DNA of 64,000 nucleotides from an uncultured Clostridia bacterium (GTDB taxonomy: Bacteria; CAYTYR01; UBA6262): positions 18,701 through 82,700 of the forward strand of contig CAYTYR010000008.1 in NCBI GenBank assembly GCA_964441745.1, written 5' to 3'. Under the pieces are notes generated by a model that worked only from the letters and a program-made list of their open reading frames with translations, searched no databases and was not told the DNA's origin. Below, one piece after another: positions 1 through 64,000 of the stretch (position 1 is the first letter of the stretch; each line of letters opens with the position of its first letter). Position numbers and translations under genes: made by a program.

Positions 1-3000
1 TGAAGTTCCGACGACAAATCTTACTACTGGTAACTACTTTATCGGCGCAGTCGTTTTGCATAATGGTTTTGAAATTGCATCCAGGAATACAGATATTGCC
101 TTGCAGTCTGACTTCAGCATGACAGCTTTTGATGATAATCAAATATTCAATGCTGGCAGTCAAGCGGCGATTAAAGTGAAAGTAAAAAATACCGGTTCGG
201 TAGAAGGCCAGGCCACAGTCAATCTGGCCAGCGGGGATATTGTGAATTCTACTCAAACCACCTGGCTCAAGAGTGGCGAAGAACAGGAGCTCACCTTTAA
301 CTTTGTACCGGCGGATGACCTGGAGGAAAAAACTTATATTGGATATATAACGGTTGATAATCAGCAGTTGGCGGTCACCTGTGCAGAACAGCAAGTTAAA
401 TTTTATGTCAACGGCTACAAGATCGGGGTCACCAGCAGCTTCGACCAGTTGGCTTACACAGAAGGGGAAACAGCCAAACTAACCCTGACCTTGACCAATG
501 AAGGTAGTTTAGAAGCAAGCGTCTTCACTAAAGTCAACTTTAACGATTACCAGGTCACTACTACTACCACGACTGTCACCAAAGGTATCCCGGTGAACTT
601 AACCTTTAATGTGCCAGTACACCATACCGGAGCAAAGCTATTCTATGGCGTCTATCACGAAAACGGCCGGTCCTTAAACCTGAATACTCTTTATGTGAAC
701 AAGCAGGAAGGAAGTATCTCGGCTATCGCAGACCAACAGCAGTACCAGGCTGGCGGTAATGTTACCTTGACCTTCCTGCCGCTGGAAACGGGTATACTAA
801 CCTTAGAGGCTCCTGGCTACCAGACTGAGCTTAATATCGTCACTGCCGATACCCAGACTATTACCTTTGCTTTGCCCGTAGATATAGTTACCGGAACGCA
901 TTATATCAATTACAACTTTACCCCGTCCACCGGGACAGTGCTAACTGGAAAGCTACCCATTGATGTGGTTGGCTATACGATTGTGGCTATGGAAACTATC
1001 TTGGATAAGACTACCTATTACCCTAATGAAACGATCAAGTTCAAGACCAGGATAAACTCGAATAAAGATGTATCAAATGTCCAGTTGAAGATCTGGCTGA
1101 AAAACAGTGATAAAGTGGTAGAGTGGTATGGTGGTACAGTGAATATAACTGCTGGACAAAACATGCTCTCTGCTGAAGTGCCGATGACCTTAGCTGATAA
1201 GGGAATGGGGCAATTGATATTTGGTTTGTACAAGGGGGAATTATTACTGAGTGCCGGTCAAAGAGCATTTGATATTGATATTTACGACACTGTTGCGCCA
1301 ATAACAGAGATACAAGTCAGCAGCCCGCAGTTCGTAGTCAATGGCGAAATCTATGTTACCGACCAAACAGGTATATATTTTGTCGCTACTGACTCTGGCA
1401 CAGCTCCTTCCGGGATAGATTACATGGAATACAAGATTGACGAAGGAGAATATATTGTTGTGCCTTCAACCTCAACTCTATCACTTTACCACTCTATCAC
1501 TTTGCCTCTGCTCTCAGAAGGGGAACATACAGTCAATTACCGCAGTAAAGATAAAGCCGGCAACCTGGAAGAGACCAAGCAAGCAGTATACTATCTGGAT
1601 AATACTGCCCCGGTGAGCAGTATCCAGACTCCAGCTACCAGTTACCTGCTGCCTGATGGAAGTATCTATTTTGTCTCACCTGCAACCTTTACCATTACCG
1701 CGAATGACTCAAGCTCAGGTATTGACCATATCGAGTATAGAATAGATAATAGTACCACTCCTGTAATTATTACTAATAGCTCAATTGATCTTTCGTTAAT
1801 GTTAGCCGACGGCAATCATTCTCTGCAGTACTTTGCTGTAGACAAGATAGGGAATGTGGAAGCAGAGAAGACCCTAAACTTCCTCATTGATGGCAATGCG
1901 CCAGTTAGCCAGCTAAAGGTCATTGGTTCGCAGTTCGCGGTCAGCGGTAATACCTACATTAATCAAGATGCCAAAATAGAATTGACAGCTACTGATTCCG
2001 GAGCAGGGCTGAATCATATCAATTACCGGGCTGATGCCGGAACCGCCACGATTGTTTACACTGAACCATTTAGCTATTACCAGGAAGGCCAACATACCCT
2101 ATACTATTCAGCAATTGATAAACTAGGTATTGTGGAAACAGAGAAGATCCAGGTCCTGTATTTAGATGCTACGACTCCAGAAACCAGCTTTAAGATCAGT
2201 GATGCCAACTATGAAGTGACTGAAGGGACTACCACCTATGCAAACAGCAGTATTCCTTTCCTGATTTCAGCTGTTGATCCAGTCTCTAACGGAGTCTCCT
2301 CTGGCCTGAAACACATCAAGACCAAAGTGGACGCCAATAACTACTCAACGATCCTGTCCTCTAGCTGCTATATTTCCGCTAATTCTCCGGATGGTTTGCA
2401 CACCATTGCCTACTATTCCGTAGATAACGTAGAGAATCCAGAAATAGTCAGGACCTATACTGCCATATTTGATGGTACTAAGCCTGTGATCAAATCAACC
2501 TATCCAGCCAATAATGCTAAAGTTAAAGCCAAGAGTGCCACGCCGATTACGATCACTTTCTCAGAACCGGTCCAGAGCGCTGACTGGAGCAAAGATATCA
2601 TTATCCAGAAAGGCAATGGGAAACAAGTCAAAAATTGCAGCTTCACTTATGATCCTCTGACCTTTACTGTAAGCATAAACTGTGAATTAGAGAACAACAC
2701 CAACTACCAGGTTATTTTGAAAGACACTATTTCTGACCGGGTCAGGAATTACCTGGAATCTTGCTGGTTCAGTTTCCGCACTATGATGTCAGCGGCCGAA
2801 GGCGGCAACTTTACTGATCAAGCTGCCGGCTTAACGGTGATCGTACCGCCGGATTGTCTGCCAATAGATGGCTATTTTGAGATAGCCCTGCTTAATCAGA
2901 GCAATCCGCCGAAACTACCTAAACCCTTAACCTGGTTGTTTAATGGCCAGAAAGCGTACCAGGTAATTTTCTATGATGAAAACGGGATAATTGTCCAACT

Positions 3001-3589
3001 CCCGGTGAAGAAATCATTCCAGGTTCTGCTCTCCCTGAACCAGCAATGGATCACCCTGGCTTTGGAAAGTGACCCCATGGAATACAAGAATATCAAGGTT
3101 TACCAGACCGGTAGTGTGACTGATTTCATTGCCAGTATGGCGCATCAAGCGGTCAGTGCTAACACTGCAAAGGGACAATTTGCGCCACGCTTGCTGACCG
3201 AGCAGAGTTACAATGCTGAAGCACAACAGTTGATCGTAGATCTGGATACTTTCGGTATATTCTCCCTGGCTGGCTTCAATGCTCCTGGCACATCCCTGGA
3301 TGACCTGAGCTGTTATCCTAATCCGTTCAATCCGTGCCAGCAGAATATCACTATCCAGTACTATCTGGAGAACGACTCTGAGGTAGCTGTGGCCATCTAT
3401 GACCTGTTAGGCAACCTGGTCAAGACCTGGGAAATACCCGCCGGGGAGATGTATGCCCGCAGTGGATTGAACACCTTATCCTGGGATGGCCGTAACGGAC
3501 AGGGTGATATAGTGGCCAATGGCGGCTATATTGTTTTTGTGCATAGTGATGGGCAGAAAAAGAAATTCAAAGTATTAGTGGTGAAATAA
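1..3589 (+). CDS. Large secreted multidomain surface protein (5' partial; the ORF is open to the window edge) with repeated ~100-aa Ig-like modules and a T9SS-type C-terminal sorting domain
   Basis: The reading frame is open from position 2. Modules containing 'D..SG(I/L)..I.Y..D' recur. The C-terminus 'CYPNPFNP...ITIQYYL...VAIYDLLGNLV...GGYIVFV' matches the Por-secretion-tail / FlgD-Ig-like sorting-domain signature. Confidence 0.6.
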   Translation, partial: EVPTTNLTTGNYFIGAVVLHNGFEIASRNTDIALQSDFSMTAFDDNQIFNAGSQAAIKVKVKNTGSVEGQATVNLASGDIVNSTQTTWLKSGEEQELTFNFVPADDLEEKTYIGYITVDNQQLAVTCAEQQVKFYVNGYKIGVTSSFDQLAYTEGETAKLTLTLTNEGSLEASVFTKVNFNDYQVTTTTTTVTKGIPVNLTFNVPVHHTGAKLFYGVYHENGRSLNLNTLYVNKQEGSISAIADQQQYQAGGNVTLTFLPLETGILTLEAPGYQTELNIVTADTQTITFALPVDIVTGTHYINYNFTPSTGTVLTGKLPIDVVGYTIVAMETILDKTTYYPNETIKFKTRINSNKDVSNVQLKIWLKNSDKVVEWYGGTVNITAGQNMLSAEVPMTLADKGMGQLIFGLYKGELLLSAGQRAFDIDIYDTVAPITEIQVSSPQFVVNGEIYVTDQTGIYFVATDSGTAPSGIDYMEYKIDEGEYIVVPSTSTLSLYHSITLPLLSEGEHTVNYRSKDKAGNLEETKQAVYYLDNTAPVSSIQTPATSYLLPDGSIYFVSPATFTITANDSSSGIDHIEYRIDNSTTPVIITNSSIDLSLMLADGNHSLQYFAVDKIGNVEAEKTLNFLIDGNAPVSQLKVIGSQFAVSGNTYINQDAKIELTATDSGAGLNHINYRADAGTATIVYTEPFSYYQEGQHTLYYSAIDKLGIVETEKIQVLYLDATTPETSFKISDANYEVTEGTTTYANSSIPFLISAVDPVSNGVSSGLKHIKTKVDANNYSTILSSSCYISANSPDGLHTIAYYSVDNVENPEIVRTYTAIFDGTKPVIKSTYPANNAKVKAKSATPITITFSEPVQSADWSKDIIIQKGNGKQVKNCSFTYDPLTFTVSINCELENNTNYQVILKDTISDRVRNYLESCWFSFRTMMSAAEGGNFTDQAAGLTVIVPPDCLPIDGYFEIALLNQSNPPKLPKPLTWLFNGQKAYQVIFYDENGIIVQLPVKKSFQVLLSLNQQWITLALESDPMEYKNIKVYQTGSVTDFIASMAHQAVSANTAKGQFAPRLLTEQSYNAEAQQLIVDLDTFGIFSLAGFNAPGTSLDDLSCYPNPFNPCQQNITIQYYLENDSEVAVAIYDLLGNLVKTWEIPAGEMYARSGLNTLSWDGRNGQGDIVANGGYIVFVHSDGQKKKFKVLVVK

Positions 3590-3599
3590 ATCAATGGTT

Positions 3600-3627
3600 G
3601 CGAGTCACGAGTCGCGAGTCACGGGTC
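3600..3627 (+). repeat. Tandem direct repeat of a 14-mer (GCGAGTCACGAGTC / GCGAGTCACGGGTC) just upstream of the RBS of the next gene
   Basis: Seen directly in the sequence. It ends 12 bp upstream of the ATG at 3640. Confidence 0.6.
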
Positions 3628-3639
3628 GAAGGAAAACAT

Positions 3640-4686
3640 ATGAAAAACAATAAAACAAAAATAATTCTACTGCTAACGGTTCTCTGTACGCTGACCGCTG
3701 TACGCTGTTTCTCTATGGACTTGGGTTTTGCCAAGGAAGACGGCGGACAGCCAGGAGCCTTCCTGAATTATGGAGCAGGGGCCAGGTCACTAGCTATGGG
3801 CAAGACCTTTGTTGGCATAGCTGATGATGCCAGTGCTGCCTACTGGAACCCGGCAGGATTAGCTACCTTAGAGAAACCAGAGATCACCGCCTTGTATGCC
3901 AACCTGTATGAGAAAACCGGCTATAGTTTTGCTGCCGGAGTGTATCCTTTGAGTAAGAGTGATAGAGTGGTAGAAGTACAGCAAGAGGGAACAGCAAGTG
4001 GTAAAGGGGTAGAGAAAAGCTATGGGACGATAGGATTAGCGATAGTCAACCTTAGTTCCCGCGGCTTCCAACTGCGGGATGAATACAACTATGAACTGGG
4101 AGAAGGCGGAGTTAGTGAAAGTGCGGCGATATTGTCGTATGGCACAAGACTGCAGATGGCTGATGGCGGATGGCAGATAGCAGTAGGAACAAATCTGAAA
4201 GTAGTAAACCAAAACGTAAACACCAAATCAGACACTGGCTACGGGATAGACCTGGGAGTGCTATGGAGTGGTAAAGTGGTAAGTGGTAGAGTGGTAGAGA
4301 ATCTATTTACTCCATTGACTGTTGGGTTTAGCCTACAGAATATTATTGCGCCGCAGTTGACGCTGATCGATGAAGCAGATGAATATCCATTATCAGCTAC
4401 TTTGGGCCTAAGCTACAAGTTCTTCAATGACTCTCTGTTGACGGCAGTGGACCTGAACAAGACCGCTAACCGGCAGGTAAAGGTTCACCTGGGCACTGAA
4501 TACACTCTGGCCCAGATGTTCAGTATCCGGGCAGGCCTGGATGAGACTGAGGCTACCTTTGGGATGGGAGTGAAGTGGCAGAATTACTCGCTGGATTATG
4601 CCTTTGCCTATCATGATGCCTGGAAAGGGTATGAGGACCTGGGAATATCCCATAGGTTTGGTTTGACCTTCAGGTTTGGAAAATAA
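3640..4686 (+). CDS. Outer-membrane beta-barrel of the FadL/PorV-like type; possibly a T9SS PorV/PorP-family partner of the upstream cargo
   Basis: A signal peptide 'MKNNKTKIILLLTVLCTLTAV' is followed by 'GARSLAMGKTFVGIADDASAAYWNPAGLA', a motif recalled from PorV/FadL/UPF0164-type barrels. The protein ends in alternating beta-strand-like segments with a terminal F. The internal ATG at 3640 has the RBS 'GGAAAACAT' and is preferred over the track start at 3598. Confidence 0.45.
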   Translation: MKNNKTKIILLLTVLCTLTAVRCFSMDLGFAKEDGGQPGAFLNYGAGARSLAMGKTFVGIADDASAAYWNPAGLATLEKPEITALYANLYEKTGYSFAAGVYPLSKSDRVVEVQQEGTASGKGVEKSYGTIGLAIVNLSSRGFQLRDEYNYELGEGGVSESAAILSYGTRLQMADGGWQIAVGTNLKVVNQNVNTKSDTGYGIDLGVLWSGKVVSGRVVENLFTPLTVGFSLQNIIAPQLTLIDEADEYPLSATLGLSYKFFNDSLLTAVDLNKTANRQVKVHLGTEYTLAQMFSIRAGLDETEATFGMGVKWQNYSLDYAFAYHDAWKGYEDLGISHRFGLTFRFGK

Positions 4687-4713
4687 TACTTAACTATTAA
4701 TATAAGAAATATT

Positions 4714-4746
4714 TAAGAGGCACTTGTAACCAGGTGCCTCTTTTGT
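4714..4746 (+). terminator. Rho-independent terminator
   Basis: The hairpin is aagaggcac-ttgtaacc-aggtgcctc, followed by TTTT. Confidence 0.7.
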
Positions 4747-4786
4747 TATGATAGAGCAGGAAAGCCTATCCTATAATAAATATCTG

Positions 4787-4815
4787 TTGAATTTGACATA
4801 TTTTTATGGTATACT
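4787..4815 (+). promoter_or_regulatory. Sigma70-like promoter for glmM (-35 TTGAAT, 17-bp spacer, extended -10 TGgTATACT)
   Basis: Spacing and hexamers were read directly. A short hairpin ccgcc-tca-ggcgg lies in the 5' UTR at about 4839–4851. Confidence 0.55.
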
Positions 4816-4880
4816 AAAAAAAGTTTTGAAATCCCTGTCCGCCTCAGGCGGATGTGCAATCGTAATTAACTGGAGGCCTA

Positions 4881-6230
4881 ATGGGCAAGCTATTCGGGAC
4901 AGACGGAGTAAGAGGAGTAGCCAATGTCTATCCGATGACTGCAGAGATCACCATGCAGATCGGACGGGCAGTGGCGCATTACTGCAAACATCACAAATAC
5001 AGGCACCGGATCGTCATCGGCAAGGATACCCGGCTGTCAGGTTATATGATCGAAAACGCGCTCGTAGCGGGTATTTGCTCCATGGGCGTGGACGCGTTAC
5101 TAGTTGGTCCAATGCCTACGCCGGCTATTTCTTTTTTAACTACTGACCTGAAAGCTGACGCCGGTATTGTCATTTCCGCCAGCCATAATCCGTTCCAGGA
5201 CAACGGCATCAAGATCTTCAACCGCGACGGGTATAAACTGCCGGATGACGTGGAAAACCAGATCGAAGAAATGATCTTCTCCAAGAGTATCGATGCCTTG
5301 CGGCCGACGGCCGAAGAAGTGGGTAAGGCGTTCCGTATCGATGACGCCAGGGGACGGTATATTACTTTTTTGAAAAAAACATTCCCCGTTGAATTAAATT
5401 TAGAAGATCTAAAAATAGTAATTGATTGCGGTAATGGCGCCACTTATAGAATAGCCCCCTGTATTTTTGAAGAGCTGGGAGCCAGGGTGATCGTCATGAA
5501 CAACAATCCTGACGGCAAGAATATCAATGCCAACTGCGGCGCCCTGTATCCTGAAGTCATGGCCCGCGAAGTAGTCAAAGAGAAAGCTGATATCGGACTG
5601 GCTTTTGACGGCGACGGCGACCGGTGCATAGCGGCTGATGAAAACGGCGATATTGTCAGCGGTGACCGGATGTTAGCCATCTGTACCCATACCCTGAAAA
5701 AGGACGGGAAACTAAAGAATAACGTCCTGGTCAGCACAGTGATGAGCAACCTGGGCCTAACCATGTTCTGCAAGGATGTCAACATCAGGCATGTGACAAC
5801 CAATGTCGGCGACCGTTATGTGTTGGAAGAAATGCTGAAAAAAGGGGCAGTCATCGGCGGTGAAGATTCCGGCCATATTATTTTCCTGGATTATCATAAT
5901 ACTGGTGACGGCCTGATCTCGGCTTTGCAATTACTGGCCAGCCTGAAAAAAGAGAACAAGCCATTGTCTCAAGTGGCCAAACTAATGAAGATTTATCCGC
6001 AAAAAACTATCAATGTGCAGGTCAAGTCCAAGCCCGAGCTGAGCGCTGAAGCAGAGATCATGCATACGATCAGGGAAGCGGAAAATGAGCTCAAGGACCA
6101 GGGACGAATTCTGGTGCGTTATTCCGGCACGCAGATGCTTTGCCGGGTCATGGTGGAAGCCGCTACCCAGGAAATCGCTGATAAACTGGCCAAACAAATA
6201 GCTGACGTAGTGAAAAATAAACTAAGTTAA
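4881..6230 (+). CDS. glmM: Phosphoglucosamine mutase
   Basis: The N-terminus is 'MGKLFGTDGVRG'. The active-site region 'ISASHNPFQDNGIKIF' and the 449-aa length fit GlmM. Confidence 0.9.
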   Translation: MGKLFGTDGVRGVANVYPMTAEITMQIGRAVAHYCKHHKYRHRIVIGKDTRLSGYMIENALVAGICSMGVDALLVGPMPTPAISFLTTDLKADAGIVISASHNPFQDNGIKIFNRDGYKLPDDVENQIEEMIFSKSIDALRPTAEEVGKAFRIDDARGRYITFLKKTFPVELNLEDLKIVIDCGNGATYRIAPCIFEELGARVIVMNNNPDGKNINANCGALYPEVMAREVVKEKADIGLAFDGDGDRCIAADENGDIVSGDRMLAICTHTLKKDGKLKNNVLVSTVMSNLGLTMFCKDVNIRHVTTNVGDRYVLEEMLKKGAVIGGEDSGHIIFLDYHNTGDGLISALQLLASLKKENKPLSQVAKLMKIYPQKTINVQVKSKPELSAEAEIMHTIREAENELKDQGRILVRYSGTQMLCRVMVEAATQEIADKLAKQIADVVKNKLS

Positions 6231-6251
6231 TATACTGGAACAGGAGATAAC

Positions 6252-6749
6252 GTGGCTGCAACATTTTCTTTTGATGTAGTATCACAGGTTGACTTGCAGG
6301 AAGTAGATAACGCTGTCAATCAGGCGCTCAAGGAAATTTCCCAGCGCTATGACTTTAAAAACTCCAAAGCAGGAATAGATTTTAATAAAGTTGAAAAAAC
6401 GATTACCTTAACCGCTGATGACGCTTATAAGCTCCGCGCGCTCAAGGAAATATTATCCAACCGTTTCGTCTCCCGGAAGATCTCACCGAAAGCCCTGGCC
6501 TATAAACCGGAAGAAACTGCTTTAGGCGGAACCATCAGGCAATTGGCTAATATCACCGTCGGCTTAGAAAAAGAAAAATCCAAAGAACTGGTCCAGCTGA
6601 TCAAGAAGCTTAATGTGAGAGTACAGGTCCAGATCGAAGGCGAAAAACTGCGGGTGTCCAGCGCCAAAAAAGATGAATTACAGGCAGTTATACAGTACCT
6701 GCACGGTCTTGATTTTGCCCTGCCTTTGCAATGTATCAATTACCGGTAA
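6252..6749 (+). CDS. yajQ: YajQ-family (UPF0234/DUF520) nucleotide-binding protein
   Basis: The sequence 'FDVVSQVDLQEVDNAVNQALKEISQRYDFK' matches the YajQ N-terminus. The gene has a GTG start with an AGGAG RBS and encodes 165 aa. Confidence 0.8.
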   Translation: MAATFSFDVVSQVDLQEVDNAVNQALKEISQRYDFKNSKAGIDFNKVEKTITLTADDAYKLRALKEILSNRFVSRKISPKALAYKPEETALGGTIRQLANITVGLEKEKSKELVQLIKKLNVRVQVQIEGEKLRVSSAKKDELQAVIQYLHGLDFALPLQCINYR

Positions 6750-6761
6750 AGAAAGAATTTA

Positions 6762-7742
6762 ATGTCTTTTTTTGCTTTAAAAAATAAAATTTTCTTCTTT
6801 CAGCAGTTTGCCTCGCTCACTAAGAGCGGCATTGGCATCATGCCTGCCCTGGAACTTCTCCAGCGTCAAACCAGGGGCTCGCTTTTACCGCTCATCGTCA
6901 AGGAACTCCAGGCCGCAGCCCAGCAAAACCAGCAACTTTCCGTAGTTTTCAAAAAATACGAATTATACTTTGGCAAATTCCCGGTGGCTTTGATCAGGAG
7001 CGGGGAGATCAGCGGACACCTGCCGGAAAATGCCCAAGTCATCGCGGCTCATCTCGAAGACACCTACAAAAACATCAACCGCCTGCTCATCGGAGTGGCC
7101 TATCCAGTCATTCTGCTGCATTTATTCATCCTGATCATGCCGGCCGCTGTTTATTTCACTTGCGGCCCAATAGCGTATTTAATCCAGGTCCTGATCAAAT
7201 TTCTGATTCTATACGGTATTGCGGCAGTCGTATTTTTTACGCATCTTATCTTCAAGACCACAAGCAGGACTGCCTATGACCGGGCTAAATTGCACATACC
7301 GGTGATCGGCAAGTTATTCCGTAATATGAGTATCTATAAATTCCTGCGCGGGTTTGCCGCTATGTACCAGTCTGGCCTGAACAGCGCGGAAAGCTGGCAG
7401 GTAGCGGCTGAGCTCACTGATAACGTTTACCTGGCTGAGCGGCTCAGCGGAGCCAAGCGCGTGATCGACCAGGGCCAGCCGTTGGCCCAGGCTTTCCAGG
7501 AAGCAGGTATTTTCCCTGATGAAGTAGTGACTTTGGTCCAAACGGGGGAAACCAGCGGCAATATCGACACTATGCTGGTCAAGGCAGCTGAATACCTGGA
7601 TGAAAAAAACCAGCGTACCATGCAGATCATCCTGCGGGTTTTGCCGGTGCTGGTCTACCTGATCATTGCCGGTATTATCGGCTATTCTATTATTTCCGGC
7701 TATCAGCGCTATTGGTCGGAGCTGGACCAGATCCTGAAATAG
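6762..7742 (+). CDS. Type II secretion / type IV pilus platform protein F-domain protein (GspF/PilC-like); an orphan with no other T2SS or T4P assembly genes in the window
   Basis: The C-terminal T2SSF-domain signature is 'GIFPDEVVTLVQTGETSGNIDTMLVKAAEYLDE', followed by a TM segment. The N-terminal part repeats the same pattern more weakly. Confidence 0.75.
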   Translation: MSFFALKNKIFFFQQFASLTKSGIGIMPALELLQRQTRGSLLPLIVKELQAAAQQNQQLSVVFKKYELYFGKFPVALIRSGEISGHLPENAQVIAAHLEDTYKNINRLLIGVAYPVILLHLFILIMPAAVYFTCGPIAYLIQVLIKFLILYGIAAVVFFTHLIFKTTSRTAYDRAKLHIPVIGKLFRNMSIYKFLRGFAAMYQSGLNSAESWQVAAELTDNVYLAERLSGAKRVIDQGQPLAQAFQEAGIFPDEVVTLVQTGETSGNIDTMLVKAAEYLDEKNQRTMQIILRVLPVLVYLIIAGIIGYSIISGYQRYWSELDQILK

Positions 7743-7744
7743 CT

Positions 7745-7772
7745 TGACTTTTTACTCTATAAATTATATAAA
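7745..7772 (+). promoter_or_regulatory. Sigma70-like promoter for ftn (-35 TTGACT, 16-bp spacer, -10 TATAAA)
   Basis: Read directly. Two ACTAACAAG direct repeats (7774–7782 and 7789–7797) sit at or just after the predicted transcription start site (TSS). Confidence 0.5.
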
Positions 7773-7825
7773 TACTAACAAGCACAACACTAACAAGAAC
7801 AATAATTTTCCAGCCGGAGGATTTT

Positions 7826-8320
7826 ATGATCAGCAAGAAGATGCAGGATGCCATCAACGCCCAGATCAACGCGGAGATATATTCCTCCTATTTGTACTTA
7901 TCCATGAGCGCTTTTGCTTCCAGTGCCAACTTAAAAGGATTTGCCCATTGGCTCATGGTGCAGTCCAGTGAAGAGACCAAACATGCCATGAAATTATACG
8001 ACCATCTGCTGGACCGCGGCGGTGATGTAGAACTAGCCCCGATCAAGCAACCGCCTACGCATTTCCAGAACATGCTGGATATTTTTAACCAAACCTATGA
8101 GCATGAGAAGAAAGTAACCGCGCTCATCAATAAATTGTACGAAACAGCCAATAAAGAGAATGACTACGCGGCGCAGGTCATACTGCAGTGGTTCATCAAC
8201 GAGCAAGTCGAAGAAGAAGCCAGCGCCTGCGAGATCCTGCAAAAATTGCAGCTACTGGGAAACAAAGCTACTGGTTCACTATTATCTATAGATAAAGAGC
8301 TTAAGAAAAGGGAAGGATAA
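7826..8320 (+). CDS. ftn: Non-heme ferritin
   Basis: 'INAEIYSSYLYLSMSAF...EETKHAMKLYDHL...FQNMLDIFNQTYEHEKKVT...WFINEQVEEE' is collinear with E. coli FtnA, including the ferroxidase ligand positions. Confidence 0.85.
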   Translation: MISKKMQDAINAQINAEIYSSYLYLSMSAFASSANLKGFAHWLMVQSSEETKHAMKLYDHLLDRGGDVELAPIKQPPTHFQNMLDIFNQTYEHEKKVTALINKLYETANKENDYAAQVILQWFINEQVEEEASACEILQKLQLLGNKATGSLLSIDKELKKREG

Positions 8321-8341
8321 TTCTTCCGGCAATGATCACTC

Positions 8342-8380
8342 AAACCCGCCAATAATAACTGGCGGGTTTTTTTTATTTTC
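8342..8380 (+). terminator. Rho-independent terminator
   Basis: The stem is aacccgcc ... ggcgggtt, followed by an 11-nt T-run. Confidence 0.8.
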
Positions 8381-8437
8381 CATTGACTTAAATTAGAATT
8401 TTGTGTAAAATGAAAGATTACATCTACAGGGATAAAT

Positions 8438-11400
8438 ATGCCAGGAAACAAGACCTGTATCACCAAGACCTTTTATTTTTTCCTCACCTTTAGCTTAGCC
8501 GCTTTGTTCAGTACTTCCCTTTGGTCCGCCCAACGCAAATCTGACCAGGCCGCGCCGGGTCATGTCATTGTCGAGATCAAGAAAGCCGAAGTCAGGACCG
8601 CCCCGGATCCTGCCGCTAAGATCTCCGAGATCGCCTTCAAAGGCGAGATCTTCAAGGTCATCAAAGAACTACCTGATTGGTATCTCATCGAACTCTCTGC
8701 AAACAAGGAAGGGTACCTGTCCAAAAAGTATGCCCGCGTCAAAGTATTGGATAAATCTAAAAACACCCGCCTGCTCATTCCTAAACCAGCGGCCAAAGAT
8801 AAATCAGGAAACTATGTGCTGATCACCAGAGCTGGTTCATCTATCCGTAAAACTCCGAAAAAAGACGGCCCGGTCGTTGCCCAGGCCAAGATTGACAATG
8901 CTTTCAAATTAAGCAAGGAGATCTCCGCTTCCTGGTACGAAATATATTTACCCAACGGTAAGATCAGTTACGTCCCGGCCAGTGTTTCCAAGATCATCAC
9001 TCCCGCTCAGCTGGCAAAACTTAAAACTCAGCGGATAGCTGCTGCTCCCAAGCCAGCGCCTCAACCTAAGCCTGTTCCGGTAGCAGTGGACACTTCCCAA
9101 ACCAAACTGACAATCGCTCAATATGCAGTAGCAATGAAGAATGATCTTATCCTGCGGCAAGAACCAAATATTACGGCCAACATCATGGTCACGGCCAAGC
9201 AAGGCGATCATTACAAAATACTTTCCCTGGAAAATGATTGGTGCAAAGTCTTACTACCTGACGAACGGCCGGCGGCCGTGAGTGAAGCCACCAAATCCGC
9301 CAAACAATTTAAATTAGCTACTGTCGCCGTGACTGCCAAGTCCGCTAAATTGTATGCCAAAGCCAGTGAGACCTCCAAAGTGATCGCCACTGCCTCATCT
9401 GGAACTGTTTTTAAACTGATCTGGGTCTATCAAGGCTGGTATGAAATCCTGGCCTCTTCCGGTACAGCTTTTATCTCGGATAAGTCAGCCAGGCTGATCA
9501 ATGAACAAGAGCCTAAAGCTGAACCTGTAATAGCGCCTGAACCGCCGGCTTTACCGCCAGCCAAGCCAGCAGAAAAATTAATATCAGCCCAGAAACCGGC
9601 AGTAGAAGAAACTGGTGCAGACCCCTGGATCAAGGACAAATATGTCCTGGTCACTACTAATATGGTCAACCTGCGGGCAGCCCCGGATACGAAAAGCCGC
9701 ATCCTGTCCCGGGCCAACATTAACAGCACCTATAAACTATTGTCCCGCCAGGACCAATGGTACGAGATATTCCTGCCGCCGGCTCAAAATGCTTTTATTT
9801 CCTCCAGCCTGGCAGAGATCATTACTGAAAAAGATGTACTGGCTGGTCCCAAGAAACTGGAACAACTGAAAAAAGCCCGCCAAGAGGAAGAGTTAAAATT
9901 AAAGCAGGAAAAAGAAAGAAAGATCAAAGAAGAAGCCGCTCAGCGGGAAGCGGCGATCAAAGCCCGGGAAGAAGAATGGCTCAAAGATAAATATGTGCTC
10001 ATCACGGTCAAAAAAGCGGTCTTGCAAAAAGCGCCTAATATCAAAGGCAATATTCTTGGCACCGTCAATATTGAAGATGTATACAAACTCGTTTCCCGCC
10101 GGGCAGAATGGTATGAGATCCAGGTTTCTACCGGCGCCGCTTTCCTCAATCATAATCTGGGTACAATACTAAGCGAATCCGCTATCGCTGAGCATAAGCA
10201 AAAAGTTGCGGGAGAAAAAGCCCGCCAACTTCGCATTGAAGCGGAACTGAAAGAGCGCCAGGAAGCGGAACTAAAAGCCAGGCTGGAAAATGAACGCAAG
10301 ATCAAAGAAGAAGCTGATCAGCGGGCTGCTGCCGCCGCAGAACTGAAAGTCCGGCAGGAAATTGAGCGTCAGTCGAAGCTCGAGGCCGAAAGAGCTGCTG
10401 AAGAAGAATGGCTCAAAGATAAATATATCATTGTCAGCAAGAAAAATATCAATCTGCGTCAGGCTCCTGCTGAAAAAGCGCCGATCATAAAAAAGATCGC
10501 TATCGGTGAATCCTTTAAATTGCTTTCCCGTGAAAAAACGTGGTACGGGATTAGTTTTTCTTCTGGTACAGCTTATGTCCACAGCAGTCTGGCTGAGGTA
10601 ATTACAGATAAGGACTTGGAAGCAAAGCGTTCCCTGGAAAGAGCCGCAGCAGAATTGAAAGAATGTCAGGCAGTAGAACGCAAACTGCAACTCGAAAAAG
10701 AAGCAGCTGAATTGAAGGCAAAGCAGGAAGAAAAAGCCAGACTAGCCAAAGAAGCAGAAGAACTAAAAAACAGGCAGCTCCGCGAGAAAGCGGAACTGGC
10801 GAAACGCCAGGAAGCTGAGCGCAAAGCGAAACTCGAAGCTGAACAGCAGTTGAAGCTCGAAGCCGAAAGAATTGCTGATGAAGCCTGGTGTAAAGACAAA
10901 TATATAACAGTCAGGGGTACAAACGCAAACCTGCGCGCAGAGCCAAACCTCAGCGCTAAAATATTAGCCAACGCGAAAAAAACAGATATTTTCAAGCTCT
11001 TATCCAAGACACGGGACTGGTATGAGATCTTCCTGCCGCCGGACCAGAATGCTTTTATCAGCAAAGGCCTGGTTGACCTGCTCACAGCAGTTGAAGTTGA
11101 GTCCCGGGTCAGAAAAGAACGCGAATTAATTTTGAGTGAACAACGCAAAATTGAGGCCTTGGCTGAAGCAGAAGCCCGTCAAGAGTCAGAGCGTGCCGCT
11201 AAACTGGAAAACGGCAGACTGCGCAAAGCAGAAGCTGATCTCCGAAGCAAAGAAGAGGCCGCCCTAAAAGCCAGGCAGGAAGAAGAGCTTAAAGCCAGGG
11301 AAATTGCTTGGCTCCAGGACAAGTATATATTAGTTAACAAACAAATCAGCGTTTATCCGGCGCCAAATAAAAATGCCACAGTCAATGGCATAGCACTCCC

Positions 11401-14158
11401 TGACACCAGTTTCAAGATCGTGACCAGGACCACGGAATGGTATGGCATAGATACGTCTTCAGGTACAGTCTTTGTCCCGGCCAACCAGGTTAAATTGCTG
11501 ACTGAAAAAGAATTGCATGATTACCGCCAAAAGCAGGAAGCTAAACAGCAGGTCCTGCGGCAGGCTCAGGAGGCCCAAGAACTGGCGAAGCGCCAGGAAG
11601 CGGAGCGCCAGTCGAAGCTCGCGGCAGAAGAAAAAGCCAAAAAACTCCGCGAGAAAGAGGAACTGAAAAAGCGCCAGGAAGCGGAAGCCAAAGCCAGGAT
11701 AGAAGACCAGGTCCAGGATAAATACATCCTGATCCAGGCGGAAAATGCCAACCTCCGGTCCGCCCCGTCAAAATCTTCGCCGATCATCACCCGGGCCAAG
11801 TCTGGAGAATATTACAAACTCACCTGGATCGAAAACGATGAAGATAAAAAACCCTGGTACCAGGTTAATGTTCCTTCCGGCCAGCAAAGTATCAAAGCCT
11901 ATGTGCTCTCATCGCTGGCCAAGTCAATTACTAAGGAAGAGCTCGACGCTCTGCTCCAAGCCAGGGGCGCAGCAGCCGCAAGTTCACAAGCCGCGGCAGA
12001 GGCAGAGACTGAATGGCTCAAAGATAAATATGTCCTGATCACTATTAATAATACCAACCTGCGCCAGTCTGCCCGCAAGAATGCGGCAATCGTGGATCAA
12101 GCCAGGATAGGCACAACCTATAAATTAAATGCCCGCCAGAAGGACTGGTATGAAATCAGTACTTCTTCCGGCACTGTCTTTGTCAATGCTGGGGTGACGC
12201 AGGTCATCACCGAAGCGGAAAAAACAGCAATGGCAGAGGCCGAACGCCAAGCCAGGGAACTCCAGGCCGCGGCCGAGCTGAAAGTCCGTGAGGAAGCGGA
12301 GCGTAAGTCGAAGCTCGAAAAACAGGAAGCTGAGGCTAAAGCCAAAATCACCGCCGAACTGCAGGCGAAAAAACAGGCTGAAGATGACGCTAAAATGAAA
12401 GTCTATATTGTCGATAAATACGCCCTGACCATGGTCGATAATACGAATATCAGGACTGCTCCTGATACCAACGCCGCGCTGATCACCAAGGCAGGCAAAG
12501 ATGAAGCCTTTAAGATCATCTGGATAAAAAATTCCCGGCTCAATGTGCCCTGGTACCAGGTCAGCCTTTCCTCCGGGACGCAGGCAAAGGACGGATATAT
12601 CATTTCCACGTTAGCAAAACTAGTCACTAAGCAGCAGCTTGACGAACACCGCCTGGCGCAGAAATTAGCGCAGCAAAAAGTCCTTCAACAGGCTCAGGAA
12701 GCGGAGCGCCAGTCGAAGCTCGAAGCCGAGGAAGAATCCCGCCAAATCCGTGACGCTGAAGAAAAGAAAGTCCGTGAGCTCCGCGAGAAAGTCCTTCGGC
12801 AGGCTCAGGAGGACCAAGAACTGGCCAAGAAGGAATCAGAGCGTAAGTTGAAACTTGAAAAACAGGCAGCAGAAGAAAAAGCCCGGATGGAAGAATATGT
12901 CAAAGACAAATATATTCTCACTACTACAAAGAGCACTAATTGCCGGCAGGAACCGAATAAAAACTCAACGATTATAGCTAAAGCGACAAATGATGTTTCC
13001 CTCAAATTAACCTGGATCACGACTGATAAGCAAAATGTGCCCTGGTACCAGGTAGCGATCCCCTCAGGGACAGCGACCATTCCAGCTTATGTCATGTCCA
13101 CCGTAACCAAATTAATGACGGCTCAGGAACTAAATGACTATCGCCTGGCGCAGCAAAAAACAGCCGAAGAAAAAGTCCGGCTTGAAGCTGAAGCTAAAGT
13201 TAAGGAAGCGGCAGAATTAAAAGCTAAAATGGAAGCAGCGCAAAAACTAAAGGAAGAAAAAGAACGGCTGGCCCGCGCCGCTGCGGAACTGAAAGCCAGG
13301 CAAGAAGCTGAAGCTAAAGCCCAGGAAGATGAATGGCTTAAAGATAAATATCTGGTAACCCAATATAAAGATGTTAACATCAGGAAGACAGCCAGTAAAA
13401 CTGCCGAGATAATCCAGAAAGCCCAGCTCGGCCAGGCTTTCAAGATCGTCTCCAGGGGCAAGGAATGGTACCAAATAGCCCTTGATGCCGGTACTGCCTA
13501 TATTCACAACAGTGTCGCCAAAGTCTTCACAGGGACAGAATTAGCCGCCTTACAGCAACAACAGGAAGTCCTGCGGCAGGCTCAGGAAGCGGAGCGTCAG
13601 TCGAAGCTCGAAAAAGAAACACAAACTGCAGAACAGCAAGCCAAGACGGCACAGCAAAACCAGGCAGAGCAAAAAGCCCAGGCAGCGGAAGAGACGGAAG
13701 ACCAGGCAGAGTATGGATATGTGGTCATCACTGCCCCGACTGCGGAGATCAAGTCTGCTCCTGACGACAGTGCGCAATCCCTGTTGCTAGGCCTGAAAGG
13801 TGATGTCTTTAAATATAACGGCCAACAAAAAGACTGGTATCATATATTAACCTTCTCGGGTGAAACCAGATTCGTCCGTAAAAGTCTTTGCCAAGGGTCA
13901 AATACCACGCCGCAATTGCCAGCCAGCGAAGCTAAACGCCGGGATATTTATGACAGCCTGATCGATGCCAAAGACCGGGCTATGACCGACACTAATACTA
14001 AATACCCCTCGATCAAGAGCCAGGCCGAATTGCAGGAAAAAATATTCTATCAGCAAACCGTAGAGGAGAAGTTCATACTGGAAATCTGCCATAAGCAAAA
14101 GATCCAGCCTGCCACCTACCTCACACTGCTATCAGAGGCCATTTCTAAGAACTGGTAA
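8438..14158 (+). CDS. Giant secreted repetitive protein (1906 aa) built from ~15 SH3b-like modules and E/R/K-rich single-alpha-helix or coiled-coil linkers
   Basis: A signal peptide 'FFLTFSLAALFSTSLWSA' is followed by modules of the form 'KDKYVL(I/V)T..N.NLR.AP......I.......Y KLL.R...WYEI....G.AF(I/V)'. This matches the bacterial SH3 pattern (basic patch, WY, G-x-G-W/F). Linkers such as 'EAERQSKLEAEEKAKKLREKEELKKRQEAEAKA' are typical of ER/K-rich single alpha helices. Confidence 0.7.
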   Translation: MPGNKTCITKTFYFFLTFSLAALFSTSLWSAQRKSDQAAPGHVIVEIKKAEVRTAPDPAAKISEIAFKGEIFKVIKELPDWYLIELSANKEGYLSKKYARVKVLDKSKNTRLLIPKPAAKDKSGNYVLITRAGSSIRKTPKKDGPVVAQAKIDNAFKLSKEISASWYEIYLPNGKISYVPASVSKIITPAQLAKLKTQRIAAAPKPAPQPKPVPVAVDTSQTKLTIAQYAVAMKNDLILRQEPNITANIMVTAKQGDHYKILSLENDWCKVLLPDERPAAVSEATKSAKQFKLATVAVTAKSAKLYAKASETSKVIATASSGTVFKLIWVYQGWYEILASSGTAFISDKSARLINEQEPKAEPVIAPEPPALPPAKPAEKLISAQKPAVEETGADPWIKDKYVLVTTNMVNLRAAPDTKSRILSRANINSTYKLLSRQDQWYEIFLPPAQNAFISSSLAEIITEKDVLAGPKKLEQLKKARQEEELKLKQEKERKIKEEAAQREAAIKAREEEWLKDKYVLITVKKAVLQKAPNIKGNILGTVNIEDVYKLVSRRAEWYEIQVSTGAAFLNHNLGTILSESAIAEHKQKVAGEKARQLRIEAELKERQEAELKARLENERKIKEEADQRAAAAAELKVRQEIERQSKLEAERAAEEEWLKDKYIIVSKKNINLRQAPAEKAPIIKKIAIGESFKLLSREKTWYGISFSSGTAYVHSSLAEVITDKDLEAKRSLERAAAELKECQAVERKLQLEKEAAELKAKQEEKARLAKEAEELKNRQLREKAELAKRQEAERKAKLEAEQQLKLEAERIADEAWCKDKYITVRGTNANLRAEPNLSAKILANAKKTDIFKLLSKTRDWYEIFLPPDQNAFISKGLVDLLTAVEVESRVRKERELILSEQRKIEALAEAEARQESERAAKLENGRLRKAEADLRSKEEAALKARQEEELKAREIAWLQDKYILVNKQISVYPAPNKNATVNGIALPDTSFKIVTRTTEWYGIDTSSGTVFVPANQVKLLTEKELHDYRQKQEAKQQVLRQAQEAQELAKRQEAERQSKLAAEEKAKKLREKEELKKRQEAEAKARIEDQVQDKYILIQAENANLRSAPSKSSPIITRAKSGEYYKLTWIENDEDKKPWYQVNVPSGQQSIKAYVLSSLAKSITKEELDALLQARGAAAASSQAAAEAETEWLKDKYVLITINNTNLRQSARKNAAIVDQARIGTTYKLNARQKDWYEISTSSGTVFVNAGVTQVITEAEKTAMAEAERQARELQAAAELKVREEAERKSKLEKQEAEAKAKITAELQAKKQAEDDAKMKVYIVDKYALTMVDNTNIRTAPDTNAALITKAGKDEAFKIIWIKNSRLNVPWYQVSLSSGTQAKDGYIISTLAKLVTKQQLDEHRLAQKLAQQKVLQQAQEAERQSKLEAEEESRQIRDAEEKKVRELREKVLRQAQEDQELAKKESERKLKLEKQAAEEKARMEEYVKDKYILTTTKSTNCRQEPNKNSTIIAKATNDVSLKLTWITTDKQNVPWYQVAIPSGTATIPAYVMSTVTKLMTAQELNDYRLAQQKTAEEKVRLEAEAKVKEAAELKAKMEAAQKLKEEKERLARAAAELKARQEAEAKAQEDEWLKDKYLVTQYKDVNIRKTASKTAEIIQKAQLGQAFKIVSRGKEWYQIALDAGTAYIHNSVAKVFTGTELAALQQQQEVLRQAQEAERQSKLEKETQTAEQQAKTAQQNQAEQKAQAAEETEDQAEYGYVVITAPTAEIKSAPDDSAQSLLLGLKGDVFKYNGQQKDWYHILTFSGETRFVRKSLCQGSNTTPQLPASEAKRRDIYDSLIDAKDRAMTDTNTKYPSIKSQAELQEKIFYQQTVEEKFILEICHKQKIQPATYLTLLSEAISKNW
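9950..13640 (+). repeat. Dispersed and tandem intragenic DNA repeats inside the giant SH3b gene
   Basis: 'GCGGAGCG(C/T)CAGTCGAAGCTCGA' recurs at about 10360, 11596, 12296, 12703 and 13586. 'GAATGGCTCAAAGATAAATATGT' and 'CGGCAGGCTCAGGAGG' also recur several times. Confidence 0.75.
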
Positions 14159-14224
14159 AACTACCGTTCGCAATTTAAGAATAAGGAGAAATAAGGTTAT
14201 AAGATCTATAAGGTCGTTGACCAA

Positions 14225-14899
14225 GTGAGTATTGTTCCGGTTGCGGACCGGGTAGGGATCGTCTTTCCCGTCTATCTGTGGGGATTACCGCTGATCGTCG
14301 CCAACTTTGCCCGCAAACTGCAAGCGCCGGCGTTAACTTATGTCTTTGGCCTTGCCAATTAAGGCGGTTTCCCAGCCGGCGCGCTGCTGATGTTAAAAGA
14401 TATACTCGCGGCCAATAAGATCAACTTGTCAGCAGGATTCGTTATCAGGATGCCTGGCAACTATACCCCGATGTACGGCGCCATACCGGTTGAAAAACAG
14501 CAAAAGAACTTTGCCCAAGAAAGCAAAATGATCAAGGAGATAGCTGAGACCATAAGAGCCAACAAGAATGCTGCTATCTCCGCCAACAATCCCCTGGTTA
14601 ATGCCCTGTTTAACTTCATCTACAAGCATGGCTCCCTCAAGATCCCCGAAGGGGATAAGGCTTTCTGGGTGGACGAAAAGTGCAATAGCTGCGGCGTCTG
14701 CGAAAAAACCTGCCCAGTCCGGAATATCAAAATGACTGACGGCAAGCCTGTCTGGCTGCATCATTGCGAACAATGCGTGGCCTGCCGGCAATGGTGCCCG
14801 CAGGAAGCGATCCAAGTCGGCAAGAAGACCGCCGCACGCAAAAGGTACCATCAACCGGATATCCAGGTACAAGATATCATGAACCAGCAGAAGAACTAA
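14225..14899 (+). pseudogene. Disrupted EFR1-type flavodoxin-[4Fe-4S] ferredoxin gene. A 5' fragment (14225–14362) is separated from the dicluster-ferredoxin part (14390–14899) by an in-frame TAA.
   Basis: The two segments are in the same frame. The upstream piece 'GIVFPVYLWGLPLIVANFARKL' resembles the flavodoxin-domain core of EFR1-family proteins but has no N-terminal FMN-loop start. Stops lie at 14192 (upstream) and 14360. The downstream ORF carries two CxxCxxCxxxCP motifs ('CNSCGVCEKTCP', 'CEQCVACRQWCP') and could still be expressed from its own ATG. Confidence 0.4.
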
Positions 14900-14928
14900 A
14901 GTATGTTCATACAAAGGAGTATGATTAA

Positions 14929-16332
14929 ATGAGCGGAATTTTTGGCGTTGTTTCGAAAAATGATTGTGTTCAGACTTTGTTCTACGGCACTGATTATCAT
15001 TCCCATCTGGGCACTGAGTTCGGCGGCATGGCTGTGCTCGGCCAAACTTTCAACCGTCAGATACATAATATCAGCCAGACCCAGTTCAAATCAAAATTCT
15101 ATGAAGATTACCGTCATATGTCCGGGAACAAGGGCATTGGCGTAATCAGTGATTCCAATGAACAGCCGATGTATATCAATTCCCGTTTCGGCCCATTCTG
15201 TTTAGTCACCTCCGGCTTGATCGAGAATAAAGAACAATTGACTCAAATGCTTTTTGAAAAAGGATCCTCCTTCAGCGAAGCTGGTAAAGACGGCGTCAAT
15301 GTGACTGAGCTGATCGCCAAACTGATCATCACTGGCAAGGATATTATCGACGGCATTGAAAAGATGTTCGACCTGATCGAGGGGTCTTGTTCTTTGCTGC
15401 TGCTCAACAAAGATGGCATTTATGCCGCCCGCGACCGCCGCGGCTACACCCCGCTGGTGATCGGCAAGAGTGAGACAGCGTGGGCCGTAACGGCCGAGAA
15501 CCACGCCTTCCCCAATCTGGAATTTGAAACCGTTAAATTCCTTCAGCCAGGGGAAATTACGCTCATCACGGAAAAAGGGATGGTCGCTAAAAAAGCCGGC
15601 CGTAAAAACAATCAGGTCTGTTCCTTCCTCTGGATCTATACTGGTTTTCCCGCTTCTGATTACGAAAATATCAACGTGGAAGTGGTCCGTGAACGCTGTG
15701 GCCGGGCGCTGGCTAAGAAGGATAAGGATATAGCAGTGGATGTCGTTACCGGCGTCCCTGACTCAGGCCTGGCCCATGCCTTGGGCTATGCTATGGAATC
15801 AGGCAAGCCTTTCCGCCGGCCGCTGGTGAAATATACTCCAGGCTACGGGCGCAGTTATACTCCGCCGTTCCAGGAGACCAGGGACCTGATCGCCAGGATG
15901 AAACTGGTGCCGATTAAAGAGATCATCAAAGGCAACCGCATCGTCGTCTGCGAGGATTCTATCGTCCGCGGCACCCAGCTCAAAAATTACACCGTAAATA
16001 AATTATGGGACTGCGGCGCCAAGGAAGTACATGTGCGCCCGGCTTGTCCGCCACTTATGTATCCCTGCAAATTCTGTCTCTCTACCCGCAACATCAACGA
16101 GCTGGTAGCCAGGCGGGCCATTAAAGCGCTGGAAGGCAAGGATATCGAGGATGTTTCCGAATACTTGGACCCTAATTCCAAAAAATATAAAAAGATGGTG
16201 GACTGGATCGCCAGGGATATAGAAGTGACCACTCTGCGGTACCAGACCATCGAGGACATGGTCAAGGCGATCGGTTTGCCGCGTAAACAACTGTGTGTCT
16301 ATTGTTGGACCGGCGCGGAACCAAAAGGCTAA
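14929..16332 (+). CDS. Amidophosphoribosyltransferase (PurF)-like protein with Ser replacing the catalytic Cys1
   Basis: The N-terminus is 'MSGIFGV', where PurF has MCGIVG. It continues 'GNKGIGVISDSNEQPMYINSRFG' and carries a PRTase motif 'VVCEDSIVRGTQL...AKEVHVRPACPPLMYPCKF'. An AAGGAG RBS sits 8 nt upstream of the start. Confidence 0.7.
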   Translation: MSGIFGVVSKNDCVQTLFYGTDYHSHLGTEFGGMAVLGQTFNRQIHNISQTQFKSKFYEDYRHMSGNKGIGVISDSNEQPMYINSRFGPFCLVTSGLIENKEQLTQMLFEKGSSFSEAGKDGVNVTELIAKLIITGKDIIDGIEKMFDLIEGSCSLLLLNKDGIYAARDRRGYTPLVIGKSETAWAVTAENHAFPNLEFETVKFLQPGEITLITEKGMVAKKAGRKNNQVCSFLWIYTGFPASDYENINVEVVRERCGRALAKKDKDIAVDVVTGVPDSGLAHALGYAMESGKPFRRPLVKYTPGYGRSYTPPFQETRDLIARMKLVPIKEIIKGNRIVVCEDSIVRGTQLKNYTVNKLWDCGAKEVHVRPACPPLMYPCKFCLSTRNINELVARRAIKALEGKDIEDVSEYLDPNSKKYKKMVDWIARDIEVTTLRYQTIEDMVKAIGLPRKQLCVYCWTGAEPKG

Positions 16333-16340
16333 AAAGGAGA

Positions 16341-17513
16341 ATGACAAATCAGATGAAATCAACTTTACCGTTCTGCGCGATCAGTATTTATCTGCTGGCA
16401 TCTATTTCCGTCTATGCCTCAGCGGCAGTTATTAACCATAGCTGTACAACCTTAGCCGATATCCCGTCCACTTGGGTGGAAAAAGCTAAAACAGACCTGC
16501 ATATCGCCTATGGCCATACTTCACATGGCAGCCAGCTGACTACCGGCATGACGGGACTGGTCAGCTTTAAAAGCTCTCTTTATGCCTATAACAGCGGCGG
16601 CGCCGGCGGCGCCTTGGACCTGCGGGAAAATTTCTCTGGAGCCAGTGACTTGGGAAATCCTGACTTTACAGCCTGGGCAACCGCCACCCGGAACTATTTA
16701 ACCGCCCATCCGGAAATTAACGTGATCATCTGGTCCTGGTGCGGCCAGGTCAGCAGCGCCACACAAGCTAACATCACCATGTACCTCGATCTTATGGATG
16801 AACTGGAAAGTGATTACCCTAATGTTATGTTTGTCTACATGACCGGCCACCTTGACGGTACTGGTGTCACCGGGACCCTGCATCAGCGTAATGAACAGAT
16901 CCGGGCTTACTGCCTGGCCAATAATAAATGGCTCTATGATTTCGCCGACATCGAATCTTATGACCCTGATAATAATTATTTCCTGGATAAATCAGCCAAT
17001 GATGCCTGTGATTATGACAGTGACAGTAATGGCAGCCGGGACGCTAACTGGGCTACCAACTGGCAGGATAGCCACACTGAGGATGTGGATTGGTATAACT
17101 GCTCATCTGCGCACAGCCAACCCTTAAACGCCAACCGTAAAGCCTATGCTGCCTGGTGGCTCTGGGCACGTTTAGCTGGCTGGACGGGAAGTGCGGATGT
17201 GATCGAGGAAGATCCTGATGAAGACACCACGATCACGACCTTGGACGAAGTACGCGCTTATCCTAATCCTAGTAAAGGACAGGCAGTCAGAATAACCTTT
17301 TCCAATTTAACCAACCAGGCCAAGATCAGTATCTATGACGTCTCCGGCGCCTTGGTCTACGACCATGATAAAGATAATTCAGCGACCACGTTCCGCTGGA
17401 ATGGGGTCAATAATGCTGGCGAAACAGTATCCAGCGGGATCTATGTATATGTGATCAATGATCCAAACAACACGGACAAAATCACCAAAGGCAAAATAGC
17501 CATAATCCGCTAA
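16341..17513 (+). CDS. Secreted protein of unknown enzymatic function with a T9SS-type C-terminal sorting domain
   Basis: A signal peptide 'MKSTLPFCAISIYLLASISVYASA' is present. The C-terminus 'AYPNPSKGQAVRITFSNL...ISIYDVSGALV...SGIYVYVI' is the same sorting-domain type as in the first ORF. Confidence 0.6.
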   Translation: MTNQMKSTLPFCAISIYLLASISVYASAAVINHSCTTLADIPSTWVEKAKTDLHIAYGHTSHGSQLTTGMTGLVSFKSSLYAYNSGGAGGALDLRENFSGASDLGNPDFTAWATATRNYLTAHPEINVIIWSWCGQVSSATQANITMYLDLMDELESDYPNVMFVYMTGHLDGTGVTGTLHQRNEQIRAYCLANNKWLYDFADIESYDPDNNYFLDKSANDACDYDSDSNGSRDANWATNWQDSHTEDVDWYNCSSAHSQPLNANRKAYAAWWLWARLAGWTGSADVIEEDPDEDTTITTLDEVRAYPNPSKGQAVRITFSNLTNQAKISIYDVSGALVYDHDKDNSATTFRWNGVNNAGETVSSGIYVYVINDPNNTDKITKGKIAIIR

Positions 17514-17642
17514 TAAGTAATAATATATTACCTATGAAAGGGGGCGATACCAGCCTGAATGTGTTCATTTGCATCTTTATAATTGCAAAAAAACTATTAA
17601 CTGGCATTACCAGTTAATAAAAACAAAAAGAGGAGGATACAC

Positions 17643-18275
17643 ATGAAGAAATTGTTAGTACTTATGCTTTTGCTCTCTTTAGTAATTGTAGGTTGCACCA
17701 CACCTGGTAAAAAGACAACTATCGGCGCAGGCACGGGCGCGGCTATAGGCGGCATTGCCGGCGCAGTGATCGGCCATCAATCCGGCAAAACTGGCCAAGG
17801 CGCGGTCATCGGCGCGGCAACTGGCGCGCTATTGGGCGGCACTATCGGCAATCGCCTGGACAAACAAGCTAAGGAATTGGAAGCAGTCGCGGAAACACAA
17901 CGGACCGAGAATGGTATTGTCACCACGCTCAAGGATAATATCTTGTTTGATTCCGGCAAAGCTGCCCTGAAACCAATAGCTTATGACAGCGTTAACCAGA
18001 TCGCTGACATTATCAAGAAGTATCCGGAAGACCGGGTCATAGTAGTCGGTTACACTGACAGTGTCGGCTCTGATGCCTCTAACCAGGCCTTGTCCATGCA
18101 AAGAGCGCAGTCTGTGCGCCTGGCCATGATCGAACGGGGAGTCCCGGCTTCTTCAGTCGAAGCAGTCGGTATGGGTGAAGCCAAACCAGTAGCCACTAAT
18201 GATACAGCTGAAGGCCGCGCGAAAAATCGCCGCGTCGAACTGCAAATCAGCGTAGATGAATCGAAATTAAAATAG
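17643..18275 (+). CDS. OmpA-family lipoprotein with an N-terminal glycine-zipper segment
   Basis: A lipobox 'LVIVGC' is followed by a Gly-rich zipper. The OmpA C-terminal domain reads 'ILFDSGKAAL...VVGYTDSVGSDASNQALSMQRAQSV...RRVEL'. Confidence 0.8.
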   Translation: MKKLLVLMLLLSLVIVGCTTPGKKTTIGAGTGAAIGGIAGAVIGHQSGKTGQGAVIGAATGALLGGTIGNRLDKQAKELEAVAETQRTENGIVTTLKDNILFDSGKAALKPIAYDSVNQIADIIKKYPEDRVIVVGYTDSVGSDASNQALSMQRAQSVRLAMIERGVPASSVEAVGMGEAKPVATNDTAEGRAKNRRVELQISVDESKLK

Positions 18276-18282
18276 TATTTAT

Positions 18283-18317
18283 AGCTGCAGGGGCACAATA
18301 CTTAACCGGTGTTGTGC
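18283..18317 (+). terminator. Terminator-like 9-bp stem-loop without a clear U-tract
   Basis: The stem is ggggcacaa ... ttgtgcccc, immediately after the OmpA stop. Confidence 0.3.
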
Positions 18318-18359
18318 CCCTGAAAAGCCCGGGAAAAGCGGTAAGGAGATAATTTAACC

Positions 18360-18920
18360 ATGGCCCTAAAAAAAATAAAATTAGCTGTATTTATCATCAT
18401 TACCTTATTACTGTTCATCAACGCAACAGCCCAGGCCGCAACGATTAAGTTAAAGAATGGCCAGATCTTTGATGCCTCGATCGTGGAGAGAAGCAGTAGT
18501 GAGATCAAGGTCATTATGAATTCCGGTGTGGTAACTTTTTCTCTTAGTGAAATAGCTACCATCAACGGCCGCGATCCAGCGGCGCCAAAAGCAATAAAAA
18601 AACCAGTGGCTAAAACCGCGGTCAAGAAAACTACGGCCACGCCTAAACCTATTCCTAAAAAGGTGCCAAAACCGCCAGCGCCGGTTGCCGCGCCAGTAGT
18701 AGTACCAGACACAATGACAGTCTCAGCCGTGGCCGTCAGTACCGAAGCAGTAGTCAGCGCGCAAACAGCGCCAGTACCGGAACCTGAACCAGTACCAGCG
18801 CCGACACGATCCAGATCAATACTATCCTTAGCGGCGATCATTTTTGCCGTCCTGGTCTTTATTATTATTGTCGTGTTTATTCTCCGTGTGATACAGCATA
18901 ACAAGAAACGTTCAATCTAA
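18360..18920 (+). CDS. Secreted or anchored proline-rich protein (signal peptide, small N-terminal domain, Pro/Ala/Val-rich linker, C-terminal TM anchor)
   Basis: The signal peptide is 'LAVFIIITLLLFINATAQA'. A low-complexity PKP/PAP region is followed by a C-terminal hydrophobic stretch 'LAAIIFAVLVFIIIVVFIL'. The antisense ORF 18302–18904 is judged a shadow of this gene. Confidence 0.45.
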   Translation: MALKKIKLAVFIIITLLLFINATAQAATIKLKNGQIFDASIVERSSSEIKVIMNSGVVTFSLSEIATINGRDPAAPKAIKKPVAKTAVKKTTATPKPIPKKVPKPPAPVAAPVVVPDTMTVSAVAVSTEAVVSAQTAPVPEPEPVPAPTRSRSILSLAAIIFAVLVFIIIVVFILRVIQHNKKRSI

Positions 18921-18937
18921 ACATTCCAGGGGAATAT

Positions 18938-19168
18938 ATGAAAAAAAGCAAAGGCATGGCCTTGCTGGAAATGATGGTCGCGCTGATCATCTTGATGGGC
19001 TTAACCTTTCTCTACGTAAAATACGTCTGGAAAAAACCTGCTGCCAGTAAGATAACCGGGGAAACTGAGCGTTCAAAAGGCGTCATCCAGTCCTCGCAGG
19101 AAAAAGTAGACAAGCTCAATAAAAAATTAAACACCTCAGAGCGCCAATACGAAAGCTCTGATCAATAG
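18938..19168 (+). CDS. Small prepilin-type (class III signal peptide) protein
   Basis: The N-terminus 'MKKSKG|MALLEMMVALIIL' has a basic leader, then Gly, then a hydrophobic helix with Glu at +5 after the predicted cleavage site. Confidence 0.45.
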   Translation: MKKSKGMALLEMMVALIILMGLTFLYVKYVWKKPAASKITGETERSKGVIQSSQEKVDKLNKKLNTSERQYESSDQ

Positions 19169-19220
19169 TAATAAACTATCTCGGCCATCAATAACTATCC
19201 TGAAGGAGGAACAACGAGAA

Positions 19221-19430
19221 ATGCAGAGAAACGGACAAAATCCTGTAAAAGCAGTCAAAATGTATGAGCAAGGAGCTCCAAAAGTCGCTGATGAAGTTAA
19301 TGTCAATACCAAAACAGCCAAGATCGCTGGGATCTGCTCAGCTTGCCAGACCGAAGTGCCGATCAAGCCGGGATTTCGGGTCTCGTCGCTAAAATGTCCC
19401 CAATGCGGCAAACCCCTCGGCAAGAAGTAG
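19221..19430 (+). CDS. Small zinc-ribbon protein
   Basis: The cysteine pairs are 'CSACQ...CPQCG'. An AGGAGG RBS is present. Confidence 0.4.
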   Translation: MQRNGQNPVKAVKMYEQGAPKVADEVNVNTKTAKIAGICSACQTEVPIKPGFRVSSLKCPQCGKPLGKK

Positions 19431-19508
19431 ATCTAATGTTTCAGTGTATTAAATCCGCGTGATTGTTTTGAGAAATCCGCGCAATCTTTGACGACCAAAG
19501 GAAGTCAT

Positions 19509-19937
19509 ATGAAAAAGCTATTCAAGCGCAAAGAGCAAGAAGAAATCCCCCAGGAAGAGCCTGATGTTTTGACCTTACTGCAAGAAATAAAAACCCGGCT
19601 GGTTTTCCTGGAAAAAAAGATCGATGCCTTATCCGCGCAACCTAAAGAAAGGCACCAGGAGCGTCCTTTCAGCCACACCTCTAATTTTAAGGCGGTCTGC
19701 GCCGAATGCGGGCAATCCTGCGAAGTGCCATTTAAACCCACCGGTGACCGCCCGGTATATTGCCGGAATTGTTTCTCCAAACGCGAAGGCAGCTCCTTTG
19801 AAGGCCGCCGGGACAGCCGGCCCAGGAGTGGCGGCTTTAACCGGGAACGCCAGGGTGGAGGGCGCAATTTTGGCGGCGATAGCCGTGGCTTCGGCAAAAG
19901 ATCGGCGGCGCCATTCCGCGGCAAAAAAAGGTTTTAA
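19509..19937 (+). CDS. Small zinc-ribbon protein with an RGG/RG-rich C-terminal tail (putative nucleic-acid binding)
   Basis: The cysteine pairs are 'CAECGQSC...CRNCF'. The tail reads 'RRDSRPRSGGFNRERQGGGRNFGGDSRGFGKR'. An internal ATG with the RBS AAAGGAAG is preferred over the upstream TTG. Confidence 0.45.
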   Translation: MKKLFKRKEQEEIPQEEPDVLTLLQEIKTRLVFLEKKIDALSAQPKERHQERPFSHTSNFKAVCAECGQSCEVPFKPTGDRPVYCRNCFSKREGSSFEGRRDSRPRSGGFNRERQGGGRNFGGDSRGFGKRSAAPFRGKKRF

Positions 19938-19945
19938 ATGTAAAG

Positions 19946-21910
19946 ATGAAAAAACATTTTAGAGGTCAGCAGGGGCGGAAACGCTCGGAAAAGAAAAAAG
20001 GCATTATTGTTGAGGGCGTGATCCAGCATCACGGCCGGTTTGCTTTTTTACTTTCAGAGCAGCCAGGCGGCGCCGATGTTTTCCTCCATGGACGCGGGCT
20101 GGACCTGGCCATGGATGGCGACAGGGTATCGGCTAAAGCTCACCGCGAAGCCGACGGCCGGTTTGCGGGCGAGATCATCACTGTCTTGGAGCGAGCCCAC
20201 AAGAATATCGTCGGCGTTCTCAAAAAACTACCGTCGGGCTGGATCCTGGTTTCTGAAAAAGGGACTGGACCGATCACGGCGGTTACTGGCTTCCGGCCTA
20301 AGCTCACTCCCGTAGCCGGGGTCTTGGCTGTACTGGAAGTGACCCGGTGGCCGACGGAAAGACTCGGCGCCGCTGGAATTATCACTGAAATTCTGGGCCC
20401 CACAGATAATGTCACCACGCGGATCACCATGCTGCTGCGTGCGCATGGCATCAATGAAACCTTTCCGAAAGAAGTTCTTGAGCAAAGCTGTTCTTTGCCG
20501 GATAAACTAGAGCCAGCAGACTGGCAAGGGCGGGAAGAGCTTTTCCATCTGCCGATAGTCACCATTGACGGAGCAGATGCCAAGGATTTTGATGACGCCG
20601 TGTCCCTGGAATTATTAGCTGGGGGGATAGCCAGGCTGGGCGTACATATCGCTGATGTCGGGCATTATGTCAAAGTTGGCTCAGCCCTGGATCAAGAAGC
20701 CTATCAGCGCGGGACCAGTGTTTACCTTCCTGACCGGGTAATACCCATGCTGCCGCCTTCGCTTTCCAACAATTTATGCAGCCTTGTCCCTTTCCAGGAA
20801 AGATTAACAGTTTCTGTCTTTATGGATATTAATACCGCGGGGATGGTGACCAGGCGGCGGATGGCCAACACCGTGATTCGTTCCTGCCGCAGGTTCACTT
20901 ATGAGGAAGTCCAGAAGTTGCTGGATGGAGGGCAGGTAGCTAACGTGCCCAAGGCCGCGGCTGAAGCAGTACTGCACATGGGCAGTCTGGCCGAGGTCTT
21001 GTATCAACAAAGGGTAAAGCGTGGAGCGCTGGATTTTAATCTGCCGGAATTTAAAGTAGAAGTTGATGCTGACGGTAAACCACTGCGGGTGATCCTTCGC
21101 CCGCGGCTGCAGAGCCATCGCCTGATCGAAGAATTCATGCTGCTGGCCAATGAAGCCATCGCCACTGAACTCATCGCGGCGCAAGCTCCTTTTTTACATC
21201 GCCGTCATGACCTGCCTGACCCGGCTAAAATAACCACACTGGCCCAGGCGCTGGGTGCTCTGGGATTGTCCGCTGGACATTTACAAGGTAGCAATACGCA
21301 CAAAGCCTTACAGGACCTACTGCGCCAAGCGCAGGGGCATCCCCTGGAAGATATCATTAATTCCCTGATGGTACGCAGTATGCAGCAGGCAGTTTATTCA
21401 CCAGTATCGGCGGGACATTTTGGCATTGCCGCCAAAGCCTATGCTCATTTTACTTCTCCCATCAGGAGATACCCGGATCTCATGGCCCACCGGGCGATCA
21501 AAGCTCTACTCCAGCACAAAAAAGAAAATCATGGCGCGCTTTCTCTGGCAGAAGCGGGGACGCATTGCTCAGTGCGAGAACGTTCAGCCGCAGAGGTAGA
21601 GTATAAGTCTGTGGATATTATGCGCGCTGAATTATTAAAAAAGCAGATCGGCCAGGTCCTGGACGGGATCGTGGTTTCAGTAGTGGACAGCGGTTCATTT
21701 GTACGCTGTGGAGATACCGGCGCCGAAGGATTCCTGCGTACCACTAACCTGAAAATTGGCGACAAGCTCAAGGTGATCATCGATAAAGTGGATATAGTTG
21801 AAGGCAAGATCGACTTGTCAGCCGCGGGCCAACCCCAACTACCGACGAATTGGCGGGTAACATCACTCAAACCTCGCCAACATCATAACCGAAATAGCAG
21901 GAAACATTAA
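19946..21910 (+). CDS. rnr: Ribonuclease R / RNase II-family 3'-5' exoribonuclease
   Basis: The RNB-domain signature is 'DGADAKDFDDAVS...GVHIADVGHYV'. A C-terminal S1-like region 'GQVLDGIVVSVVDSGSFVRC' follows. Confidence 0.85.
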   Translation: MKKHFRGQQGRKRSEKKKGIIVEGVIQHHGRFAFLLSEQPGGADVFLHGRGLDLAMDGDRVSAKAHREADGRFAGEIITVLERAHKNIVGVLKKLPSGWILVSEKGTGPITAVTGFRPKLTPVAGVLAVLEVTRWPTERLGAAGIITEILGPTDNVTTRITMLLRAHGINETFPKEVLEQSCSLPDKLEPADWQGREELFHLPIVTIDGADAKDFDDAVSLELLAGGIARLGVHIADVGHYVKVGSALDQEAYQRGTSVYLPDRVIPMLPPSLSNNLCSLVPFQERLTVSVFMDINTAGMVTRRRMANTVIRSCRRFTYEEVQKLLDGGQVANVPKAAAEAVLHMGSLAEVLYQQRVKRGALDFNLPEFKVEVDADGKPLRVILRPRLQSHRLIEEFMLLANEAIATELIAAQAPFLHRRHDLPDPAKITTLAQALGALGLSAGHLQGSNTHKALQDLLRQAQGHPLEDIINSLMVRSMQQAVYSPVSAGHFGIAAKAYAHFTSPIRRYPDLMAHRAIKALLQHKKENHGALSLAEAGTHCSVRERSAAEVEYKSVDIMRAELLKKQIGQVLDGIVVSVVDSGSFVRCGDTGAEGFLRTTNLKIGDKLKVIIDKVDIVEGKIDLSAAGQPQLPTNWRVTSLKPRQHHNRNSRKH

Positions 21911-21953
21911 ACTCGCTTGATAAAATCCATTAAGGAAAAGGAAACTATCTATA

Positions 21954-23459
21954 GTGTTAAAGATATCGGAAATAAGTAAAGCCTACGGAGATCAAATTCT
22001 CTTTGACCAACTAAGCTTCAGCATTAACCGCGGTGAAAAGATCGGACTGGTGGGCAGGAATGGGCATGGGAAGTCTACCATCTTCCAAATGATCCTGGGG
22101 AATATTGAAGTAGATTCCGGTGAAATTGCCATTCCCAAGCGCTACCACATCGGCTACCTCGAACAGCATCTGCATTTCACCAAACCGACCGTACTGGAAG
22201 AATGCTGCCTGGGCTTGCCGCACGGCGAAGAATACAATACCTGGAAAGCGGAAAAGATGCTTTCCGGATTGGGCTTTGCCGAGAGCGACCTGGAAAGAAG
22301 CCCCTTAGAGTTTTCCGGCGGCTATCAGATCCGCCTAAACCTGGCTAAACTGCTGGTCTCCAATCCGGATATGCTGATGCTGGATGAGCCTAACAATTAC
22401 CTGGATATCGTAGCCATACGCTGGCTGGAAGAATTTTTAAGATCCTGGAAAGGCGAGTTCATCCTGATCACCCATGACCGCAGTTTTATGGACCGGGTTT
22501 GTACTCATACTGTCGCCATCCACCGCGCCAAAGCCAGGAAAGTCGAAGGTGATACGGAAAAGCTCTACACCCAAATTAATCAGGACGAAGAAATATACGA
22601 AAAAACCAGGCTGAACGAAGCCAAAATACGCAAACAGACAGAGCAGTTCATCGCCCGGTTCAAAGCGCGGGCCAGTTTTGCCAGCCGGACCAATTCCCGC
22701 GTCAAAAAGCTGGAGAAAATGGGTGAGATGAAAGCCCTGGATAATATCCAGGACCTGGAGCTGTATTTTAACAGCGCCCACTTTGCCGCCCACAATATGC
22801 TGTCTGCCGATGATATTTCCTTTTCCTATAGCGGCAAAGAGCCTTATTTGATCAATAAATTCACCCTGCATGTAGGGAAAAAAGACCGGATCTGCCTGAT
22901 CGGGAAAAATGGTAAAGGCAAATCCACTCTGTTAAAATTGCTGGCCGGGGAGCTGAAGCCGCTCAAAGGGAAAATTAAAAAGCATCCCACCTTGCACAAA
23001 GGTTATTTTGGGCAAACTAACAAGATCGATCTCCATGACCACAATACCGTCCTGGAAGAGATCAAGAGCGCCAATACCCAATCTTCAGACAATGCCGTGC
23101 GTAATATTGCCGGCGGCTTGATGTTTTCCGGTGATAGCGCTCTCAAGAAAATTAAGGTCCTGTCTGGCGGGGAGAAAAGCCGGGTCTTACTGGGCAAACT
23201 GCTGGTGACACCTTGCCATTTGCTGTTCCTGGATGAACCGACGAACCACTTGGACATGCAATCGTGCGATTCTTTGATCGAGGCCATCGATGACTTTGAC
23301 GGCTCGGTAATTATGGTCACCCATAATGAAATGCATTTAAGAGCCGTAGCCACCAAGCTGATCATCTTTGATAATGATAGAATCAGCACTTATAATGGCG
23401 GATACGACGATTTCCTGCGAGATATCGGCTGGTCTGATGAAGAATATGCTAACTATTAA
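21954..23459 (+). CDS. ABC-F family ATPase (two ABC domains, no TM domain)
   Basis: There are two Walker A motifs ('GRNGHGKST', 'GKNGKGKST') and two signature motifs ('[11 protein letters not shown]', '[11 protein letters not shown]'), with an inter-domain linker between them. Confidence 0.8.
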
Positions 23460-23486
23460 AGAAACTAATCTGGAAAGAGAGGGACA

Positions 23487-23852
23487 ATGAGAATTTTATT
23501 GGCTTTATCCTTAGGTTTAATATTACTATGTGGGTGTGCGGCCAACGCTGGGTTCCTCAGAGACAATCCAGATCTGGCCCTGGATGCCCAAATTATCGCC
23601 GAGTCTTATCTTGACGGCCAAATGCAGGGAGAAAGCCATGACCTGGCTATCCAAAAATACGGAGCAGGGGTCATTGAGTTTTCCGGGATCCAGCAATATA
23701 GCTGTGAAGGTCTTTCCCAGGACTCTGCCCTGCGCTTTAAGATACAGTCAATAGACCAAACCGGCGCCGCAGTCTGGAAGAACTATGACCTGGGCTTTGT
23801 TTATAGCGAAAGAAACGGCCCGGTAATACAAAGTATCACCGAAGTGCGCTAA
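23487..23852 (+). CDS. Small lipoprotein of unknown function
   Basis: The lipobox is 'LILLCGCAANAG'. Confidence 0.4.
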   Translation: MRILLALSLGLILLCGCAANAGFLRDNPDLALDAQIIAESYLDGQMQGESHDLAIQKYGAGVIEFSGIQQYSCEGLSQDSALRFKIQSIDQTGAAVWKNYDLGFVYSERNGPVIQSITEVR

Positions 23853-23853
23853 G

Positions 23854-24819
23854 ATGAATAAACCTGTTCTTTATCTGGCTCCGATCCTGGGGATCACCAA
23901 TTGTATTTACCGCAACGCTTATTCCCGGATCTTTGATGGCTATGATTTTGCCGTGACGCCGTTTATCAAGAGTTGTCAGGTCACCAAAACTATGTGCACG
24001 GCATTGCGCGATCTTTTTCCCGAGCGCAATGATACTAAGTTTACCTTAATACCCCAGATCTTAAGCAATACCCCGGGAGATTTTATTTCCATGGCTAATG
24101 GCTTATTCGACCTGGGATATAAGACCGTGAATTGGAATCTGGGCTGTCCGATCAAGCAGATCAGAAGCAAACGGCGGGGAGCAGGGATGCTGCCATATCC
24201 CGCTGAGATCATGACCATGCTGAATAAGATCATGCCGGCTATTTCTAATCAGCTCTCGCTTAAGGTGAGATTAGGCAGTGAGAATAACCGGGAGTTTATA
24301 GACCTGCTTCCTTTGCTCAATGACTTGCCGCTGAAAGAGATCATTGTCCATCCGCGCATTGGCAGCCAAATGTATGAAGGGGAAGTCGATCTGACGGCTT
24401 TTGCCGAAATTCTTTCTTTATCGAAACACCCGGTAATTTATAGCGGCGACATTGATTCCCTGGAAACATTTAACCGGCTGGCCAGCCGTTTCCCGGATAT
24501 TGGCGGCTGGATGATCGGCCGGAGCGGCATCACCAATCCATTTTTACCGGAGCAGATCAAGAATTTACGCGGCGATACATCCCAGGAAAAGCTCAAGAGG
24601 TTTATCAGCTTTCATGATGAAATCCTTACAGCGTATCAAAAAACATTAAGCGGCCCTGGCCATTTAATGGATAAGATGAAAGAACTCTGGCGGTACTGGG
24701 CCAAATCATTTGCCAACGGGGACAAGCTCTTCAAGGCGATCTCAAAAACCAGGAGTATTGATAGATACTCATTTTTAGTCCAAAGCTTCTTTGTCACTAT
24801 CAAGGAATATCCCAACTAA
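23854..24819 (+). CDS. dus: tRNA-dihydrouridine synthase family protein
   Basis: 'LAPILGITNCIYRNAY' and 'NLGCPIKQIRSKRRGAGML' are Dus TIM-barrel motifs. Confidence 0.7.
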   Translation: MNKPVLYLAPILGITNCIYRNAYSRIFDGYDFAVTPFIKSCQVTKTMCTALRDLFPERNDTKFTLIPQILSNTPGDFISMANGLFDLGYKTVNWNLGCPIKQIRSKRRGAGMLPYPAEIMTMLNKIMPAISNQLSLKVRLGSENNREFIDLLPLLNDLPLKEIIVHPRIGSQMYEGEVDLTAFAEILSLSKHPVIYSGDIDSLETFNRLASRFPDIGGWMIGRSGITNPFLPEQIKNLRGDTSQEKLKRFISFHDEILTAYQKTLSGPGHLMDKMKELWRYWAKSFANGDKLFKAISKTRSIDRYSFLVQSFFVTIKEYPN

Positions 24820-24849
24820 ACCATAGGCAGAAGTATGAGGTAATGATCC

Positions 24850-27366
24850 ATGACTGAACGGAAAAAACACCATGATAATAAATGGGTGACGGTCCACCGG
24901 GAAATGAGCAAAGAGGGGATCAAGGTTTCCTTTAAGGAAAGCCGCCAGTACATCATGGCCAAGGATCAGTACTCGGCAACCAAGCATGATGATTTTATGT
25001 CCATTGCCGTCTCCATCCGTGACCGTCTGGTCGAACGCTGGATCTTAACCCAGCAGCGCTATCACAAGGAGAATGCCAAGCGGGTCTATTACCTGTCACT
25101 GGAATTCCTGATCGGTCGGATGCTCAGTAATAATGTCATGAACATAGGCGTGTGGAACGAAACCTGGGAAGCACTGCAGGAACTGGGCTTTGACCTGGAA
25201 GAGATCCGTGAGCAGGAGGCCGATGCCGGGTTGGGTAACGGCGGTTTGGGACGTTTAGCTGCCTGTTTCCTCGATTCTATGGCCAGCATGGGCATACCTG
25301 CCTATGGATATGGTATCCGCTACGATTACGGCATCTTTAATCAAAAGATCATCAATGGTTACCAGGTGGAGTCGCCGGATGAATGGCTGCAACTGGGTAA
25401 CCCCTGGGAATTTAACCGTCCCGAATACACAGTGAAAATACGGTTTGGCGGATATACCCGGATGTATAATGACCAGCAGGGCAGATTGCGCGTAGAATGG
25501 CTGGATACCAGGGACGTCCTGGCTGAGCCATACGATATGCCGGTGCCGGGGTACAAAAACGACATTGTGAACACCCTGCGGCTGTGGTCTGCCCGCAGTT
25601 CAGAGGAATTCGATTTCGAATATTTCAACGACGGCGATTATGAACGCGCTGTCTATGATAAGGTCTTTTCCGAGAATATTTCCAAGGTCCTCTATCCCAA
25701 CGACATGATGATCCAGGGACGGGAGCTGCGCCTGAAACAGGAATATTTCTTTACTGCCGCGTCCATTGCTGATATTATGCGCCGGTTCAAGGTGGATAAT
25801 ACTGATATTAACCTGTTTGCCCAAAAAGCCGCCATCCACCTGAATGACACCCATCCAGCCCTGGCCATCCTGGAGCTGCTGCGCATCCTCATCGACGATG
25901 AAATGCTGGGCTGGGATACAGCCTGGGACATTGTCACCAATACCTTTGCCTATACTAATCACACCGTGATGCCGGAAGCGCTGGAAGAATGGCCTTTGCC
26001 GCTGTTCCAGGCCCTGTTGCCGCGTCACCTGGAATTGGTCTACGAGATCAATCACCGCTTCCTGCGCGAAGTAGCGAATAAGTTCCCCTTTGATACCGGG
26101 CGGCTGGCGCGCATGTCCATCATTAGTGAATACGATGCCAAATATATCCGCATGGCGTTCCTGGCAATTGTGGGCAGTCATTCAGTCAACGGCGTATCAG
26201 CGTTGCACAGTGAGCTATTGAAGACAGAGTTGTTTAAGGAGTTTTACGAATTGTGGCCGGAGAAATTTAATAATAAAACCAATGGCATTACCCCGCGCCG
26301 CTGGCTGCGCAAGTCGAATACCGCCTTGTCTGACCTGATCACCAAAAATATTGGCGAACATTGGGTGGCAAACCTGGAAGAGCTTTCACTTTTACTGCCT
26401 TATGCCGATGATCCAGCCTTCAGGCAGCAATGGCGCCAGGTTAAAACCCAGAACAAAAAGAATCTGTCTGCCTATATTCATGAACAATTGGGAATCATCG
26501 TCAATCCTGAATCCCTGTTTGACGTGCAGATCAAACGCATCCATGAGTATAAGCGGCAATTGCTCTTGACCCTGTATACCATATCCCAATATGTGAAATT
26601 CAAAGAAGCGCCGAATAACGGCCTGCCGCCGCGCACCTTTATTTTCAGCGGCAAGGCAGCTCCAGGATACGCCACGGCTAAGCTGATCATCAAATTTATC
26701 ACCAGCATCGCTGATGTTGTTAATAATGACCGCGGCATACATGACCAGCTGAAAGTTGTGTTCCTGCCCAATTACCGGGTTTCCCTGGCCGAGCGGCTAT
26801 TCCCAGCCTCTGACCTGTCCGAGCAAATTTCCCTGGCTGGAACCGAAGCATCAGGCACCGGCTGCATGAAATTCATGCTCAATGGCGCCTTGACTATCGG
26901 CACCCAGGACGGCGCTAATATTGAGATCAGGAATGAAGTTGGCGATGATAACCTGTTTGTTTTCGGCATGACTGTACAAGAAGTGCATCAGCTCAGAAAC
27001 AGGGGCTACCGGCCGCAGGAATTTATTGACCGTTCGCCAATACTGCAGAAAGTATTGTCCCTGATCGAGGGTGACTTCTTTTCACAAAGGGATCCAGGAT
27101 TGTTTGCGCCAATACTAAACAGTCTGCGCTATCTCGATACATTCATGGTTTGCGCTGATTTTGACGCTTATTGCCAGGCGCAGCAGCTAGTGGCAGAGGA
27201 TTTTCTGCGGCCAGACCTATGGACCAAGAAATCGATCATCAACACAGCCAAATCAGGCCGGTTCTCCAGCGACCGGACGATTGCCGAATATGCCCGTGAT
27301 ATTTGGAATGTGCCATGCCCGGAAATCCAGGGGATTGGACTAGACACAAAAAGTGAGTCCCTTTGA
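24850..27366 (+). CDS. glgP: Glycogen/maltodextrin phosphorylase
   Basis: The pyridoxal-phosphate region is 'EASGTGCMKFMLNGALTIGTQDGANIEI'. The 838-aa length fits, and the N-terminal region is typical of GT35 enzymes. Confidence 0.9.
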   Translation: MTERKKHHDNKWVTVHREMSKEGIKVSFKESRQYIMAKDQYSATKHDDFMSIAVSIRDRLVERWILTQQRYHKENAKRVYYLSLEFLIGRMLSNNVMNIGVWNETWEALQELGFDLEEIREQEADAGLGNGGLGRLAACFLDSMASMGIPAYGYGIRYDYGIFNQKIINGYQVESPDEWLQLGNPWEFNRPEYTVKIRFGGYTRMYNDQQGRLRVEWLDTRDVLAEPYDMPVPGYKNDIVNTLRLWSARSSEEFDFEYFNDGDYERAVYDKVFSENISKVLYPNDMMIQGRELRLKQEYFFTAASIADIMRRFKVDNTDINLFAQKAAIHLNDTHPALAILELLRILIDDEMLGWDTAWDIVTNTFAYTNHTVMPEALEEWPLPLFQALLPRHLELVYEINHRFLREVANKFPFDTGRLARMSIISEYDAKYIRMAFLAIVGSHSVNGVSALHSELLKTELFKEFYELWPEKFNNKTNGITPRRWLRKSNTALSDLITKNIGEHWVANLEELSLLLPYADDPAFRQQWRQVKTQNKKNLSAYIHEQLGIIVNPESLFDVQIKRIHEYKRQLLLTLYTISQYVKFKEAPNNGLPPRTFIFSGKAAPGYATAKLIIKFITSIADVVNNDRGIHDQLKVVFLPNYRVSLAERLFPASDLSEQISLAGTEASGTGCMKFMLNGALTIGTQDGANIEIRNEVGDDNLFVFGMTVQEVHQLRNRGYRPQEFIDRSPILQKVLSLIEGDFFSQRDPGLFAPILNSLRYLDTFMVCADFDAYCQAQQLVAEDFLRPDLWTKKSIINTAKSGRFSSDRTIAEYARDIWNVPCPEIQGIGLDTKSESL

Positions 27367-27427
27367 CCATTTAAAAGGATGACCCCGTTGTTTTCATTTT
27401 TCTACTTGACTTCTATCCTCATATATT

Positions 27428-27467
27428 GTACTATTATATAGTACATATGTACTAATAATTAGTACAT
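27428..27467 (+). promoter_or_regulatory. Operator-like array of four alternating TGTACTA/TAGTACA half-sites, including the 16-bp perfect palindrome TAGTACATATGTACTA, in the promoter of the wHTH gene
   Basis: Read directly. A TTGACT -35-like hexamer lies just upstream at about 27405. Confidence 0.5.
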
Positions 27468-27496
27468 AAAGGGAAATTAGGGGGTTGGAGGTATTT

Positions 27497-27823
27497 ATGT
27501 TAGAGGCCATGTTCGGATCGATCATTGTTGAAAGAATACTACTATATTTATTTGTGTATAAAACCGGGTATATACGAGGCATAGCCAGGTTGTATAGTAT
27601 TCCTTTAAGCACCCTCGTTAATCAATTAGATCGGCTTGAGAACGGTGGGGTCATTGTTAGCAGGCAAGCAGGGAAAATAAGGATCTATTCATTAAATCCT
27701 AGATATCCATTCATTAGAGAGCTGGAAGCTTTACTGCAAAGAGCAAAGGATGCTATCCCGGAAGATGAACAAGAAAAGTATTATAGAATGAGAACCAGGC
27801 CCCGGCGAAAAGGCAAAGTATAA
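27497..27823 (+). CDS. Small winged-HTH transcriptional regulator, putative AbiEi-like antitoxin
   Basis: The wHTH reads 'IVERILLYLFVYKTGYIRGIARLYSIPLSTLVNQLDRLENGGVIVSRQ'. Its stop overlaps the start of the downstream nucleotidyltransferase (NTase) gene by 1 nt. Confidence 0.5.
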   Translation: MLEAMFGSIIVERILLYLFVYKTGYIRGIARLYSIPLSTLVNQLDRLENGGVIVSRQAGKIRIYSLNPRYPFIRELEALLQRAKDAIPEDEQEKYYRMRTRPRRKGKV

Positions 27824-28356
27824 TGACGAAAATAGACTGGGAAAAAGTTACTTTGAGGAAGTTTGCCGAGTTGATCAGCGGCGAGCTGAACAAAAATAAT
27901 ATCAAGGCTGTCTTGGTCGGCGGCGCTTGTGTGTCGATCTATTCTCGTAACAAATACCAGTCTCAAGATCTTGACTATATATCGCCTGACTCTACGGAAA
28001 AGATAAGTGAAGCTTTGAAGAAGTTAGGTTTTACGAAAAAGGGTAATTTCCGTCATTTTTCAAATGTGAAGTGTCCATTCTATATTGAATTCCCTCCCGG
28101 TCCGCTTGCCATAGGAAATGAATTTCCAAAGAAATACAATGAATTAGCCTCGATTACGCTATTAACTCCTACTGATTGCGTGAAAGATAGATTAGCGGCA
28201 TTTTATCATTGGAATGACGAACAGTCATTGGAACAGGCATTGTTAGTGGCAAGAACACAGAAGGTTAATTTAACAGCTATTAAGAAGTGGTCGATTAATG
28301 AAAAAAACGAAGAAAAATATAACCGGTTCATATATTTGTTAAAAGCAAAAAAGTAA
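27823..28356 (+). CDS. Nucleotidyltransferase-fold protein, putative AbiEii-like toxin
   Basis: 'VLVGGACVSIYSRNKYQSQDLDYISPD' carries the GG..S....D.D minimal NTase motif. The gene is translationally coupled to the wHTH gene. Confidence 0.45.
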   Translation: MTKIDWEKVTLRKFAELISGELNKNNIKAVLVGGACVSIYSRNKYQSQDLDYISPDSTEKISEALKKLGFTKKGNFRHFSNVKCPFYIEFPPGPLAIGNEFPKKYNELASITLLTPTDCVKDRLAAFYHWNDEQSLEQALLVARTQKVNLTAIKKWSINEKNEEKYNRFIYLLKAKK

Positions 28357-28360
28357 CCAA

Positions 28361-28436
28361 CTGTCCACCTACGATCGCTTTTAATGTTCGACTGTAAGGA
28401 GTCCGCCAAAGTTTTAGTGGCGGAGACAGTGGAAGG
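28361..28436 (+). repeat. REP-like palindromic element, long form (outer arms GTCCACC...AGTGGAA enclose an inner palindrome GGAGTCCGCCAAAG...TAGTGGCGGAG)
   Basis: It begins 5 bp after the stop of the NTase gene. It shares the CCACCTACG core with the copies at 30160, 30957 and 32222. Confidence 0.6.
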
Positions 28437-28444
28437 TTCTCCTA

Positions 28445-29404
28445 ATGTTTGCCAGAAGAGTATTAATTTTTGTATTTTTAGCTTCATGCGGTCTTTTTAG
28501 AACTGCTTATGGTTTGGATTATGCCAAATACAAGAAGGAATGCCTGAAAGCTGGCTGGAAAAAGGTCAATGTTACTGTTGCGGGCAAGGAGAGACAAGTA
28601 TTGTGGAAAGGCCCGACCGGCCCCTGGAAGAGCGGGGCGATCATTGCCCTGCATGGCGGTGGCGGCAGCTATACTAATTGGGGCTATGGCCTGCGTGTAT
28701 GTCGACCGATGATAGAATTCAGTGAGTTGGCCATAACCAAGGGATTTGCCATTATCTCCCTGGACTCAGGAAGAGACCTGTTTAAAGATAAGGCGGGTAA
28801 TCCTGGTGGTAAAAGATTCGATTGTATCCCTGAGCTGGGTAGAAAAAATGTGGATCTGCCTTTTATTAAGACGGTTATCGAAAAAATCATCCCTGAGCTG
28901 CGGCCACCTGGCAGCGACCAGCATATATTTATGACCGGTATATCCAACGGCGGTTTCATGACCATTCTCGCAGCTACTTCTTTTGACGACAAGATCACTG
29001 CGTTTGCTCCGGTCTCTGCCGGCGATCCATATGGCACACATTTATTAGCGGATCCTGGATTAACCATACGTAGTAATGCCCCAGGATTGTTCTATGACAA
29101 TGAAACAGGTAAACAAATCTCTGAAGATAATGCAGCCAAGTCAGATACCTATCCCCATGAGACTGAATGGTATACAGCCAATCCAAAGAAGAAGCCAGTC
29201 TTTAAACAATTCCATCATCAAGGAGACAGCGCAGTAGACATCTCTTGCATGAAAAAAGCCGGAAACCTGTTAGTGCAGCATGGCTATATTGATGGTGGCG
29301 CCTATATTGTTAAGAACACGGGATGGAAGAGATTATGGAAGCATTTTTGGTTACGAGAGTATAATCAGCCATTGTTAGAGTTCTTTCTGCGGCAACGGCA
29401 CTAA
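28445..29404 (+). CDS. Secreted alpha/beta-hydrolase (esterase / PHB-depolymerase-like)
   Basis: A signal peptide is present. The oxyanion-region motif is 'ALHGGGGSY' and the nucleophile elbow is 'GISNGG' (GxSxG). Confidence 0.65.
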   Translation: MFARRVLIFVFLASCGLFRTAYGLDYAKYKKECLKAGWKKVNVTVAGKERQVLWKGPTGPWKSGAIIALHGGGGSYTNWGYGLRVCRPMIEFSELAITKGFAIISLDSGRDLFKDKAGNPGGKRFDCIPELGRKNVDLPFIKTVIEKIIPELRPPGSDQHIFMTGISNGGFMTILAATSFDDKITAFAPVSAGDPYGTHLLADPGLTIRSNAPGLFYDNETGKQISEDNAAKSDTYPHETEWYTANPKKKPVFKQFHHQGDSAVDISCMKKAGNLLVQHGYIDGGAYIVKNTGWKRLWKHFWLREYNQPLLEFFLRQRH

Positions 29405-29410
29405 GAATAA

Positions 29411-29472
29411 CCGTCTTTCCACCGCGCGACCCTGGGGAGTCCGCCAAGGCATTAGTGGAGGATAGGTGGAAA
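29411..29472 (+). repeat. REP-like palindromic element, long form (TTCCACC ... GGTGGAA arms with inner palindrome GGAGTCCGCCAAGG...TAGTGGAGG)
   Basis: The leader 'AACCGTCTTTCCACC' right after the stop codon is shared with the copies at 30152 and 30948. Confidence 0.6.
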
Positions 29473-29497
29473 ATAGGTTAATATATGAGGAGGGGCA

Positions 29498-30151
29498 TTG
29501 AGGAAGGATAAATTAGTAGCAGGGCAAGTGTACCATGTTTTTACCAGGAGTATTGCTGGGTATAAGATCTTTAATGACAATAGCGAATATGAGAGAATGC
29601 AAGAATTGATTCAGTATTATCAATCAAGTAAACCGGTAGTGAAGTTTTCCAGGTTTTTGATGTTGCCTAAAGACTTAAAAAATAGTCTTGGGAATGACCA
29701 GGAGATCAAAAACGATAAGCTAGTAGAGATTATTTCATATTGTCTCATGCCGACACACATACACTTTGTCCTTAAGCAAATAAAGGAAAACGGTATATCT
29801 ATCTATATGAATAAAATGTTGAATAGTTATACTAGGTATTTCAACATAAAACATGGCCGGAAGGGACCTCTCTGGGAAGCAAGGTTTAAAAGCGTATTGG
29901 CAGAAACAGACCAACAGCTTCTTCATTTGACCAGATATGTGCATCTGAATCCAGCAACAGCCAAGATAGTAAAAAACCCAGTGGAATGGTCATTTTCTTC
30001 GTATAAAGAGTATTTAGATCTTAGTACAGCAAATATATGCACATACAAAGATGTGCTTATTATTAATCCAAACGAATATAAAGAATTTGTAGAAGATAGG
30101 GTAGGATATCAAAGAGAACTTGCCGAAATCAAAGCTCTTCTGTTAGAATAG
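29498..30151 (+). CDS. REP-associated tyrosine transposase (RAYT / TnpA-REP, IS200-like Y1 HUH family)
   Basis: The HUH motif is 'CLMPTHIHFVL'. The C-terminal 'PLWEARF...YVHLNPATAKIVKNPVEWSFSSY' is collinear with E. coli RayT (YafM) 'QPRFWEH...YINPVKHGWVKQVSDWPFSTF'. The start is TTG, 4 nt after a GAGGAGG RBS. The gene is flanked on both sides by palindromic REP-like elements. Confidence 0.65.
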   Translation: MRKDKLVAGQVYHVFTRSIAGYKIFNDNSEYERMQELIQYYQSSKPVVKFSRFLMLPKDLKNSLGNDQEIKNDKLVEIISYCLMPTHIHFVLKQIKENGISIYMNKMLNSYTRYFNIKHGRKGPLWEARFKSVLAETDQQLLHLTRYVHLNPATAKIVKNPVEWSFSSYKEYLDLSTANICTYKDVLIINPNEYKEFVEDRVGYQRELAEIKALLLE

Positions 30152-30178
30152 AACCGTCTTTCCACCTACGCGGTGGAA
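30152..30178 (+). repeat. REP-like element, short form: AACCGTCTTTCCACC leader plus the 19-bp palindrome TTCCACCTACGCGGTGGAA
   Basis: It follows the RAYT stop codon directly. The arms are 7 bp perfect, the loop is 5 nt, and a CTAC tetranucleotide is present. Confidence 0.7.
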
Positions 30179-30198
30179 TGATGGTTTGAAAATTCAGC

Positions 30199-30217
30199 AT
30201 GTGCAATTTTTGCACAT
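30199..30217 (+). repeat. Perfect 19-bp palindrome ATGTGCAATTTTTGCACAT (copy 1 of 2)
   Basis: It is identical to the copy at 32157–32175. Confidence 0.7.
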
Positions 30218-30267
30218 ACTGCCAGTGATGGCACATCTCATATTTCACATCAAATGGAGGATTAGCA

Positions 30268-30765
30268 ATGTTTTATGAGGATATATTCAAAGAATTTAAC
30301 AAACGTAAGATAAAATATCTAGTTGTGGGAGGGCTCGCTGTTAATTTGCACGGTATTCCGCGTATGACTCAGGATATGGATATCATTGTTAACATGGGGG
30401 AAGATAATCTAAAGAAGATATTAGAAGGATTAGAAGCACTTAGATATAAGCCGAGATTACCTGTAAAGCCCGCAAGTTTATTAGATCCGAAGGTAAGAGC
30501 TGAATGGATGCAGAGTAAAAATCTAAAAGCCTTTACCTTTGTACATACAGAAAATCCGGCGCAGGAAGTTGATATACTATTAGTATCCCCACTGAATTTT
30601 GACGATGCCTACGCGCGGAAGACAGTAAAACACGCGGGAGATATTGTTATTAATTTAGTCAATATTTCTGATTTAATTGAGATGAAAGAAGGGATCGGAA
30701 GAACAACTGACGCTTATGATGTTAAAATGCTCAAAACATTACGCAGAATGGAGAATAATAAATGA
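30268..30765 (+). CDS. Nucleotidyltransferase-fold protein (AbiEii-like, second copy)
   Basis: 'YLVVGGLAVNLHGIPRMTQDMDIIV' carries the NTase motif. The RBS is AATGGAGGA. Confidence 0.45.
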   Translation: MFYEDIFKEFNKRKIKYLVVGGLAVNLHGIPRMTQDMDIIVNMGEDNLKKILEGLEALRYKPRLPVKPASLLDPKVRAEWMQSKNLKAFTFVHTENPAQEVDILLVSPLNFDDAYARKTVKHAGDIVINLVNISDLIEMKEGIGRTTDAYDVKMLKTLRRMENNK

Positions 30766-30944
30766 GAAATAAGCAAAGCCGGGGAGTTATAAACGAATAT
30801 CCAATAGAAGTTATTAAAAAATACAAAGCCACTTCTACTCGCTGGAAACTGGAATGGCTGGAAGAAGTGAATCGCCTGACCAATTTAACACTGACAAAAA
30901 AGCAAAAGAAGTTCAGAGAGAAGATAAGGGAAGGGCTAATATAA
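30762..30944 (+). CDS. Small basic protein (60 aa) overlapping the upstream NTase gene by 4 bp; putative partner or antitoxin
   Basis: An ATGA overlap links it to the upstream gene. It is Lys/Arg-rich and has no recognisable motif. Confidence 0.3.
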   Translation: MRNKQSRGVINEYPIEVIKKYKATSTRWKLEWLEEVNRLTNLTLTKKQKKFREKIREGLI

Positions 30945-30947
30945 TCT

Positions 30948-30975
30948 AAACCGTCTTTCCACCTACGCGGTGGAA
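30948..30975 (+). repeat. REP-like element, short form (AAACCGTCTTTCCACCTACGCGGTGGAA)
   Basis: Identical to the 30152 copy. It starts 3 bp after the stop codon. Confidence 0.7.
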
Positions 30976-31120
30976 AAAAGGTTTATAGTAAGGGTTTGGG
31001 AAAGAGGGGCAAGTTTCAAGGACTGAACTGTGCGGTATTAGGAAGCAACAAGAACTTGACAATCAGTCATAATCGTTGTATATATTACAACGTATGATGT
31101 AATAAATACAATATGAGGAT

Positions 31121-31714
31121 ATGAACTTGTCTATACTTATCAACACCAAACTAAGAAAGAGCGTTTTAACCTATTTCTTCACTCATCCTGATGAAAATTA
31201 CTATGTCCGGGAAATTGCATCAATTATCAATGAGGATCCGGGAAATTTATCCAGGGAACTGAATAAACTAGAAAAAGAAGGCCTTTTCAAGTCATTTACC
31301 CGCGGCAATTCAAAATATTATTCCCTCAGCAAAGAATACCCCTTGTACAAAGAAATTAAAGAAATAATCTTTAAAACCGAAGGCATAGAGGGTTCCTTAA
31401 GAAATATCATAACAAAATACAAAGATGTATCCCTGGCTTTCATCTACGGCTCATATGCTAAGGGAGGCGAAAATAAAGCCTCGGATATAGATTTATTAGT
31501 AGTAGGACAGTTTCCCATAAATGAATTCACCCGCAAGATCCGCAACTTGGAATCAAAAATAGGCCGCGAAATTAATTTCACCCATTATGATAAAGAAGAG
31601 TTTAAAAAAGAAGAAGCCAAAACAGGCAGTTTTCTTAACTTGATCACTAAAGGGAAAATAATAATCTTGAAAGGGGAGGTAAATGCCACTCAAACTCATA
31701 GAAAGGCTGCTTAA
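31121..31714 (+). CDS. wHTH-fused minimal nucleotidyltransferase (MNT, MntA-like antitoxin of a HEPN/MNT pair)
   Basis: The N-terminal wHTH is 'YVREIASIINEDPGNLSRELNKLEKEGL'. The MNT motif is 'FIYGSYAKGGENKASDIDLLVVG'. Confidence 0.65.
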   Translation: MNLSILINTKLRKSVLTYFFTHPDENYYVREIASIINEDPGNLSRELNKLEKEGLFKSFTRGNSKYYSLSKEYPLYKEIKEIIFKTEGIEGSLRNIITKYKDVSLAFIYGSYAKGGENKASDIDLLVVGQFPINEFTRKIRNLESKIGREINFTHYDKEEFKKEEAKTGSFLNLITKGKIIILKGEVNATQTHRKAA

Positions 31715-32150
31715 GGAAGGAAAATTAAGAAAACAAAAAGCTGGCATAGTTCAAGTAGAAGCATTGCTGAAACAATCAATATTGGATTTACAGGAAGCGC
31801 AAAAAACCTTACCGATTGCCGAACGGGCAACTTACGTTATGGCATATATGGCCATGCTCAAGGCAGGCAGAGCCTTATTATTGAGCAAGGGGTATATTCC
31901 CGATGATGGCGCGCAACACAGAACTGTAGTAGAAATAACCAGTTCTATACTGGGGAAGAATTACAGGGAAATAACAGATCAATTTGAGACCATGCGCCGC
32001 AAAAGAAATGAAATGACCTATGAAGCCGGGATACTAGTGAGCAAAAAGGAAAGCCATAAGGCATTTAAAGACGGCATTCAGCTATTAAAGCAAATCTTGA
32101 TAGAAGTGAAGAAGGGAAACCCTCAACTAGAACTAGATTTTAAATTATAG
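31683..32150 (+). CDS. HEPN-domain protein (HepT-like toxin partner of the MNT)
   Basis: It overlaps the 3' end of the MNT gene. It is all-alpha and carries 'RRKRNEMTYE' in the position of the HEPN R-x4-6-H-like motif. A GGGGAGG RBS is present. Confidence 0.5.
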   Translation: MPLKLIERLLKEGKLRKQKAGIVQVEALLKQSILDLQEAQKTLPIAERATYVMAYMAMLKAGRALLLSKGYIPDDGAQHRTVVEITSSILGKNYREITDQFETMRRKRNEMTYEAGILVSKKESHKAFKDGIQLLKQILIEVKKGNPQLELDFKL

Positions 32151-32156
32151 ATAAGT

Positions 32157-32175
32157 ATGTGCAATTTTTGCACAT
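32157..32175 (+). repeat. Perfect 19-bp palindrome ATGTGCAATTTTTGCACAT (copy 2 of 2)
   Basis: Identical to the copy at 30199. Confidence 0.7.
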
Positions 32176-32221
32176 GGTGAACAAACTAATCGAATATTTC
32201 GAATAGTTCAATTGAACAATG

Positions 32222-32240
32222 TTCCACCTACGCGGTGGAA
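32222..32240 (+). repeat. REP-like element, short form (TTCCACCTACGCGGTGGAA), here without the AACCGTCT leader
   Basis: The palindrome itself is identical to the copies at 30160 and 30957. Confidence 0.7.
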
Positions 32241-32304
32241 AAGAGGTTTACAGGGGGAAGGGTTTGTTGATAGTTGACCCAGATTATCCCCAGAGAGGTT
32301 GACG

Positions 32305-32904
32305 ATGAAAGTCATCGCTTTTAACGGCAGTGCGCGGAAAGATGGCAATACCGCATTAATGATAAAGCAAGTATTCACCGAGCTGGAGAAGGAAGGCATT
32401 GAGACCGAACTGGTCCAGTTGGCTGGGAAGAAGATGCCGGGGTGCATTGCCTGCTATAAATGCTTTGAAAATAAGAACAAGCGCTGTGCGGTAACCGGCG
32501 ATTACATGAATGAGTGTATTGAGAAGATGGACAAAGCTGACGGTGTTATCCTGGCCTCACCGACCTATTTTGCTGATTGCACAGCCAGTATGAAGGCCTT
32601 GATAGAGCGGGCGGTGTTTGTGGCTAAGGCTAATGATGAAATGTTTAAGCGCAAGATCGGGGCTTCTTTGGTCGCAGTCAGGCGGGCAGGGGCGATTCAT
32701 GCTTTTGATAGCATGAATCATTTCTTCACGATCAGCCAGATGGTTATTGTCGGGTCATCTTACTGGAATATAGGAATAGGGCGGGAAGTTGGCGAAGTCT
32801 CCGGGGACCAGGAAGGAATGAAGTGTATGAGCACTTTAGGAAAGAATATGGCCTGGCTGCTAAAGAAGATAGCGGATGGCGGAGAGAACAAAGGACGTTC
32901 GTAG
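32305..32904 (+). CDS. Iron-sulfur flavoprotein (Isf-like NADPH-dependent FMN reductase fold)
   Basis: 'MKVIAFNGSARKDGNT' is the flavodoxin-like start. 'CIACYKCFENKNKRC' is the compact C-x2-C-x2-C-x7-C cluster motif of Isf proteins. Confidence 0.65.
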   Translation: MKVIAFNGSARKDGNTALMIKQVFTELEKEGIETELVQLAGKKMPGCIACYKCFENKNKRCAVTGDYMNECIEKMDKADGVILASPTYFADCTASMKALIERAVFVAKANDEMFKRKIGASLVAVRRAGAIHAFDSMNHFFTISQMVIVGSSYWNIGIGREVGEVSGDQEGMKCMSTLGKNMAWLLKKIADGGENKGRS

Positions 32905-32945
32905 TTAGCCGCTGGCCGTAAGAGCAAAAGCAGAGCAATATATTC

Positions 32946-32974
32946 TTGACAATATTCCGTTATTAATGTATACT
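32946..32974 (+). promoter_or_regulatory. Near-consensus sigma70 promoter (TTGACA, 17-bp spacer, TATACT) driving the mazEF-like pair
   Basis: Read directly. An AAAGGAGG RBS lies downstream. Confidence 0.6.
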
Positions 32975-33006
32975 CATTGTAGATACATTAAAGGAGGTAG
33001 ATAAAG

Positions 33007-33249
33007 TTGAATACTACTGTACAGAAATGGGGTAATAGTTTAGCCTTGCGCATACCCAATGCCATGGCAAAAGATGTCCATTTACGTCAGGGATCGGTAG
33101 TGGATGTTGCCGTTGTTGATGATAAGATAGTGGTTAAATCCAAGGGGAAGCACAAATATTCTTTATCTCAATTACTTAAAGCGGTTAAAAAGAATAATCG
33201 CCATTCCGAACATAATTGGGGCAAAGCAGCAGGGCAGGAAATATGGTGA
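33007..33249 (+). CDS. mazE: MazE/PemI-family antitoxin (SpoVT/AbrB fold)
   Basis: 'VQKWGNSLALRIPNAMAKDVHLRQGSVVDV' is the swapped-hairpin motif. The start is TTG, after the RBS AAAGGAGG. Confidence 0.7.
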   Translation: MNTTVQKWGNSLALRIPNAMAKDVHLRQGSVVDVAVVDDKIVVKSKGKHKYSLSQLLKAVKKNNRHSEHNWGKAAGQEIW

Positions 33250-33590
33250 CAAAATGTTCCTATTGTCCCAAACGAGGGGACATAGTCTGGTTAGATTTTG
33301 CTCCACAGTCAGGGCATGAGCAGGCCGGTCATAGGCCTGCTCTCACTCTTTCACCGGGGTCATATAACAAAAAAGTAGGATTGGCGCTATTTTGCCCAAT
33401 TTCCACAAAGATCAAGGGTTATCCGTTTGAAGTATCTATTCCCAGCGGGTTAAAAGCTGCTGGAGTTATTTTGGCTGATCAGGTAAAGATTCTTGACTGG
33501 CAGGCTAGAAATGCGAAGTTTTGCTGCCAAATACCAGAGTCCACTTTATCTGAAGTACTGAACAAGCTTAATGTCTTATTGTCAGACTGA
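33243..33590 (+). CDS. mazF: MazF/PemK-family endoribonuclease toxin
   Basis: The motifs are 'PKRGDIVWLDFAPQSGHEQAGHRPALTLSP' and 'PISTKIKGYPFEV'. The start overlaps the mazE stop as ATGGTGA. Confidence 0.75.
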   Translation: MVTKCSYCPKRGDIVWLDFAPQSGHEQAGHRPALTLSPGSYNKKVGLALFCPISTKIKGYPFEVSIPSGLKAAGVILADQVKILDWQARNAKFCCQIPESTLSEVLNKLNVLLSD

Positions 33591-33647
33591 TTATTATATT
33601 AGCGCGGCGATAGAAATACAAATAAACGTTCAAAGTTGATACTTAAA

Positions 33648-33680
33648 CACTGGTTCTGAGTCGGAACCAGTGATTTTTTA
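33648..33680 (+). terminator. Rho-independent terminator
   Basis: The hairpin is cactggttc-tgagtcg-gaaccagtg, followed by ATTTTTT. Confidence 0.75.
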
Positions 33681-33796
33681 TGCCTGAAAATACCAAAATT
33701 TACCAAATATATACTATTATTTACTTGACAAAGTGATTAAACACTGGCATTGTCAGTATTGAAGATTTAGGCAGAAGGACAGAAGGAGACTGGAGA

Positions 33797-35335
33797 ATGA
33801 GCAAAGAGATAATGGACCTGAAGGAAGTAGCAAGATACCTGTCTTTCAGCCATAAGAAGATTTATAACCTGATCAAGGCCAGGAAGATACCTTATGCCCG
33901 GATCGGCGGTCAATACCGGTTTGTGAAAGCAAATATCGATGCCTTCCTGCTCTACAATACTAATGGCTATAAAAAATACGAGTCAGGATTTTTGAAAAAC
34001 CTGCCGATCGCTCTTGAGGATAGACTGGTTTTGACTGAAAAGGCCCCTGGCCGGAGAAAATACGATCAGTCATACTTGGATAACCTGCTGGCGCAAATGC
34101 TTTTAAAAACCGGCAAACTGTCAAAACCCGGAGCGCGGAGAATAACCGCCAAGAATGGCCGGCAGCGCGGTTCAGTAGTGATCTATCTTATCCTCATCTT
34201 AGCTTTCTTACTAGCGTTAACGCCGACCATTACCAAGATGGTAAGCGTATCGGCTAAAGATACAAAACACCAATTAATGACTACCGCTATGGCTGACAAC
34301 ATCGCCAAGGCTGGTTTGACTGATGCGGTTTCCTGGTTCCGTAAACATATGATCGTAAAAGGGACCGGCTATTATCCTAATCCGGATGACGCTTTTTATC
34401 CACGGCAGTCAGCTGGAGAGACTGAAGACGAAGCTACCGGCCTGGTGAGAAACTATATGCTTAATGATCAAGAGCAGATCTGGGCGCGGTATGAGATCAA
34501 GCGCCAGCCGGCGCCGCCAGAGCCTTATGACACCCATGCCGTGCATGATATCACTGACCAGCGGACCAATTTCCCGGCTGGTGACGGGCTGGTCTGGTAC
34601 CTGGAAAGCCAGGGCTTTATCTACAAAAAGGTAGACCCGACTAAAAATTATAATGTTGAACCAAATCGTGTTTTGTCGAAAAGCAGGATGAGCGGGGAGA
34701 TCCGCCAGTTATCCATGACCTTGCCGGTAAACGCGGCGGTTTCGTGCCAGATAGGCAGCCAGGTCCGTGTTAATAACAACGGGGTGATAGACGGCGGGAC
34801 AGATGGCTACGGTGTAGCCAGGGTCTCCGGCGGTACCGCGATCAAGACCGGCAATGGCAAAATAATCGGCACTCCGTCAGCGGAATTCTCCGGCATTGCC
34901 ACGCCCTCACTCAATTATGTCTTTGGCGTGGCAGAATCAGAGCTGAAGGGGCTGGCTGACTACCTGGTAACCAATGTCGCAAATTTGCCTGCGTCATATC
35001 CGACGATAGCTTTTGTCTTTGTGGAAGGTGATATAGAATTTAACAGTGCCCATAAGTTGGTAGGCGGCGGTATTTTATATGTCAATGGCAATCTCACCCT
35101 GGACAGCACAGCCAATTCCCTGTTCAGCGGATTGATCTATGTGACCGGGACCACGACGATCGAAGGACCGGCTCTGGTCCAGGGGGCGCTAGTTTCTTTA
35201 GGCGGAATGACCATCTCCGGCTCGGGCGATGTGGCGGAAATCGATTTCGACAGCAGTATCCTGACCACAGTGCGCCAGCAGTTAGCCTATTACCGCGAGG
35301 ACAAGACATCACTAAACCTGCTGCCTCTGTTTTAG
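33797..35335 (+). CDS. Fusion protein: N-terminal excisionase/MerR-type HTH, one TM segment, and a PilX-like (type IV minor-pilin / pilus-assembly) C-terminal domain
   Basis: 'LKEVARYLSFSHKKIYNLIKARKIPYARIGGQYRF' is an HTH_17-type motif. The TM segment 'RGSVVIYLILILAFLLAL' resembles a PilX N-terminus. The C-terminal 'GILYVNGNLTLD...GLIYVTGTTTIEG...GALVS' is paralogous to the C-terminus of ORF 57899–58819. Confidence 0.5.
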   Translation: MSKEIMDLKEVARYLSFSHKKIYNLIKARKIPYARIGGQYRFVKANIDAFLLYNTNGYKKYESGFLKNLPIALEDRLVLTEKAPGRRKYDQSYLDNLLAQMLLKTGKLSKPGARRITAKNGRQRGSVVIYLILILAFLLALTPTITKMVSVSAKDTKHQLMTTAMADNIAKAGLTDAVSWFRKHMIVKGTGYYPNPDDAFYPRQSAGETEDEATGLVRNYMLNDQEQIWARYEIKRQPAPPEPYDTHAVHDITDQRTNFPAGDGLVWYLESQGFIYKKVDPTKNYNVEPNRVLSKSRMSGEIRQLSMTLPVNAAVSCQIGSQVRVNNNGVIDGGTDGYGVARVSGGTAIKTGNGKIIGTPSAEFSGIATPSLNYVFGVAESELKGLADYLVTNVANLPASYPTIAFVFVEGDIEFNSAHKLVGGGILYVNGNLTLDSTANSLFSGLIYVTGTTTIEGPALVQGALVSLGGMTISGSGDVAEIDFDSSILTTVRQQLAYYREDKTSLNLLPLF

Positions 35336-35348
35336 AAAGGGTAATTAA

Positions 35349-38300
35349 ATGATCTGCAAAAATAAAAAACAATCAGTAAATGGATTCACCTTAATGGAGG
35401 TGATGATTTTACTTTTGGTCCTGGGAGTAGCGGCCCTGGCCGTACTACCGGTAATAAATTTTTCCACGAAGCAAAGCGTCAACATTAAGGAAAAATCGTA
35501 CGCGACGGAAAAAGCCATGCAGATGATGGAGGAGCTCCGTTCAGTGGTTTTCGAGTCGGACAATACCTATGTGCTTCAGGAATATGATAACGGCACCGCC
35601 TATAGCTCAATACTGACGACTAACAAGAATATCAGTAATCCCGGCGACCCGTTAAGCGGTAATGTGAGCGCCGGGGGCAATTGGAAATACTGCCGCCAGA
35701 TCAGCGTGATCAATCTACCGAACAATCCGGGAGCCAGAAAAGTGTTCGTGCGGGTTTTTAAGGCGGCTGACTCTACCCCGGCTGCTCCCGCCGGCGTTTT
35801 GGCGGAAATAGTCAGCGTGCTGAAAGTAGTGGGTAAGGCCTCACCGTCAACGCAGGTGTATGATGTTTACCTGATCGCGATTGAAAATGTGCCTGGCTGG
35901 TGGAGCTCTATTTATAAGATCAAACCGATCATGGATAGCGTGATCAATGACCTGCAGGCCAGGTCACCAGGGCTGGAAGTGCGCGTGCACTGGATCCGCA
36001 AACTGGCGACTGGCCGGGACTCGTATTATACGCCATATATCAATATGACTGATTATTCCAATGAGCTGGCGGCAGTGGGAAAAGTATACTATTATCCGGG
36101 CCTAATGCATAATCCCACCTCCGGCAGTGACAGCTATTATTATCATTCCGACCTTTTTTCCGGCCGGATCTGCGTGGATGGCGGCACCCCCGGCGGCGCT
36201 TATTCCCTGGCTGACCAGTATAATAACGCGGTGCGTTTCCCCGAAGAGACACCGTCATCCGGCGGAGAACCGAGTCTAAGGACATTACTGGAAGACATGA
36301 ATTCCAATCCAGATAAGTATATGAATGCTGTTTTTGTGAACCTGCATGGTGAGCTTCTGCCTTTCCCGCCGCTGCGCAATTATTCTGACGCGGCGAAGGA
36401 TCCTGTCACTCATGCTGATTGGCGGCTGGTGGCTCATCCTACTAAACTGCAGTACAACGGCACTGAGGATATTAACCTGCGGGTATATACCTATGTGATG
36501 AATCCTGACAGTTATGCCACCACGGTAAAGATACCGGTCAGCACGATTTACTTCCCGGGGCAGCTCGTGACCATAGAAGAGATAGAAGTATTGGATGGCA
36601 GTGATACCGTGGATTATGACTGGCGCGATGCCCTGTTGTATACTGATTACGAACAGACCACTTATAATGAAGGCGGAATTGACGGTACGGTGATCAAACT
36701 GAAGAATTCACCCGTGCGGCATCCCTGGAAAAATGCTTCGCCCAAGGGTGGATTGGACGATAATGCGAGACTATACGGCCTGGAATATATCCCTTGCCCG
36801 GTGGAAGCAGCGGCTGACTTCAGCCTGGACCTGGAAAATAGTACCAAGTCGAATGCCAAGAACACGGCGCGCTGGCGGATCAGGATAACTAATCCCGGTA
36901 TGGGAGTCAAAGGCTATTACGAGTATGACGCCAGTATCGGCGATGAGTGGATGAGCGGCGCTCTTTTGCCGCCGGAAAATATTTCGCGCAACTATTTCTG
37001 GGTAGTGGCCACACCGCCGCTGACTGAACAGTACCAGTTTGTCGGCGACCCGCGCCATGTACCCTATAGCGATGTCAAGCTGGCGCACCATTATAACTGG
37101 TATTTCCGGCAGGTCAGCGGCTCTGGTTACGCCGGCTTTGACGAGTCGGAAGATTACTGGTCTTCCGGCTGGATCAACAGGCTCATCTTTGACGTGCCGC
37201 GCATGTTTTCCATCTACCGCCAGGCCCTGCAAAGAACCAATTCCATCTGGACCAGTATTACCGGCTGGAGCAATTACTACATCGGAATAGGCGGCGAACT
37301 GGGAGCAGACGCCTGCAACGGCTTCCCGAGCGGTTTGCCGATCTGCGCCAAGCCCTGGGTCCCCGGCCTCACTACGCAAAAAGGAGTCGATGAGATCAGT
37401 GCTGGCACTTCTTGTGATTATAAATATACCCGGATCATCGCCAAAGACGGCGGCAGTTGGTACAGCCGCTACTGGATCGGAGAATTATGTCCGGACAGTG
37501 AATACAGCTCCTGGAAAAACGAAGGCAACCTTAATACCGGGTCCAGTAATTACTACCGCGAACATTATGATTCATCTAATACCACGAATCTATCCATCAA
37601 ACCGTCCAAGACCACCCAGGAGTATGGCTGTTCGTCATTCTTTAACGGCAAACCAAGCACGGCCAACGGTCCTTTCCGCCATACTGGCAGTACGGAGAAC
37701 GGGCTGATCCAGGACGAGGAAAAATATGTGGCTAAAGCCTTCAATTTCCCGTTACCAGCGACGATTACTGCGGAACGGCCATTCACCCTGAATTACGGCA
37801 GTTTCCCGATGGAATGGGCCGACTACGCCGCTGACCGGACCACTATTTCTACAGTGACCACTTTTTATGAATGCACGAATGATGCCGGCAATTATGACGC
37901 CGCGGCTCAGGTCAAGTTTGAAAATGGGGCCGGCGAAGGGTATGCCATACTGAACGGTTTGGCGCCGCAGATAAACTTTGGTACTGCCCAGATGGGAAAA
38001 CTGGCGATCGTCAATTCCCTGCGTGCTTTCATGAATGTCGGATTACTCAGCATAGTCAACGGGAGGATACCGCAGCTGCCGCTGGTTAATGTGGTGACGC
38101 CTAACCCGAACCTGGAATATACCAATGCCGGTCCGATAAACATCACCTGGAATTTGCAGTGGACGCGTTGGGATGGCAGTCTGTATACTGAATCTTATCC
38201 GGCTAATTTCGATGAAACCGAACTAGTCGTCTATAACGTGAAATATTCCGCCGACAATGGCAGCTCCTGGAAATTCCTGGATAACTCACCGGCCATCGCT

Positions 38301-38468
38301 GGAGTGAGAAACACGGCGAAGGATATCACCGAGCCCCAAGTCTCCTGCACCTGGGATGTCACTGGTTTCCCCAAAGGTACTTATCAAGTCAGGGTAGAAG
38401 CATTCAGGCAGAACCGCAAACTGCATTACAGCTATCACCAGATCATCTTCTATCTTAATAGTATTTAA
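35349..38468 (+). CDS. Giant prepilin-type protein (1039 aa) with a class III signal peptide; putative pilus-tip or minor-pilin adhesin
   Basis: 'KQSVNG|FTLMEVMILLLVLGVAALA' is the canonical G|FTLxE prepilin cleavage/methylation motif. The rest has no recognisable domain. Confidence 0.6.
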   Translation: MICKNKKQSVNGFTLMEVMILLLVLGVAALAVLPVINFSTKQSVNIKEKSYATEKAMQMMEELRSVVFESDNTYVLQEYDNGTAYSSILTTNKNISNPGDPLSGNVSAGGNWKYCRQISVINLPNNPGARKVFVRVFKAADSTPAAPAGVLAEIVSVLKVVGKASPSTQVYDVYLIAIENVPGWWSSIYKIKPIMDSVINDLQARSPGLEVRVHWIRKLATGRDSYYTPYINMTDYSNELAAVGKVYYYPGLMHNPTSGSDSYYYHSDLFSGRICVDGGTPGGAYSLADQYNNAVRFPEETPSSGGEPSLRTLLEDMNSNPDKYMNAVFVNLHGELLPFPPLRNYSDAAKDPVTHADWRLVAHPTKLQYNGTEDINLRVYTYVMNPDSYATTVKIPVSTIYFPGQLVTIEEIEVLDGSDTVDYDWRDALLYTDYEQTTYNEGGIDGTVIKLKNSPVRHPWKNASPKGGLDDNARLYGLEYIPCPVEAAADFSLDLENSTKSNAKNTARWRIRITNPGMGVKGYYEYDASIGDEWMSGALLPPENISRNYFWVVATPPLTEQYQFVGDPRHVPYSDVKLAHHYNWYFRQVSGSGYAGFDESEDYWSSGWINRLIFDVPRMFSIYRQALQRTNSIWTSITGWSNYYIGIGGELGADACNGFPSGLPICAKPWVPGLTTQKGVDEISAGTSCDYKYTRIIAKDGGSWYSRYWIGELCPDSEYSSWKNEGNLNTGSSNYYREHYDSSNTTNLSIKPSKTTQEYGCSSFFNGKPSTANGPFRHTGSTENGLIQDEEKYVAKAFNFPLPATITAERPFTLNYGSFPMEWADYAADRTTISTVTTFYECTNDAGNYDAAAQVKFENGAGEGYAILNGLAPQINFGTAQMGKLAIVNSLRAFMNVGLLSIVNGRIPQLPLVNVVTPNPNLEYTNAGPINITWNLQWTRWDGSLYTESYPANFDETELVVYNVKYSADNGSSWKFLDNSPAIAGVRNTAKDITEPQVSCTWDVTGFPKGTYQVRVEAFRQNRKLHYSYHQIIFYLNSI

Positions 38469-38476
38469 GAGGGTCT

Positions 38477-39493
38477 ATGTTCAGGACAATTAACCGTAAA
38501 GGGACAAGTTTAGTAGAGTTGATGATAGCCGTAACAATCAGCGGCATCATCATTCTGGCGGCGATGGCTTTTTTCAGCAAGTGCCAGGCGGTATTCACCA
38601 AGCTCGAAGTGAGTAATACCATGAAAAGTAACGGGCAAAGGGAGATCGGGCGGCTGAGCCGCGTGATTTCCCTGAACAAAAGGATCTTCAGCAGTGGATC
38701 CACCAATGACCTGGCTTTTCTAGCACGTGTTAATATAGGCGCCGACCCGGCGCCTAAAACTTCTTCCAAACTGCCCCAGATTTCTGTCTCCGGTGTCCTG
38801 TCGCCAAATGAATCAGGCTTTGATCCGCAAATCTTCGGCAACAGCCTGTTTTTTGCCACTTTTGGCCAGCCAGTGGTCGCTAATAATATTTTAGACAGCG
38901 GCAGTGTGGCGCATAATGTCCGGATAGATACCTATGTGTTCCAGTATTACTACCTTACCCTGTCCCAAGTACAGGTATTCCGGGGGCAGGGCGGGAGAAA
39001 CAGGTTAGTCGGCTGGCACAGCCTGCCCTATGCTGATTATGCGCAAATATCAGGCATTGGCGATACCGAAGAAAGAGAAAATCTGGTCTCTTCTTTATAC
39101 AATACCGGATACCGCTTTGCCTGGCTGCCTTCAGCGACGCTGGTCACGAACGCCTTTTTCAGGTTAAACAGCGACGGCACCACGGCGGCTGACGGAAGTC
39201 ATCTGATCGCCAAGGGCAGTATTGAATTTCCCATGGACATGGTCACCGGCTTATCCGGCTGGAGTTTCCCGGTGGGTGTGGCTTTTAATTCCGGGCCTTC
39301 TTTTGTAATTAAGGACCAGGTCCCTATTTTTGCCCAGGCTAATAACGATTTCCCGGGAGGATTGGAGATAGCGGTCACCGGCGCGAATACCGGGCGCAAG
39401 GTATTTATCAGGCTGGTCATGGCTTCCCAGGCCAGTTCAGGGTTACAGTCCTATGAACACATCAGCCTGAATACGGTCAGAGACTGCTGGTAA
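38477..39493 (+). CDS. PilW-like minor pilin
   Basis: 'NRKG|TSLVELMIAVTISGIIILAAMAFF' is a prepilin N-terminal motif. The 338-aa length fits PilW-type minor pilins. Confidence 0.55.
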   Translation: MFRTINRKGTSLVELMIAVTISGIIILAAMAFFSKCQAVFTKLEVSNTMKSNGQREIGRLSRVISLNKRIFSSGSTNDLAFLARVNIGADPAPKTSSKLPQISVSGVLSPNESGFDPQIFGNSLFFATFGQPVVANNILDSGSVAHNVRIDTYVFQYYYLTLSQVQVFRGQGGRNRLVGWHSLPYADYAQISGIGDTEERENLVSSLYNTGYRFAWLPSATLVTNAFFRLNSDGTTAADGSHLIAKGSIEFPMDMVTGLSGWSFPVGVAFNSGPSFVIKDQVPIFAQANNDFPGGLEIAVTGANTGRKVFIRLVMASQASSGLQSYEHISLNTVRDCW

Positions 39494-39603
39494 AGCGGTT
39501 TTTATTTAAAATTGTATTTACATCTTTAGAGGAATGATATATATTAAGGGGTGATTCATGAGTTTACATGAATTACCCTATTTTATTTAGATGGAGGAAG
39601 AAG

Positions 39604-41559
39604 ATGCAGAGCAATGAATTTGTTGATAAGCTGAAAAGGCTAAGTTCTTTATCGAGAGAGATTAATAAATTTATGGCTAACCATGAGGATTTTCTTTCAT
39701 TTGTCAAACAGCTGAGTCCTAAGTATTTGACCGAACAGCTGGAAGAGAACAGTAAATGTGTTAATAATAATGAACTGGACCCGATAAAATTCATGCGCTT
39801 TGTCATTATCGATAAAATAAACAAGAATGAGAATGTGAATATTAATTTTATTAACCAGATTAAAATGAATATCACTACCAGGAATATCGATTATTTTCAT
39901 GAATACAGCCAGTTTAAAGAACAATTAAGCACTATCCCGAAAGGCAATCCTTTTCATACCCACACATCATTTACTATTTTATTCAGTATCTATTATCCGT
40001 CCATCGAAAATGAAGTTAATGCCATTCTGGCTGAGCTGGTTAATCACTTTAAGGAAATATTGAACCTGCCGGAAGAAAACTCGATAATTCAGGGCTTTAA
40101 TCACAATAATAACCTGGGCACGGATCTGTGTTACCTGGCCTTATTCCCAAAATCCATCGAAGATCACAAAATGGCCACGCAGATAGCTTTGCAGGTAAAC
40201 GCCACTCACTCCTTACCGATTACGATCAGGTATGGCCTGATCGCCGGCAGCGGCCTGAAAAAAGACAGCCAGCTGATCAATACAGAAGACCAGGTCATTG
40301 AGCGCTTTAGCGCCGACACGATGAAAATGTTCTTGAAGAAATCTGTCTATAACCATTACCTGGAATTGTCCGGCAGAAAAGGGACTGCCAGCGCTGCCGG
40401 CACCGCTACTGGTCCGGAAGAAAACAATGAAATACTGGCCAGCAACCTGAATATTATTCTTTACGGCCCCCCGGGAACCGGGAAAACCTACAACACCCAG
40501 CGGGTAATCTGGAATATCATCAAAAAGAAAGATCTTTTTGCCTTCGGGCCGGATGATGCTTTTTTGGAATACCGGGACAGCAGTATTGCGGCCAAGGACA
40601 GGAGAACAGAGTTTGTCACCTTCCATGAATCTTTTTCGTATGCAGAGTTTGTCGAGGAGCATCGGACCAAAAATGAAAGCGGAGCCATCAACTATGATTA
40701 TGAAGATGGCCTCTTCCGGAGGATTTGCCTGAAAGCCATCTGGGAAACCATCAAAGCCAGCGCCAAGGTCAGCAAAACAGAAGCCGAACAGAAATACGAA
40801 GTGGATAATGAAAATAATTATGACAATATCAAGTATAAGGTCAGGGAAATAATGAATTTTAGTAAAAAGGACCGGGAAGCCTTGTTTGCCTCGGCGCCTA
40901 AATACTATCTGGTGATAGACCAGATCAACCGCGCGGATATAGCCAAAGTATTTGGTGAATTAGTAACCTTGCTGGAAGAAGATAAGAGGCTCGGGGCGGA
41001 AAATGAGCTGATCGTAACTCTGCCTTATTCCAAGCAGAAGTTTGGCGTACCGCCTAATCTCTATGTGATCGGGACGATGAATACCGCGGATAAAAGCCGG
41101 GCCTTTGCTGATACAGCTTTAAGGAGAAGATTTATATTCAAGGAAATGATGCCGGATTATGATTTATTGAAAGATATAGAAGTTGAAGGTGTGAAAGTAG
41201 CCAGCCTGCTGGAAGCAATGAATAAGAAAATTGTTTTTTTACTGGATCAGGACCACCAGATCGGCCATGCTTATTTTCTGGAATTGAAGGATACTCCCAA
41301 AAAGGACGCAGTCAACAGGCTGAAAATTACCTGGTTCTATAAGATCATGCCGTTAATACAGGAATATTTCCATGGTGATTGGATAAAAATAAAGGAAATA
41401 CTGGGAGCGGATTTCTTAGTAAACATAGAAAAAGAAGGTGTTTTCGCCACGGGTAATGAAGCGATCGCTAAAGCCGAGGTATATGCCATGAAGCAGATCA
41501 GGGATTTCAGCGATAATAAATTGTTTATGGAAGCGTTGAAGAAGTTGAATAAGGTATAG
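39604..41559 (+). CDS. McrB-family AAA+ GTPase with an uncharacterised ~290-aa N-terminal domain. No McrC partner is detected.
   Basis: The Walker A is 'NIILYGPPGTGKTY'. 'YYLVIDQINRADIAKVFGELVTLLEED' is the McrB signature, and 'VIGTMNTADKSRAFADTALRRRFIF' carries the NTAD GTP-specificity motif and the RRRF sensor. Composition is AT-rich. The ATG at 39604 with a GGAGG RBS is preferred over 39568. Confidence 0.75.
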   Translation: MQSNEFVDKLKRLSSLSREINKFMANHEDFLSFVKQLSPKYLTEQLEENSKCVNNNELDPIKFMRFVIIDKINKNENVNINFINQIKMNITTRNIDYFHEYSQFKEQLSTIPKGNPFHTHTSFTILFSIYYPSIENEVNAILAELVNHFKEILNLPEENSIIQGFNHNNNLGTDLCYLALFPKSIEDHKMATQIALQVNATHSLPITIRYGLIAGSGLKKDSQLINTEDQVIERFSADTMKMFLKKSVYNHYLELSGRKGTASAAGTATGPEENNEILASNLNIILYGPPGTGKTYNTQRVIWNIIKKKDLFAFGPDDAFLEYRDSSIAAKDRRTEFVTFHESFSYAEFVEEHRTKNESGAINYDYEDGLFRRICLKAIWETIKASAKVSKTEAEQKYEVDNENNYDNIKYKVREIMNFSKKDREALFASAPKYYLVIDQINRADIAKVFGELVTLLEEDKRLGAENELIVTLPYSKQKFGVPPNLYVIGTMNTADKSRAFADTALRRRFIFKEMMPDYDLLKDIEVEGVKVASLLEAMNKKIVFLLDQDHQIGHAYFLELKDTPKKDAVNRLKITWFYKIMPLIQEYFHGDWIKIKEILGADFLVNIEKEGVFATGNEAIAKAEVYAMKQIRDFSDNKLFMEALKKLNKV

Positions 41560-41886
41560 TATCAGGTAACTGTCACTTTTTATTCGCTCCGGTGTCTATT
41601 TCCAGAACTGCCTCTGGCAGATTCTGCGCCAAAGGTCTTTTGACAACTCGGTGCCTGCGCAACTCGCCCTCTGGGCTCAAACATCCGCCACTAAAGCGTT
41701 GGCGGATGCGGTGCTCTCGCTTCAGCCGCAGGCTGATCCGCCGATCTTTTTGGAGGCTTGGCTGCCTGTCCTCCCTGCCAGTTATGCGTAGCAGAACTAG
41801 GGAGGAAAATAGACAAGCTCGCTCAAAAAAAATGACAAGTTTCCTGATTACCGAATTTTATCGGGTCAATAGTCAAATAAAAGGAG

Positions 41887-42072
41887 GTGAAGATGAAAGC
41901 GACTAAAGTAATCGGTATATTATTACTCGTGTTTGCGGTGTACACAGTAATCGGGATAGTTTTAGCTAATCAATCCTTTTGGACAGTCTATAATTATGTC
42001 ACCCTGATATTCTCGGTAGTGAGCGGTATTGTCCTGCTAAGTCAAAGTAAGGATAAGCAAAACCTGTTTTAA
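41887..42072 (+). CDS. Small two-TM membrane protein (61 aa)
   Basis: It has a strong RBS, AAAGGAGGTGAAG. The two hydrophobic helices are 'VIGILLLVFAVYTVIGIVLA' and 'LIFSVVSGIVLL'. Confidence 0.45.
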   Translation: MKMKATKVIGILLLVFAVYTVIGIVLANQSFWTVYNYVTLIFSVVSGIVLLSQSKDKQNLF

Positions 42073-42105
42073 ATGACCTGTAGTGACTAATAAGGACTGA
42101 GAGTT

Positions 42106-43680
42106 ATGATGATCGAACTTACTGACCAATTCCAGAAAGCGCTCGAAGTGATGGAATCAGGAAAAAATGTTTTTATCACGGGTAAGGCCGGGACCGGCAA
42201 GTCAACCTTGCTGTCCTATTTCCGCACCCATACCGGCAAAAAAATCGTCACGCTGGCGCCGACCGGGGTGGCGGCTCTAAATATCCAGGGAGAGACGATC
42301 CATTCTTTTTTTGGCTTTAAACCGGACATTGCCCCGAATAAAATCAAAAAATTGAAAAGACGGAAAAAGATCTATCAGAAACTGGACGCTATGATCATTG
42401 ATGAGATCTCGATGGTCAGGGCCGACCTGCTGGACTGTGTTGACAAGTTCATGCGTTTGAACGGTCCCGATAGCAAGAAGCCTTTTGGCGGGAAGCAGAT
42501 GATCTTCATCGGCGATCTTTACCAACTGCCGCCGGTAGTGACCAACCGGGAGCGGGAAATGTTTAAACTAAGATATGATAGTCCCTATTTCTTTTCAGCT
42601 GATGTTTTCACCAAACTGGGGATGGAATATATTGAATTGGAAAAGGTCTACCGGCAAAAAGATGAGATCTTCAAAGACTTGCTCAATGCTATCCGCAATA
42701 ATTCGATCACTGACCGGGACCTGCGCCTCCTGAACAGCCGGGTGGGGCAGGATTTGTCCTGCCAGCAGAAGAATGGCTATGCAGTTCACCTGGTGACGAC
42801 CAATCTGATGGCGTCGATCATTAACGACGATTATTTGGCCAGGCTGAAAACCAGTATCCATACCTCCCAGGCAGAAATCAACGGGGATTTCAAAAGAGAG
42901 TCTTATCCCACGAATGAAGAGCTGAAGCTTGGGAGAGGCGCCCAAGTCATGCTGTTGAACAATGATAACCGGGGCAGATGGGTGAACGGCAGTATCGGCG
43001 TGGTCCAGGAGATCAGGGGAATTGGCGTAGTTGATATTGCAACGATAGTCGTGAAATTATCAACAGGTGAATTAGTGGAAGTAGAGCCGTTCACCTGGGA
43101 GATCTTCCATTTTGATTATGATGAGAAAGCCGGGACAGTCGAAAGCGAGATCGTCGGGTCTTTTACCCAGTATCCGCTGAAATTGGCCTGGGCAATCACG
43201 ATCCATAAAAGCCAGGGTAAGACTTTTGAAAAGGTGACCATTGATCTGGGGAATGGCGCTTTTGCCCACGGGCAAACATATGTAGCTTTGAGCCGCTGTA
43301 CTTCCCTGGAAGGCATTGCCCTGAAGAAGCCGATCAAGAGGTCACATATTATTATGGACCGGAAGATCGTTGATTTCCTGACCAGCTACCAGTACCTGTT
43401 GAGCGAAATTGGGATGTCTTTAAAAGACAAGTTAGCCTTAATCAGGAAAGCGATCGATCATGAGCAGTGGCTGGAAATCTTATACCTGAAAGCCAGTGAT
43501 GTCAAATCACGACGGGTGATCCAGCCGCGGGACGTCGGAGAAAAGAAATATCAGGATAAATCATTTATCGGCGTGGACGCGTATTGTTTGAACCAAGGGG
43601 GAAACAGGACTTTTCGCGTTGACCGGATTCTGGAAATGAAAATCGTTGATAAAACAGAGACTATACCAGCGCCACTTTAG
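42106..43680 (+). CDS. Pif1-family (RecD-like SF1B) helicase fused to a C-terminal WYL domain
   Basis: 'FITGKAGTGKSTLL', 'LAPTGVAALNI.GETIHSF', 'IIDEISMV', 'GDLYQLPPV' and 'YVALSRCTSLEGIAL' are the Pif1 motifs. The C-terminal 'RVIQPRDVGEKKYQDKSFIGVDAYCLNQGGNRTFRVDRI' has the WYL-domain pattern. Confidence 0.8.
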   Translation: MMIELTDQFQKALEVMESGKNVFITGKAGTGKSTLLSYFRTHTGKKIVTLAPTGVAALNIQGETIHSFFGFKPDIAPNKIKKLKRRKKIYQKLDAMIIDEISMVRADLLDCVDKFMRLNGPDSKKPFGGKQMIFIGDLYQLPPVVTNREREMFKLRYDSPYFFSADVFTKLGMEYIELEKVYRQKDEIFKDLLNAIRNNSITDRDLRLLNSRVGQDLSCQQKNGYAVHLVTTNLMASIINDDYLARLKTSIHTSQAEINGDFKRESYPTNEELKLGRGAQVMLLNNDNRGRWVNGSIGVVQEIRGIGVVDIATIVVKLSTGELVEVEPFTWEIFHFDYDEKAGTVESEIVGSFTQYPLKLAWAITIHKSQGKTFEKVTIDLGNGAFAHGQTYVALSRCTSLEGIALKKPIKRSHIIMDRKIVDFLTSYQYLLSEIGMSLKDKLALIRKAIDHEQWLEILYLKASDVKSRRVIQPRDVGEKKYQDKSFIGVDAYCLNQGGNRTFRVDRILEMKIVDKTETIPAPL

Positions 43681-43694
43681 AGAAAGAGGGTGAA

Positions 43695-44501
43695 GTGAAA
43701 GTAAATATTTGCGTATTAGGCAGTGGCAGCAGCGGCAATTGTACCGTCATCTGGACGGAAAAAGAAGCCTTACTGATCGACTGCGGCCGCCTGGGAGAGG
43801 AATATGTCAGAAAGCAATTGGCCAAACTGAAGATACCGCCTGCTTCCTTGAAGGGAATAGTAATTACGCACGGGCATGGGGATCATTTTGATCCGACCGC
43901 GGTCAAGATAGCCAAACACTTCCAGATACCGGTATATATCCATCATTCTACTTACCAGCTGGTCCGGAAAAGATATAAAAGCGCCAAGATACTGGACCAG
44001 CGCAGTTTGATCAGGTATCATGACGCGGAGAAATTCAATTTGGGTGATTTTCTGGTCAAGCCTTTTAAAACTTATCATTCCCTGGGCTATGTTGGCGAGC
44101 CTTTTGGCTTTGCTATTGTCCATAGTAACAGGCAAATAGGATATCTGACTGATTCCGGCAAAATAGACGAGAATATGGTGAAGGCATTATCAGGTTCAAA
44201 AGTAGCCATCATTGAAGCTAATCATGAAGAAGAACTGGTCAGGCGCGGCTGTCGGGATGAATCCAACAAAAAATGGATCCTGAGCGATTTCGGGCATTTA
44301 AGCAACCAGGGCGCGGCTGAGCTCATCGGCAAGCTCGACCAGGCTGAGCAGACCCTGCGGTATGTCTTCCTGGCGCATATCAGCGAAGACCACAATACGC
44401 TAGACGGGGCTTTGGCGCAGGTGGGCCGGCGCTTAAAAAGCAGACAGATCAAATTATTACCAACTTATCACGATCAACCAAGCCGGGTAGTCATAATATA
44501 A
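43695..44501 (+). CDS. Metallo-beta-lactamase-fold hydrolase (YycJ/RNase Z-like small MBL)
   Basis: The motifs are 'CVLGSGSSGN' and 'ITHGHGDHF', plus later His/Asp ligands. The start is GTG. Confidence 0.7.
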   Translation: MKVNICVLGSGSSGNCTVIWTEKEALLIDCGRLGEEYVRKQLAKLKIPPASLKGIVITHGHGDHFDPTAVKIAKHFQIPVYIHHSTYQLVRKRYKSAKILDQRSLIRYHDAEKFNLGDFLVKPFKTYHSLGYVGEPFGFAIVHSNRQIGYLTDSGKIDENMVKALSGSKVAIIEANHEEELVRRGCRDESNKKWILSDFGHLSNQGAAELIGKLDQAEQTLRYVFLAHISEDHNTLDGALAQVGRRLKSRQIKLLPTYHDQPSRVVII

Positions 44502-44514
44502 AAAGGAGAAAAAG

Positions 44515-45543
44515 ATGGATGCCAAACTGAAAGAGATCATGGACGCCGCAGGAGTATCGGGAGCTGAAAGCGCCGTAGCCGCAATACTGAAAAGCGAGCT
44601 GGAAAAATCCGGCGCGCAAGTCACGATGGATAATTTCGGCAGTCTGATCGCCAAAAAGGGAACTGGCCATAAAAAAATCATGCTCGCCGCGCATATGGAT
44701 GAGATCGGATTAATGGTTAAGTGCATCACTAAAGAAGGCTTCATTCATTTTATAAAAATTGGCGGGATCGATGACCGAATTTTGCCGGCGCAGAGAGTGA
44801 TCATTAAAGCCAAGGAAGATGTTTTCGGCATCATCGGATCAAAGCCGCCGCATCTGCAGAAAGATGAAGAAAGAAAGGCGCCTCTAAAATATGAAGATAT
44901 GTTCATTGATATTGGCTGTACGAGCAAAGAAGAAACAGAAAAGCGGGTAACCGTGGGAGACACGATCATTTTTGAACCAAATGCCGGAGTCCTGCAAGGG
45001 CCACTGTGCTACGGCAAAGCAGTGGACAACCGTATTGGCTGTTATGCCATGCTCAAGATCATGGAGCGGATCAATGTCCCGGCTGTTGTATATGGAGTAG
45101 CCACGGCCCAGGAAGAAGTAGGTTTGAAAGGCGCTAAGACTTCCTCTTTTGGTTTAGCTCCTGATTTCGCGTTGGTGCTGGATACAACCTTGGCTGGCGA
45201 TACTCCGGGAATTTCTGAGAAGGAATCAGCGCTCAAGCTCGGAGCCGGGGTGGCGATCACGATCATCGAAGCTTCTGGCCGAGGAACGATCGTGACCGAG
45301 AAAATCAGAAAATTGATGATCGAAACTGCCCAGAAAAATAAGATCAAATACCAGATAGATGTGATCGAAGGCGGCGTGACAGACGGCGCTGTTATTTCCT
45401 TGAACCGGGAAGGTGTCTTGACGGGAATATTGAGCATTCCCACGCGCTATATCCATGCGCCGACCGGGGTGTTCAGTATGGATGACCTGAACAGCGCCAT
45501 TGAGCTGGGCGTGAAAATGGTGGAAAGACTGGCCGCAGAGTAA
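44515..45543 (+). CDS. M42-family aminopeptidase (FrvX/CelM-like)
   Basis: 'NFGSLIAKKGTGHKKIMLAAHMDEIGLMV' and the later 'YIHAPTGV' region fit the M42 family. The protein is 342 aa. Confidence 0.8.
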   Translation: MDAKLKEIMDAAGVSGAESAVAAILKSELEKSGAQVTMDNFGSLIAKKGTGHKKIMLAAHMDEIGLMVKCITKEGFIHFIKIGGIDDRILPAQRVIIKAKEDVFGIIGSKPPHLQKDEERKAPLKYEDMFIDIGCTSKEETEKRVTVGDTIIFEPNAGVLQGPLCYGKAVDNRIGCYAMLKIMERINVPAVVYGVATAQEEVGLKGAKTSSFGLAPDFALVLDTTLAGDTPGISEKESALKLGAGVAITIIEASGRGTIVTEKIRKLMIETAQKNKIKYQIDVIEGGVTDGAVISLNREGVLTGILSIPTRYIHAPTGVFSMDDLNSAIELGVKMVERLAAE

Positions 45544-45581
45544 AAAAAACCAGAACTTTGGTCTATTGTTAGGAGCAGTTA

Positions 45582-48500
45582 GTGTCGCAGCGATTATTCA
45601 AGAGTACTATTAAAGGGTTAAAAACTGGCCTGGAGGCGGTCATTCCGGCCAGGAAATTAACTGATGAGCAGCCCCTCCGGGCTGAACTTTTTAGTATTGA
45701 CCAGTTTGCGTTGCACGCCAAATTCCTGGCTGGTAAGCACATCGTCAGTTTTAAACGGGGACAGGAAAGACTCCTGGCCCGGTTGAAGGACAATGAAAAA
45801 ATACTGTTGCAGGCCTATGAACTGCTCAATGATGCCGGCAAAGCGAAAAGAAGGATCTCTCCCGCCGGGGAATGGCTCCTGGATAATTATTATTTGATCG
45901 AGGAACAGATACGCCTGGCGCAGAAATACCTGCCGAAAGGGTATAGCCGTGAATTGCCCAATCTAGTCGGGGGACCGCTGGCTGGATATCCCCGGGTTTA
46001 TGATCTAGCCATGGAAATAGTATCGCACGGGGACGGCCGGCTGGGCATCAAAGGGCTGACTGGTTTTATTTCTGCTTATCAAACAAAACAACATCTAAAA
46101 TTAGGCGAATTGTGGGCCATCCCCATTATGATCCGCCTGGCCTTAATAGAAAACTTGAGGCGTGTGTCCTCGCGGATGATCTTGTCGCAGGCCGACCGGG
46201 ACAAGGCTGATCACTGGGCCAACCGTATTCTGGAAGTATCAGCTAAAGATACCAATGATATAGTTTTGGAAATCGCCTCAATGGCTAAGGATGACTTAAC
46301 GCTGTCTGATTCTTTTGTGGCAGAATTCGTCAGGCGGCTCCACGGTCAAAGTTCTTCGCTGAACCTTTCCCTGATCTGGCTGGAAAAAAGGCTGGTCGAG
46401 CAGGGAGAAACTATTGACCGAATGATCCAATCGACCAGCCAGAAACAAGCCGCTGACCAAGTCTCGATCGCCAATAGTGTCGAGAGCCTGCGCATTCTGG
46501 ATAATATGGATTGGCATGATTTTGTTGAAGACCTGAGTATTGTCGAAAAAATATTAAAGCAGGACCCCTCAGGCCATTATGCGAAAATGTCTTTTGCTAC
46601 CCGCGACCGCTACCGCCATGTAATTGAAAAATTATCTGTCTGGAGCAAGCATTCGGAAGAGTTTATCGCCCAGCAGGTGGTGCGAAACGCGGCAGAAGCG
46701 CAAACCTTGACCAGCCAACAGGATGTAACTGCGCATATCGGGTATTACCTTATGGACAAAGGCTTGGGACAGCTTTATCGTTCCTTGAAACTGCGCTTGC
46801 CTTTAGGCGCGTGTTTGCAGGCGAAGAAGACCGGACTGCCGCTCACCATATATATAGGTTCGATCATGCTGATATCCCTGGCTTCTACTGCTCCGGCTTT
46901 GTTGATGGCCTGGCAGGGGGGATTGAAGAACTGGCCAGCGCTGGCTTTATTAGGATTTCTACTGCTGGTGGTGACCAGCCAGACCGCCATTTCCCTGGTA
47001 AACTGGGCGGCGACCCTGCTGGTTAAACCGAAAAACCTGCCCAAAATGGATTTCTCTGAAGGCATACCGGCAGAAGCACATACTTTAGTCGTGATCCCTT
47101 CCATGATCAGCAATGAACAGGCCGTGGAAACATTGATCGAAAATATTGAGGTCAGCTATCTCGCCAATACCGACGCCAATGTCGATTTCGCCTTGTTAAC
47201 TGATTTCCGGGACGCGCCACAAGAAACAATGCCTGAAGATGAAGCTTTAGCGGCGCTGGCCAGGGATGGCATCGAAAACCTCAACCATAAATACCGGCGG
47301 CATAAAGAAAATATATTTTATCTTTTACACCGGCCGCGCAAATGGAATAAACAGGAAAGAGCGTGGATCGGCTATGAACGGAAAAGGGGTAAGCTGTCAG
47401 ACCTGAATGCCCTCCTGCGCGGCAGCGGACAAGACAGATTCAGTTTGATCAGCGGCGATCCGTCAAGACTGCAGACCGTCAAATATGTGATCACGCTGGA
47501 TACCGATACCCGGATGGCCCGTGATGTCGCCCGCGACTTGACGGGGATCATTGCTCATCCTTTGAATCGGGCTTACTATGATGAGAATAAAAAACGGGTA
47601 ACCTCCGGGTATGGTATTTTACAACCCAGGGTAGAAGCCAGCTATCCCGGAGAAAATCCGTCATTATTTGTGAAAGTGTATGGCGGAAAATCCGGTATCG
47701 ATCCTTATACCAAAGCTGTATCAGATGTGTATCAGGACCTGTTTAACGAAGGCTCTTTTATCGGCAAGGGCCTTTATGATGTAGATGCTTTTGAAAAATC
47801 ACTGACCGGTCGTTTTCCGGAAAATTGCATCTTGAGCCATGACCTGCTGGAAGGATGCTATGCCCGCTCCGCGTTGGTGACTGATGTCCAGTTATATGAA
47901 GAATTTCCGAATAGTTACCTCAAGGATATGAGCCGCCGGCACCGCTGGATGCGCGGTGACTGGCAGATCAGCCGCTGGTTGTTCTCGACGGTTCCCGGGC
48001 TGGGTAACAATAAATTAAAAAATCCGCTCTCTTTCCTGTCAAAATGGAAAATCCTGGATAACCTGAGGCGCAGTCTCGTGCCGTTAGCGAGCGCCGCATT
48101 ATTTTTGTTTGGCTGGCTTTTTTTTCAGCCTTCCTGGCACTGGACGATCATGGTCCTCATTTTCACCGGGTTACCCTTACTGTTCATGGCCTTGGTTGAG
48201 ATCATCAGAAAACCAGAGGGGATATTACTGGCGGCTCATTTAGTGTCCGCTTTTTCCTCACTGCGCGCCCATGCCATCCAATTTTGTTTTTCACTGGCTT
48301 TTATTATCTATGAAGCGCAGGTCAGTTTAGACGCAATGCTGACAACTTTTTGGCGGATGCTCATTTCCCGCCGGTACTTGCTGGAATGGAAAACCTCCAC
48401 TGAAGCCGGTGCCTATACACCTAAAAACATTCCGGCTTGCTATCAAAAGATGTTGATCGCTCCTTTAGCTGCCCTGGTTTCCTTTTTGGGTATAGTGTCG

Positions 48501-51500
48501 GCTAACATACCTGTTTACCCATTGGCGCTGTTGCTGTTGGGCGCCTGGCTGCTTTCCCCGGCCATCGCTTGTGTCATCAGCCGGCCATCTCTCTCCCGCA
48601 AAATTATATTGTCCGGTTCAAAGATCCGCTTTCTCCGGAGACAGTCCCGCCGGACCTGGAATTTTTTCGAAACTTTTGTCACAGAAAAGGATAATTGGCT
48701 GCCGCCTGATAATTACCAGGAAGAGCCGGTCAGCGCCATCGCTCACAGAACCTCGCCTACTAATATTGGTTTGTCACTTTTAGCGAACCTGTCAGCGTAC
48801 GATTTCGGGTATTTGTCCATGGGCCTGATGTTTAACCGGATGGAAAAAACCCTCAAAACAATGGACGGCATGGATAAATTCAGGGGACATTTTTACAACT
48901 GGTACGATACCGGCACATTAAAGCCCTTGGAGCCATTGTATGTCTCGTCTGTAGATAGCGGAAATTTGGTCGGCCATTTGCTGGTGCTGCGTTCGGGATT
49001 AATGGAAATGTCTGACGAGAAAGTAGTATCACTGAAAATATTTGACGGGCTGGCCGACACCTTGAATGTTTTACAGGAAAGCGTCAAGGAACTGGGCAAG
49101 ATGAAAACAGGCAGCCTCCCCGGCACGATGCAAAAAATAGGGGAACGAATAGAAAATTTAAGAGCCAGGATCAAAGCCCCGACACTATACCTTTCGGAAA
49201 TACATACTCTTTTACGCCAATTCTCGATGGATATCTCCAAGATGTTGTCTGACCTGGACCGGAAGGAATTAGAAAAAGCTAAAAAATGGGCCCGCGCCCT
49301 GGAAAAGCAGTGCTATGATTACCTGGAGGATATGGCTTTTGTCGCACCCTGGATCGCGCTAACCCCGGAAATACCGGGGATGTGGGACCAGGTGGACGAG
49401 AAGCAACCTGACCTGCTGGCCCAGCTAAGGGAGGAATTGCGGCGCCTGGATGAAATCCCCACCCTGGGAGAAGTGGCCCAGCTGGAGCGGAAACTCCTGC
49501 CGCTGATCGATGCAATATTAGAGAATGTCGTTTTAAATGATAATGGAACAGACAGGATAAAAGAATGGTTCACTCAGCTGAAAAATATAATCAAGGATGC
49601 GGGAACAAGGGCCAGCGAAAGGCTCAAGGCAATTGATTATATAGCGTTACGCTGCAGCGAGCTATCGACGATCGAATATGAATTTCTTTATAACAAGACT
49701 TCGCATCTGCTTTCCATTGGTTACAATGTCAAGGAACATAAATCCGATCCATCTTGTTATGACCTGCTGGCCTCGGAAGCCCGTCTCTGCAGTTTTGTGG
49801 CTATTGCCCAGGGGCGAATGCCCCAGGAGCACTGGTTCATGCTTGGGCGTCTGCTTTCCAAGACCGGCGGTGATCCGGTCCTGATCTCGTGGGGCGGCTC
49901 GATGTTTGAATACCTGATGCCCTTGCTGGTCATGCCTACTTATGAAGGCACACTGCTGGATCGCACATACAAATCAATGATCAAAAGACAGATCGATTAT
50001 GCTTCCCATAATAACATACCCTGGGGTATCTCTGAATCCGGTTACAATAAGATCGACGCGAACATGATGTACCAGTACCATTCTTTCGGCGTGCCGGATA
50101 CTGGTTTTAAGCGGGGATTATCCGAAAACCTGGTAGTAGCCCCGTATGCCTCGGTAATGGCCTTGATGGTGGAACCGGAAAAAGCTTACGAGAACCTGAA
50201 GTATTTGCAAGATCAAGGATTCGGCGGAGAGTATGGTTTTTATGAAGCGATAGATTATACACCTTCCCGGCTGGCCTCTGGTGAAACTCACGCGGTCATT
50301 AAATCATTCATGGCTCATCACCAGGGGATGAGCTTATTGTCCCTGGCCTATGTCTTACTGGACCGGCCGATGCAAAGGCGCTTCCTGGCTGATCCCATGT
50401 TCAAGGCTACTGAACTACTCCTGCAGGAACGGGTGCCTAAAGAGGTGCCGTACTTATATGATGTCGAAGTGACGGGTCTGCTGAGGAAAGTGGAGGAAAG
50501 GGAAGCGCTGCTGCGTGTCTTTGCTACCCCGGATACACCGATGCCCGAGACCCACCTGTTATCTAACGGCCGATACAGTGTGATGGTCACTAATTCCGGC
50601 GGCGGATACAGCCGCTGGAAAAATATGGCGGTAACCAGATGGCATGAAGATGCGGCCCTGGACAATGAAGGAACATTCATTTACCTGCGTGATATGATCT
50701 CCGGCGAGTTCTGGTCCACGGCGCACCAGCCGACCCGGCAAAAAGCAAAAAATTATGAAGCTATATTTTCCCAGTCGCGGGCCGAATTCAAGCGCCAGGA
50801 TCACGCTATTGACACTCATCTGGAAATAGCGGTTTCACCGGAAGACGATATAGAACTGCGCCGGGTCAAGATCACTAACCTCTCCCGGCATAACCGTATT
50901 ATTGAATTGACCAGTTACGCTGATGTAGTACTAAATTACCCGGCCGAAGATCAGGCGCACAAAACCTTCAGCAACCTGTTCGTCCAGACAGAAATAGTCA
51001 GGTCACACCAGGCGATCATCTGCCGCCGGCGGCCGCGGTCGGAGAAAGATTCTTTCCCGCTGATGCTGCACCTGATGGCCGTACATGGCAAATCCATTGT
51101 CGGCGCTGCTTATGAAACAGACCGCAGTAAGTTTATCGGCCGGGGCAATACACTGGCCAATCCCGCGGCGATGATCAACAAGGGAAATCTCTCGGACAGC
51201 GAAGGCCCGGTGCTGGATCCGGCAGTTTCCATCCGCTGTAGGATAGAACTGGAGCCGGAAGAATCAGCGACTATAGATTATGTTACGGGTATCTGCGACA
51301 GCCGGGAAGCGGCCCAAAAATTAATGGAGAAATACCGGGACCGCAATCTTTCCGACCGGGTTTTCGACCTGGCTTGGACGCATGGACAAGTGGCTTTACA
51401 GCAGATCAATGCGACAGAGGCTGATGCCCAGCTGTACGGCCGCCTGGCTACAGCTATTGTTTACGCCAATCCGGCCTGGAGAGCCCAGCCGAGTATCTTG

Positions 51501-54371
51501 CGGCATAATTTCCGGGGACAATCTGATTTATGGGGTTACGATATTTCCGGGGACCTGCCGATCGTTCTTGTGCGCATCGAGAATCAGGAAAATATCGAAT
51601 TGATCGAACGCATGGTACAGGCACATTCCTATTGGCGCATGAAGGGCCTGGCCGTGGACCTGGTAATATGGAACGAGGACCATTCGGTTTACCGGGATAT
51701 GATGAGTGAAAAGATCAATGGTTTGATCTCGGCCAATGCCGGGGGACCCTCAAACCAGCCGGCCGGGATATTTTTAAGACGGGCCGATCAGATGTCTGAA
51801 GAAGATAAAATACTCATCCAGACAGTCGCGCGAATAGTGCTCACTGACCGGGGCGGAACCTTAGCGGAACAGCTGGAAAGCATGGCCAAACCAAAGATAC
51901 ACCGGCCAGCCTTAGTACCGGTAAAAAAAGCCAGCCATGAAGAAACCCCTGCCATCCAGACAGAGCATACTGACCTGGCCTATTTCAACGGACTGGGAGG
52001 ATTTACCCGTGACGGCAGGGAATATGTGATCACTACCGGAGCGGCAATACGGACACCCGCACCGTGGGTAAATGTGCTGGCTAACAAGAATTTTGGCGCC
52101 GTGATCTCTGAAAGCGGCAGTGCTTATACCTGGAGTGAAAATGCGCATGAGTTCCGCTTAACACCATGGAAGAATGACCCGGTCACTGATGCGAGTGGAG
52201 AAGCGCTTTATCTACGCGATGAAGAGACAGGGCAATTCTGGTCACCAACCCCGCTGCCGGCCACAGGAAAAACCAGCTACTTGTCGCGCCATGGTTTCGG
52301 ATACAGTGTCTTCGAGCACACGGAGAATGGCGTTAGAACAGAGCTGACAGTTTTTGTTTCCCTGGACGAGCCGGTAAAATTCTCTATTTTGAAAATCAAG
52401 AATATTTCCGGGCGGACCAAGCGTCTTTCCGCCACATCATATAATGAGCTGGTACTGGGAACTTTTAGGGATAAGTACCTGCTGCATATCGTGACCGAGG
52501 CCGACCCTAAGAGCGGCGCAATACTCGCCCATAATCATTACAATAAGGAATTCCCGCACCATGTGGTTTTCCTTGATGCCACTGAAGGAAAGCGTTTTAT
52601 GAGCGGAGACCGGAATGAGTTCCTGGGCCGCAACGGCTCCCTGGCAGCGCCCGCCGCACTGCTTAGAGACAAGCTTTCAGGCAAGACCGGCGCGGGTCTG
52701 GACCCGTGCGCTTGCCTGCAGGTGCCTTTGGAGCTGGCGGACGGCGACGAAAAGGAGATAGCGTTTACTTTCGGCGCAGGTAAAAACATAGAAGAGGCGC
52801 GCCGTATTCTCCAGCGTTTTAACAGTTTGGTGTCAATCCGCCAGGAACTGGAAAATGTCTGGGAATTCTGGAAACACACTCTCGGCGTAGTGTATATTGA
52901 AACACCGGACAACGCGATCAATTATCTCGTCAATGGCTGGCTGCAATACCAGACGATCAGCTGCCGCCTGTGGGGACGGAGCGGGTATTACCAGTCTGGC
53001 GGGGCCTACGGATTCCGCGACCAGCTGCAAGATGTGATGTCTCTGATGCATTCCAATCCCCATCTGGCACGGGAACACCTGCTGGACTTTGCGGGTCATC
53101 AATTTGTCGAAGGAGATGTCCAGCACTGGTGGCATCCTCCCTCCGGGCGGGGAGTCCGCAGTAATTGTTCAGATGACTATTTATGGCTGACCTTGGTCAC
53201 TTGTCTTTATGTCCAGGAGATAGGAGACACCGGGGTTTTAGATGAACAGGTACGCTTCCTCGAAGGATCACCAGTACAACCAGGTGAAGATTCAAACTTT
53301 GATCTGCCCAGGATAGCGCGCCAATCAGGAACCTTATATGAACACTGCGTCACTGCTGTTAAGCGGGGATTAAAATTTGGCGTTCACGGCCTGCCCTTGA
53401 TGGGCAGTGGTGATTGGAATGATGGCATGAACCTGGTGGGCAATGAAGGAAAAGGGGAAAGCGTCTGGCTGGCTTTTTTCCTGTACCAGGTGCTGACCTC
53501 AATGGCGGGTCTGGCGGCACAGCGCGGCGATAAGGATTTTGCCGATATCTGCCTTCAAGAAGCCGGGACACTTTCCCGGAACATCGAGGATAAGGCCTGG
53601 GACGGCCAATGGTACCAGCGGGCTTATTTTGATAACGGGCAAGTCCTGGGTTCGGCGTCAAACAGTGAATGCCGGATCGATTCCCTGCCGCAATCATGGG
53701 CAGTAATTTCCGGGGCTACCGGCAAGGAAAGAGCTAAAATGGCCATGGACCAGGTGGACCAATTGCTGGTCAACAGGAAAGATTCCCTGATCAAGCTTTT
53801 CGACCCGCCCTTTGATGCCGGTGCGAGCAATCCGGGTTACATCAAGGGCTATGTCCCGGGGGTGAGGGAAAACGGCGGACAATATACTCATGCCGCTATC
53901 TGGACAGTGCTGGCCTTTGCCATACTCAAAGACAGGAAACGGGCCTGGGAATTGCTGGCGATGATCAATCCGATACTGCACAGCGCTACGGCAGACGCCT
54001 GTGATATTTACAAAGTGGAACCGTTTGTCATGGCCGCAGATGTGTACTCCGGCAAAGACCAGGCGGGACGCGGCGGCTGGACATGGTATACCGGGTCTGC
54101 CTCCTGGATGTATCAAGTCATTGTTAAGTACCTGCTGGGCATCCGGCTGGATGTGGAGCGGCTTTATTTCGAACCATGCCTGCCCGCAGACTGGACCTCA
54201 TTCAAACTTCATTACCGGTACCGTGAAACATTCTACCATATAACCTTCCAGAGATCAGGTTCAGAGGATAAGATAATCTCGGTCCTGGTTGATGGGACAG
54301 AGCAGGCCGGCAAGTCTATCGCGCTGGTCGATGACCGGGTGGAACATGTGGCGGAAGTGAAAATCGGCTAA
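45582..54371 (+). CDS. Cyclic beta-1,2-glucan synthase homolog (NdvB/ChvB/Cgs-like): a multi-TM N-terminal region, a GT84-like glycosyltransferase domain and a GH94-like C-terminal phosphorylase domain
   Basis: The 2929-aa size matches Cgs (~2850 aa). A TM cluster lies at about aa 420–480, with another near aa 830–1000. The glycosyltransferase motif is 'VITLDTDTRMARD'. The C-terminal 'GSGDWNDGMN' and the (alpha/alpha)6-type segments are typical of GH94. Confidence 0.75.
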   Translation: MSQRLFKSTIKGLKTGLEAVIPARKLTDEQPLRAELFSIDQFALHAKFLAGKHIVSFKRGQERLLARLKDNEKILLQAYELLNDAGKAKRRISPAGEWLLDNYYLIEEQIRLAQKYLPKGYSRELPNLVGGPLAGYPRVYDLAMEIVSHGDGRLGIKGLTGFISAYQTKQHLKLGELWAIPIMIRLALIENLRRVSSRMILSQADRDKADHWANRILEVSAKDTNDIVLEIASMAKDDLTLSDSFVAEFVRRLHGQSSSLNLSLIWLEKRLVEQGETIDRMIQSTSQKQAADQVSIANSVESLRILDNMDWHDFVEDLSIVEKILKQDPSGHYAKMSFATRDRYRHVIEKLSVWSKHSEEFIAQQVVRNAAEAQTLTSQQDVTAHIGYYLMDKGLGQLYRSLKLRLPLGACLQAKKTGLPLTIYIGSIMLISLASTAPALLMAWQGGLKNWPALALLGFLLLVVTSQTAISLVNWAATLLVKPKNLPKMDFSEGIPAEAHTLVVIPSMISNEQAVETLIENIEVSYLANTDANVDFALLTDFRDAPQETMPEDEALAALARDGIENLNHKYRRHKENIFYLLHRPRKWNKQERAWIGYERKRGKLSDLNALLRGSGQDRFSLISGDPSRLQTVKYVITLDTDTRMARDVARDLTGIIAHPLNRAYYDENKKRVTSGYGILQPRVEASYPGENPSLFVKVYGGKSGIDPYTKAVSDVYQDLFNEGSFIGKGLYDVDAFEKSLTGRFPENCILSHDLLEGCYARSALVTDVQLYEEFPNSYLKDMSRRHRWMRGDWQISRWLFSTVPGLGNNKLKNPLSFLSKWKILDNLRRSLVPLASAALFLFGWLFFQPSWHWTIMVLIFTGLPLLFMALVEIIRKPEGILLAAHLVSAFSSLRAHAIQFCFSLAFIIYEAQVSLDAMLTTFWRMLISRRYLLEWKTSTEAGAYTPKNIPACYQKMLIAPLAALVSFLGIVSANIPVYPLALLLLGAWLLSPAIACVISRPSLSRKIILSGSKIRFLRRQSRRTWNFFETFVTEKDNWLPPDNYQEEPVSAIAHRTSPTNIGLSLLANLSAYDFGYLSMGLMFNRMEKTLKTMDGMDKFRGHFYNWYDTGTLKPLEPLYVSSVDSGNLVGHLLVLRSGLMEMSDEKVVSLKIFDGLADTLNVLQESVKELGKMKTGSLPGTMQKIGERIENLRARIKAPTLYLSEIHTLLRQFSMDISKMLSDLDRKELEKAKKWARALEKQCYDYLEDMAFVAPWIALTPEIPGMWDQVDEKQPDLLAQLREELRRLDEIPTLGEVAQLERKLLPLIDAILENVVLNDNGTDRIKEWFTQLKNIIKDAGTRASERLKAIDYIALRCSELSTIEYEFLYNKTSHLLSIGYNVKEHKSDPSCYDLLASEARLCSFVAIAQGRMPQEHWFMLGRLLSKTGGDPVLISWGGSMFEYLMPLLVMPTYEGTLLDRTYKSMIKRQIDYASHNNIPWGISESGYNKIDANMMYQYHSFGVPDTGFKRGLSENLVVAPYASVMALMVEPEKAYENLKYLQDQGFGGEYGFYEAIDYTPSRLASGETHAVIKSFMAHHQGMSLLSLAYVLLDRPMQRRFLADPMFKATELLLQERVPKEVPYLYDVEVTGLLRKVEEREALLRVFATPDTPMPETHLLSNGRYSVMVTNSGGGYSRWKNMAVTRWHEDAALDNEGTFIYLRDMISGEFWSTAHQPTRQKAKNYEAIFSQSRAEFKRQDHAIDTHLEIAVSPEDDIELRRVKITNLSRHNRIIELTSYADVVLNYPAEDQAHKTFSNLFVQTEIVRSHQAIICRRRPRSEKDSFPLMLHLMAVHGKSIVGAAYETDRSKFIGRGNTLANPAAMINKGNLSDSEGPVLDPAVSIRCRIELEPEESATIDYVTGICDSREAAQKLMEKYRDRNLSDRVFDLAWTHGQVALQQINATEADAQLYGRLATAIVYANPAWRAQPSILRHNFRGQSDLWGYDISGDLPIVLVRIENQENIELIERMVQAHSYWRMKGLAVDLVIWNEDHSVYRDMMSEKINGLISANAGGPSNQPAGIFLRRADQMSEEDKILIQTVARIVLTDRGGTLAEQLESMAKPKIHRPALVPVKKASHEETPAIQTEHTDLAYFNGLGGFTRDGREYVITTGAAIRTPAPWVNVLANKNFGAVISESGSAYTWSENAHEFRLTPWKNDPVTDASGEALYLRDEETGQFWSPTPLPATGKTSYLSRHGFGYSVFEHTENGVRTELTVFVSLDEPVKFSILKIKNISGRTKRLSATSYNELVLGTFRDKYLLHIVTEADPKSGAILAHNHYNKEFPHHVVFLDATEGKRFMSGDRNEFLGRNGSLAAPAALLRDKLSGKTGAGLDPCACLQVPLELADGDEKEIAFTFGAGKNIEEARRILQRFNSLVSIRQELENVWEFWKHTLGVVYIETPDNAINYLVNGWLQYQTISCRLWGRSGYYQSGGAYGFRDQLQDVMSLMHSNPHLAREHLLDFAGHQFVEGDVQHWWHPPSGRGVRSNCSDDYLWLTLVTCLYVQEIGDTGVLDEQVRFLEGSPVQPGEDSNFDLPRIARQSGTLYEHCVTAVKRGLKFGVHGLPLMGSGDWNDGMNLVGNEGKGESVWLAFFLYQVLTSMAGLAAQRGDKDFADICLQEAGTLSRNIEDKAWDGQWYQRAYFDNGQVLGSASNSECRIDSLPQSWAVISGATGKERAKMAMDQVDQLLVNRKDSLIKLFDPPFDAGASNPGYIKGYVPGVRENGGQYTHAAIWTVLAFAILKDRKRAWELLAMINPILHSATADACDIYKVEPFVMAADVYSGKDQAGRGGWTWYTGSASWMYQVIVKYLLGIRLDVERLYFEPCLPADWTSFKLHYRYRETFYHITFQRSGSEDKIISVLVDGTEQAGKSIALVDDRVEHVAEVKIG

Positions 54372-54408
54372 GGGCAGGCCTTAAAATATTTTAGAACAAG
54401 GAGCGTGA

Positions 54409-56523
54409 ATGGAAGCAACGGAATTTATCGTCAGTAATATCCGCCAGGATGTCGAGAAGTCCCAGGAGATAGTGGCCAATACGATAGCGCTGTTAGCAGG
54501 CGGGGCCACTATTCCGTTTATCGCCAGATACCGCAAGGAACAGACCGGGGGGATGGATGAGACCGTCATCCGCAAGATAGCCGACCGGTTGGAATACTAC
54601 CAGCAGCTGCAGGAGCGCAAAGAAACGATCCTCAAGAGTATCGAGTCTCAGGGGAAGCTGACCGAGGAGTTGAAAAAGCAGGTAGTGGAGTGTACTGACA
54701 AGTCTGTCCTGGAAGATATTTACCTGCCCTACAAGCCGAAACATAAGACCAGGGCCAGCGTAGCTAAAGAAAAAGGATTGGAACCCCTGGCTGATCTAAT
54801 GATGACGGAGAAACCAGGCCAGAAGAGCAAGGAAGAACTGGCTGGCCCATTCGTGAACGCGGAAAAGGGCGTGGAATCCCTCGAGAAAGCCATCTCCGGA
54901 GCCAAGGATATCATTGCTGAGCGAATATCTGATGACGCCGGGATCAGGGGCTGGGTGCGGACGATCACTGCTAATAAGGGCATTTTGAAGTCCATAGCGA
55001 TGCCTGACTTCAAAGAGATCCAGACTAAATATAATAATTATTATGATACTGCTGAACTGCTCAAAACGGCTCCTTCGCACCGGATCCTGGCGATCCGCCG
55101 GGGGAATAAAGAAGATGTCCTGCACTGGAAACTGCAGGTAGATGCAGAATATATTGTGCAGCGGATCGGCGAGATGACGCTGAATAAGCAGGAACTGCTT
55201 TTTGAGGAAGAAATACTGGCGGCTGTGGAAAAAGCTGAAGCCGAGGCGATAGGAGTTTTCTCTATTAACCTGCGCAATCTCCTGCTGGCGCCGCCGGCCG
55301 GCTCCAAGGGTATCATCGGTATTGATCCCGGCTTCCGCACCGGTTGTAAAGTAGCCGTGGTTGATGAGATGGGTGATTTTAAGGAATTCCGGACGATCTA
55401 TCCGACTGAACCGAAGAATGACCTGGCTGGAGCTGAAACGATCCTGCTGGAATTGATCAAGAAATATCAGCCAGAGCTGATCGCAATCGGCAATGGAACT
55501 GGTTCTAAAGAAACAGACCAGTTTGTCAAAGGGATGATCAAGAAGAATAAATTAAAAATACACAGTATGGTGGTGAGCGAGGCGGGAGCTTCGGTGTATT
55601 CAGCGTCAGAACTGGCAGGGAAAGAATATCCTGACCTGGACCTGACTGCGCGGGGAGCGATCAGCATTGCCCACCGTTTGCAGGATCCGCTGGCTGAGCT
55701 GGTGAAGATAGACCCGAAATCGATCGGCGTAGGCCAGTACCAGCATGATGTGAACCAGAAAGAACTGAAAAAATCCCTCGGCCTGACGGTAGAATCTTGC
55801 GTTAACTTCGTCGGGGTTGACCTGAATACTGCTTCCGCAGTATTGCTGAAATATGTGTCGGGGATCGGTCCGCAAATAGCTGATAATATCGTGAAGTACC
55901 GGACGGACAATGGAAAGTTCAAGAGCCGGAAAGAGTTGAAGGAAGTGCCAAAGCTCGGACCGAAAGCATTTGAGCAGTGCGCAGGATTCCTGAAAGTGCC
56001 AGATGCCAAGAATCCCCTGGATAATTCCACCATTCATCCGGAATCTTATCCAGCGGTAGAGAACATAGCCCAGGACCTGGGAGTGAAGGTTAAGGAGCTG
56101 ATCGGGAATAATGAACTACTTGATCAGATCAAACCGGAGATTTACGCACAGGAAGTGGGCGCGATGACGCTCCAGGATATAATCGCTGAGCTGAGGAAGC
56201 CGGGACGGGACCCGCGGAAGGAATTCAAGAGCGTGGAATTCTCGTCAGAGATAAATGAACTGAAAGACCTGGTCGCGGGTATGGTCCTGACCGGAACAGT
56301 GACCAATGTGACCAACTTTGGGGCCTTTGTGGATATCGGAGTGCACCAGGACGGGCTGATCCATATCTCCCAGCTATCTGATAAATTTGTAAAGAGCCCT
56401 TACGATGTTGTCTCGGTCGGGGACACGGTGACAGTGGAAGTATTGTCGGTGGATGTGGAGAGGAAGAGGATTGCGATCAAGAACCTGACCGGACGGGTGG
56501 CACAGACAACAGAAAGTAGATAA
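54409..56523 (+). CDS. tex: Tex-like transcription accessory protein (YqgF/RuvC-like, HhH and S1 domains)
   Basis: 'GIDPGFRTGCKVAVVDEMG' is the YqgF-like motif. The C-terminal S1 is 'VLTGTVTNVTNFGAFVDIGVHQDGLIHIS'. The protein is 704 aa. Confidence 0.85.
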   Translation: MEATEFIVSNIRQDVEKSQEIVANTIALLAGGATIPFIARYRKEQTGGMDETVIRKIADRLEYYQQLQERKETILKSIESQGKLTEELKKQVVECTDKSVLEDIYLPYKPKHKTRASVAKEKGLEPLADLMMTEKPGQKSKEELAGPFVNAEKGVESLEKAISGAKDIIAERISDDAGIRGWVRTITANKGILKSIAMPDFKEIQTKYNNYYDTAELLKTAPSHRILAIRRGNKEDVLHWKLQVDAEYIVQRIGEMTLNKQELLFEEEILAAVEKAEAEAIGVFSINLRNLLLAPPAGSKGIIGIDPGFRTGCKVAVVDEMGDFKEFRTIYPTEPKNDLAGAETILLELIKKYQPELIAIGNGTGSKETDQFVKGMIKKNKLKIHSMVVSEAGASVYSASELAGKEYPDLDLTARGAISIAHRLQDPLAELVKIDPKSIGVGQYQHDVNQKELKKSLGLTVESCVNFVGVDLNTASAVLLKYVSGIGPQIADNIVKYRTDNGKFKSRKELKEVPKLGPKAFEQCAGFLKVPDAKNPLDNSTIHPESYPAVENIAQDLGVKVKELIGNNELLDQIKPEIYAQEVGAMTLQDIIAELRKPGRDPRKEFKSVEFSSEINELKDLVAGMVLTGTVTNVTNFGAFVDIGVHQDGLIHISQLSDKFVKSPYDVVSVGDTVTVEVLSVDVERKRIAIKNLTGRVAQTTESR

Positions 56524-57870
56524 ATGATGAAAGTTTTGCTGGTTAATCCCTGGATCTATGATTTCGCCGCGTTTGACTTATGGTCCAAGCCGCTGGGACT
56601 GCTTACTATCGCGGCCAGCCTGCAGAGTTTGGGAGTAGAAACCAGGCTGATCGACTGCCTGGACCGGTTTCATCCGGAATTATTAAAACACCTGAAAGGG
56701 AAACCGCCCAAGAGCACAAAATATGGCAGCGGACAATATTATGCTGAAGAGATTGCTAAACCAGACCTCTACAAAAATATCCCGCGTAAGTATAAACGTT
56801 ATGGATTGCCGTTAGAGTTATTTGAAAAAATACTGAAAGCTGAAGCTGAACCAGATGTGATTTTGGTGACTTCCGGTATGACCTATTGGTATCCGGGGGT
56901 ATTTGCAGCTATTAGCCTGCTGAAACAAAGATTCCCAGGGACACCAGTAATACTCGGCGGTATTTATGCCCGGCTGTGTACTGATCATGCGGTCAAGTAC
57001 AGCAGCGCTGACCAGGTGTATAATGGCAGTGATCTCCGGGAGATACTGCAATTAATAGGAAAAGTGACGGCACAAAAACTGGATCCAGGCAGGATTAAGC
57101 AGAATGAGTATATTATACCGGCTTATGACCTGTATGAGACTCTCACCTACATCACGATACGGGCTTCATCTGGCTGTCCATTCCATTGCAGTTATTGCGG
57201 CTGGCATTTACTGGAGGACGGATTCAGGCCAGAACCAGCAGATAAGGTCCTGGCAGAAATCCAGCAGTACTGGCAAAAGGGAGTGCGGAACTTTGCTTTT
57301 TATGATGAGGCGCTTCTTTACCAGGCAGAAGAGTATCTGCAGAAATTATTGGCAGGACTGATCAAAAGTAAGATCAAGGCGTTTCTGCATAATCCCAATG
57401 GCCTGCATACGCGGTTCCTGACCCAGGAGCTGGCGCTCCTGCTGCGCCAGGCAGGATTTGTCCAGCCGCGGCTGGCGTTGGAAACAACGTCCGAGCAAAG
57501 ACAAAACAAAACCAGCCCTAAAACAAACAACGAGGATTTTTTACGGGCAGTCAAGTGCCTGAAAAACGCCGGTTACCAAGGCAAGGAGATAGCGGTAAAT
57601 ATCCTGGTCGGCCTGCCGGGGCAGGATCCGGCGGAGATAGCAGAGTCAGTCAATTATATCCAGGCTACCGGCAGCCGCATATTTTTGGAAGAATATTCCC
57701 CGGTGCCGGGCACTAAGGATTATGCCAGGTCCGGCCTGGCCAGGGACTGCGATCCGCTCCTGCATAACAACAGTATCCTGCCGCTGTATCAGCCCTCAGA
57801 TTACGAAAATATCCAACTAATAAAAAACCAGGTACATGCCTATAATCTGGTTGATTTTAAGCAGTTTTAG
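56524..57870 (+). CDS. B12-binding-domain radical SAM protein
   Basis: The N-terminus is Rossmann-like ('KVLLVNPW...PLGLLTIAASL'). The radical SAM cluster motif is 'CPFHCSYCGW'. Confidence 0.7.
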   Translation: MMKVLLVNPWIYDFAAFDLWSKPLGLLTIAASLQSLGVETRLIDCLDRFHPELLKHLKGKPPKSTKYGSGQYYAEEIAKPDLYKNIPRKYKRYGLPLELFEKILKAEAEPDVILVTSGMTYWYPGVFAAISLLKQRFPGTPVILGGIYARLCTDHAVKYSSADQVYNGSDLREILQLIGKVTAQKLDPGRIKQNEYIIPAYDLYETLTYITIRASSGCPFHCSYCGWHLLEDGFRPEPADKVLAEIQQYWQKGVRNFAFYDEALLYQAEEYLQKLLAGLIKSKIKAFLHNPNGLHTRFLTQELALLLRQAGFVQPRLALETTSEQRQNKTSPKTNNEDFLRAVKCLKNAGYQGKEIAVNILVGLPGQDPAEIAESVNYIQATGSRIFLEEYSPVPGTKDYARSGLARDCDPLLHNNSILPLYQPSDYENIQLIKNQVHAYNLVDFKQF

Positions 57871-57898
57871 GGGTATATTTATAGCAGGGAGATGGAGT

Positions 57899-58819
57899 AT
57901 GAATAATAAAAAAGGCAATGCTATTGTCTTTGCTACCATCGTAGTATTTATTGTGCTGGTAATCGGCACAAGCGTTTTATATTTAAGCGAAAACGAAGCC
58001 AGGAAAAGCGTCAGAAGCAATCTGCAAAACGCCACGTTTTATATTGCTGAAGGCGGATTGCATAAAGCCATGTGGGATCTCAACCGTGATAGTTCGTATA
58101 CTGGCGAATCGAATACTGCTTTAGGAAAAGGGGCCTTTACGGTTACGGTTAATACGCCAGCCGGCCAGCCTGACCAGCGGGAGGTTACTGTCCTGGGAAA
58201 GATTGGCTGGTCCCGCCGGAAAATTAAAGCGCTGAGCGAAAAAATACCGGCTAATATTATCGTTACCAGCGCTTTAGCCTGCGGCGGCAATGTCAGTATG
58301 GGCGGTACGGCCAATATAGTCGGAGACCCCTTAATAGACGTGGTGGTGCCGGATGGAAGCGCTGTAACTATTTCGGGAGCAGCGACAGCGCAAGATACTA
58401 GTCATGCTCCTTTTCCTGATTTCCAAACAGTTTTCGGGGTCACCATGGACGCCATGAAGGACTATGCCACCACTAAATATACTAATCCCGGTAATAATGC
58501 TGACTGCAATGGCATCACGTGGGTTGAGGGGGATTTTAAAGCTACGGCTAATGACTGGCGTGGCTCGGGTATTCTTATTGTTAACGGTAATTTTGATATT
58601 GACGGAGGTCTTTTCACCGGCGTGATCTATGTAGTAGGCGCCTTCAGTATGTCTGGTAATGCCCAGATCAGTGGTTCGATCTTGAGCCAATCTTCGGTGG
58701 AAGTGACTGGTATTTATGGTACCGCTGATATTTTCTATAATGCTGCCGCGATCGAGCAAGCCAATAATTCCTATCCTTTCCGGATAGTATCCTGGCAAGA
58801 AGTAAAAAACCAGATCTAA
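57899..58819 (+). CDS. PilX-like pilus-assembly / minor-pilin-like protein
   Basis: 'KGNAIVFATIVVFIVLVIG' is a PilX-N-type segment. The C-terminus is paralogous to 33797–35335. The RBS is GGGAGATGGAG. Confidence 0.5.
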   Translation: MNNKKGNAIVFATIVVFIVLVIGTSVLYLSENEARKSVRSNLQNATFYIAEGGLHKAMWDLNRDSSYTGESNTALGKGAFTVTVNTPAGQPDQREVTVLGKIGWSRRKIKALSEKIPANIIVTSALACGGNVSMGGTANIVGDPLIDVVVPDGSAVTISGAATAQDTSHAPFPDFQTVFGVTMDAMKDYATTKYTNPGNNADCNGITWVEGDFKATANDWRGSGILIVNGNFDIDGGLFTGVIYVVGAFSMSGNAQISGSILSQSSVEVTGIYGTADIFYNAAAIEQANNSYPFRIVSWQEVKNQI

Positions 58820-58892
58820 TAACTTTAAAATAATTTTACAAAAAAAATAGAGCTAATTGACTATCGGCAGATATTCTGGTATATGAACAAAT

Positions 58893-60421
58893 ATGCGTAA
58901 AATTATAACTGCTATCTGCCTGATAATATCTGTGCCGCTGATGTGCGCGGCGGCGGACATTACTGACTTAAGCCTGGGAGAAGCGCGCCAGCAGATAGAG
59001 AGCGACTTAAATTCGCTCCTGGTCTACCGGAAAGGATTAGCCGGCAATACGGCTTTTATCGCCGGGGATCAGGCCCTGGTACCGAATAAACAGGCTGATG
59101 TGCGCAGGCTGCTGGCCCAGATGGAAAGAGACACAGTCCGCCGCTACTGGCAAAGTACCATGGATTATTACCTGGCCCTTGATTATCTGGGAAAAAATTA
59201 TCAGCAGTATGACAATTTAATAGACCGGGAATCTAAAGAACTGGCCTTCCTGATCTTTTATGAAGCTTTCCTGGCTCAGTACCGCTTCGCTTTAGAAGCA
59301 ATCACTATCCTGGAAAAAGAACCCAGCCTGGATACGCTCCTGAATGAACCAATGCCAGAGCTGGGATTGCCTAAAAATACTTATCGTGATTTCAAGTTTC
59401 GTTTTCTCAATGTCGCCCGCGGTACGGAATTTGCCGCTCTTAACGCCCAATACCAGGCGCTCAAAGTTCCTGTGCCGGCAAAATTAAAGAATATCATTCA
59501 AGAAGATTCCAAAATTATTTGGAACATTAAGGGCCAAGGCACGGTCTTAACCCTTAAAAATGGGTTAAAGATCATGCAGAAAGCGGGGTTTGCCGCTTAC
59601 TTGCCTCTCCAGTCAGGAGTTTCTGTCTGGATGGGAGCCACTAAAGTCAAGCGGGCAAAAAAATCCCTGATCTCGCCGGCACAAATCAAGTCCTTATTGG
59701 CGGTATTACAACCGGGTGATATCATCCTGGAGCGACGGGAGTGGTACTTGTCCAATATCGGCTTGCCTGGATTCTGGACCCAGGCCGCGCTCTACATCGG
59801 GACAGCTACGCAGAGGGCAGAATACTTCAATGATGCGGAAGTCATTGAATTGGTGAAAACCCAGGGCTTCAGAGCAGGCACTTTTGAAAGTATGCTGGAG
59901 ATCCTGGATGCCAAAGCCTATGCTTTAAGCAAGCAACTGGATGCGCAATCACCTGCGCCGCGCATTCTTGAGGCCATTGGCCAGGGAGTCAGCTTCACCA
60001 GTTTGGAACATTCAGCTGATTGCGATTCCCTGGTAGTTTGCGCCCGCGGCTCAGCAAGAAAAACAAAGCCAAGGCCCTCTTAAAAGGTTTTTATTACCGC
60101 GGCCGGCTGTATGACTTTAATTTTGATTTCCTGACTGACGCTGAGTTGGTCTGCACTGAATTGATCGATAAAGCCTATGAACCAACTTCCGGCCAAAAAG
60201 GGCTGAATTTTGCGCTGACAGATTATCTGGGACACCTGTTACTGCCGGCTAATAATATGGCTAAACAATTCGATGAACAATACGGGACAAAACAGCAGCA
60301 GATAGAACTGGTCATTTTCCTGGATGGCGTGGAAAAGGAGAACCGGGCCAAAGTTTCTAACTTAAAAGAATTCCGCCGCAGCTGGCGCCGGCCCAAGTGG
60401 CATATCTTGACGCAGAAATAG
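58893..60421 (+). pseudogene. YiiX-family (permuted papain-fold, putative lipid hydrolase) gene split by a frameshift between 60017 and 60083; a possible homopolymer sequencing error
   Basis: ORF 58893–60083 (frame 0) carries 'PGDIILERREW'. The overlapping frame-2 ORF 60017–60421 carries the family C-terminal core 'GRLYDFNFDF...AELVCTELIDKAY'. The frames can be joined near the run 'agcaagaaaaacaaagcc'. Confidence 0.5.
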
Positions 60422-60454
60422 ACCTGGTAGAAAACATTTGTATTATCTAAAAAC

Positions 60455-61429
60455 ATGGAGGGAAATGTGAGAAAGACGAGAAGGATATTGGGAACAATTA
60501 CGATGATCGCGATGATCATTTTGAGCGGAACGGTCTTCGCCGGAGAGCAGGAAAACCTGGCCTTGATCAAAGCGGCCGGGGACGGGGATATCGCTAAAGT
60601 GCAGGCGCTCCTGGACCAAGGAGCAAGTATAACCGCCAAGTCGAACGACGGGGCTACGGCCTTGATGTGGGCCGCCGGGAAAGGCCATAAAGAAATAGCC
60701 GAACTGCTTATTAATGAAGGCGCACAGATAAATGCCAGGAGTAATAAAGGCGGTACAGCGTTGATGTCGGCTGCCGCCGCGGGGAAAAAAGAGATCGTGG
60801 GATTGCTCATTGCTAAAGGCGCCGAGGTCAAGGCTAAGACTGAGACCGGGATCACGGCCTTGATGTCAGCAGCAGCGGCCGGATATAAAGAAGTAGTGGA
60901 ATTGCTCATTGCCAAAGGAGCAGAGGTTAATGCCAAGACTACGGCCGGGACTACCGCCTTGATGTCAGCGGCTATGTATAACCACAAAGATATAGCCGAG
61001 ATGCTCATCGACAGCGGCGCAGACGTCAATGCCAGTGATAAAGAGGGATTCACCGCGCTGATGGCCGCAACCCAGGAAGGTAATGAAGTTGTGGCTGAAC
61101 TGCTCATTAGTAAAGGAGCAAATGTCAAGGCTAAGGATAGTACGGGAAATACCGTGCTCATGGTCGCGGCCTTGTACGGCCAAAAAGATATCGCTAAGAT
61201 GCTGATCAATAAAGGGGCAGACGTCAACGCCACGGAAAATATCAGCAGCGGCACTGCGCTAATGATAGCGGCGCAGAAAGGCTATAAGGAAATAGCCGCC
61301 TTGCTGATAGACTCAGGAGCCGATATTGATGCCAAGGATAATTCTGGCATGACCGCACGGATGGTGGCAGCCAAAGAGAAGCATCCAGAAGTAGAAAAAT
61401 TGCTGGAAAAAGCCGGAGCGATAGACTAA
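60455..61429 (+). CDS. Secreted ankyrin-repeat protein (~8 repeats)
   Basis: The signal peptide is 'ITMIAMIILSGTVFAG'. Repeats read 'G.TALM.AA..G.KEI...LI.KGA.VNA'. The GTG at 60467 with a GGAGGG RBS is an alternative start. Confidence 0.8.
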   Translation: MEGNVRKTRRILGTITMIAMIILSGTVFAGEQENLALIKAAGDGDIAKVQALLDQGASITAKSNDGATALMWAAGKGHKEIAELLINEGAQINARSNKGGTALMSAAAAGKKEIVGLLIAKGAEVKAKTETGITALMSAAAAGYKEVVELLIAKGAEVNAKTTAGTTALMSAAMYNHKDIAEMLIDSGADVNASDKEGFTALMAATQEGNEVVAELLISKGANVKAKDSTGNTVLMVAALYGQKDIAKMLINKGADVNATENISSGTALMIAAQKGYKEIAALLIDSGADIDAKDNSGMTARMVAAKEKHPEVEKLLEKAGAID

Positions 61430-61473
61430 AGGATCAGGGTATCAGGTTATCAAATAAATAAAAGGAGACGAAT

Positions 61474-61794
61474 TTGATACAGATCATGACCAACATTGAG
61501 TCAGTTCCAGGCAAAAAGATCGTTGAGCATTTCGGGTTAGTGTGCGGCAGTACGGTCAGAGCCAAGAATGCGTTCAAGGATTTTGGCGCCGGATTAAAGA
61601 ACCTGGTAGGCGGGGAGTTAAAATCCTACACTGAATTGATGAATGAATCCCGCAAACAAGCCCTGGAAAGGCTGAAATGCCAGGCAGAGAATTTAGGAGC
61701 GAATGCCATTATTAACGTACGTTTTGCTACCTCCAATATTGCTAACGGCGCCGCGGAGATTTATGTGTATGGGACTGCCGTTAGAGTGGAATGA
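61474..61794 (+). CDS. ybjQ: YbjQ/UPF0145 (DUF74) family protein
   Basis: 'GKKIVEHFGLVCGSTVRAKNAFKDFGAGLKNLVGGE...YGTAV' is collinear with E. coli YbjQ. Confidence 0.75.
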   Translation: MIQIMTNIESVPGKKIVEHFGLVCGSTVRAKNAFKDFGAGLKNLVGGELKSYTELMNESRKQALERLKCQAENLGANAIINVRFATSNIANGAAEIYVYGTAVRVE

Positions 61795-61805
61795 GGAGCT
61801 GAACA

Positions 61806-62231
61806 ATGGATCTGATACAATTAGCAATATTGGCGGCCATTGGCTATTTCGTCGGCACTGTAATCGAAAAAAAGCATTACCGGTCCATTAAGAAAAGGGA
61901 ACAAAAACTAATGTGCTGTCCGGTAGTAACTGGTGATGATTTTCTGGAAGACCGGCCGGTCAAAGTCACCAGACTGGTCTCCGGCAGTGTCGTGATCTCC
62001 AGTGATTATTTCAAGATGCTCGTCGGCAACCTGCTTAATTTAATCGGCGGAGAAGTGTCGGTATTTGAGAGCTTGCTGGACCGGGCGCGGAGAGAGGCGG
62101 TACTGAGAATGAAGGAAGAAGCGACTAGGGCGGATATTATCCTGAATCTGCGGATCGAAACCAGCGCCATCGCCGGAAAAAATTCATGTGAAGCGCTGGC
62201 TTATGGCACAGCGGTCTATTACGAAAAATGA
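61806..62231 (+). CDS. YbjQ-family paralog with an N-terminal TM anchor
   Basis: The TM is 'LIQLAILAAIGYFVGTVI'. The DUF74 core reads 'VVTGDDFLEDRPV...LIGGEVSVFESLL...AYGTAVY'. Confidence 0.65.
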   Translation: MDLIQLAILAAIGYFVGTVIEKKHYRSIKKREQKLMCCPVVTGDDFLEDRPVKVTRLVSGSVVISSDYFKMLVGNLLNLIGGEVSVFESLLDRARREAVLRMKEEATRADIILNLRIETSAIAGKNSCEALAYGTAVYYEK

Positions 62232-63070
62232 AATACACCCCTAAGGAAATAGATGAAAATATGAATATCTCGCCGCAATCCCCATTGCGGACATTTTCTA
62301 TGGCGATGGCAAAAATTGTCGCTTTACTGGTTATGATCTATTTTGCCATCGGCGTGGCGGTTGATATTATTGCCCCCCGCATCTCCATCGAAACAGAAAA
62401 AAAGATCGGGGCCCTGGCGGGAGCTGACTTTAAGGACAAAAAACAAACTGAGCAGGAATTGCGCCTGCAGGCCATCCTCGATCCATTGGTCAAAGGGGAG
62501 CCGGCCTTGCCGGGATTTAACTATAAGGTTTATGTACAAGACAATAACCAGGTTAACGCCCTGGCTTTGCCTGGCGGTAATATCGTAGTCTTCACTGGCT
62601 TGATCAAAGAAGTGAACTCAGAGAACGAGATGGCCATGATCTTAGCCCACGAATTAGGACATTTCCGGAACCGTGACCATCTCCGCGGCATGGGGCGGCA
62701 GTTAATCCTGTTACTGCTGGTTACCTTTTTCTCCGGCGGTGACACCACCTCCCAAAAAGTGATCATGCCTTCGATCACTACCATGCAGATGAGATTCTCC
62801 CAGGGCCAGGAAAGAGCGGCAGACCAGTTTGGCTTGGACTTGTTAAATAAAACCTATGGGCATATTTCCGGGTCCACTGATTTTTTTGTCAAGATGTCTA
62901 AAAAGGATGATTGGCCTAAATTCATGTATTTTTTCAGTACCCATCCCTATCCAGCCAGCAGAATACTCGCGATTACTGACCGGATACAAAAGCAAAGATA
63001 CTTAGCAGGTAAAGTCGAACCATTATGGGGGGCTTTGATCCCTTCATCTGCGGAAGGGTTTAGCAACTAA
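62228..63070 (+). CDS. M48-family zinc metallopeptidase (HtpX/Ste24-like)
   Basis: The HExxH motif is 'ILAHELGHF'. A TM or signal segment is present. The start overlaps the previous gene's stop by 4 bp. Confidence 0.75.
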   Translation: MKYTPKEIDENMNISPQSPLRTFSMAMAKIVALLVMIYFAIGVAVDIIAPRISIETEKKIGALAGADFKDKKQTEQELRLQAILDPLVKGEPALPGFNYKVYVQDNNQVNALALPGGNIVVFTGLIKEVNSENEMAMILAHELGHFRNRDHLRGMGRQLILLLLVTFFSGGDTTSQKVIMPSITTMQMRFSQGQERAADQFGLDLLNKTYGHISGSTDFFVKMSKKDDWPKFMYFFSTHPYPASRILAITDRIQKQRYLAGKVEPLWGALIPSSAEGFSN

Positions 63071-63161
63071 GCGAAAAACTAAGTCTATTTTATCTTGACT
63101 TGTCAATATAGGAAGTGTTATATAAAAGTGTTATCCCAACAAATATATAGAGGATATTATC

Positions 63162-63689
63162 ATGCTTTGGTTTAAAACTATCAGACAGGTAGTAGCTATT
63201 TTTCGCGACAACCAGGACCCGGATGAGATCGGGGCTGGTTTTGCTTTGGGATCCATCATCGGCCTGAATCCGACCAACACTTTGCATAATTATGTCATCC
63301 TGCTGCTGCTGTTTCTGCTCAAAGTGAATAAGGGCGCGGCTCTTATTGGCATGACTATTTTTGCCGTGATCGGCTATTTGACAGACCCGTATGCGCATAA
63401 GATCGGCTATCAACTGCTGGTGGAAATGCCGTCCCTGAATCCTTTCTGGACCAAGATGTATAACACACCGATCATACCGTTTACCCGTTTTAACAATACG
63501 GTCGTGCTGGGCAGTCTGGTCATCGCCCTGGTCCTGTTCATTCCAGTCTGGCTCATTGGCAAGAAACTGATCATCCTGTATCGCAAGAATCTTCAGGGGA
63601 AAGTCAATAAATGGAAGGTCATCAAGATCCTGCAGCAAGCTAAATGGTATGAAAAATATCTTAGAATAAAGGCTACCTTTAATGATTAA
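63162..63689 (+). CDS. Conserved integral membrane protein (DUF2062/TIGR03546-like; tentative)
   Basis: It has three hydrophobic helices. The family name is recalled, not verified. Confidence 0.45.
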   Translation: MLWFKTIRQVVAIFRDNQDPDEIGAGFALGSIIGLNPTNTLHNYVILLLLFLLKVNKGAALIGMTIFAVIGYLTDPYAHKIGYQLLVEMPSLNPFWTKMYNTPIIPFTRFNNTVVLGSLVIALVLFIPVWLIGKKLIILYRKNLQGKVNKWKVIKILQQAKWYEKYLRIKATFND

Positions 63690-64000
63690 ATTCCGAAAAA
63701 GCTCACTGCTCATAATTTTCGTCGTCTTAGCTATCTTTATCGTCGTAGGCATAATATTCCGTGACGCGATCCTGAAACGGGCTTTTATTTCCACGGGCGA
63801 AATGATGACCGGCGCCAAGGTGGAAATGTCTTCTTTCCAGACCAGCCTGATGGATTCCTCGCTGGAGATCAAAGGACTGCAAGTCGCCAACAAGAGTGAT
63901 GTCTGGAAAAACCTGGTCGCTATCGACCTGCTGAAATTTGATATGCGTTTCCTGCCGCTATTGACGAAGAAAGTCGCGATCGAAAATATGACGGTATCAA
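63682..64000 (+). CDS. Membrane-anchored protein, 3' partial at the window end (possible TIGR03545-like partner of the previous gene)
   Basis: The ATG overlaps the previous stop. The N-terminal TM is 'LLIIFVVLAIFIVVGIIF'. The frame is open to position 64000. Confidence 0.4.
   Translation, partial: MIKFRKSSLLIIFVVLAIFIVVGIIFRDAILKRAFISTGEMMTGAKVEMSSFQTSLMDSSLEIKGLQVANKSDVWKNLVAIDLLKFDMRFLPLLTKKVAIENMTVS

Follow-up and report, generated by a model that had tools for sequence, protein, structure and literature searches.

Our analysis of a 64-kb stretch of an uncultured Clostridia genome (called the window below, at its full length) indicates that the locus centred on the Y1 gene at 29498-30151 is a REPtron-like unit, in which a low-copy RAYT-class Y1 enzyme is bracketed by two cognate hairpins and has three more copies of the hairpin nearby; judged from the sequence, we give this reading a probability of about 0.7. 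The three further hairpins occupy intergenic spaces of a variable toxin-antitoxin island (Table 1). The locus extends the known REP/RAYT system and is no new cassette machine; what is new here is a hairpin type with AACC/GGTT feet and no GT[AG]G foot, together with a widespread, uncharacterised Y1 family.

The Y1 protein is RAYT-like by its sequence, its motif and its predicted fold. It matches Pfam Y1_Tnp (E 8e-9), and its sole NCBIfam match is NF047646, REP_Tyr_transpos (E 1.5e-15, 57 bits, under the cutoff of 80). The only meaningful solved relative in a PDB sequence comparison is TnpAREP (4ER8, E 5e-4), and the AlphaFold model (pLDDT 85) has the same structure as its nearest fold (E 1e-6), followed by the ISDra2 and IS608 TnpA structures. 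E. coli TnpAREP is thus the closest solved relative by both routes, as the original prediction of a RAYT homologue had it. The enzyme retains every catalytic residue: the HuH box is MPTHIH (H87, H89), the next motif is GPLWE, and the catalytic tyrosine is in RYVHLNP (Y147, N151), and H87, H89, Y147 and N151 are invariant across 36 homologues of 55–90% identity. The family motif RY[IV]HLNP has Y---NP, which marks class 2 (PMC6006769).

The hairpins of the window form one palindrome family with the architecture AACC-N4-TTCCACC-loop-GGTGGAA-N4-GGTT, whose five copies all lie within 28355-32248, with none elsewhere in the 64 kb. Exact copies of the core TTCCACCTACGCGGTGGAA lie at 30160, 30957 and 32222 (three occurrences against 0.01 expected; at least three matches were reached in 0 of 100 shuffles). 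The short forms had been described as a leader plus this core; the core is indeed exact in all three, and the leader AACCGTCT is missing from the copy at 32222, which has GAACAATG in its place. The proposed spacing of 3–5 bp behind a stop codon also needs correction: in four units the foot starts -2 to +5 nt from the end of the stop codon (of the nucleotidyltransferase at 27823, the esterase, the Y1 gene and the 60-aa ORF), the copy behind the HEPN gene lies 63 nt away, and no family hairpin follows the flavoprotein gene, mazE or mazF (32299..33590). In copy 1 the loop begins TACG (sense) and carries an insert of ~53 nt with an inner palindrome, TCCGCCA-N9-TGGCGGA; in copy 2 the loop is split by a 36-nt insert (29427-29462), and the equivalents of copy 2 in L148 and L030, two loci from other genomes, are uninterrupted (TTCCACC-GCGTA-GGTGGAA). 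The long forms would be ordinary copies whose loop took up a small palindrome as a nested insert. When folded as single-stranded DNA the short forms at 30148 and 30945 give z = -5.3 and -5.0, and for copy 5, which is degenerate, and for the long forms z lies between -1.9 and -2.6. The hairpins have no match in Rfam.

Table 1. Features of the Y1 locus and the surrounding island (positions in the window)
Feature	Position	Strand	Remarks
Two tandem palindromes (TGTACTAnTAnnTAGTACA)	27427..27468	.	5' of first wHTH gene
Module 1: small wHTH protein (27485-27823) and nucleotidyltransferase-like protein (27823-28356)	27485..28356	+	
Hairpin copy 1, long form	28355..28438	+	foot AACC overlaps stop codon TAA; arms GTCCACC, GTGGAA
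Putative secreted esterase	28445..29404	+	weak matches, PHB-depolymerase-like (E 4e-7) / S15-like
Hairpin copy 2, long form, 5' flank of Y1 gene	29409..29479	+	loop orientation opposite (GCG..TA)
Y1 HUH single-strand-DNA transposase, RAYT-like, 217 aa	29498..30151	+	
Hairpin copy 3, short form, 3' flank of Y1 gene	30152..30186	+	first base directly after stop TAG
Second palindrome ATGTGCAATTTTTGCACAT, unrelated to REP-like family	30196..30217	.	other copy 32154-32175
DUF6036 nucleotidyltransferase (30268-30765) and overlapping 60-aa partner (30762-30944)	30268..30944	+	
Hairpin copy 4, short form	30949..30983	+	5 nt 3' of 60-aa ORF stop
wHTH-MNT nucleotidyltransferase (31121-31714) and HEPN (31683-32150)	31121..32150	+	matches PADLOC candidate system PDC-M05A/B
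Hairpin copy 5, short form	32214..32248	+	exact core; left foot degenerate (GAACAATG); 63 nt past HEPN stop
FMN reductase (FMN_red) / iron-sulfur flavoprotein-like gene	32299-32904 (part of 32299..33590)	+	
mazE (33007-33249) / mazF (~33243-33590)	part of 32299..33590	+	
Canonical intrinsic terminator	33648..33672	+	11-bp stem then T run; island end, 3' of MazF

Hundreds of divergent genomes have the Y1 gene and the hairpin in company. Among 80 metagenomic loci chosen by the Y1 protein alone, perfectly paired hairpins of ≥6 bp are present in 62 of 72 upstream and 63 of 78 downstream flanks, and 47 of 70 loci have an identical apical stem upstream and downstream. Hairpins centred on ACC-N5-GGT occur at 77 of 137 Y1 flanks (56%) and in 14 of 1886 control windows (0.7%; odds ratio 172, p 5e-86). 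In an alignment of 85 hairpins, 12 of the 15 pairs show changes on both sides (covariation score 0.50, against 0.17 for shuffles and ≤0.16 for slid controls). The hairpin has an apex that does not vary (ACC-N5-GGT), feet that are conserved (AACC/GGTT) and, between the two, a stem that co-varies. The converse set of 58 loci was chosen by the 19-mer core alone; the exact 19-mer is found in ~30 MAGs at species level, for the most part Omnitrophota, which often have it on more than one contig, and a single MAG has it at up to 7 loci. About 5 of the 58 fall within ORFs of unrelated genera and are chance matches, close to our own estimate of what chance would give. A Y1 homologue is present in 11 of the 58 and adjoins the hairpin in 8; of all Pfam families, Y1_Tnp recurs most often in 93 hairpin neighbours. 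In four loci that were picked by protein (L060, L061, L062 and L066) a hairpin lies on both sides of the gene in every case. Hairpin copies without a Y1 gene are scattered among ordinary genes, for example those of histidine biosynthesis or those encoding DnaB, ribosomal protein L13 and MutL, which they adjoin; outside Y1 gene flanks there are 27 copies in 306 kb, and copy number is probably low, tens per genome at most. The palindrome is not confined to this locus, and its proposed role as the cognate REP-like element of the HUH protein is supported by an association found again in all related genomes that were examined and by a protein that is RAYT-like by sequence, motif and fold.

A minimal autonomous IS200/IS605-type insertion sequence, in which the hairpin-Y1-hairpin unit of ~780 bp (29409-30186) would itself be mobile and would have given rise to the solo hairpins as miniature derivatives or as scars of excision and insertion, is an unlikely account, though the likeliest of the three rivals to the REPtron-like reading. 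In the closest relative, L148 (88% nucleotide identity), homology runs over 29401-29423 and then from 29463 on to 30178, that is, it begins with the upstream hairpin's left foot and ends in the downstream hairpin's 3' arm, with different genes beyond, which is also what an autonomous insertion sequence should give. The Y1 neighbours differ in every genome, even at 78–90% protein identity, and are mostly housekeeping genes; the unit is IS200-sized (~0.8 kb), many family members lie on ~1-kb contigs, as repeated DNA does, and IS608 and ISDra2 share the fold and have subterminal hairpins. On the other hand, IS200/IS605 elements are marked by Y---Q, a protein of ~130–150 aa, distinct ends, many near-identical copies and often tnpB, and none of these was found here. 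The catalytic motif is Y---NP (class 2) and not the Y---Q of IS200, subclass 1.1 (PMC6006769); NCBIfam gives no IS200/IS605 match, in keeping with the expectation that the protein would not score as canonical IS200 TnpA; the same hairpin stands at both ends of the unit; and tnpB is absent. There is a single Y1 gene in 64 kb, and Y1 clusters at 90% identity are mostly found on 1–2 contigs each, not on many. An identical protein in Elusimicrobia has the same context in every assembly among the matches listed (4 places, with 18 similar ones beyond), and 47 of the 58 loci of the 19-mer scan have no Y1 gene.

The REPtron-like reading has its closest parallel in the E. coli REP/BIME elements with TnpAREP (RayT, YafM; PDB 4ER8, PMC3333891), where the Y1 HUH enzyme likewise has one catalytic tyrosine and Y---NP, and where its gene is bracketed by its own palindromes with more copies dispersed in intergenic DNA. 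The Y1 protein described here shares just 16% identity with TnpAREP on structural alignment and has a family-specific N-terminal part and C-terminal helix, its hairpins abut gene start and stop, and their copy number is far lower. Several points stand against this reading. REPs canonically have a 5' GT[AG]G foot, which is missing here (GTAG is present at the apex only, with the loop in one orientation, and not in every locus), the score of 57 bits falls below the curated RAYT cutoff, the hairpin copy number looks low, only about half of the loci have their flanking hairpin pair inverted, and the motif is nearest TnpAY1 subclass 2.1, which is reported to be without REP-like structures, some members having terminal inverted repeats (PMC6006769). 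This assignment is by motifs only (Y[IV]HLNP, W[EQ], SS tail, length >200 aa; PMC6006769, Table 1), and the present family differs in being hairpin-flanked in most loci, in its THxH in place of NH[VYF]H and in lacking a DnaA_C-like HTH tail. Subclass 2.1 of Quentin et al. 2018 equals Group 1 in the RAYT classification of Bertels et al. 2017, and Group 1 genes have flanking 16-mers of low genomic frequency, ~12 (PMC5581495), a value that fits the low hairpin copy number here. The short form of the window may also resemble the CGTC-tagged REPs of Di Nocera et al. 2013 (PMC3733652) in its CGTC, its 8-bp stem starting with two A-T pairs and its 5-nt loop, as matched to the verbal description in that report; CGTC is not conserved in other genomes of our hairpin family, and CGTC REPs are reported to have no flanking transposase gene. 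The same paper places tagged REPs in >80 species of 8 phyla, and ~25% of species have TnpAY1 class 2 genes, five subclasses of which include REPtrons (PMC6006769), so the view that REP/RAYT systems, on record in at least 8 phyla, are hardly known outside Proteobacteria is not supported.

Could the palindromes be host regulatory hairpins only (terminators, stabilisers of mRNA 3' ends or protein operators), unconnected to Y1 chemistry? They are stable, four copies begin ≤5 nt from a stop codon, and among exact 19-mers ≤45 nt from an ORF stop the loop is in sense orientation in ~19 and antisense in 7, a bias that is weaker under a looser definition of neighbour (33 against 20). None has a T tail, in contrast to the organism's canonical terminator, the sole one within the window (Table 1), and neither an identical 19-mer in ~30 species nor an apex that is invariant wherever the Y1 gene occurs is how terminators evolve; Rfam, too, has no such family. 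Given the missing T tail, the shared 19-mer and the invariant apex, the plain-terminator reading is not supported, and regulatory hairpins as a whole are very improbable.

Still more remote is an integron-type array without an integrase (CALIN), in which the palindromes would be attC sites, with AAC/GTT as R boxes and TTCCACC/GGTGGAA as L boxes. Like attC sites, the palindromes are hairpins of the recombination type, their layout is attC-like (..AAC, spacer, inner stem, loop, inner stem, spacer, GTT..), the loop varies in length (the long forms), and they lie 3' of small genes that share one orientation, many of which belong to toxin-antitoxin systems. The original prediction had named an integron integrase as evidence that would count against it; no tyrosine recombinase is present among the 30 window ORFs scanned, and Phage_integrase is missing from the 25 most frequent Pfam families listed for the 93 hairpin neighbours and for 148 Y1 neighbours. 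In other genomes the sites are single, between housekeeping genes and across many contigs, and the palindromes bracket the Y1 gene in most loci. Their stems are paired throughout from foot to apex in many genomes and lack both conserved extrahelical bases and an unpaired central spacer. Typical attC sites are ~55–140 nt long, whereas the short forms have only 35 nt, and the modules of the island have apparent operator palindromes of their own. With no integrase, no confinement to an array and sites tied to the Y1 gene, we firmly reject this reading.

The broader idea that the repeats delimit a mobile cassette array is not supported either: elsewhere solo hairpins and Y1 genes lie mostly among housekeeping genes, the DUF6036 module is without hairpins in L152-L154, and the breakpoints of the sole module rearrangement seen in a close relative (L151) fall at the ends of genes and miss the hairpins. 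The only hints in its favour are a single similar array, in L115, and the homology break at the Y1-unit hairpins in L148.

By analogy with IS608, ISDra2 and E. coli TnpAREP, the REPtron-like enzyme would bind the hairpin extruded on single-stranded DNA, for example the lagging-strand template, cleave close to a foot through a 5'-phosphotyrosine link and rejoin the DNA. Such cutting and rejoining might now and then copy or move hairpin units to new intergenic sites, often directly behind stop codons, where the copies may be tolerated or be useful as hairpins at mRNA 3' ends. The upstream hairpin lies 15–20 nt 5' of the Y1 start codon, so that the protein or the hairpin probably limits the gene's own expression. 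The toxin-antitoxin genes would be neighbours in a plastic region and not cargo of the system.

The island has a GC content of 37–44%, against ~47–52% on both sides, which bears out its AT-richness, and it is absent from the same position in a relative whose GlgP is 93% identical. Its gene list as first drawn up is clear for Y1_Tnp, wHTH-MNT/HEPN, the DUF6036 nucleotidyltransferase with its 60-aa partner (a pair found again in L115 and L152-L154), FMN_red and MazE/MazF; the esterase and the first wHTH/nucleotidyltransferase pair have weak matches only (for the latter ArsR-like HTH, E 5e-5; DUF2204, E 0.009; PDC-M05A N-terminal part, E 8e-8). The tandem palindromes 5' of that first module are probably its operator and lie outside the REP family, and modules of the island in general bear palindromes that resemble operators of their own.

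The palindromic repeat that the original prediction pointed to is real: a single hairpin family is present in five copies in the window (table), and its unit has the layout AACC-N4-TTCCACC-TACGC-GGTGGAA-N4-GGTT. The 19-nt core of this unit, TTCCACCTACGCGGTGGAA, is matched exactly by copies 3-5 and by nothing else in the window (0.01 matches are expected by chance), and the two best copies have z values of about -5 when folded as single strands. The idea that most genes of the island (the toxin-antitoxin stretch between glgP and a pilus-like operon) are followed by a copy holds for four genes, where the hairpin foot starts at -2 to +5 nt relative to the end of the stop codon, but not for the flavoprotein gene or mazEF, which have no copy; the fifth copy lies 63 nt past the HEPN stop codon and has lost its left foot. 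The feet are AACC and GGTT, and the tetranucleotide GT[AG]G is absent from them; GTAG is confined to the junction of loop and stem in one of the two orientations, and hairpins with the loop CCG, CGG, CAG or CTG lack it. The short form of the hairpin (30153-30178 and 30950-30976) has CGTC, an 8-bp stem that opens with two A-T pairs, and a 5-nt loop. It fits the published verbal description of the CGTC-tagged REPs, but those were reported to lack a dedicated transposase, and the CGTC is not kept in the other genomes that carry the present hairpin family.

Palindromic elements of the window and of loci from other genomes (window positions unless a locus is named)
Feature	Sequence or remark	Positions
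Tandem 21-nt palindromes	TGTACTATTATATAGTACATA, TGTACTAATAATTAGTACATA	27427-27468
Hairpin copy 1		28355-28438
Loop insert of copy 1		28374-28428
Hairpin copy 2		29409-29479
Loop insert of copy 2		29427-29462
Hairpin copy 3		30152-30186
Unrelated palindrome, first copy	ATGTGCAATTTTTGCACAT	30196-30217
Hairpin copy 4		30949-30983
Unrelated palindrome, second copy	ATGTGCAATTTTTGCACAT	32154-32175
Hairpin copy 5		32214-32248
Palindrome resembling the loop insert	within an ORF	41684-41706
Second hairpin type / BIME-like clusters	L026	890-4368
Second hairpin type / BIME-like clusters	L030	76-1567
Second hairpin type / BIME-like clusters	L060	7830-7870
Second hairpin type / BIME-like clusters	L134	483-562, 3854-3893

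We considered and rejected the possibility that these palindromes are intrinsic terminators, which have a GC-rich stem and then a run of T. No copy of the five was picked up as a terminator and none has a T tail, and the identity of the hairpins across species does not fit either a terminator or an operator. The only strong call of a consensus terminator scan of the window is a canonical terminator after mazF (33648-33672). Rfam searches gave nothing at gathering thresholds in the whole window, and only noise at E values up to 1 over positions 28200-32400.

The two long forms of the repeat (copies 1 and 2) are ordinary hairpin copies that have been hit by a small nested element, and they do not make up a second structural class. 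Two loci fetched from other genomes, L148 and L030, have an uninterrupted TTCCACC-GCGTA-GGTGGAA upstream of their transposase gene, and window copy 2 is this same hairpin with 36 extra bases in the loop. A related but longer insert interrupts copy 1, whose loop is oriented the other way. The palindrome TCCGCCA-N9-TGG(C/A)GGA is found in both inserts, which share one absolute orientation in spite of their oppositely oriented host loops. A palindrome resembling that of the inserts is also present farther downstream in the window (table).

The gene that lies between copies 2 and 3 (29498-30151) encodes the 217-aa HUH protein that the original prediction called a RAYT, here the Y1 protein. Its Pfam match is Y1_Tnp, and its sole NCBIfam match is REP_Tyr_transpos (NF047646) with an E value of 1.5e-15 and 57.3 bits, short of the curated cutoff of 80 bits for that model. 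The only PDB entry matched by sequence is E. coli TnpAREP (4ER8), which aligns with it across the catalytic motifs, and both MPTHIH (HuH) and RYVHLNP (a single tyrosine, Y-x3-N-P) are present. Among 36 homologs with 55-90% identity, residues H87, H89, Y147 and N151 are invariant and the motifs MPTHxH, GPLWE, RY[IV]HLNP and SSY are unchanged. A structure predicted from these 36 homologs (pLDDT 85, pTM 0.84) has 4ER8 as its top PDB match (E 1e-6, TM 0.65 on the target), followed by the ISDra2, IS608 and IS200 transposases. Quentin et al. use the Y---NP motif to define class 2 (the RAYT class), and the combination Y[IV]HLNP / W[EQ] / SS is the one found in their subclass 2.1 (PMC6006769). By its motifs and its predicted TnpA/TnpAREP fold, the Y1 protein is a member of TnpAY1 class 2. 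The family is large, with at least 2379 clusters at 90% identity and 272 representatives at 50% identity with E values up to 1e-30. The source names of its members include Omnitrophota, Candidatus Scalindua and Elusimicrobia, and its hosts are Omnitrophota, Elusimicrobiota, Planctomycetota and MAGs assigned to other phyla. On annotated plasmids from cultured bacteria, the nearest relatives match the Y1 protein over its catalytic core alone, with identities of 40% or less, and all of those that have an annotation are called "transposase".

Hairpin and Y1 gene belong together well beyond this genome. The exact 19-mer core occurs at 58 places in one-genome-per-species data. About five of these are inside ORFs of unrelated genera, which by our own estimate is roughly the number expected by chance, and the others come from about 30 MAGs, most of them Omnitrophota; a single MAG can have as many as seven loci. 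A Y1 homolog is present in 11 of the 58 loci and adjoins the hairpin in eight of them; the other 47 (about five of which are the chance matches) have none. Y1_Tnp is the most recurrent Pfam family among 93 hairpin neighbors, and the rest are ordinary genes. Some of the MAGs with the exact 19-mer carry the labels Roizmanbacteria, Peribacteria, Dehalococcoidales, Clostridia and Maribacter (among L016, L023, L048, L001, L005 and L027), and in L016 it lies directly behind a tRNA gene; either horizontal spread or mis-binned contigs may account for these occurrences. The same palindrome family is found on both sides of the Y1 gene in the window (copies 2 and 3) and in L060, L061, L062, L066 and L148, and the stems that surround the gene differ between four lineages (TTCCACC, TTCCACTT, TTACACCC and TCCCACC). 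In 80 metagenomic loci chosen by Y1 protein motifs, a perfect hairpin of at least 6 bp is present in 62 of 72 upstream and 63 of 78 downstream flanks, and the apical stem is identical on the two flanks in 47 of 70 loci. Hairpins centered on ACC-N5-GGT were found in 77 of 137 Y1 flanks, but size-matched control windows drawn from these loci had one in only 14 of 1886 cases (odds ratio 172, p 5e-86). Between the end of the upstream hairpin and the Y1 start codon lie 15-20 nt, which hold only the ribosome-binding site, and the downstream hairpin begins at or beside the stop codon; the two copies are inverted relative to one another in only about half of the loci. The same palindromes thus flank the gene and are dispersed in extragenic DNA away from it, and the system is probably REPtron-like (a RAYT gene with cognate REPs) with a transposase of TnpAY1 class 2. 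The loop lies in the sense orientation relative to the upstream gene in about 19 copies and antisense in seven when copies no more than 45 nt from a stop codon are counted, but the ratio is 33 to 20 under a looser definition of neighbor, and we claim no orientation bias.

The hairpins themselves, with an invariant ACC-N5-GGT apex and a freely co-varying stem, form a clean natural data set on how a Y1 protein reads its hairpin. When 85 such hairpins were aligned (gapless and centered), ACC...GGT was invariant at the apex, where the CC and GG had been demanded by the filter. Changes on both sides were found in 12 of 15 pairs, and the covariation score was 0.50, as against 0.17 for shuffled alignments and at most 0.16 for slid controls; because pairing of the inner six was a selection criterion, the outer pairs alone test this independently. 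A scan for AACC..GGTT with perfect stems of at least 6 bp recovered too few copies to be useful.

Could the Y1 gene and its hairpins instead be an autonomous element of the IS200 type? L148 matches the window at 88% nucleotide identity over a stretch that opens with the left foot of the upstream hairpin and closes with the 3' arm of the downstream one, and beyond this stretch its genes are unrelated to those of the window, so hairpin-Y1-hairpin behaves as a block. This homology and the changing neighbors of Y1 genes from genome to genome are what such an element would give. On the other hand, the tyrosine motif is Y-HL-N-P (class 2) and not Y-x3-Q, the protein is 217 aa long rather than about 130-150 aa, and no IS200/IS605 model is among its NCBIfam matches. 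The two ends carry an identical hairpin in place of distinct left and right ends, and hairpin loci that lack a Y1 gene are in excess. The gene appears to be single-copy, whereas IS200/IS605 elements have multiple near-identical copies; there is one in the 64-kb window, and most 90%-identity clusters are on one or two contigs (MAG JAKLQT has two loci with partial Y1 genes). We therefore consider an autonomous IS200-like element unlikely and favor the REPtron-like arrangement.

The textbook example of a domesticated transposase that has miniature mobile DNA of its own is the REP/RAYT system, which to our knowledge has been studied almost only in Proteobacteria. Away from the Y1 flanks we found 27 hairpin copies in 306 kb of metagenomic loci, and this local density suggests a low copy number; classical REPs exceed 100 per genome. 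Low numbers do have a parallel in the Group 1 RAYTs, whose flanking 16-mers have a low genomic frequency of about 12 (PMC5581495). The original prediction was right in substance to read the locus as REP/RAYT, in that hairpins flank the Y1 gene across loci and the protein is RAYT-like by motif and fold, but the accompanying statement that such systems are hardly known outside Proteobacteria is contradicted by tagged REPs in more than 80 species of eight phyla, Planctomycetes included (PMC3733652), and by class 2 TnpAY1 genes, which about a quarter of all species carry and which form REPtron arrangements in five subclasses (PMC6006769). The system departs from canonical RAYT/REP membership on two points: the protein falls short of the cutoff of the curated model, and the hairpin has no GT[AG]G foot. 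The hairpins also differ from described REPs in their AACC/GGTT double foot and invariant apex, and from described REP/RAYT systems in how tightly they abut the Y1 gene and in having hosts in uncultivated phyla. Our literature search returned no paper that links RAYTs or REPINs with Omnitrophica or Elusimicrobia. Subclass 2.1, the nearest described relative of the Y1 family, has been reported to be without REPs (PMC6006769). The locus thus adds a large uncharacterized Y1 family that is bracketed in most loci by a hairpin with fixed apex and feet, and it offers a test of the view that subclass 2.1 and Group 1 RAYTs lack REPs.

The original prediction also held that the repeats delimit a mobile cassette array. 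In such a scheme the Y1 enzyme would excise blocks of genes between hairpins as single-stranded DNA circles and re-insert them beside another hairpin, so that arrays of toxin-antitoxin and defense genes would be an HUH-driven analogue of integron cassettes. One locus that speaks for it is L115, which has seven hairpins in 5.8 kb, each behind a small module (PIN-like, MNT/HEPN, DUF6036 plus partner), with Y1 among them; it and the window, which are independent loci, share the order module, hairpin, module, hairpin around Y1, with the DUF6036 module on one side of Y1 in L115 and on the other side in the window. The L148 block and the twofold insertion of a small second element into hairpin loops can be read in the same way. 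However, the DUF6036 modules of the window and L115 are only 36% identical, diverse housekeeping genes predominate beside solo hairpins and Y1 genes (45 loci), where toxin-antitoxin families occur only twice each, and in L152-L154 the DUF6036 module lies beside queC with no hairpin. In L151 (Logan SRR22387926), whose DUF6036 protein is 85% identical to that of the window, the DUF6036 gene (84% nucleotide identity to 30267-30844) is immediately preceded by an MNT gene (87% to 31322-31719), with neither a HEPN gene nor a hairpin between the two. The order of modules in the island is therefore plastic, but this rearrangement breaks at gene ends and not at hairpins. When every island protein was run by tblastn against 147 loci, the only matches were distant, with 36% identity for the DUF6036 NTase (L115) and about 40% for MNT (L011, L072). 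With neighbors that are mostly housekeeping genes and DUF6036 relatives that do not sit in a hairpin-bounded unit, we consider cassette movement by the Y1 enzyme very improbable, and the locus reveals no new type of gene-capture system.

A true integron or CALIN with attC sites is also very unlikely. No Phage_integrase match was found in the 30 window ORFs of the Pfam scan (six large or unscanned ORFs lie outside it), nor is that family among the 25 most frequent Pfam families listed for 93 hairpin-neighbor and 148 Y1-neighbor ORFs. Many hairpin copies are perfectly paired from foot to apex (e.g., L070, L077 and L094), there are no conserved bulges or extrahelical bases, and the sites occur singly and are tied to the Y1 gene.

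All genes from glgP (24850-27366) to the pilus-like operon (starting at 33797) are on the + strand. The gene content of the island is as originally described, with two assignments that come from weak matches only, and its AT-richness was borne out (37-44% G+C, as against about 47-52% on either side). L155 (JAQTPL010000001.1), whose GlgP is 93% identical, is syntenic with the window from position 13850 to the end of glgP, except that 19946-23459 (RNase R and ABC-F) has no match in its syntenic stretch. Beyond glgP it is wholly different and has neither the island nor the pilus-like operon. Synteny is thus broken where the island lies, and since the comparison with L155 gives no clean empty site, we set aside a simple insertion. 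Short-read assemblies of the same genome (L059, L149 and L150, compared with 28380-31330) break at or beside hairpins, and many Y1 homologs are on contigs only about 1 kb long. It therefore seems that the repeat breaks up the assembly of these MAGs, which offers a practical explanation for such breaks.

Several further features of the region deserve mention. The wHTH-MNT and HEPN pair (31121-32150) matches the PADLOC candidate defense system PDC-M05A/B (E 9e-50 and 1e-14), and the small wHTH protein encoded at 27485 matches the N-terminal part of PDC-M05A. In region 33797-41559, one protein joins an excisionase/MADS1-like HTH to a body of about 460 aa. Behind it come very large proteins, among them one with an N-terminal methylation (pseudopilin) motif, and an AAA_5/McrB-like protein that matches PADLOC restriction-enzyme models. 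The two copies of the unrelated palindrome ATGTGCAATTTTTGCACAT are 95% identical and enclose the DUF6036 module, hairpin 4 and the MNT/HEPN module; it is absent from the other fetched loci save contigs of the same genome, and it may serve as an operator or mark the ends of a small element. In other genomes a second type of hairpin is present, (G)TCAACC-loop-GGTTGA(C) with GAGAGTAGCGGTC behind it, as are BIME-like clusters in which two or three hairpins of alternating loop orientation are spaced 39-40 nt apart. Finally, the two tandem palindromes just 5' of the first wHTH gene are probably its operator.
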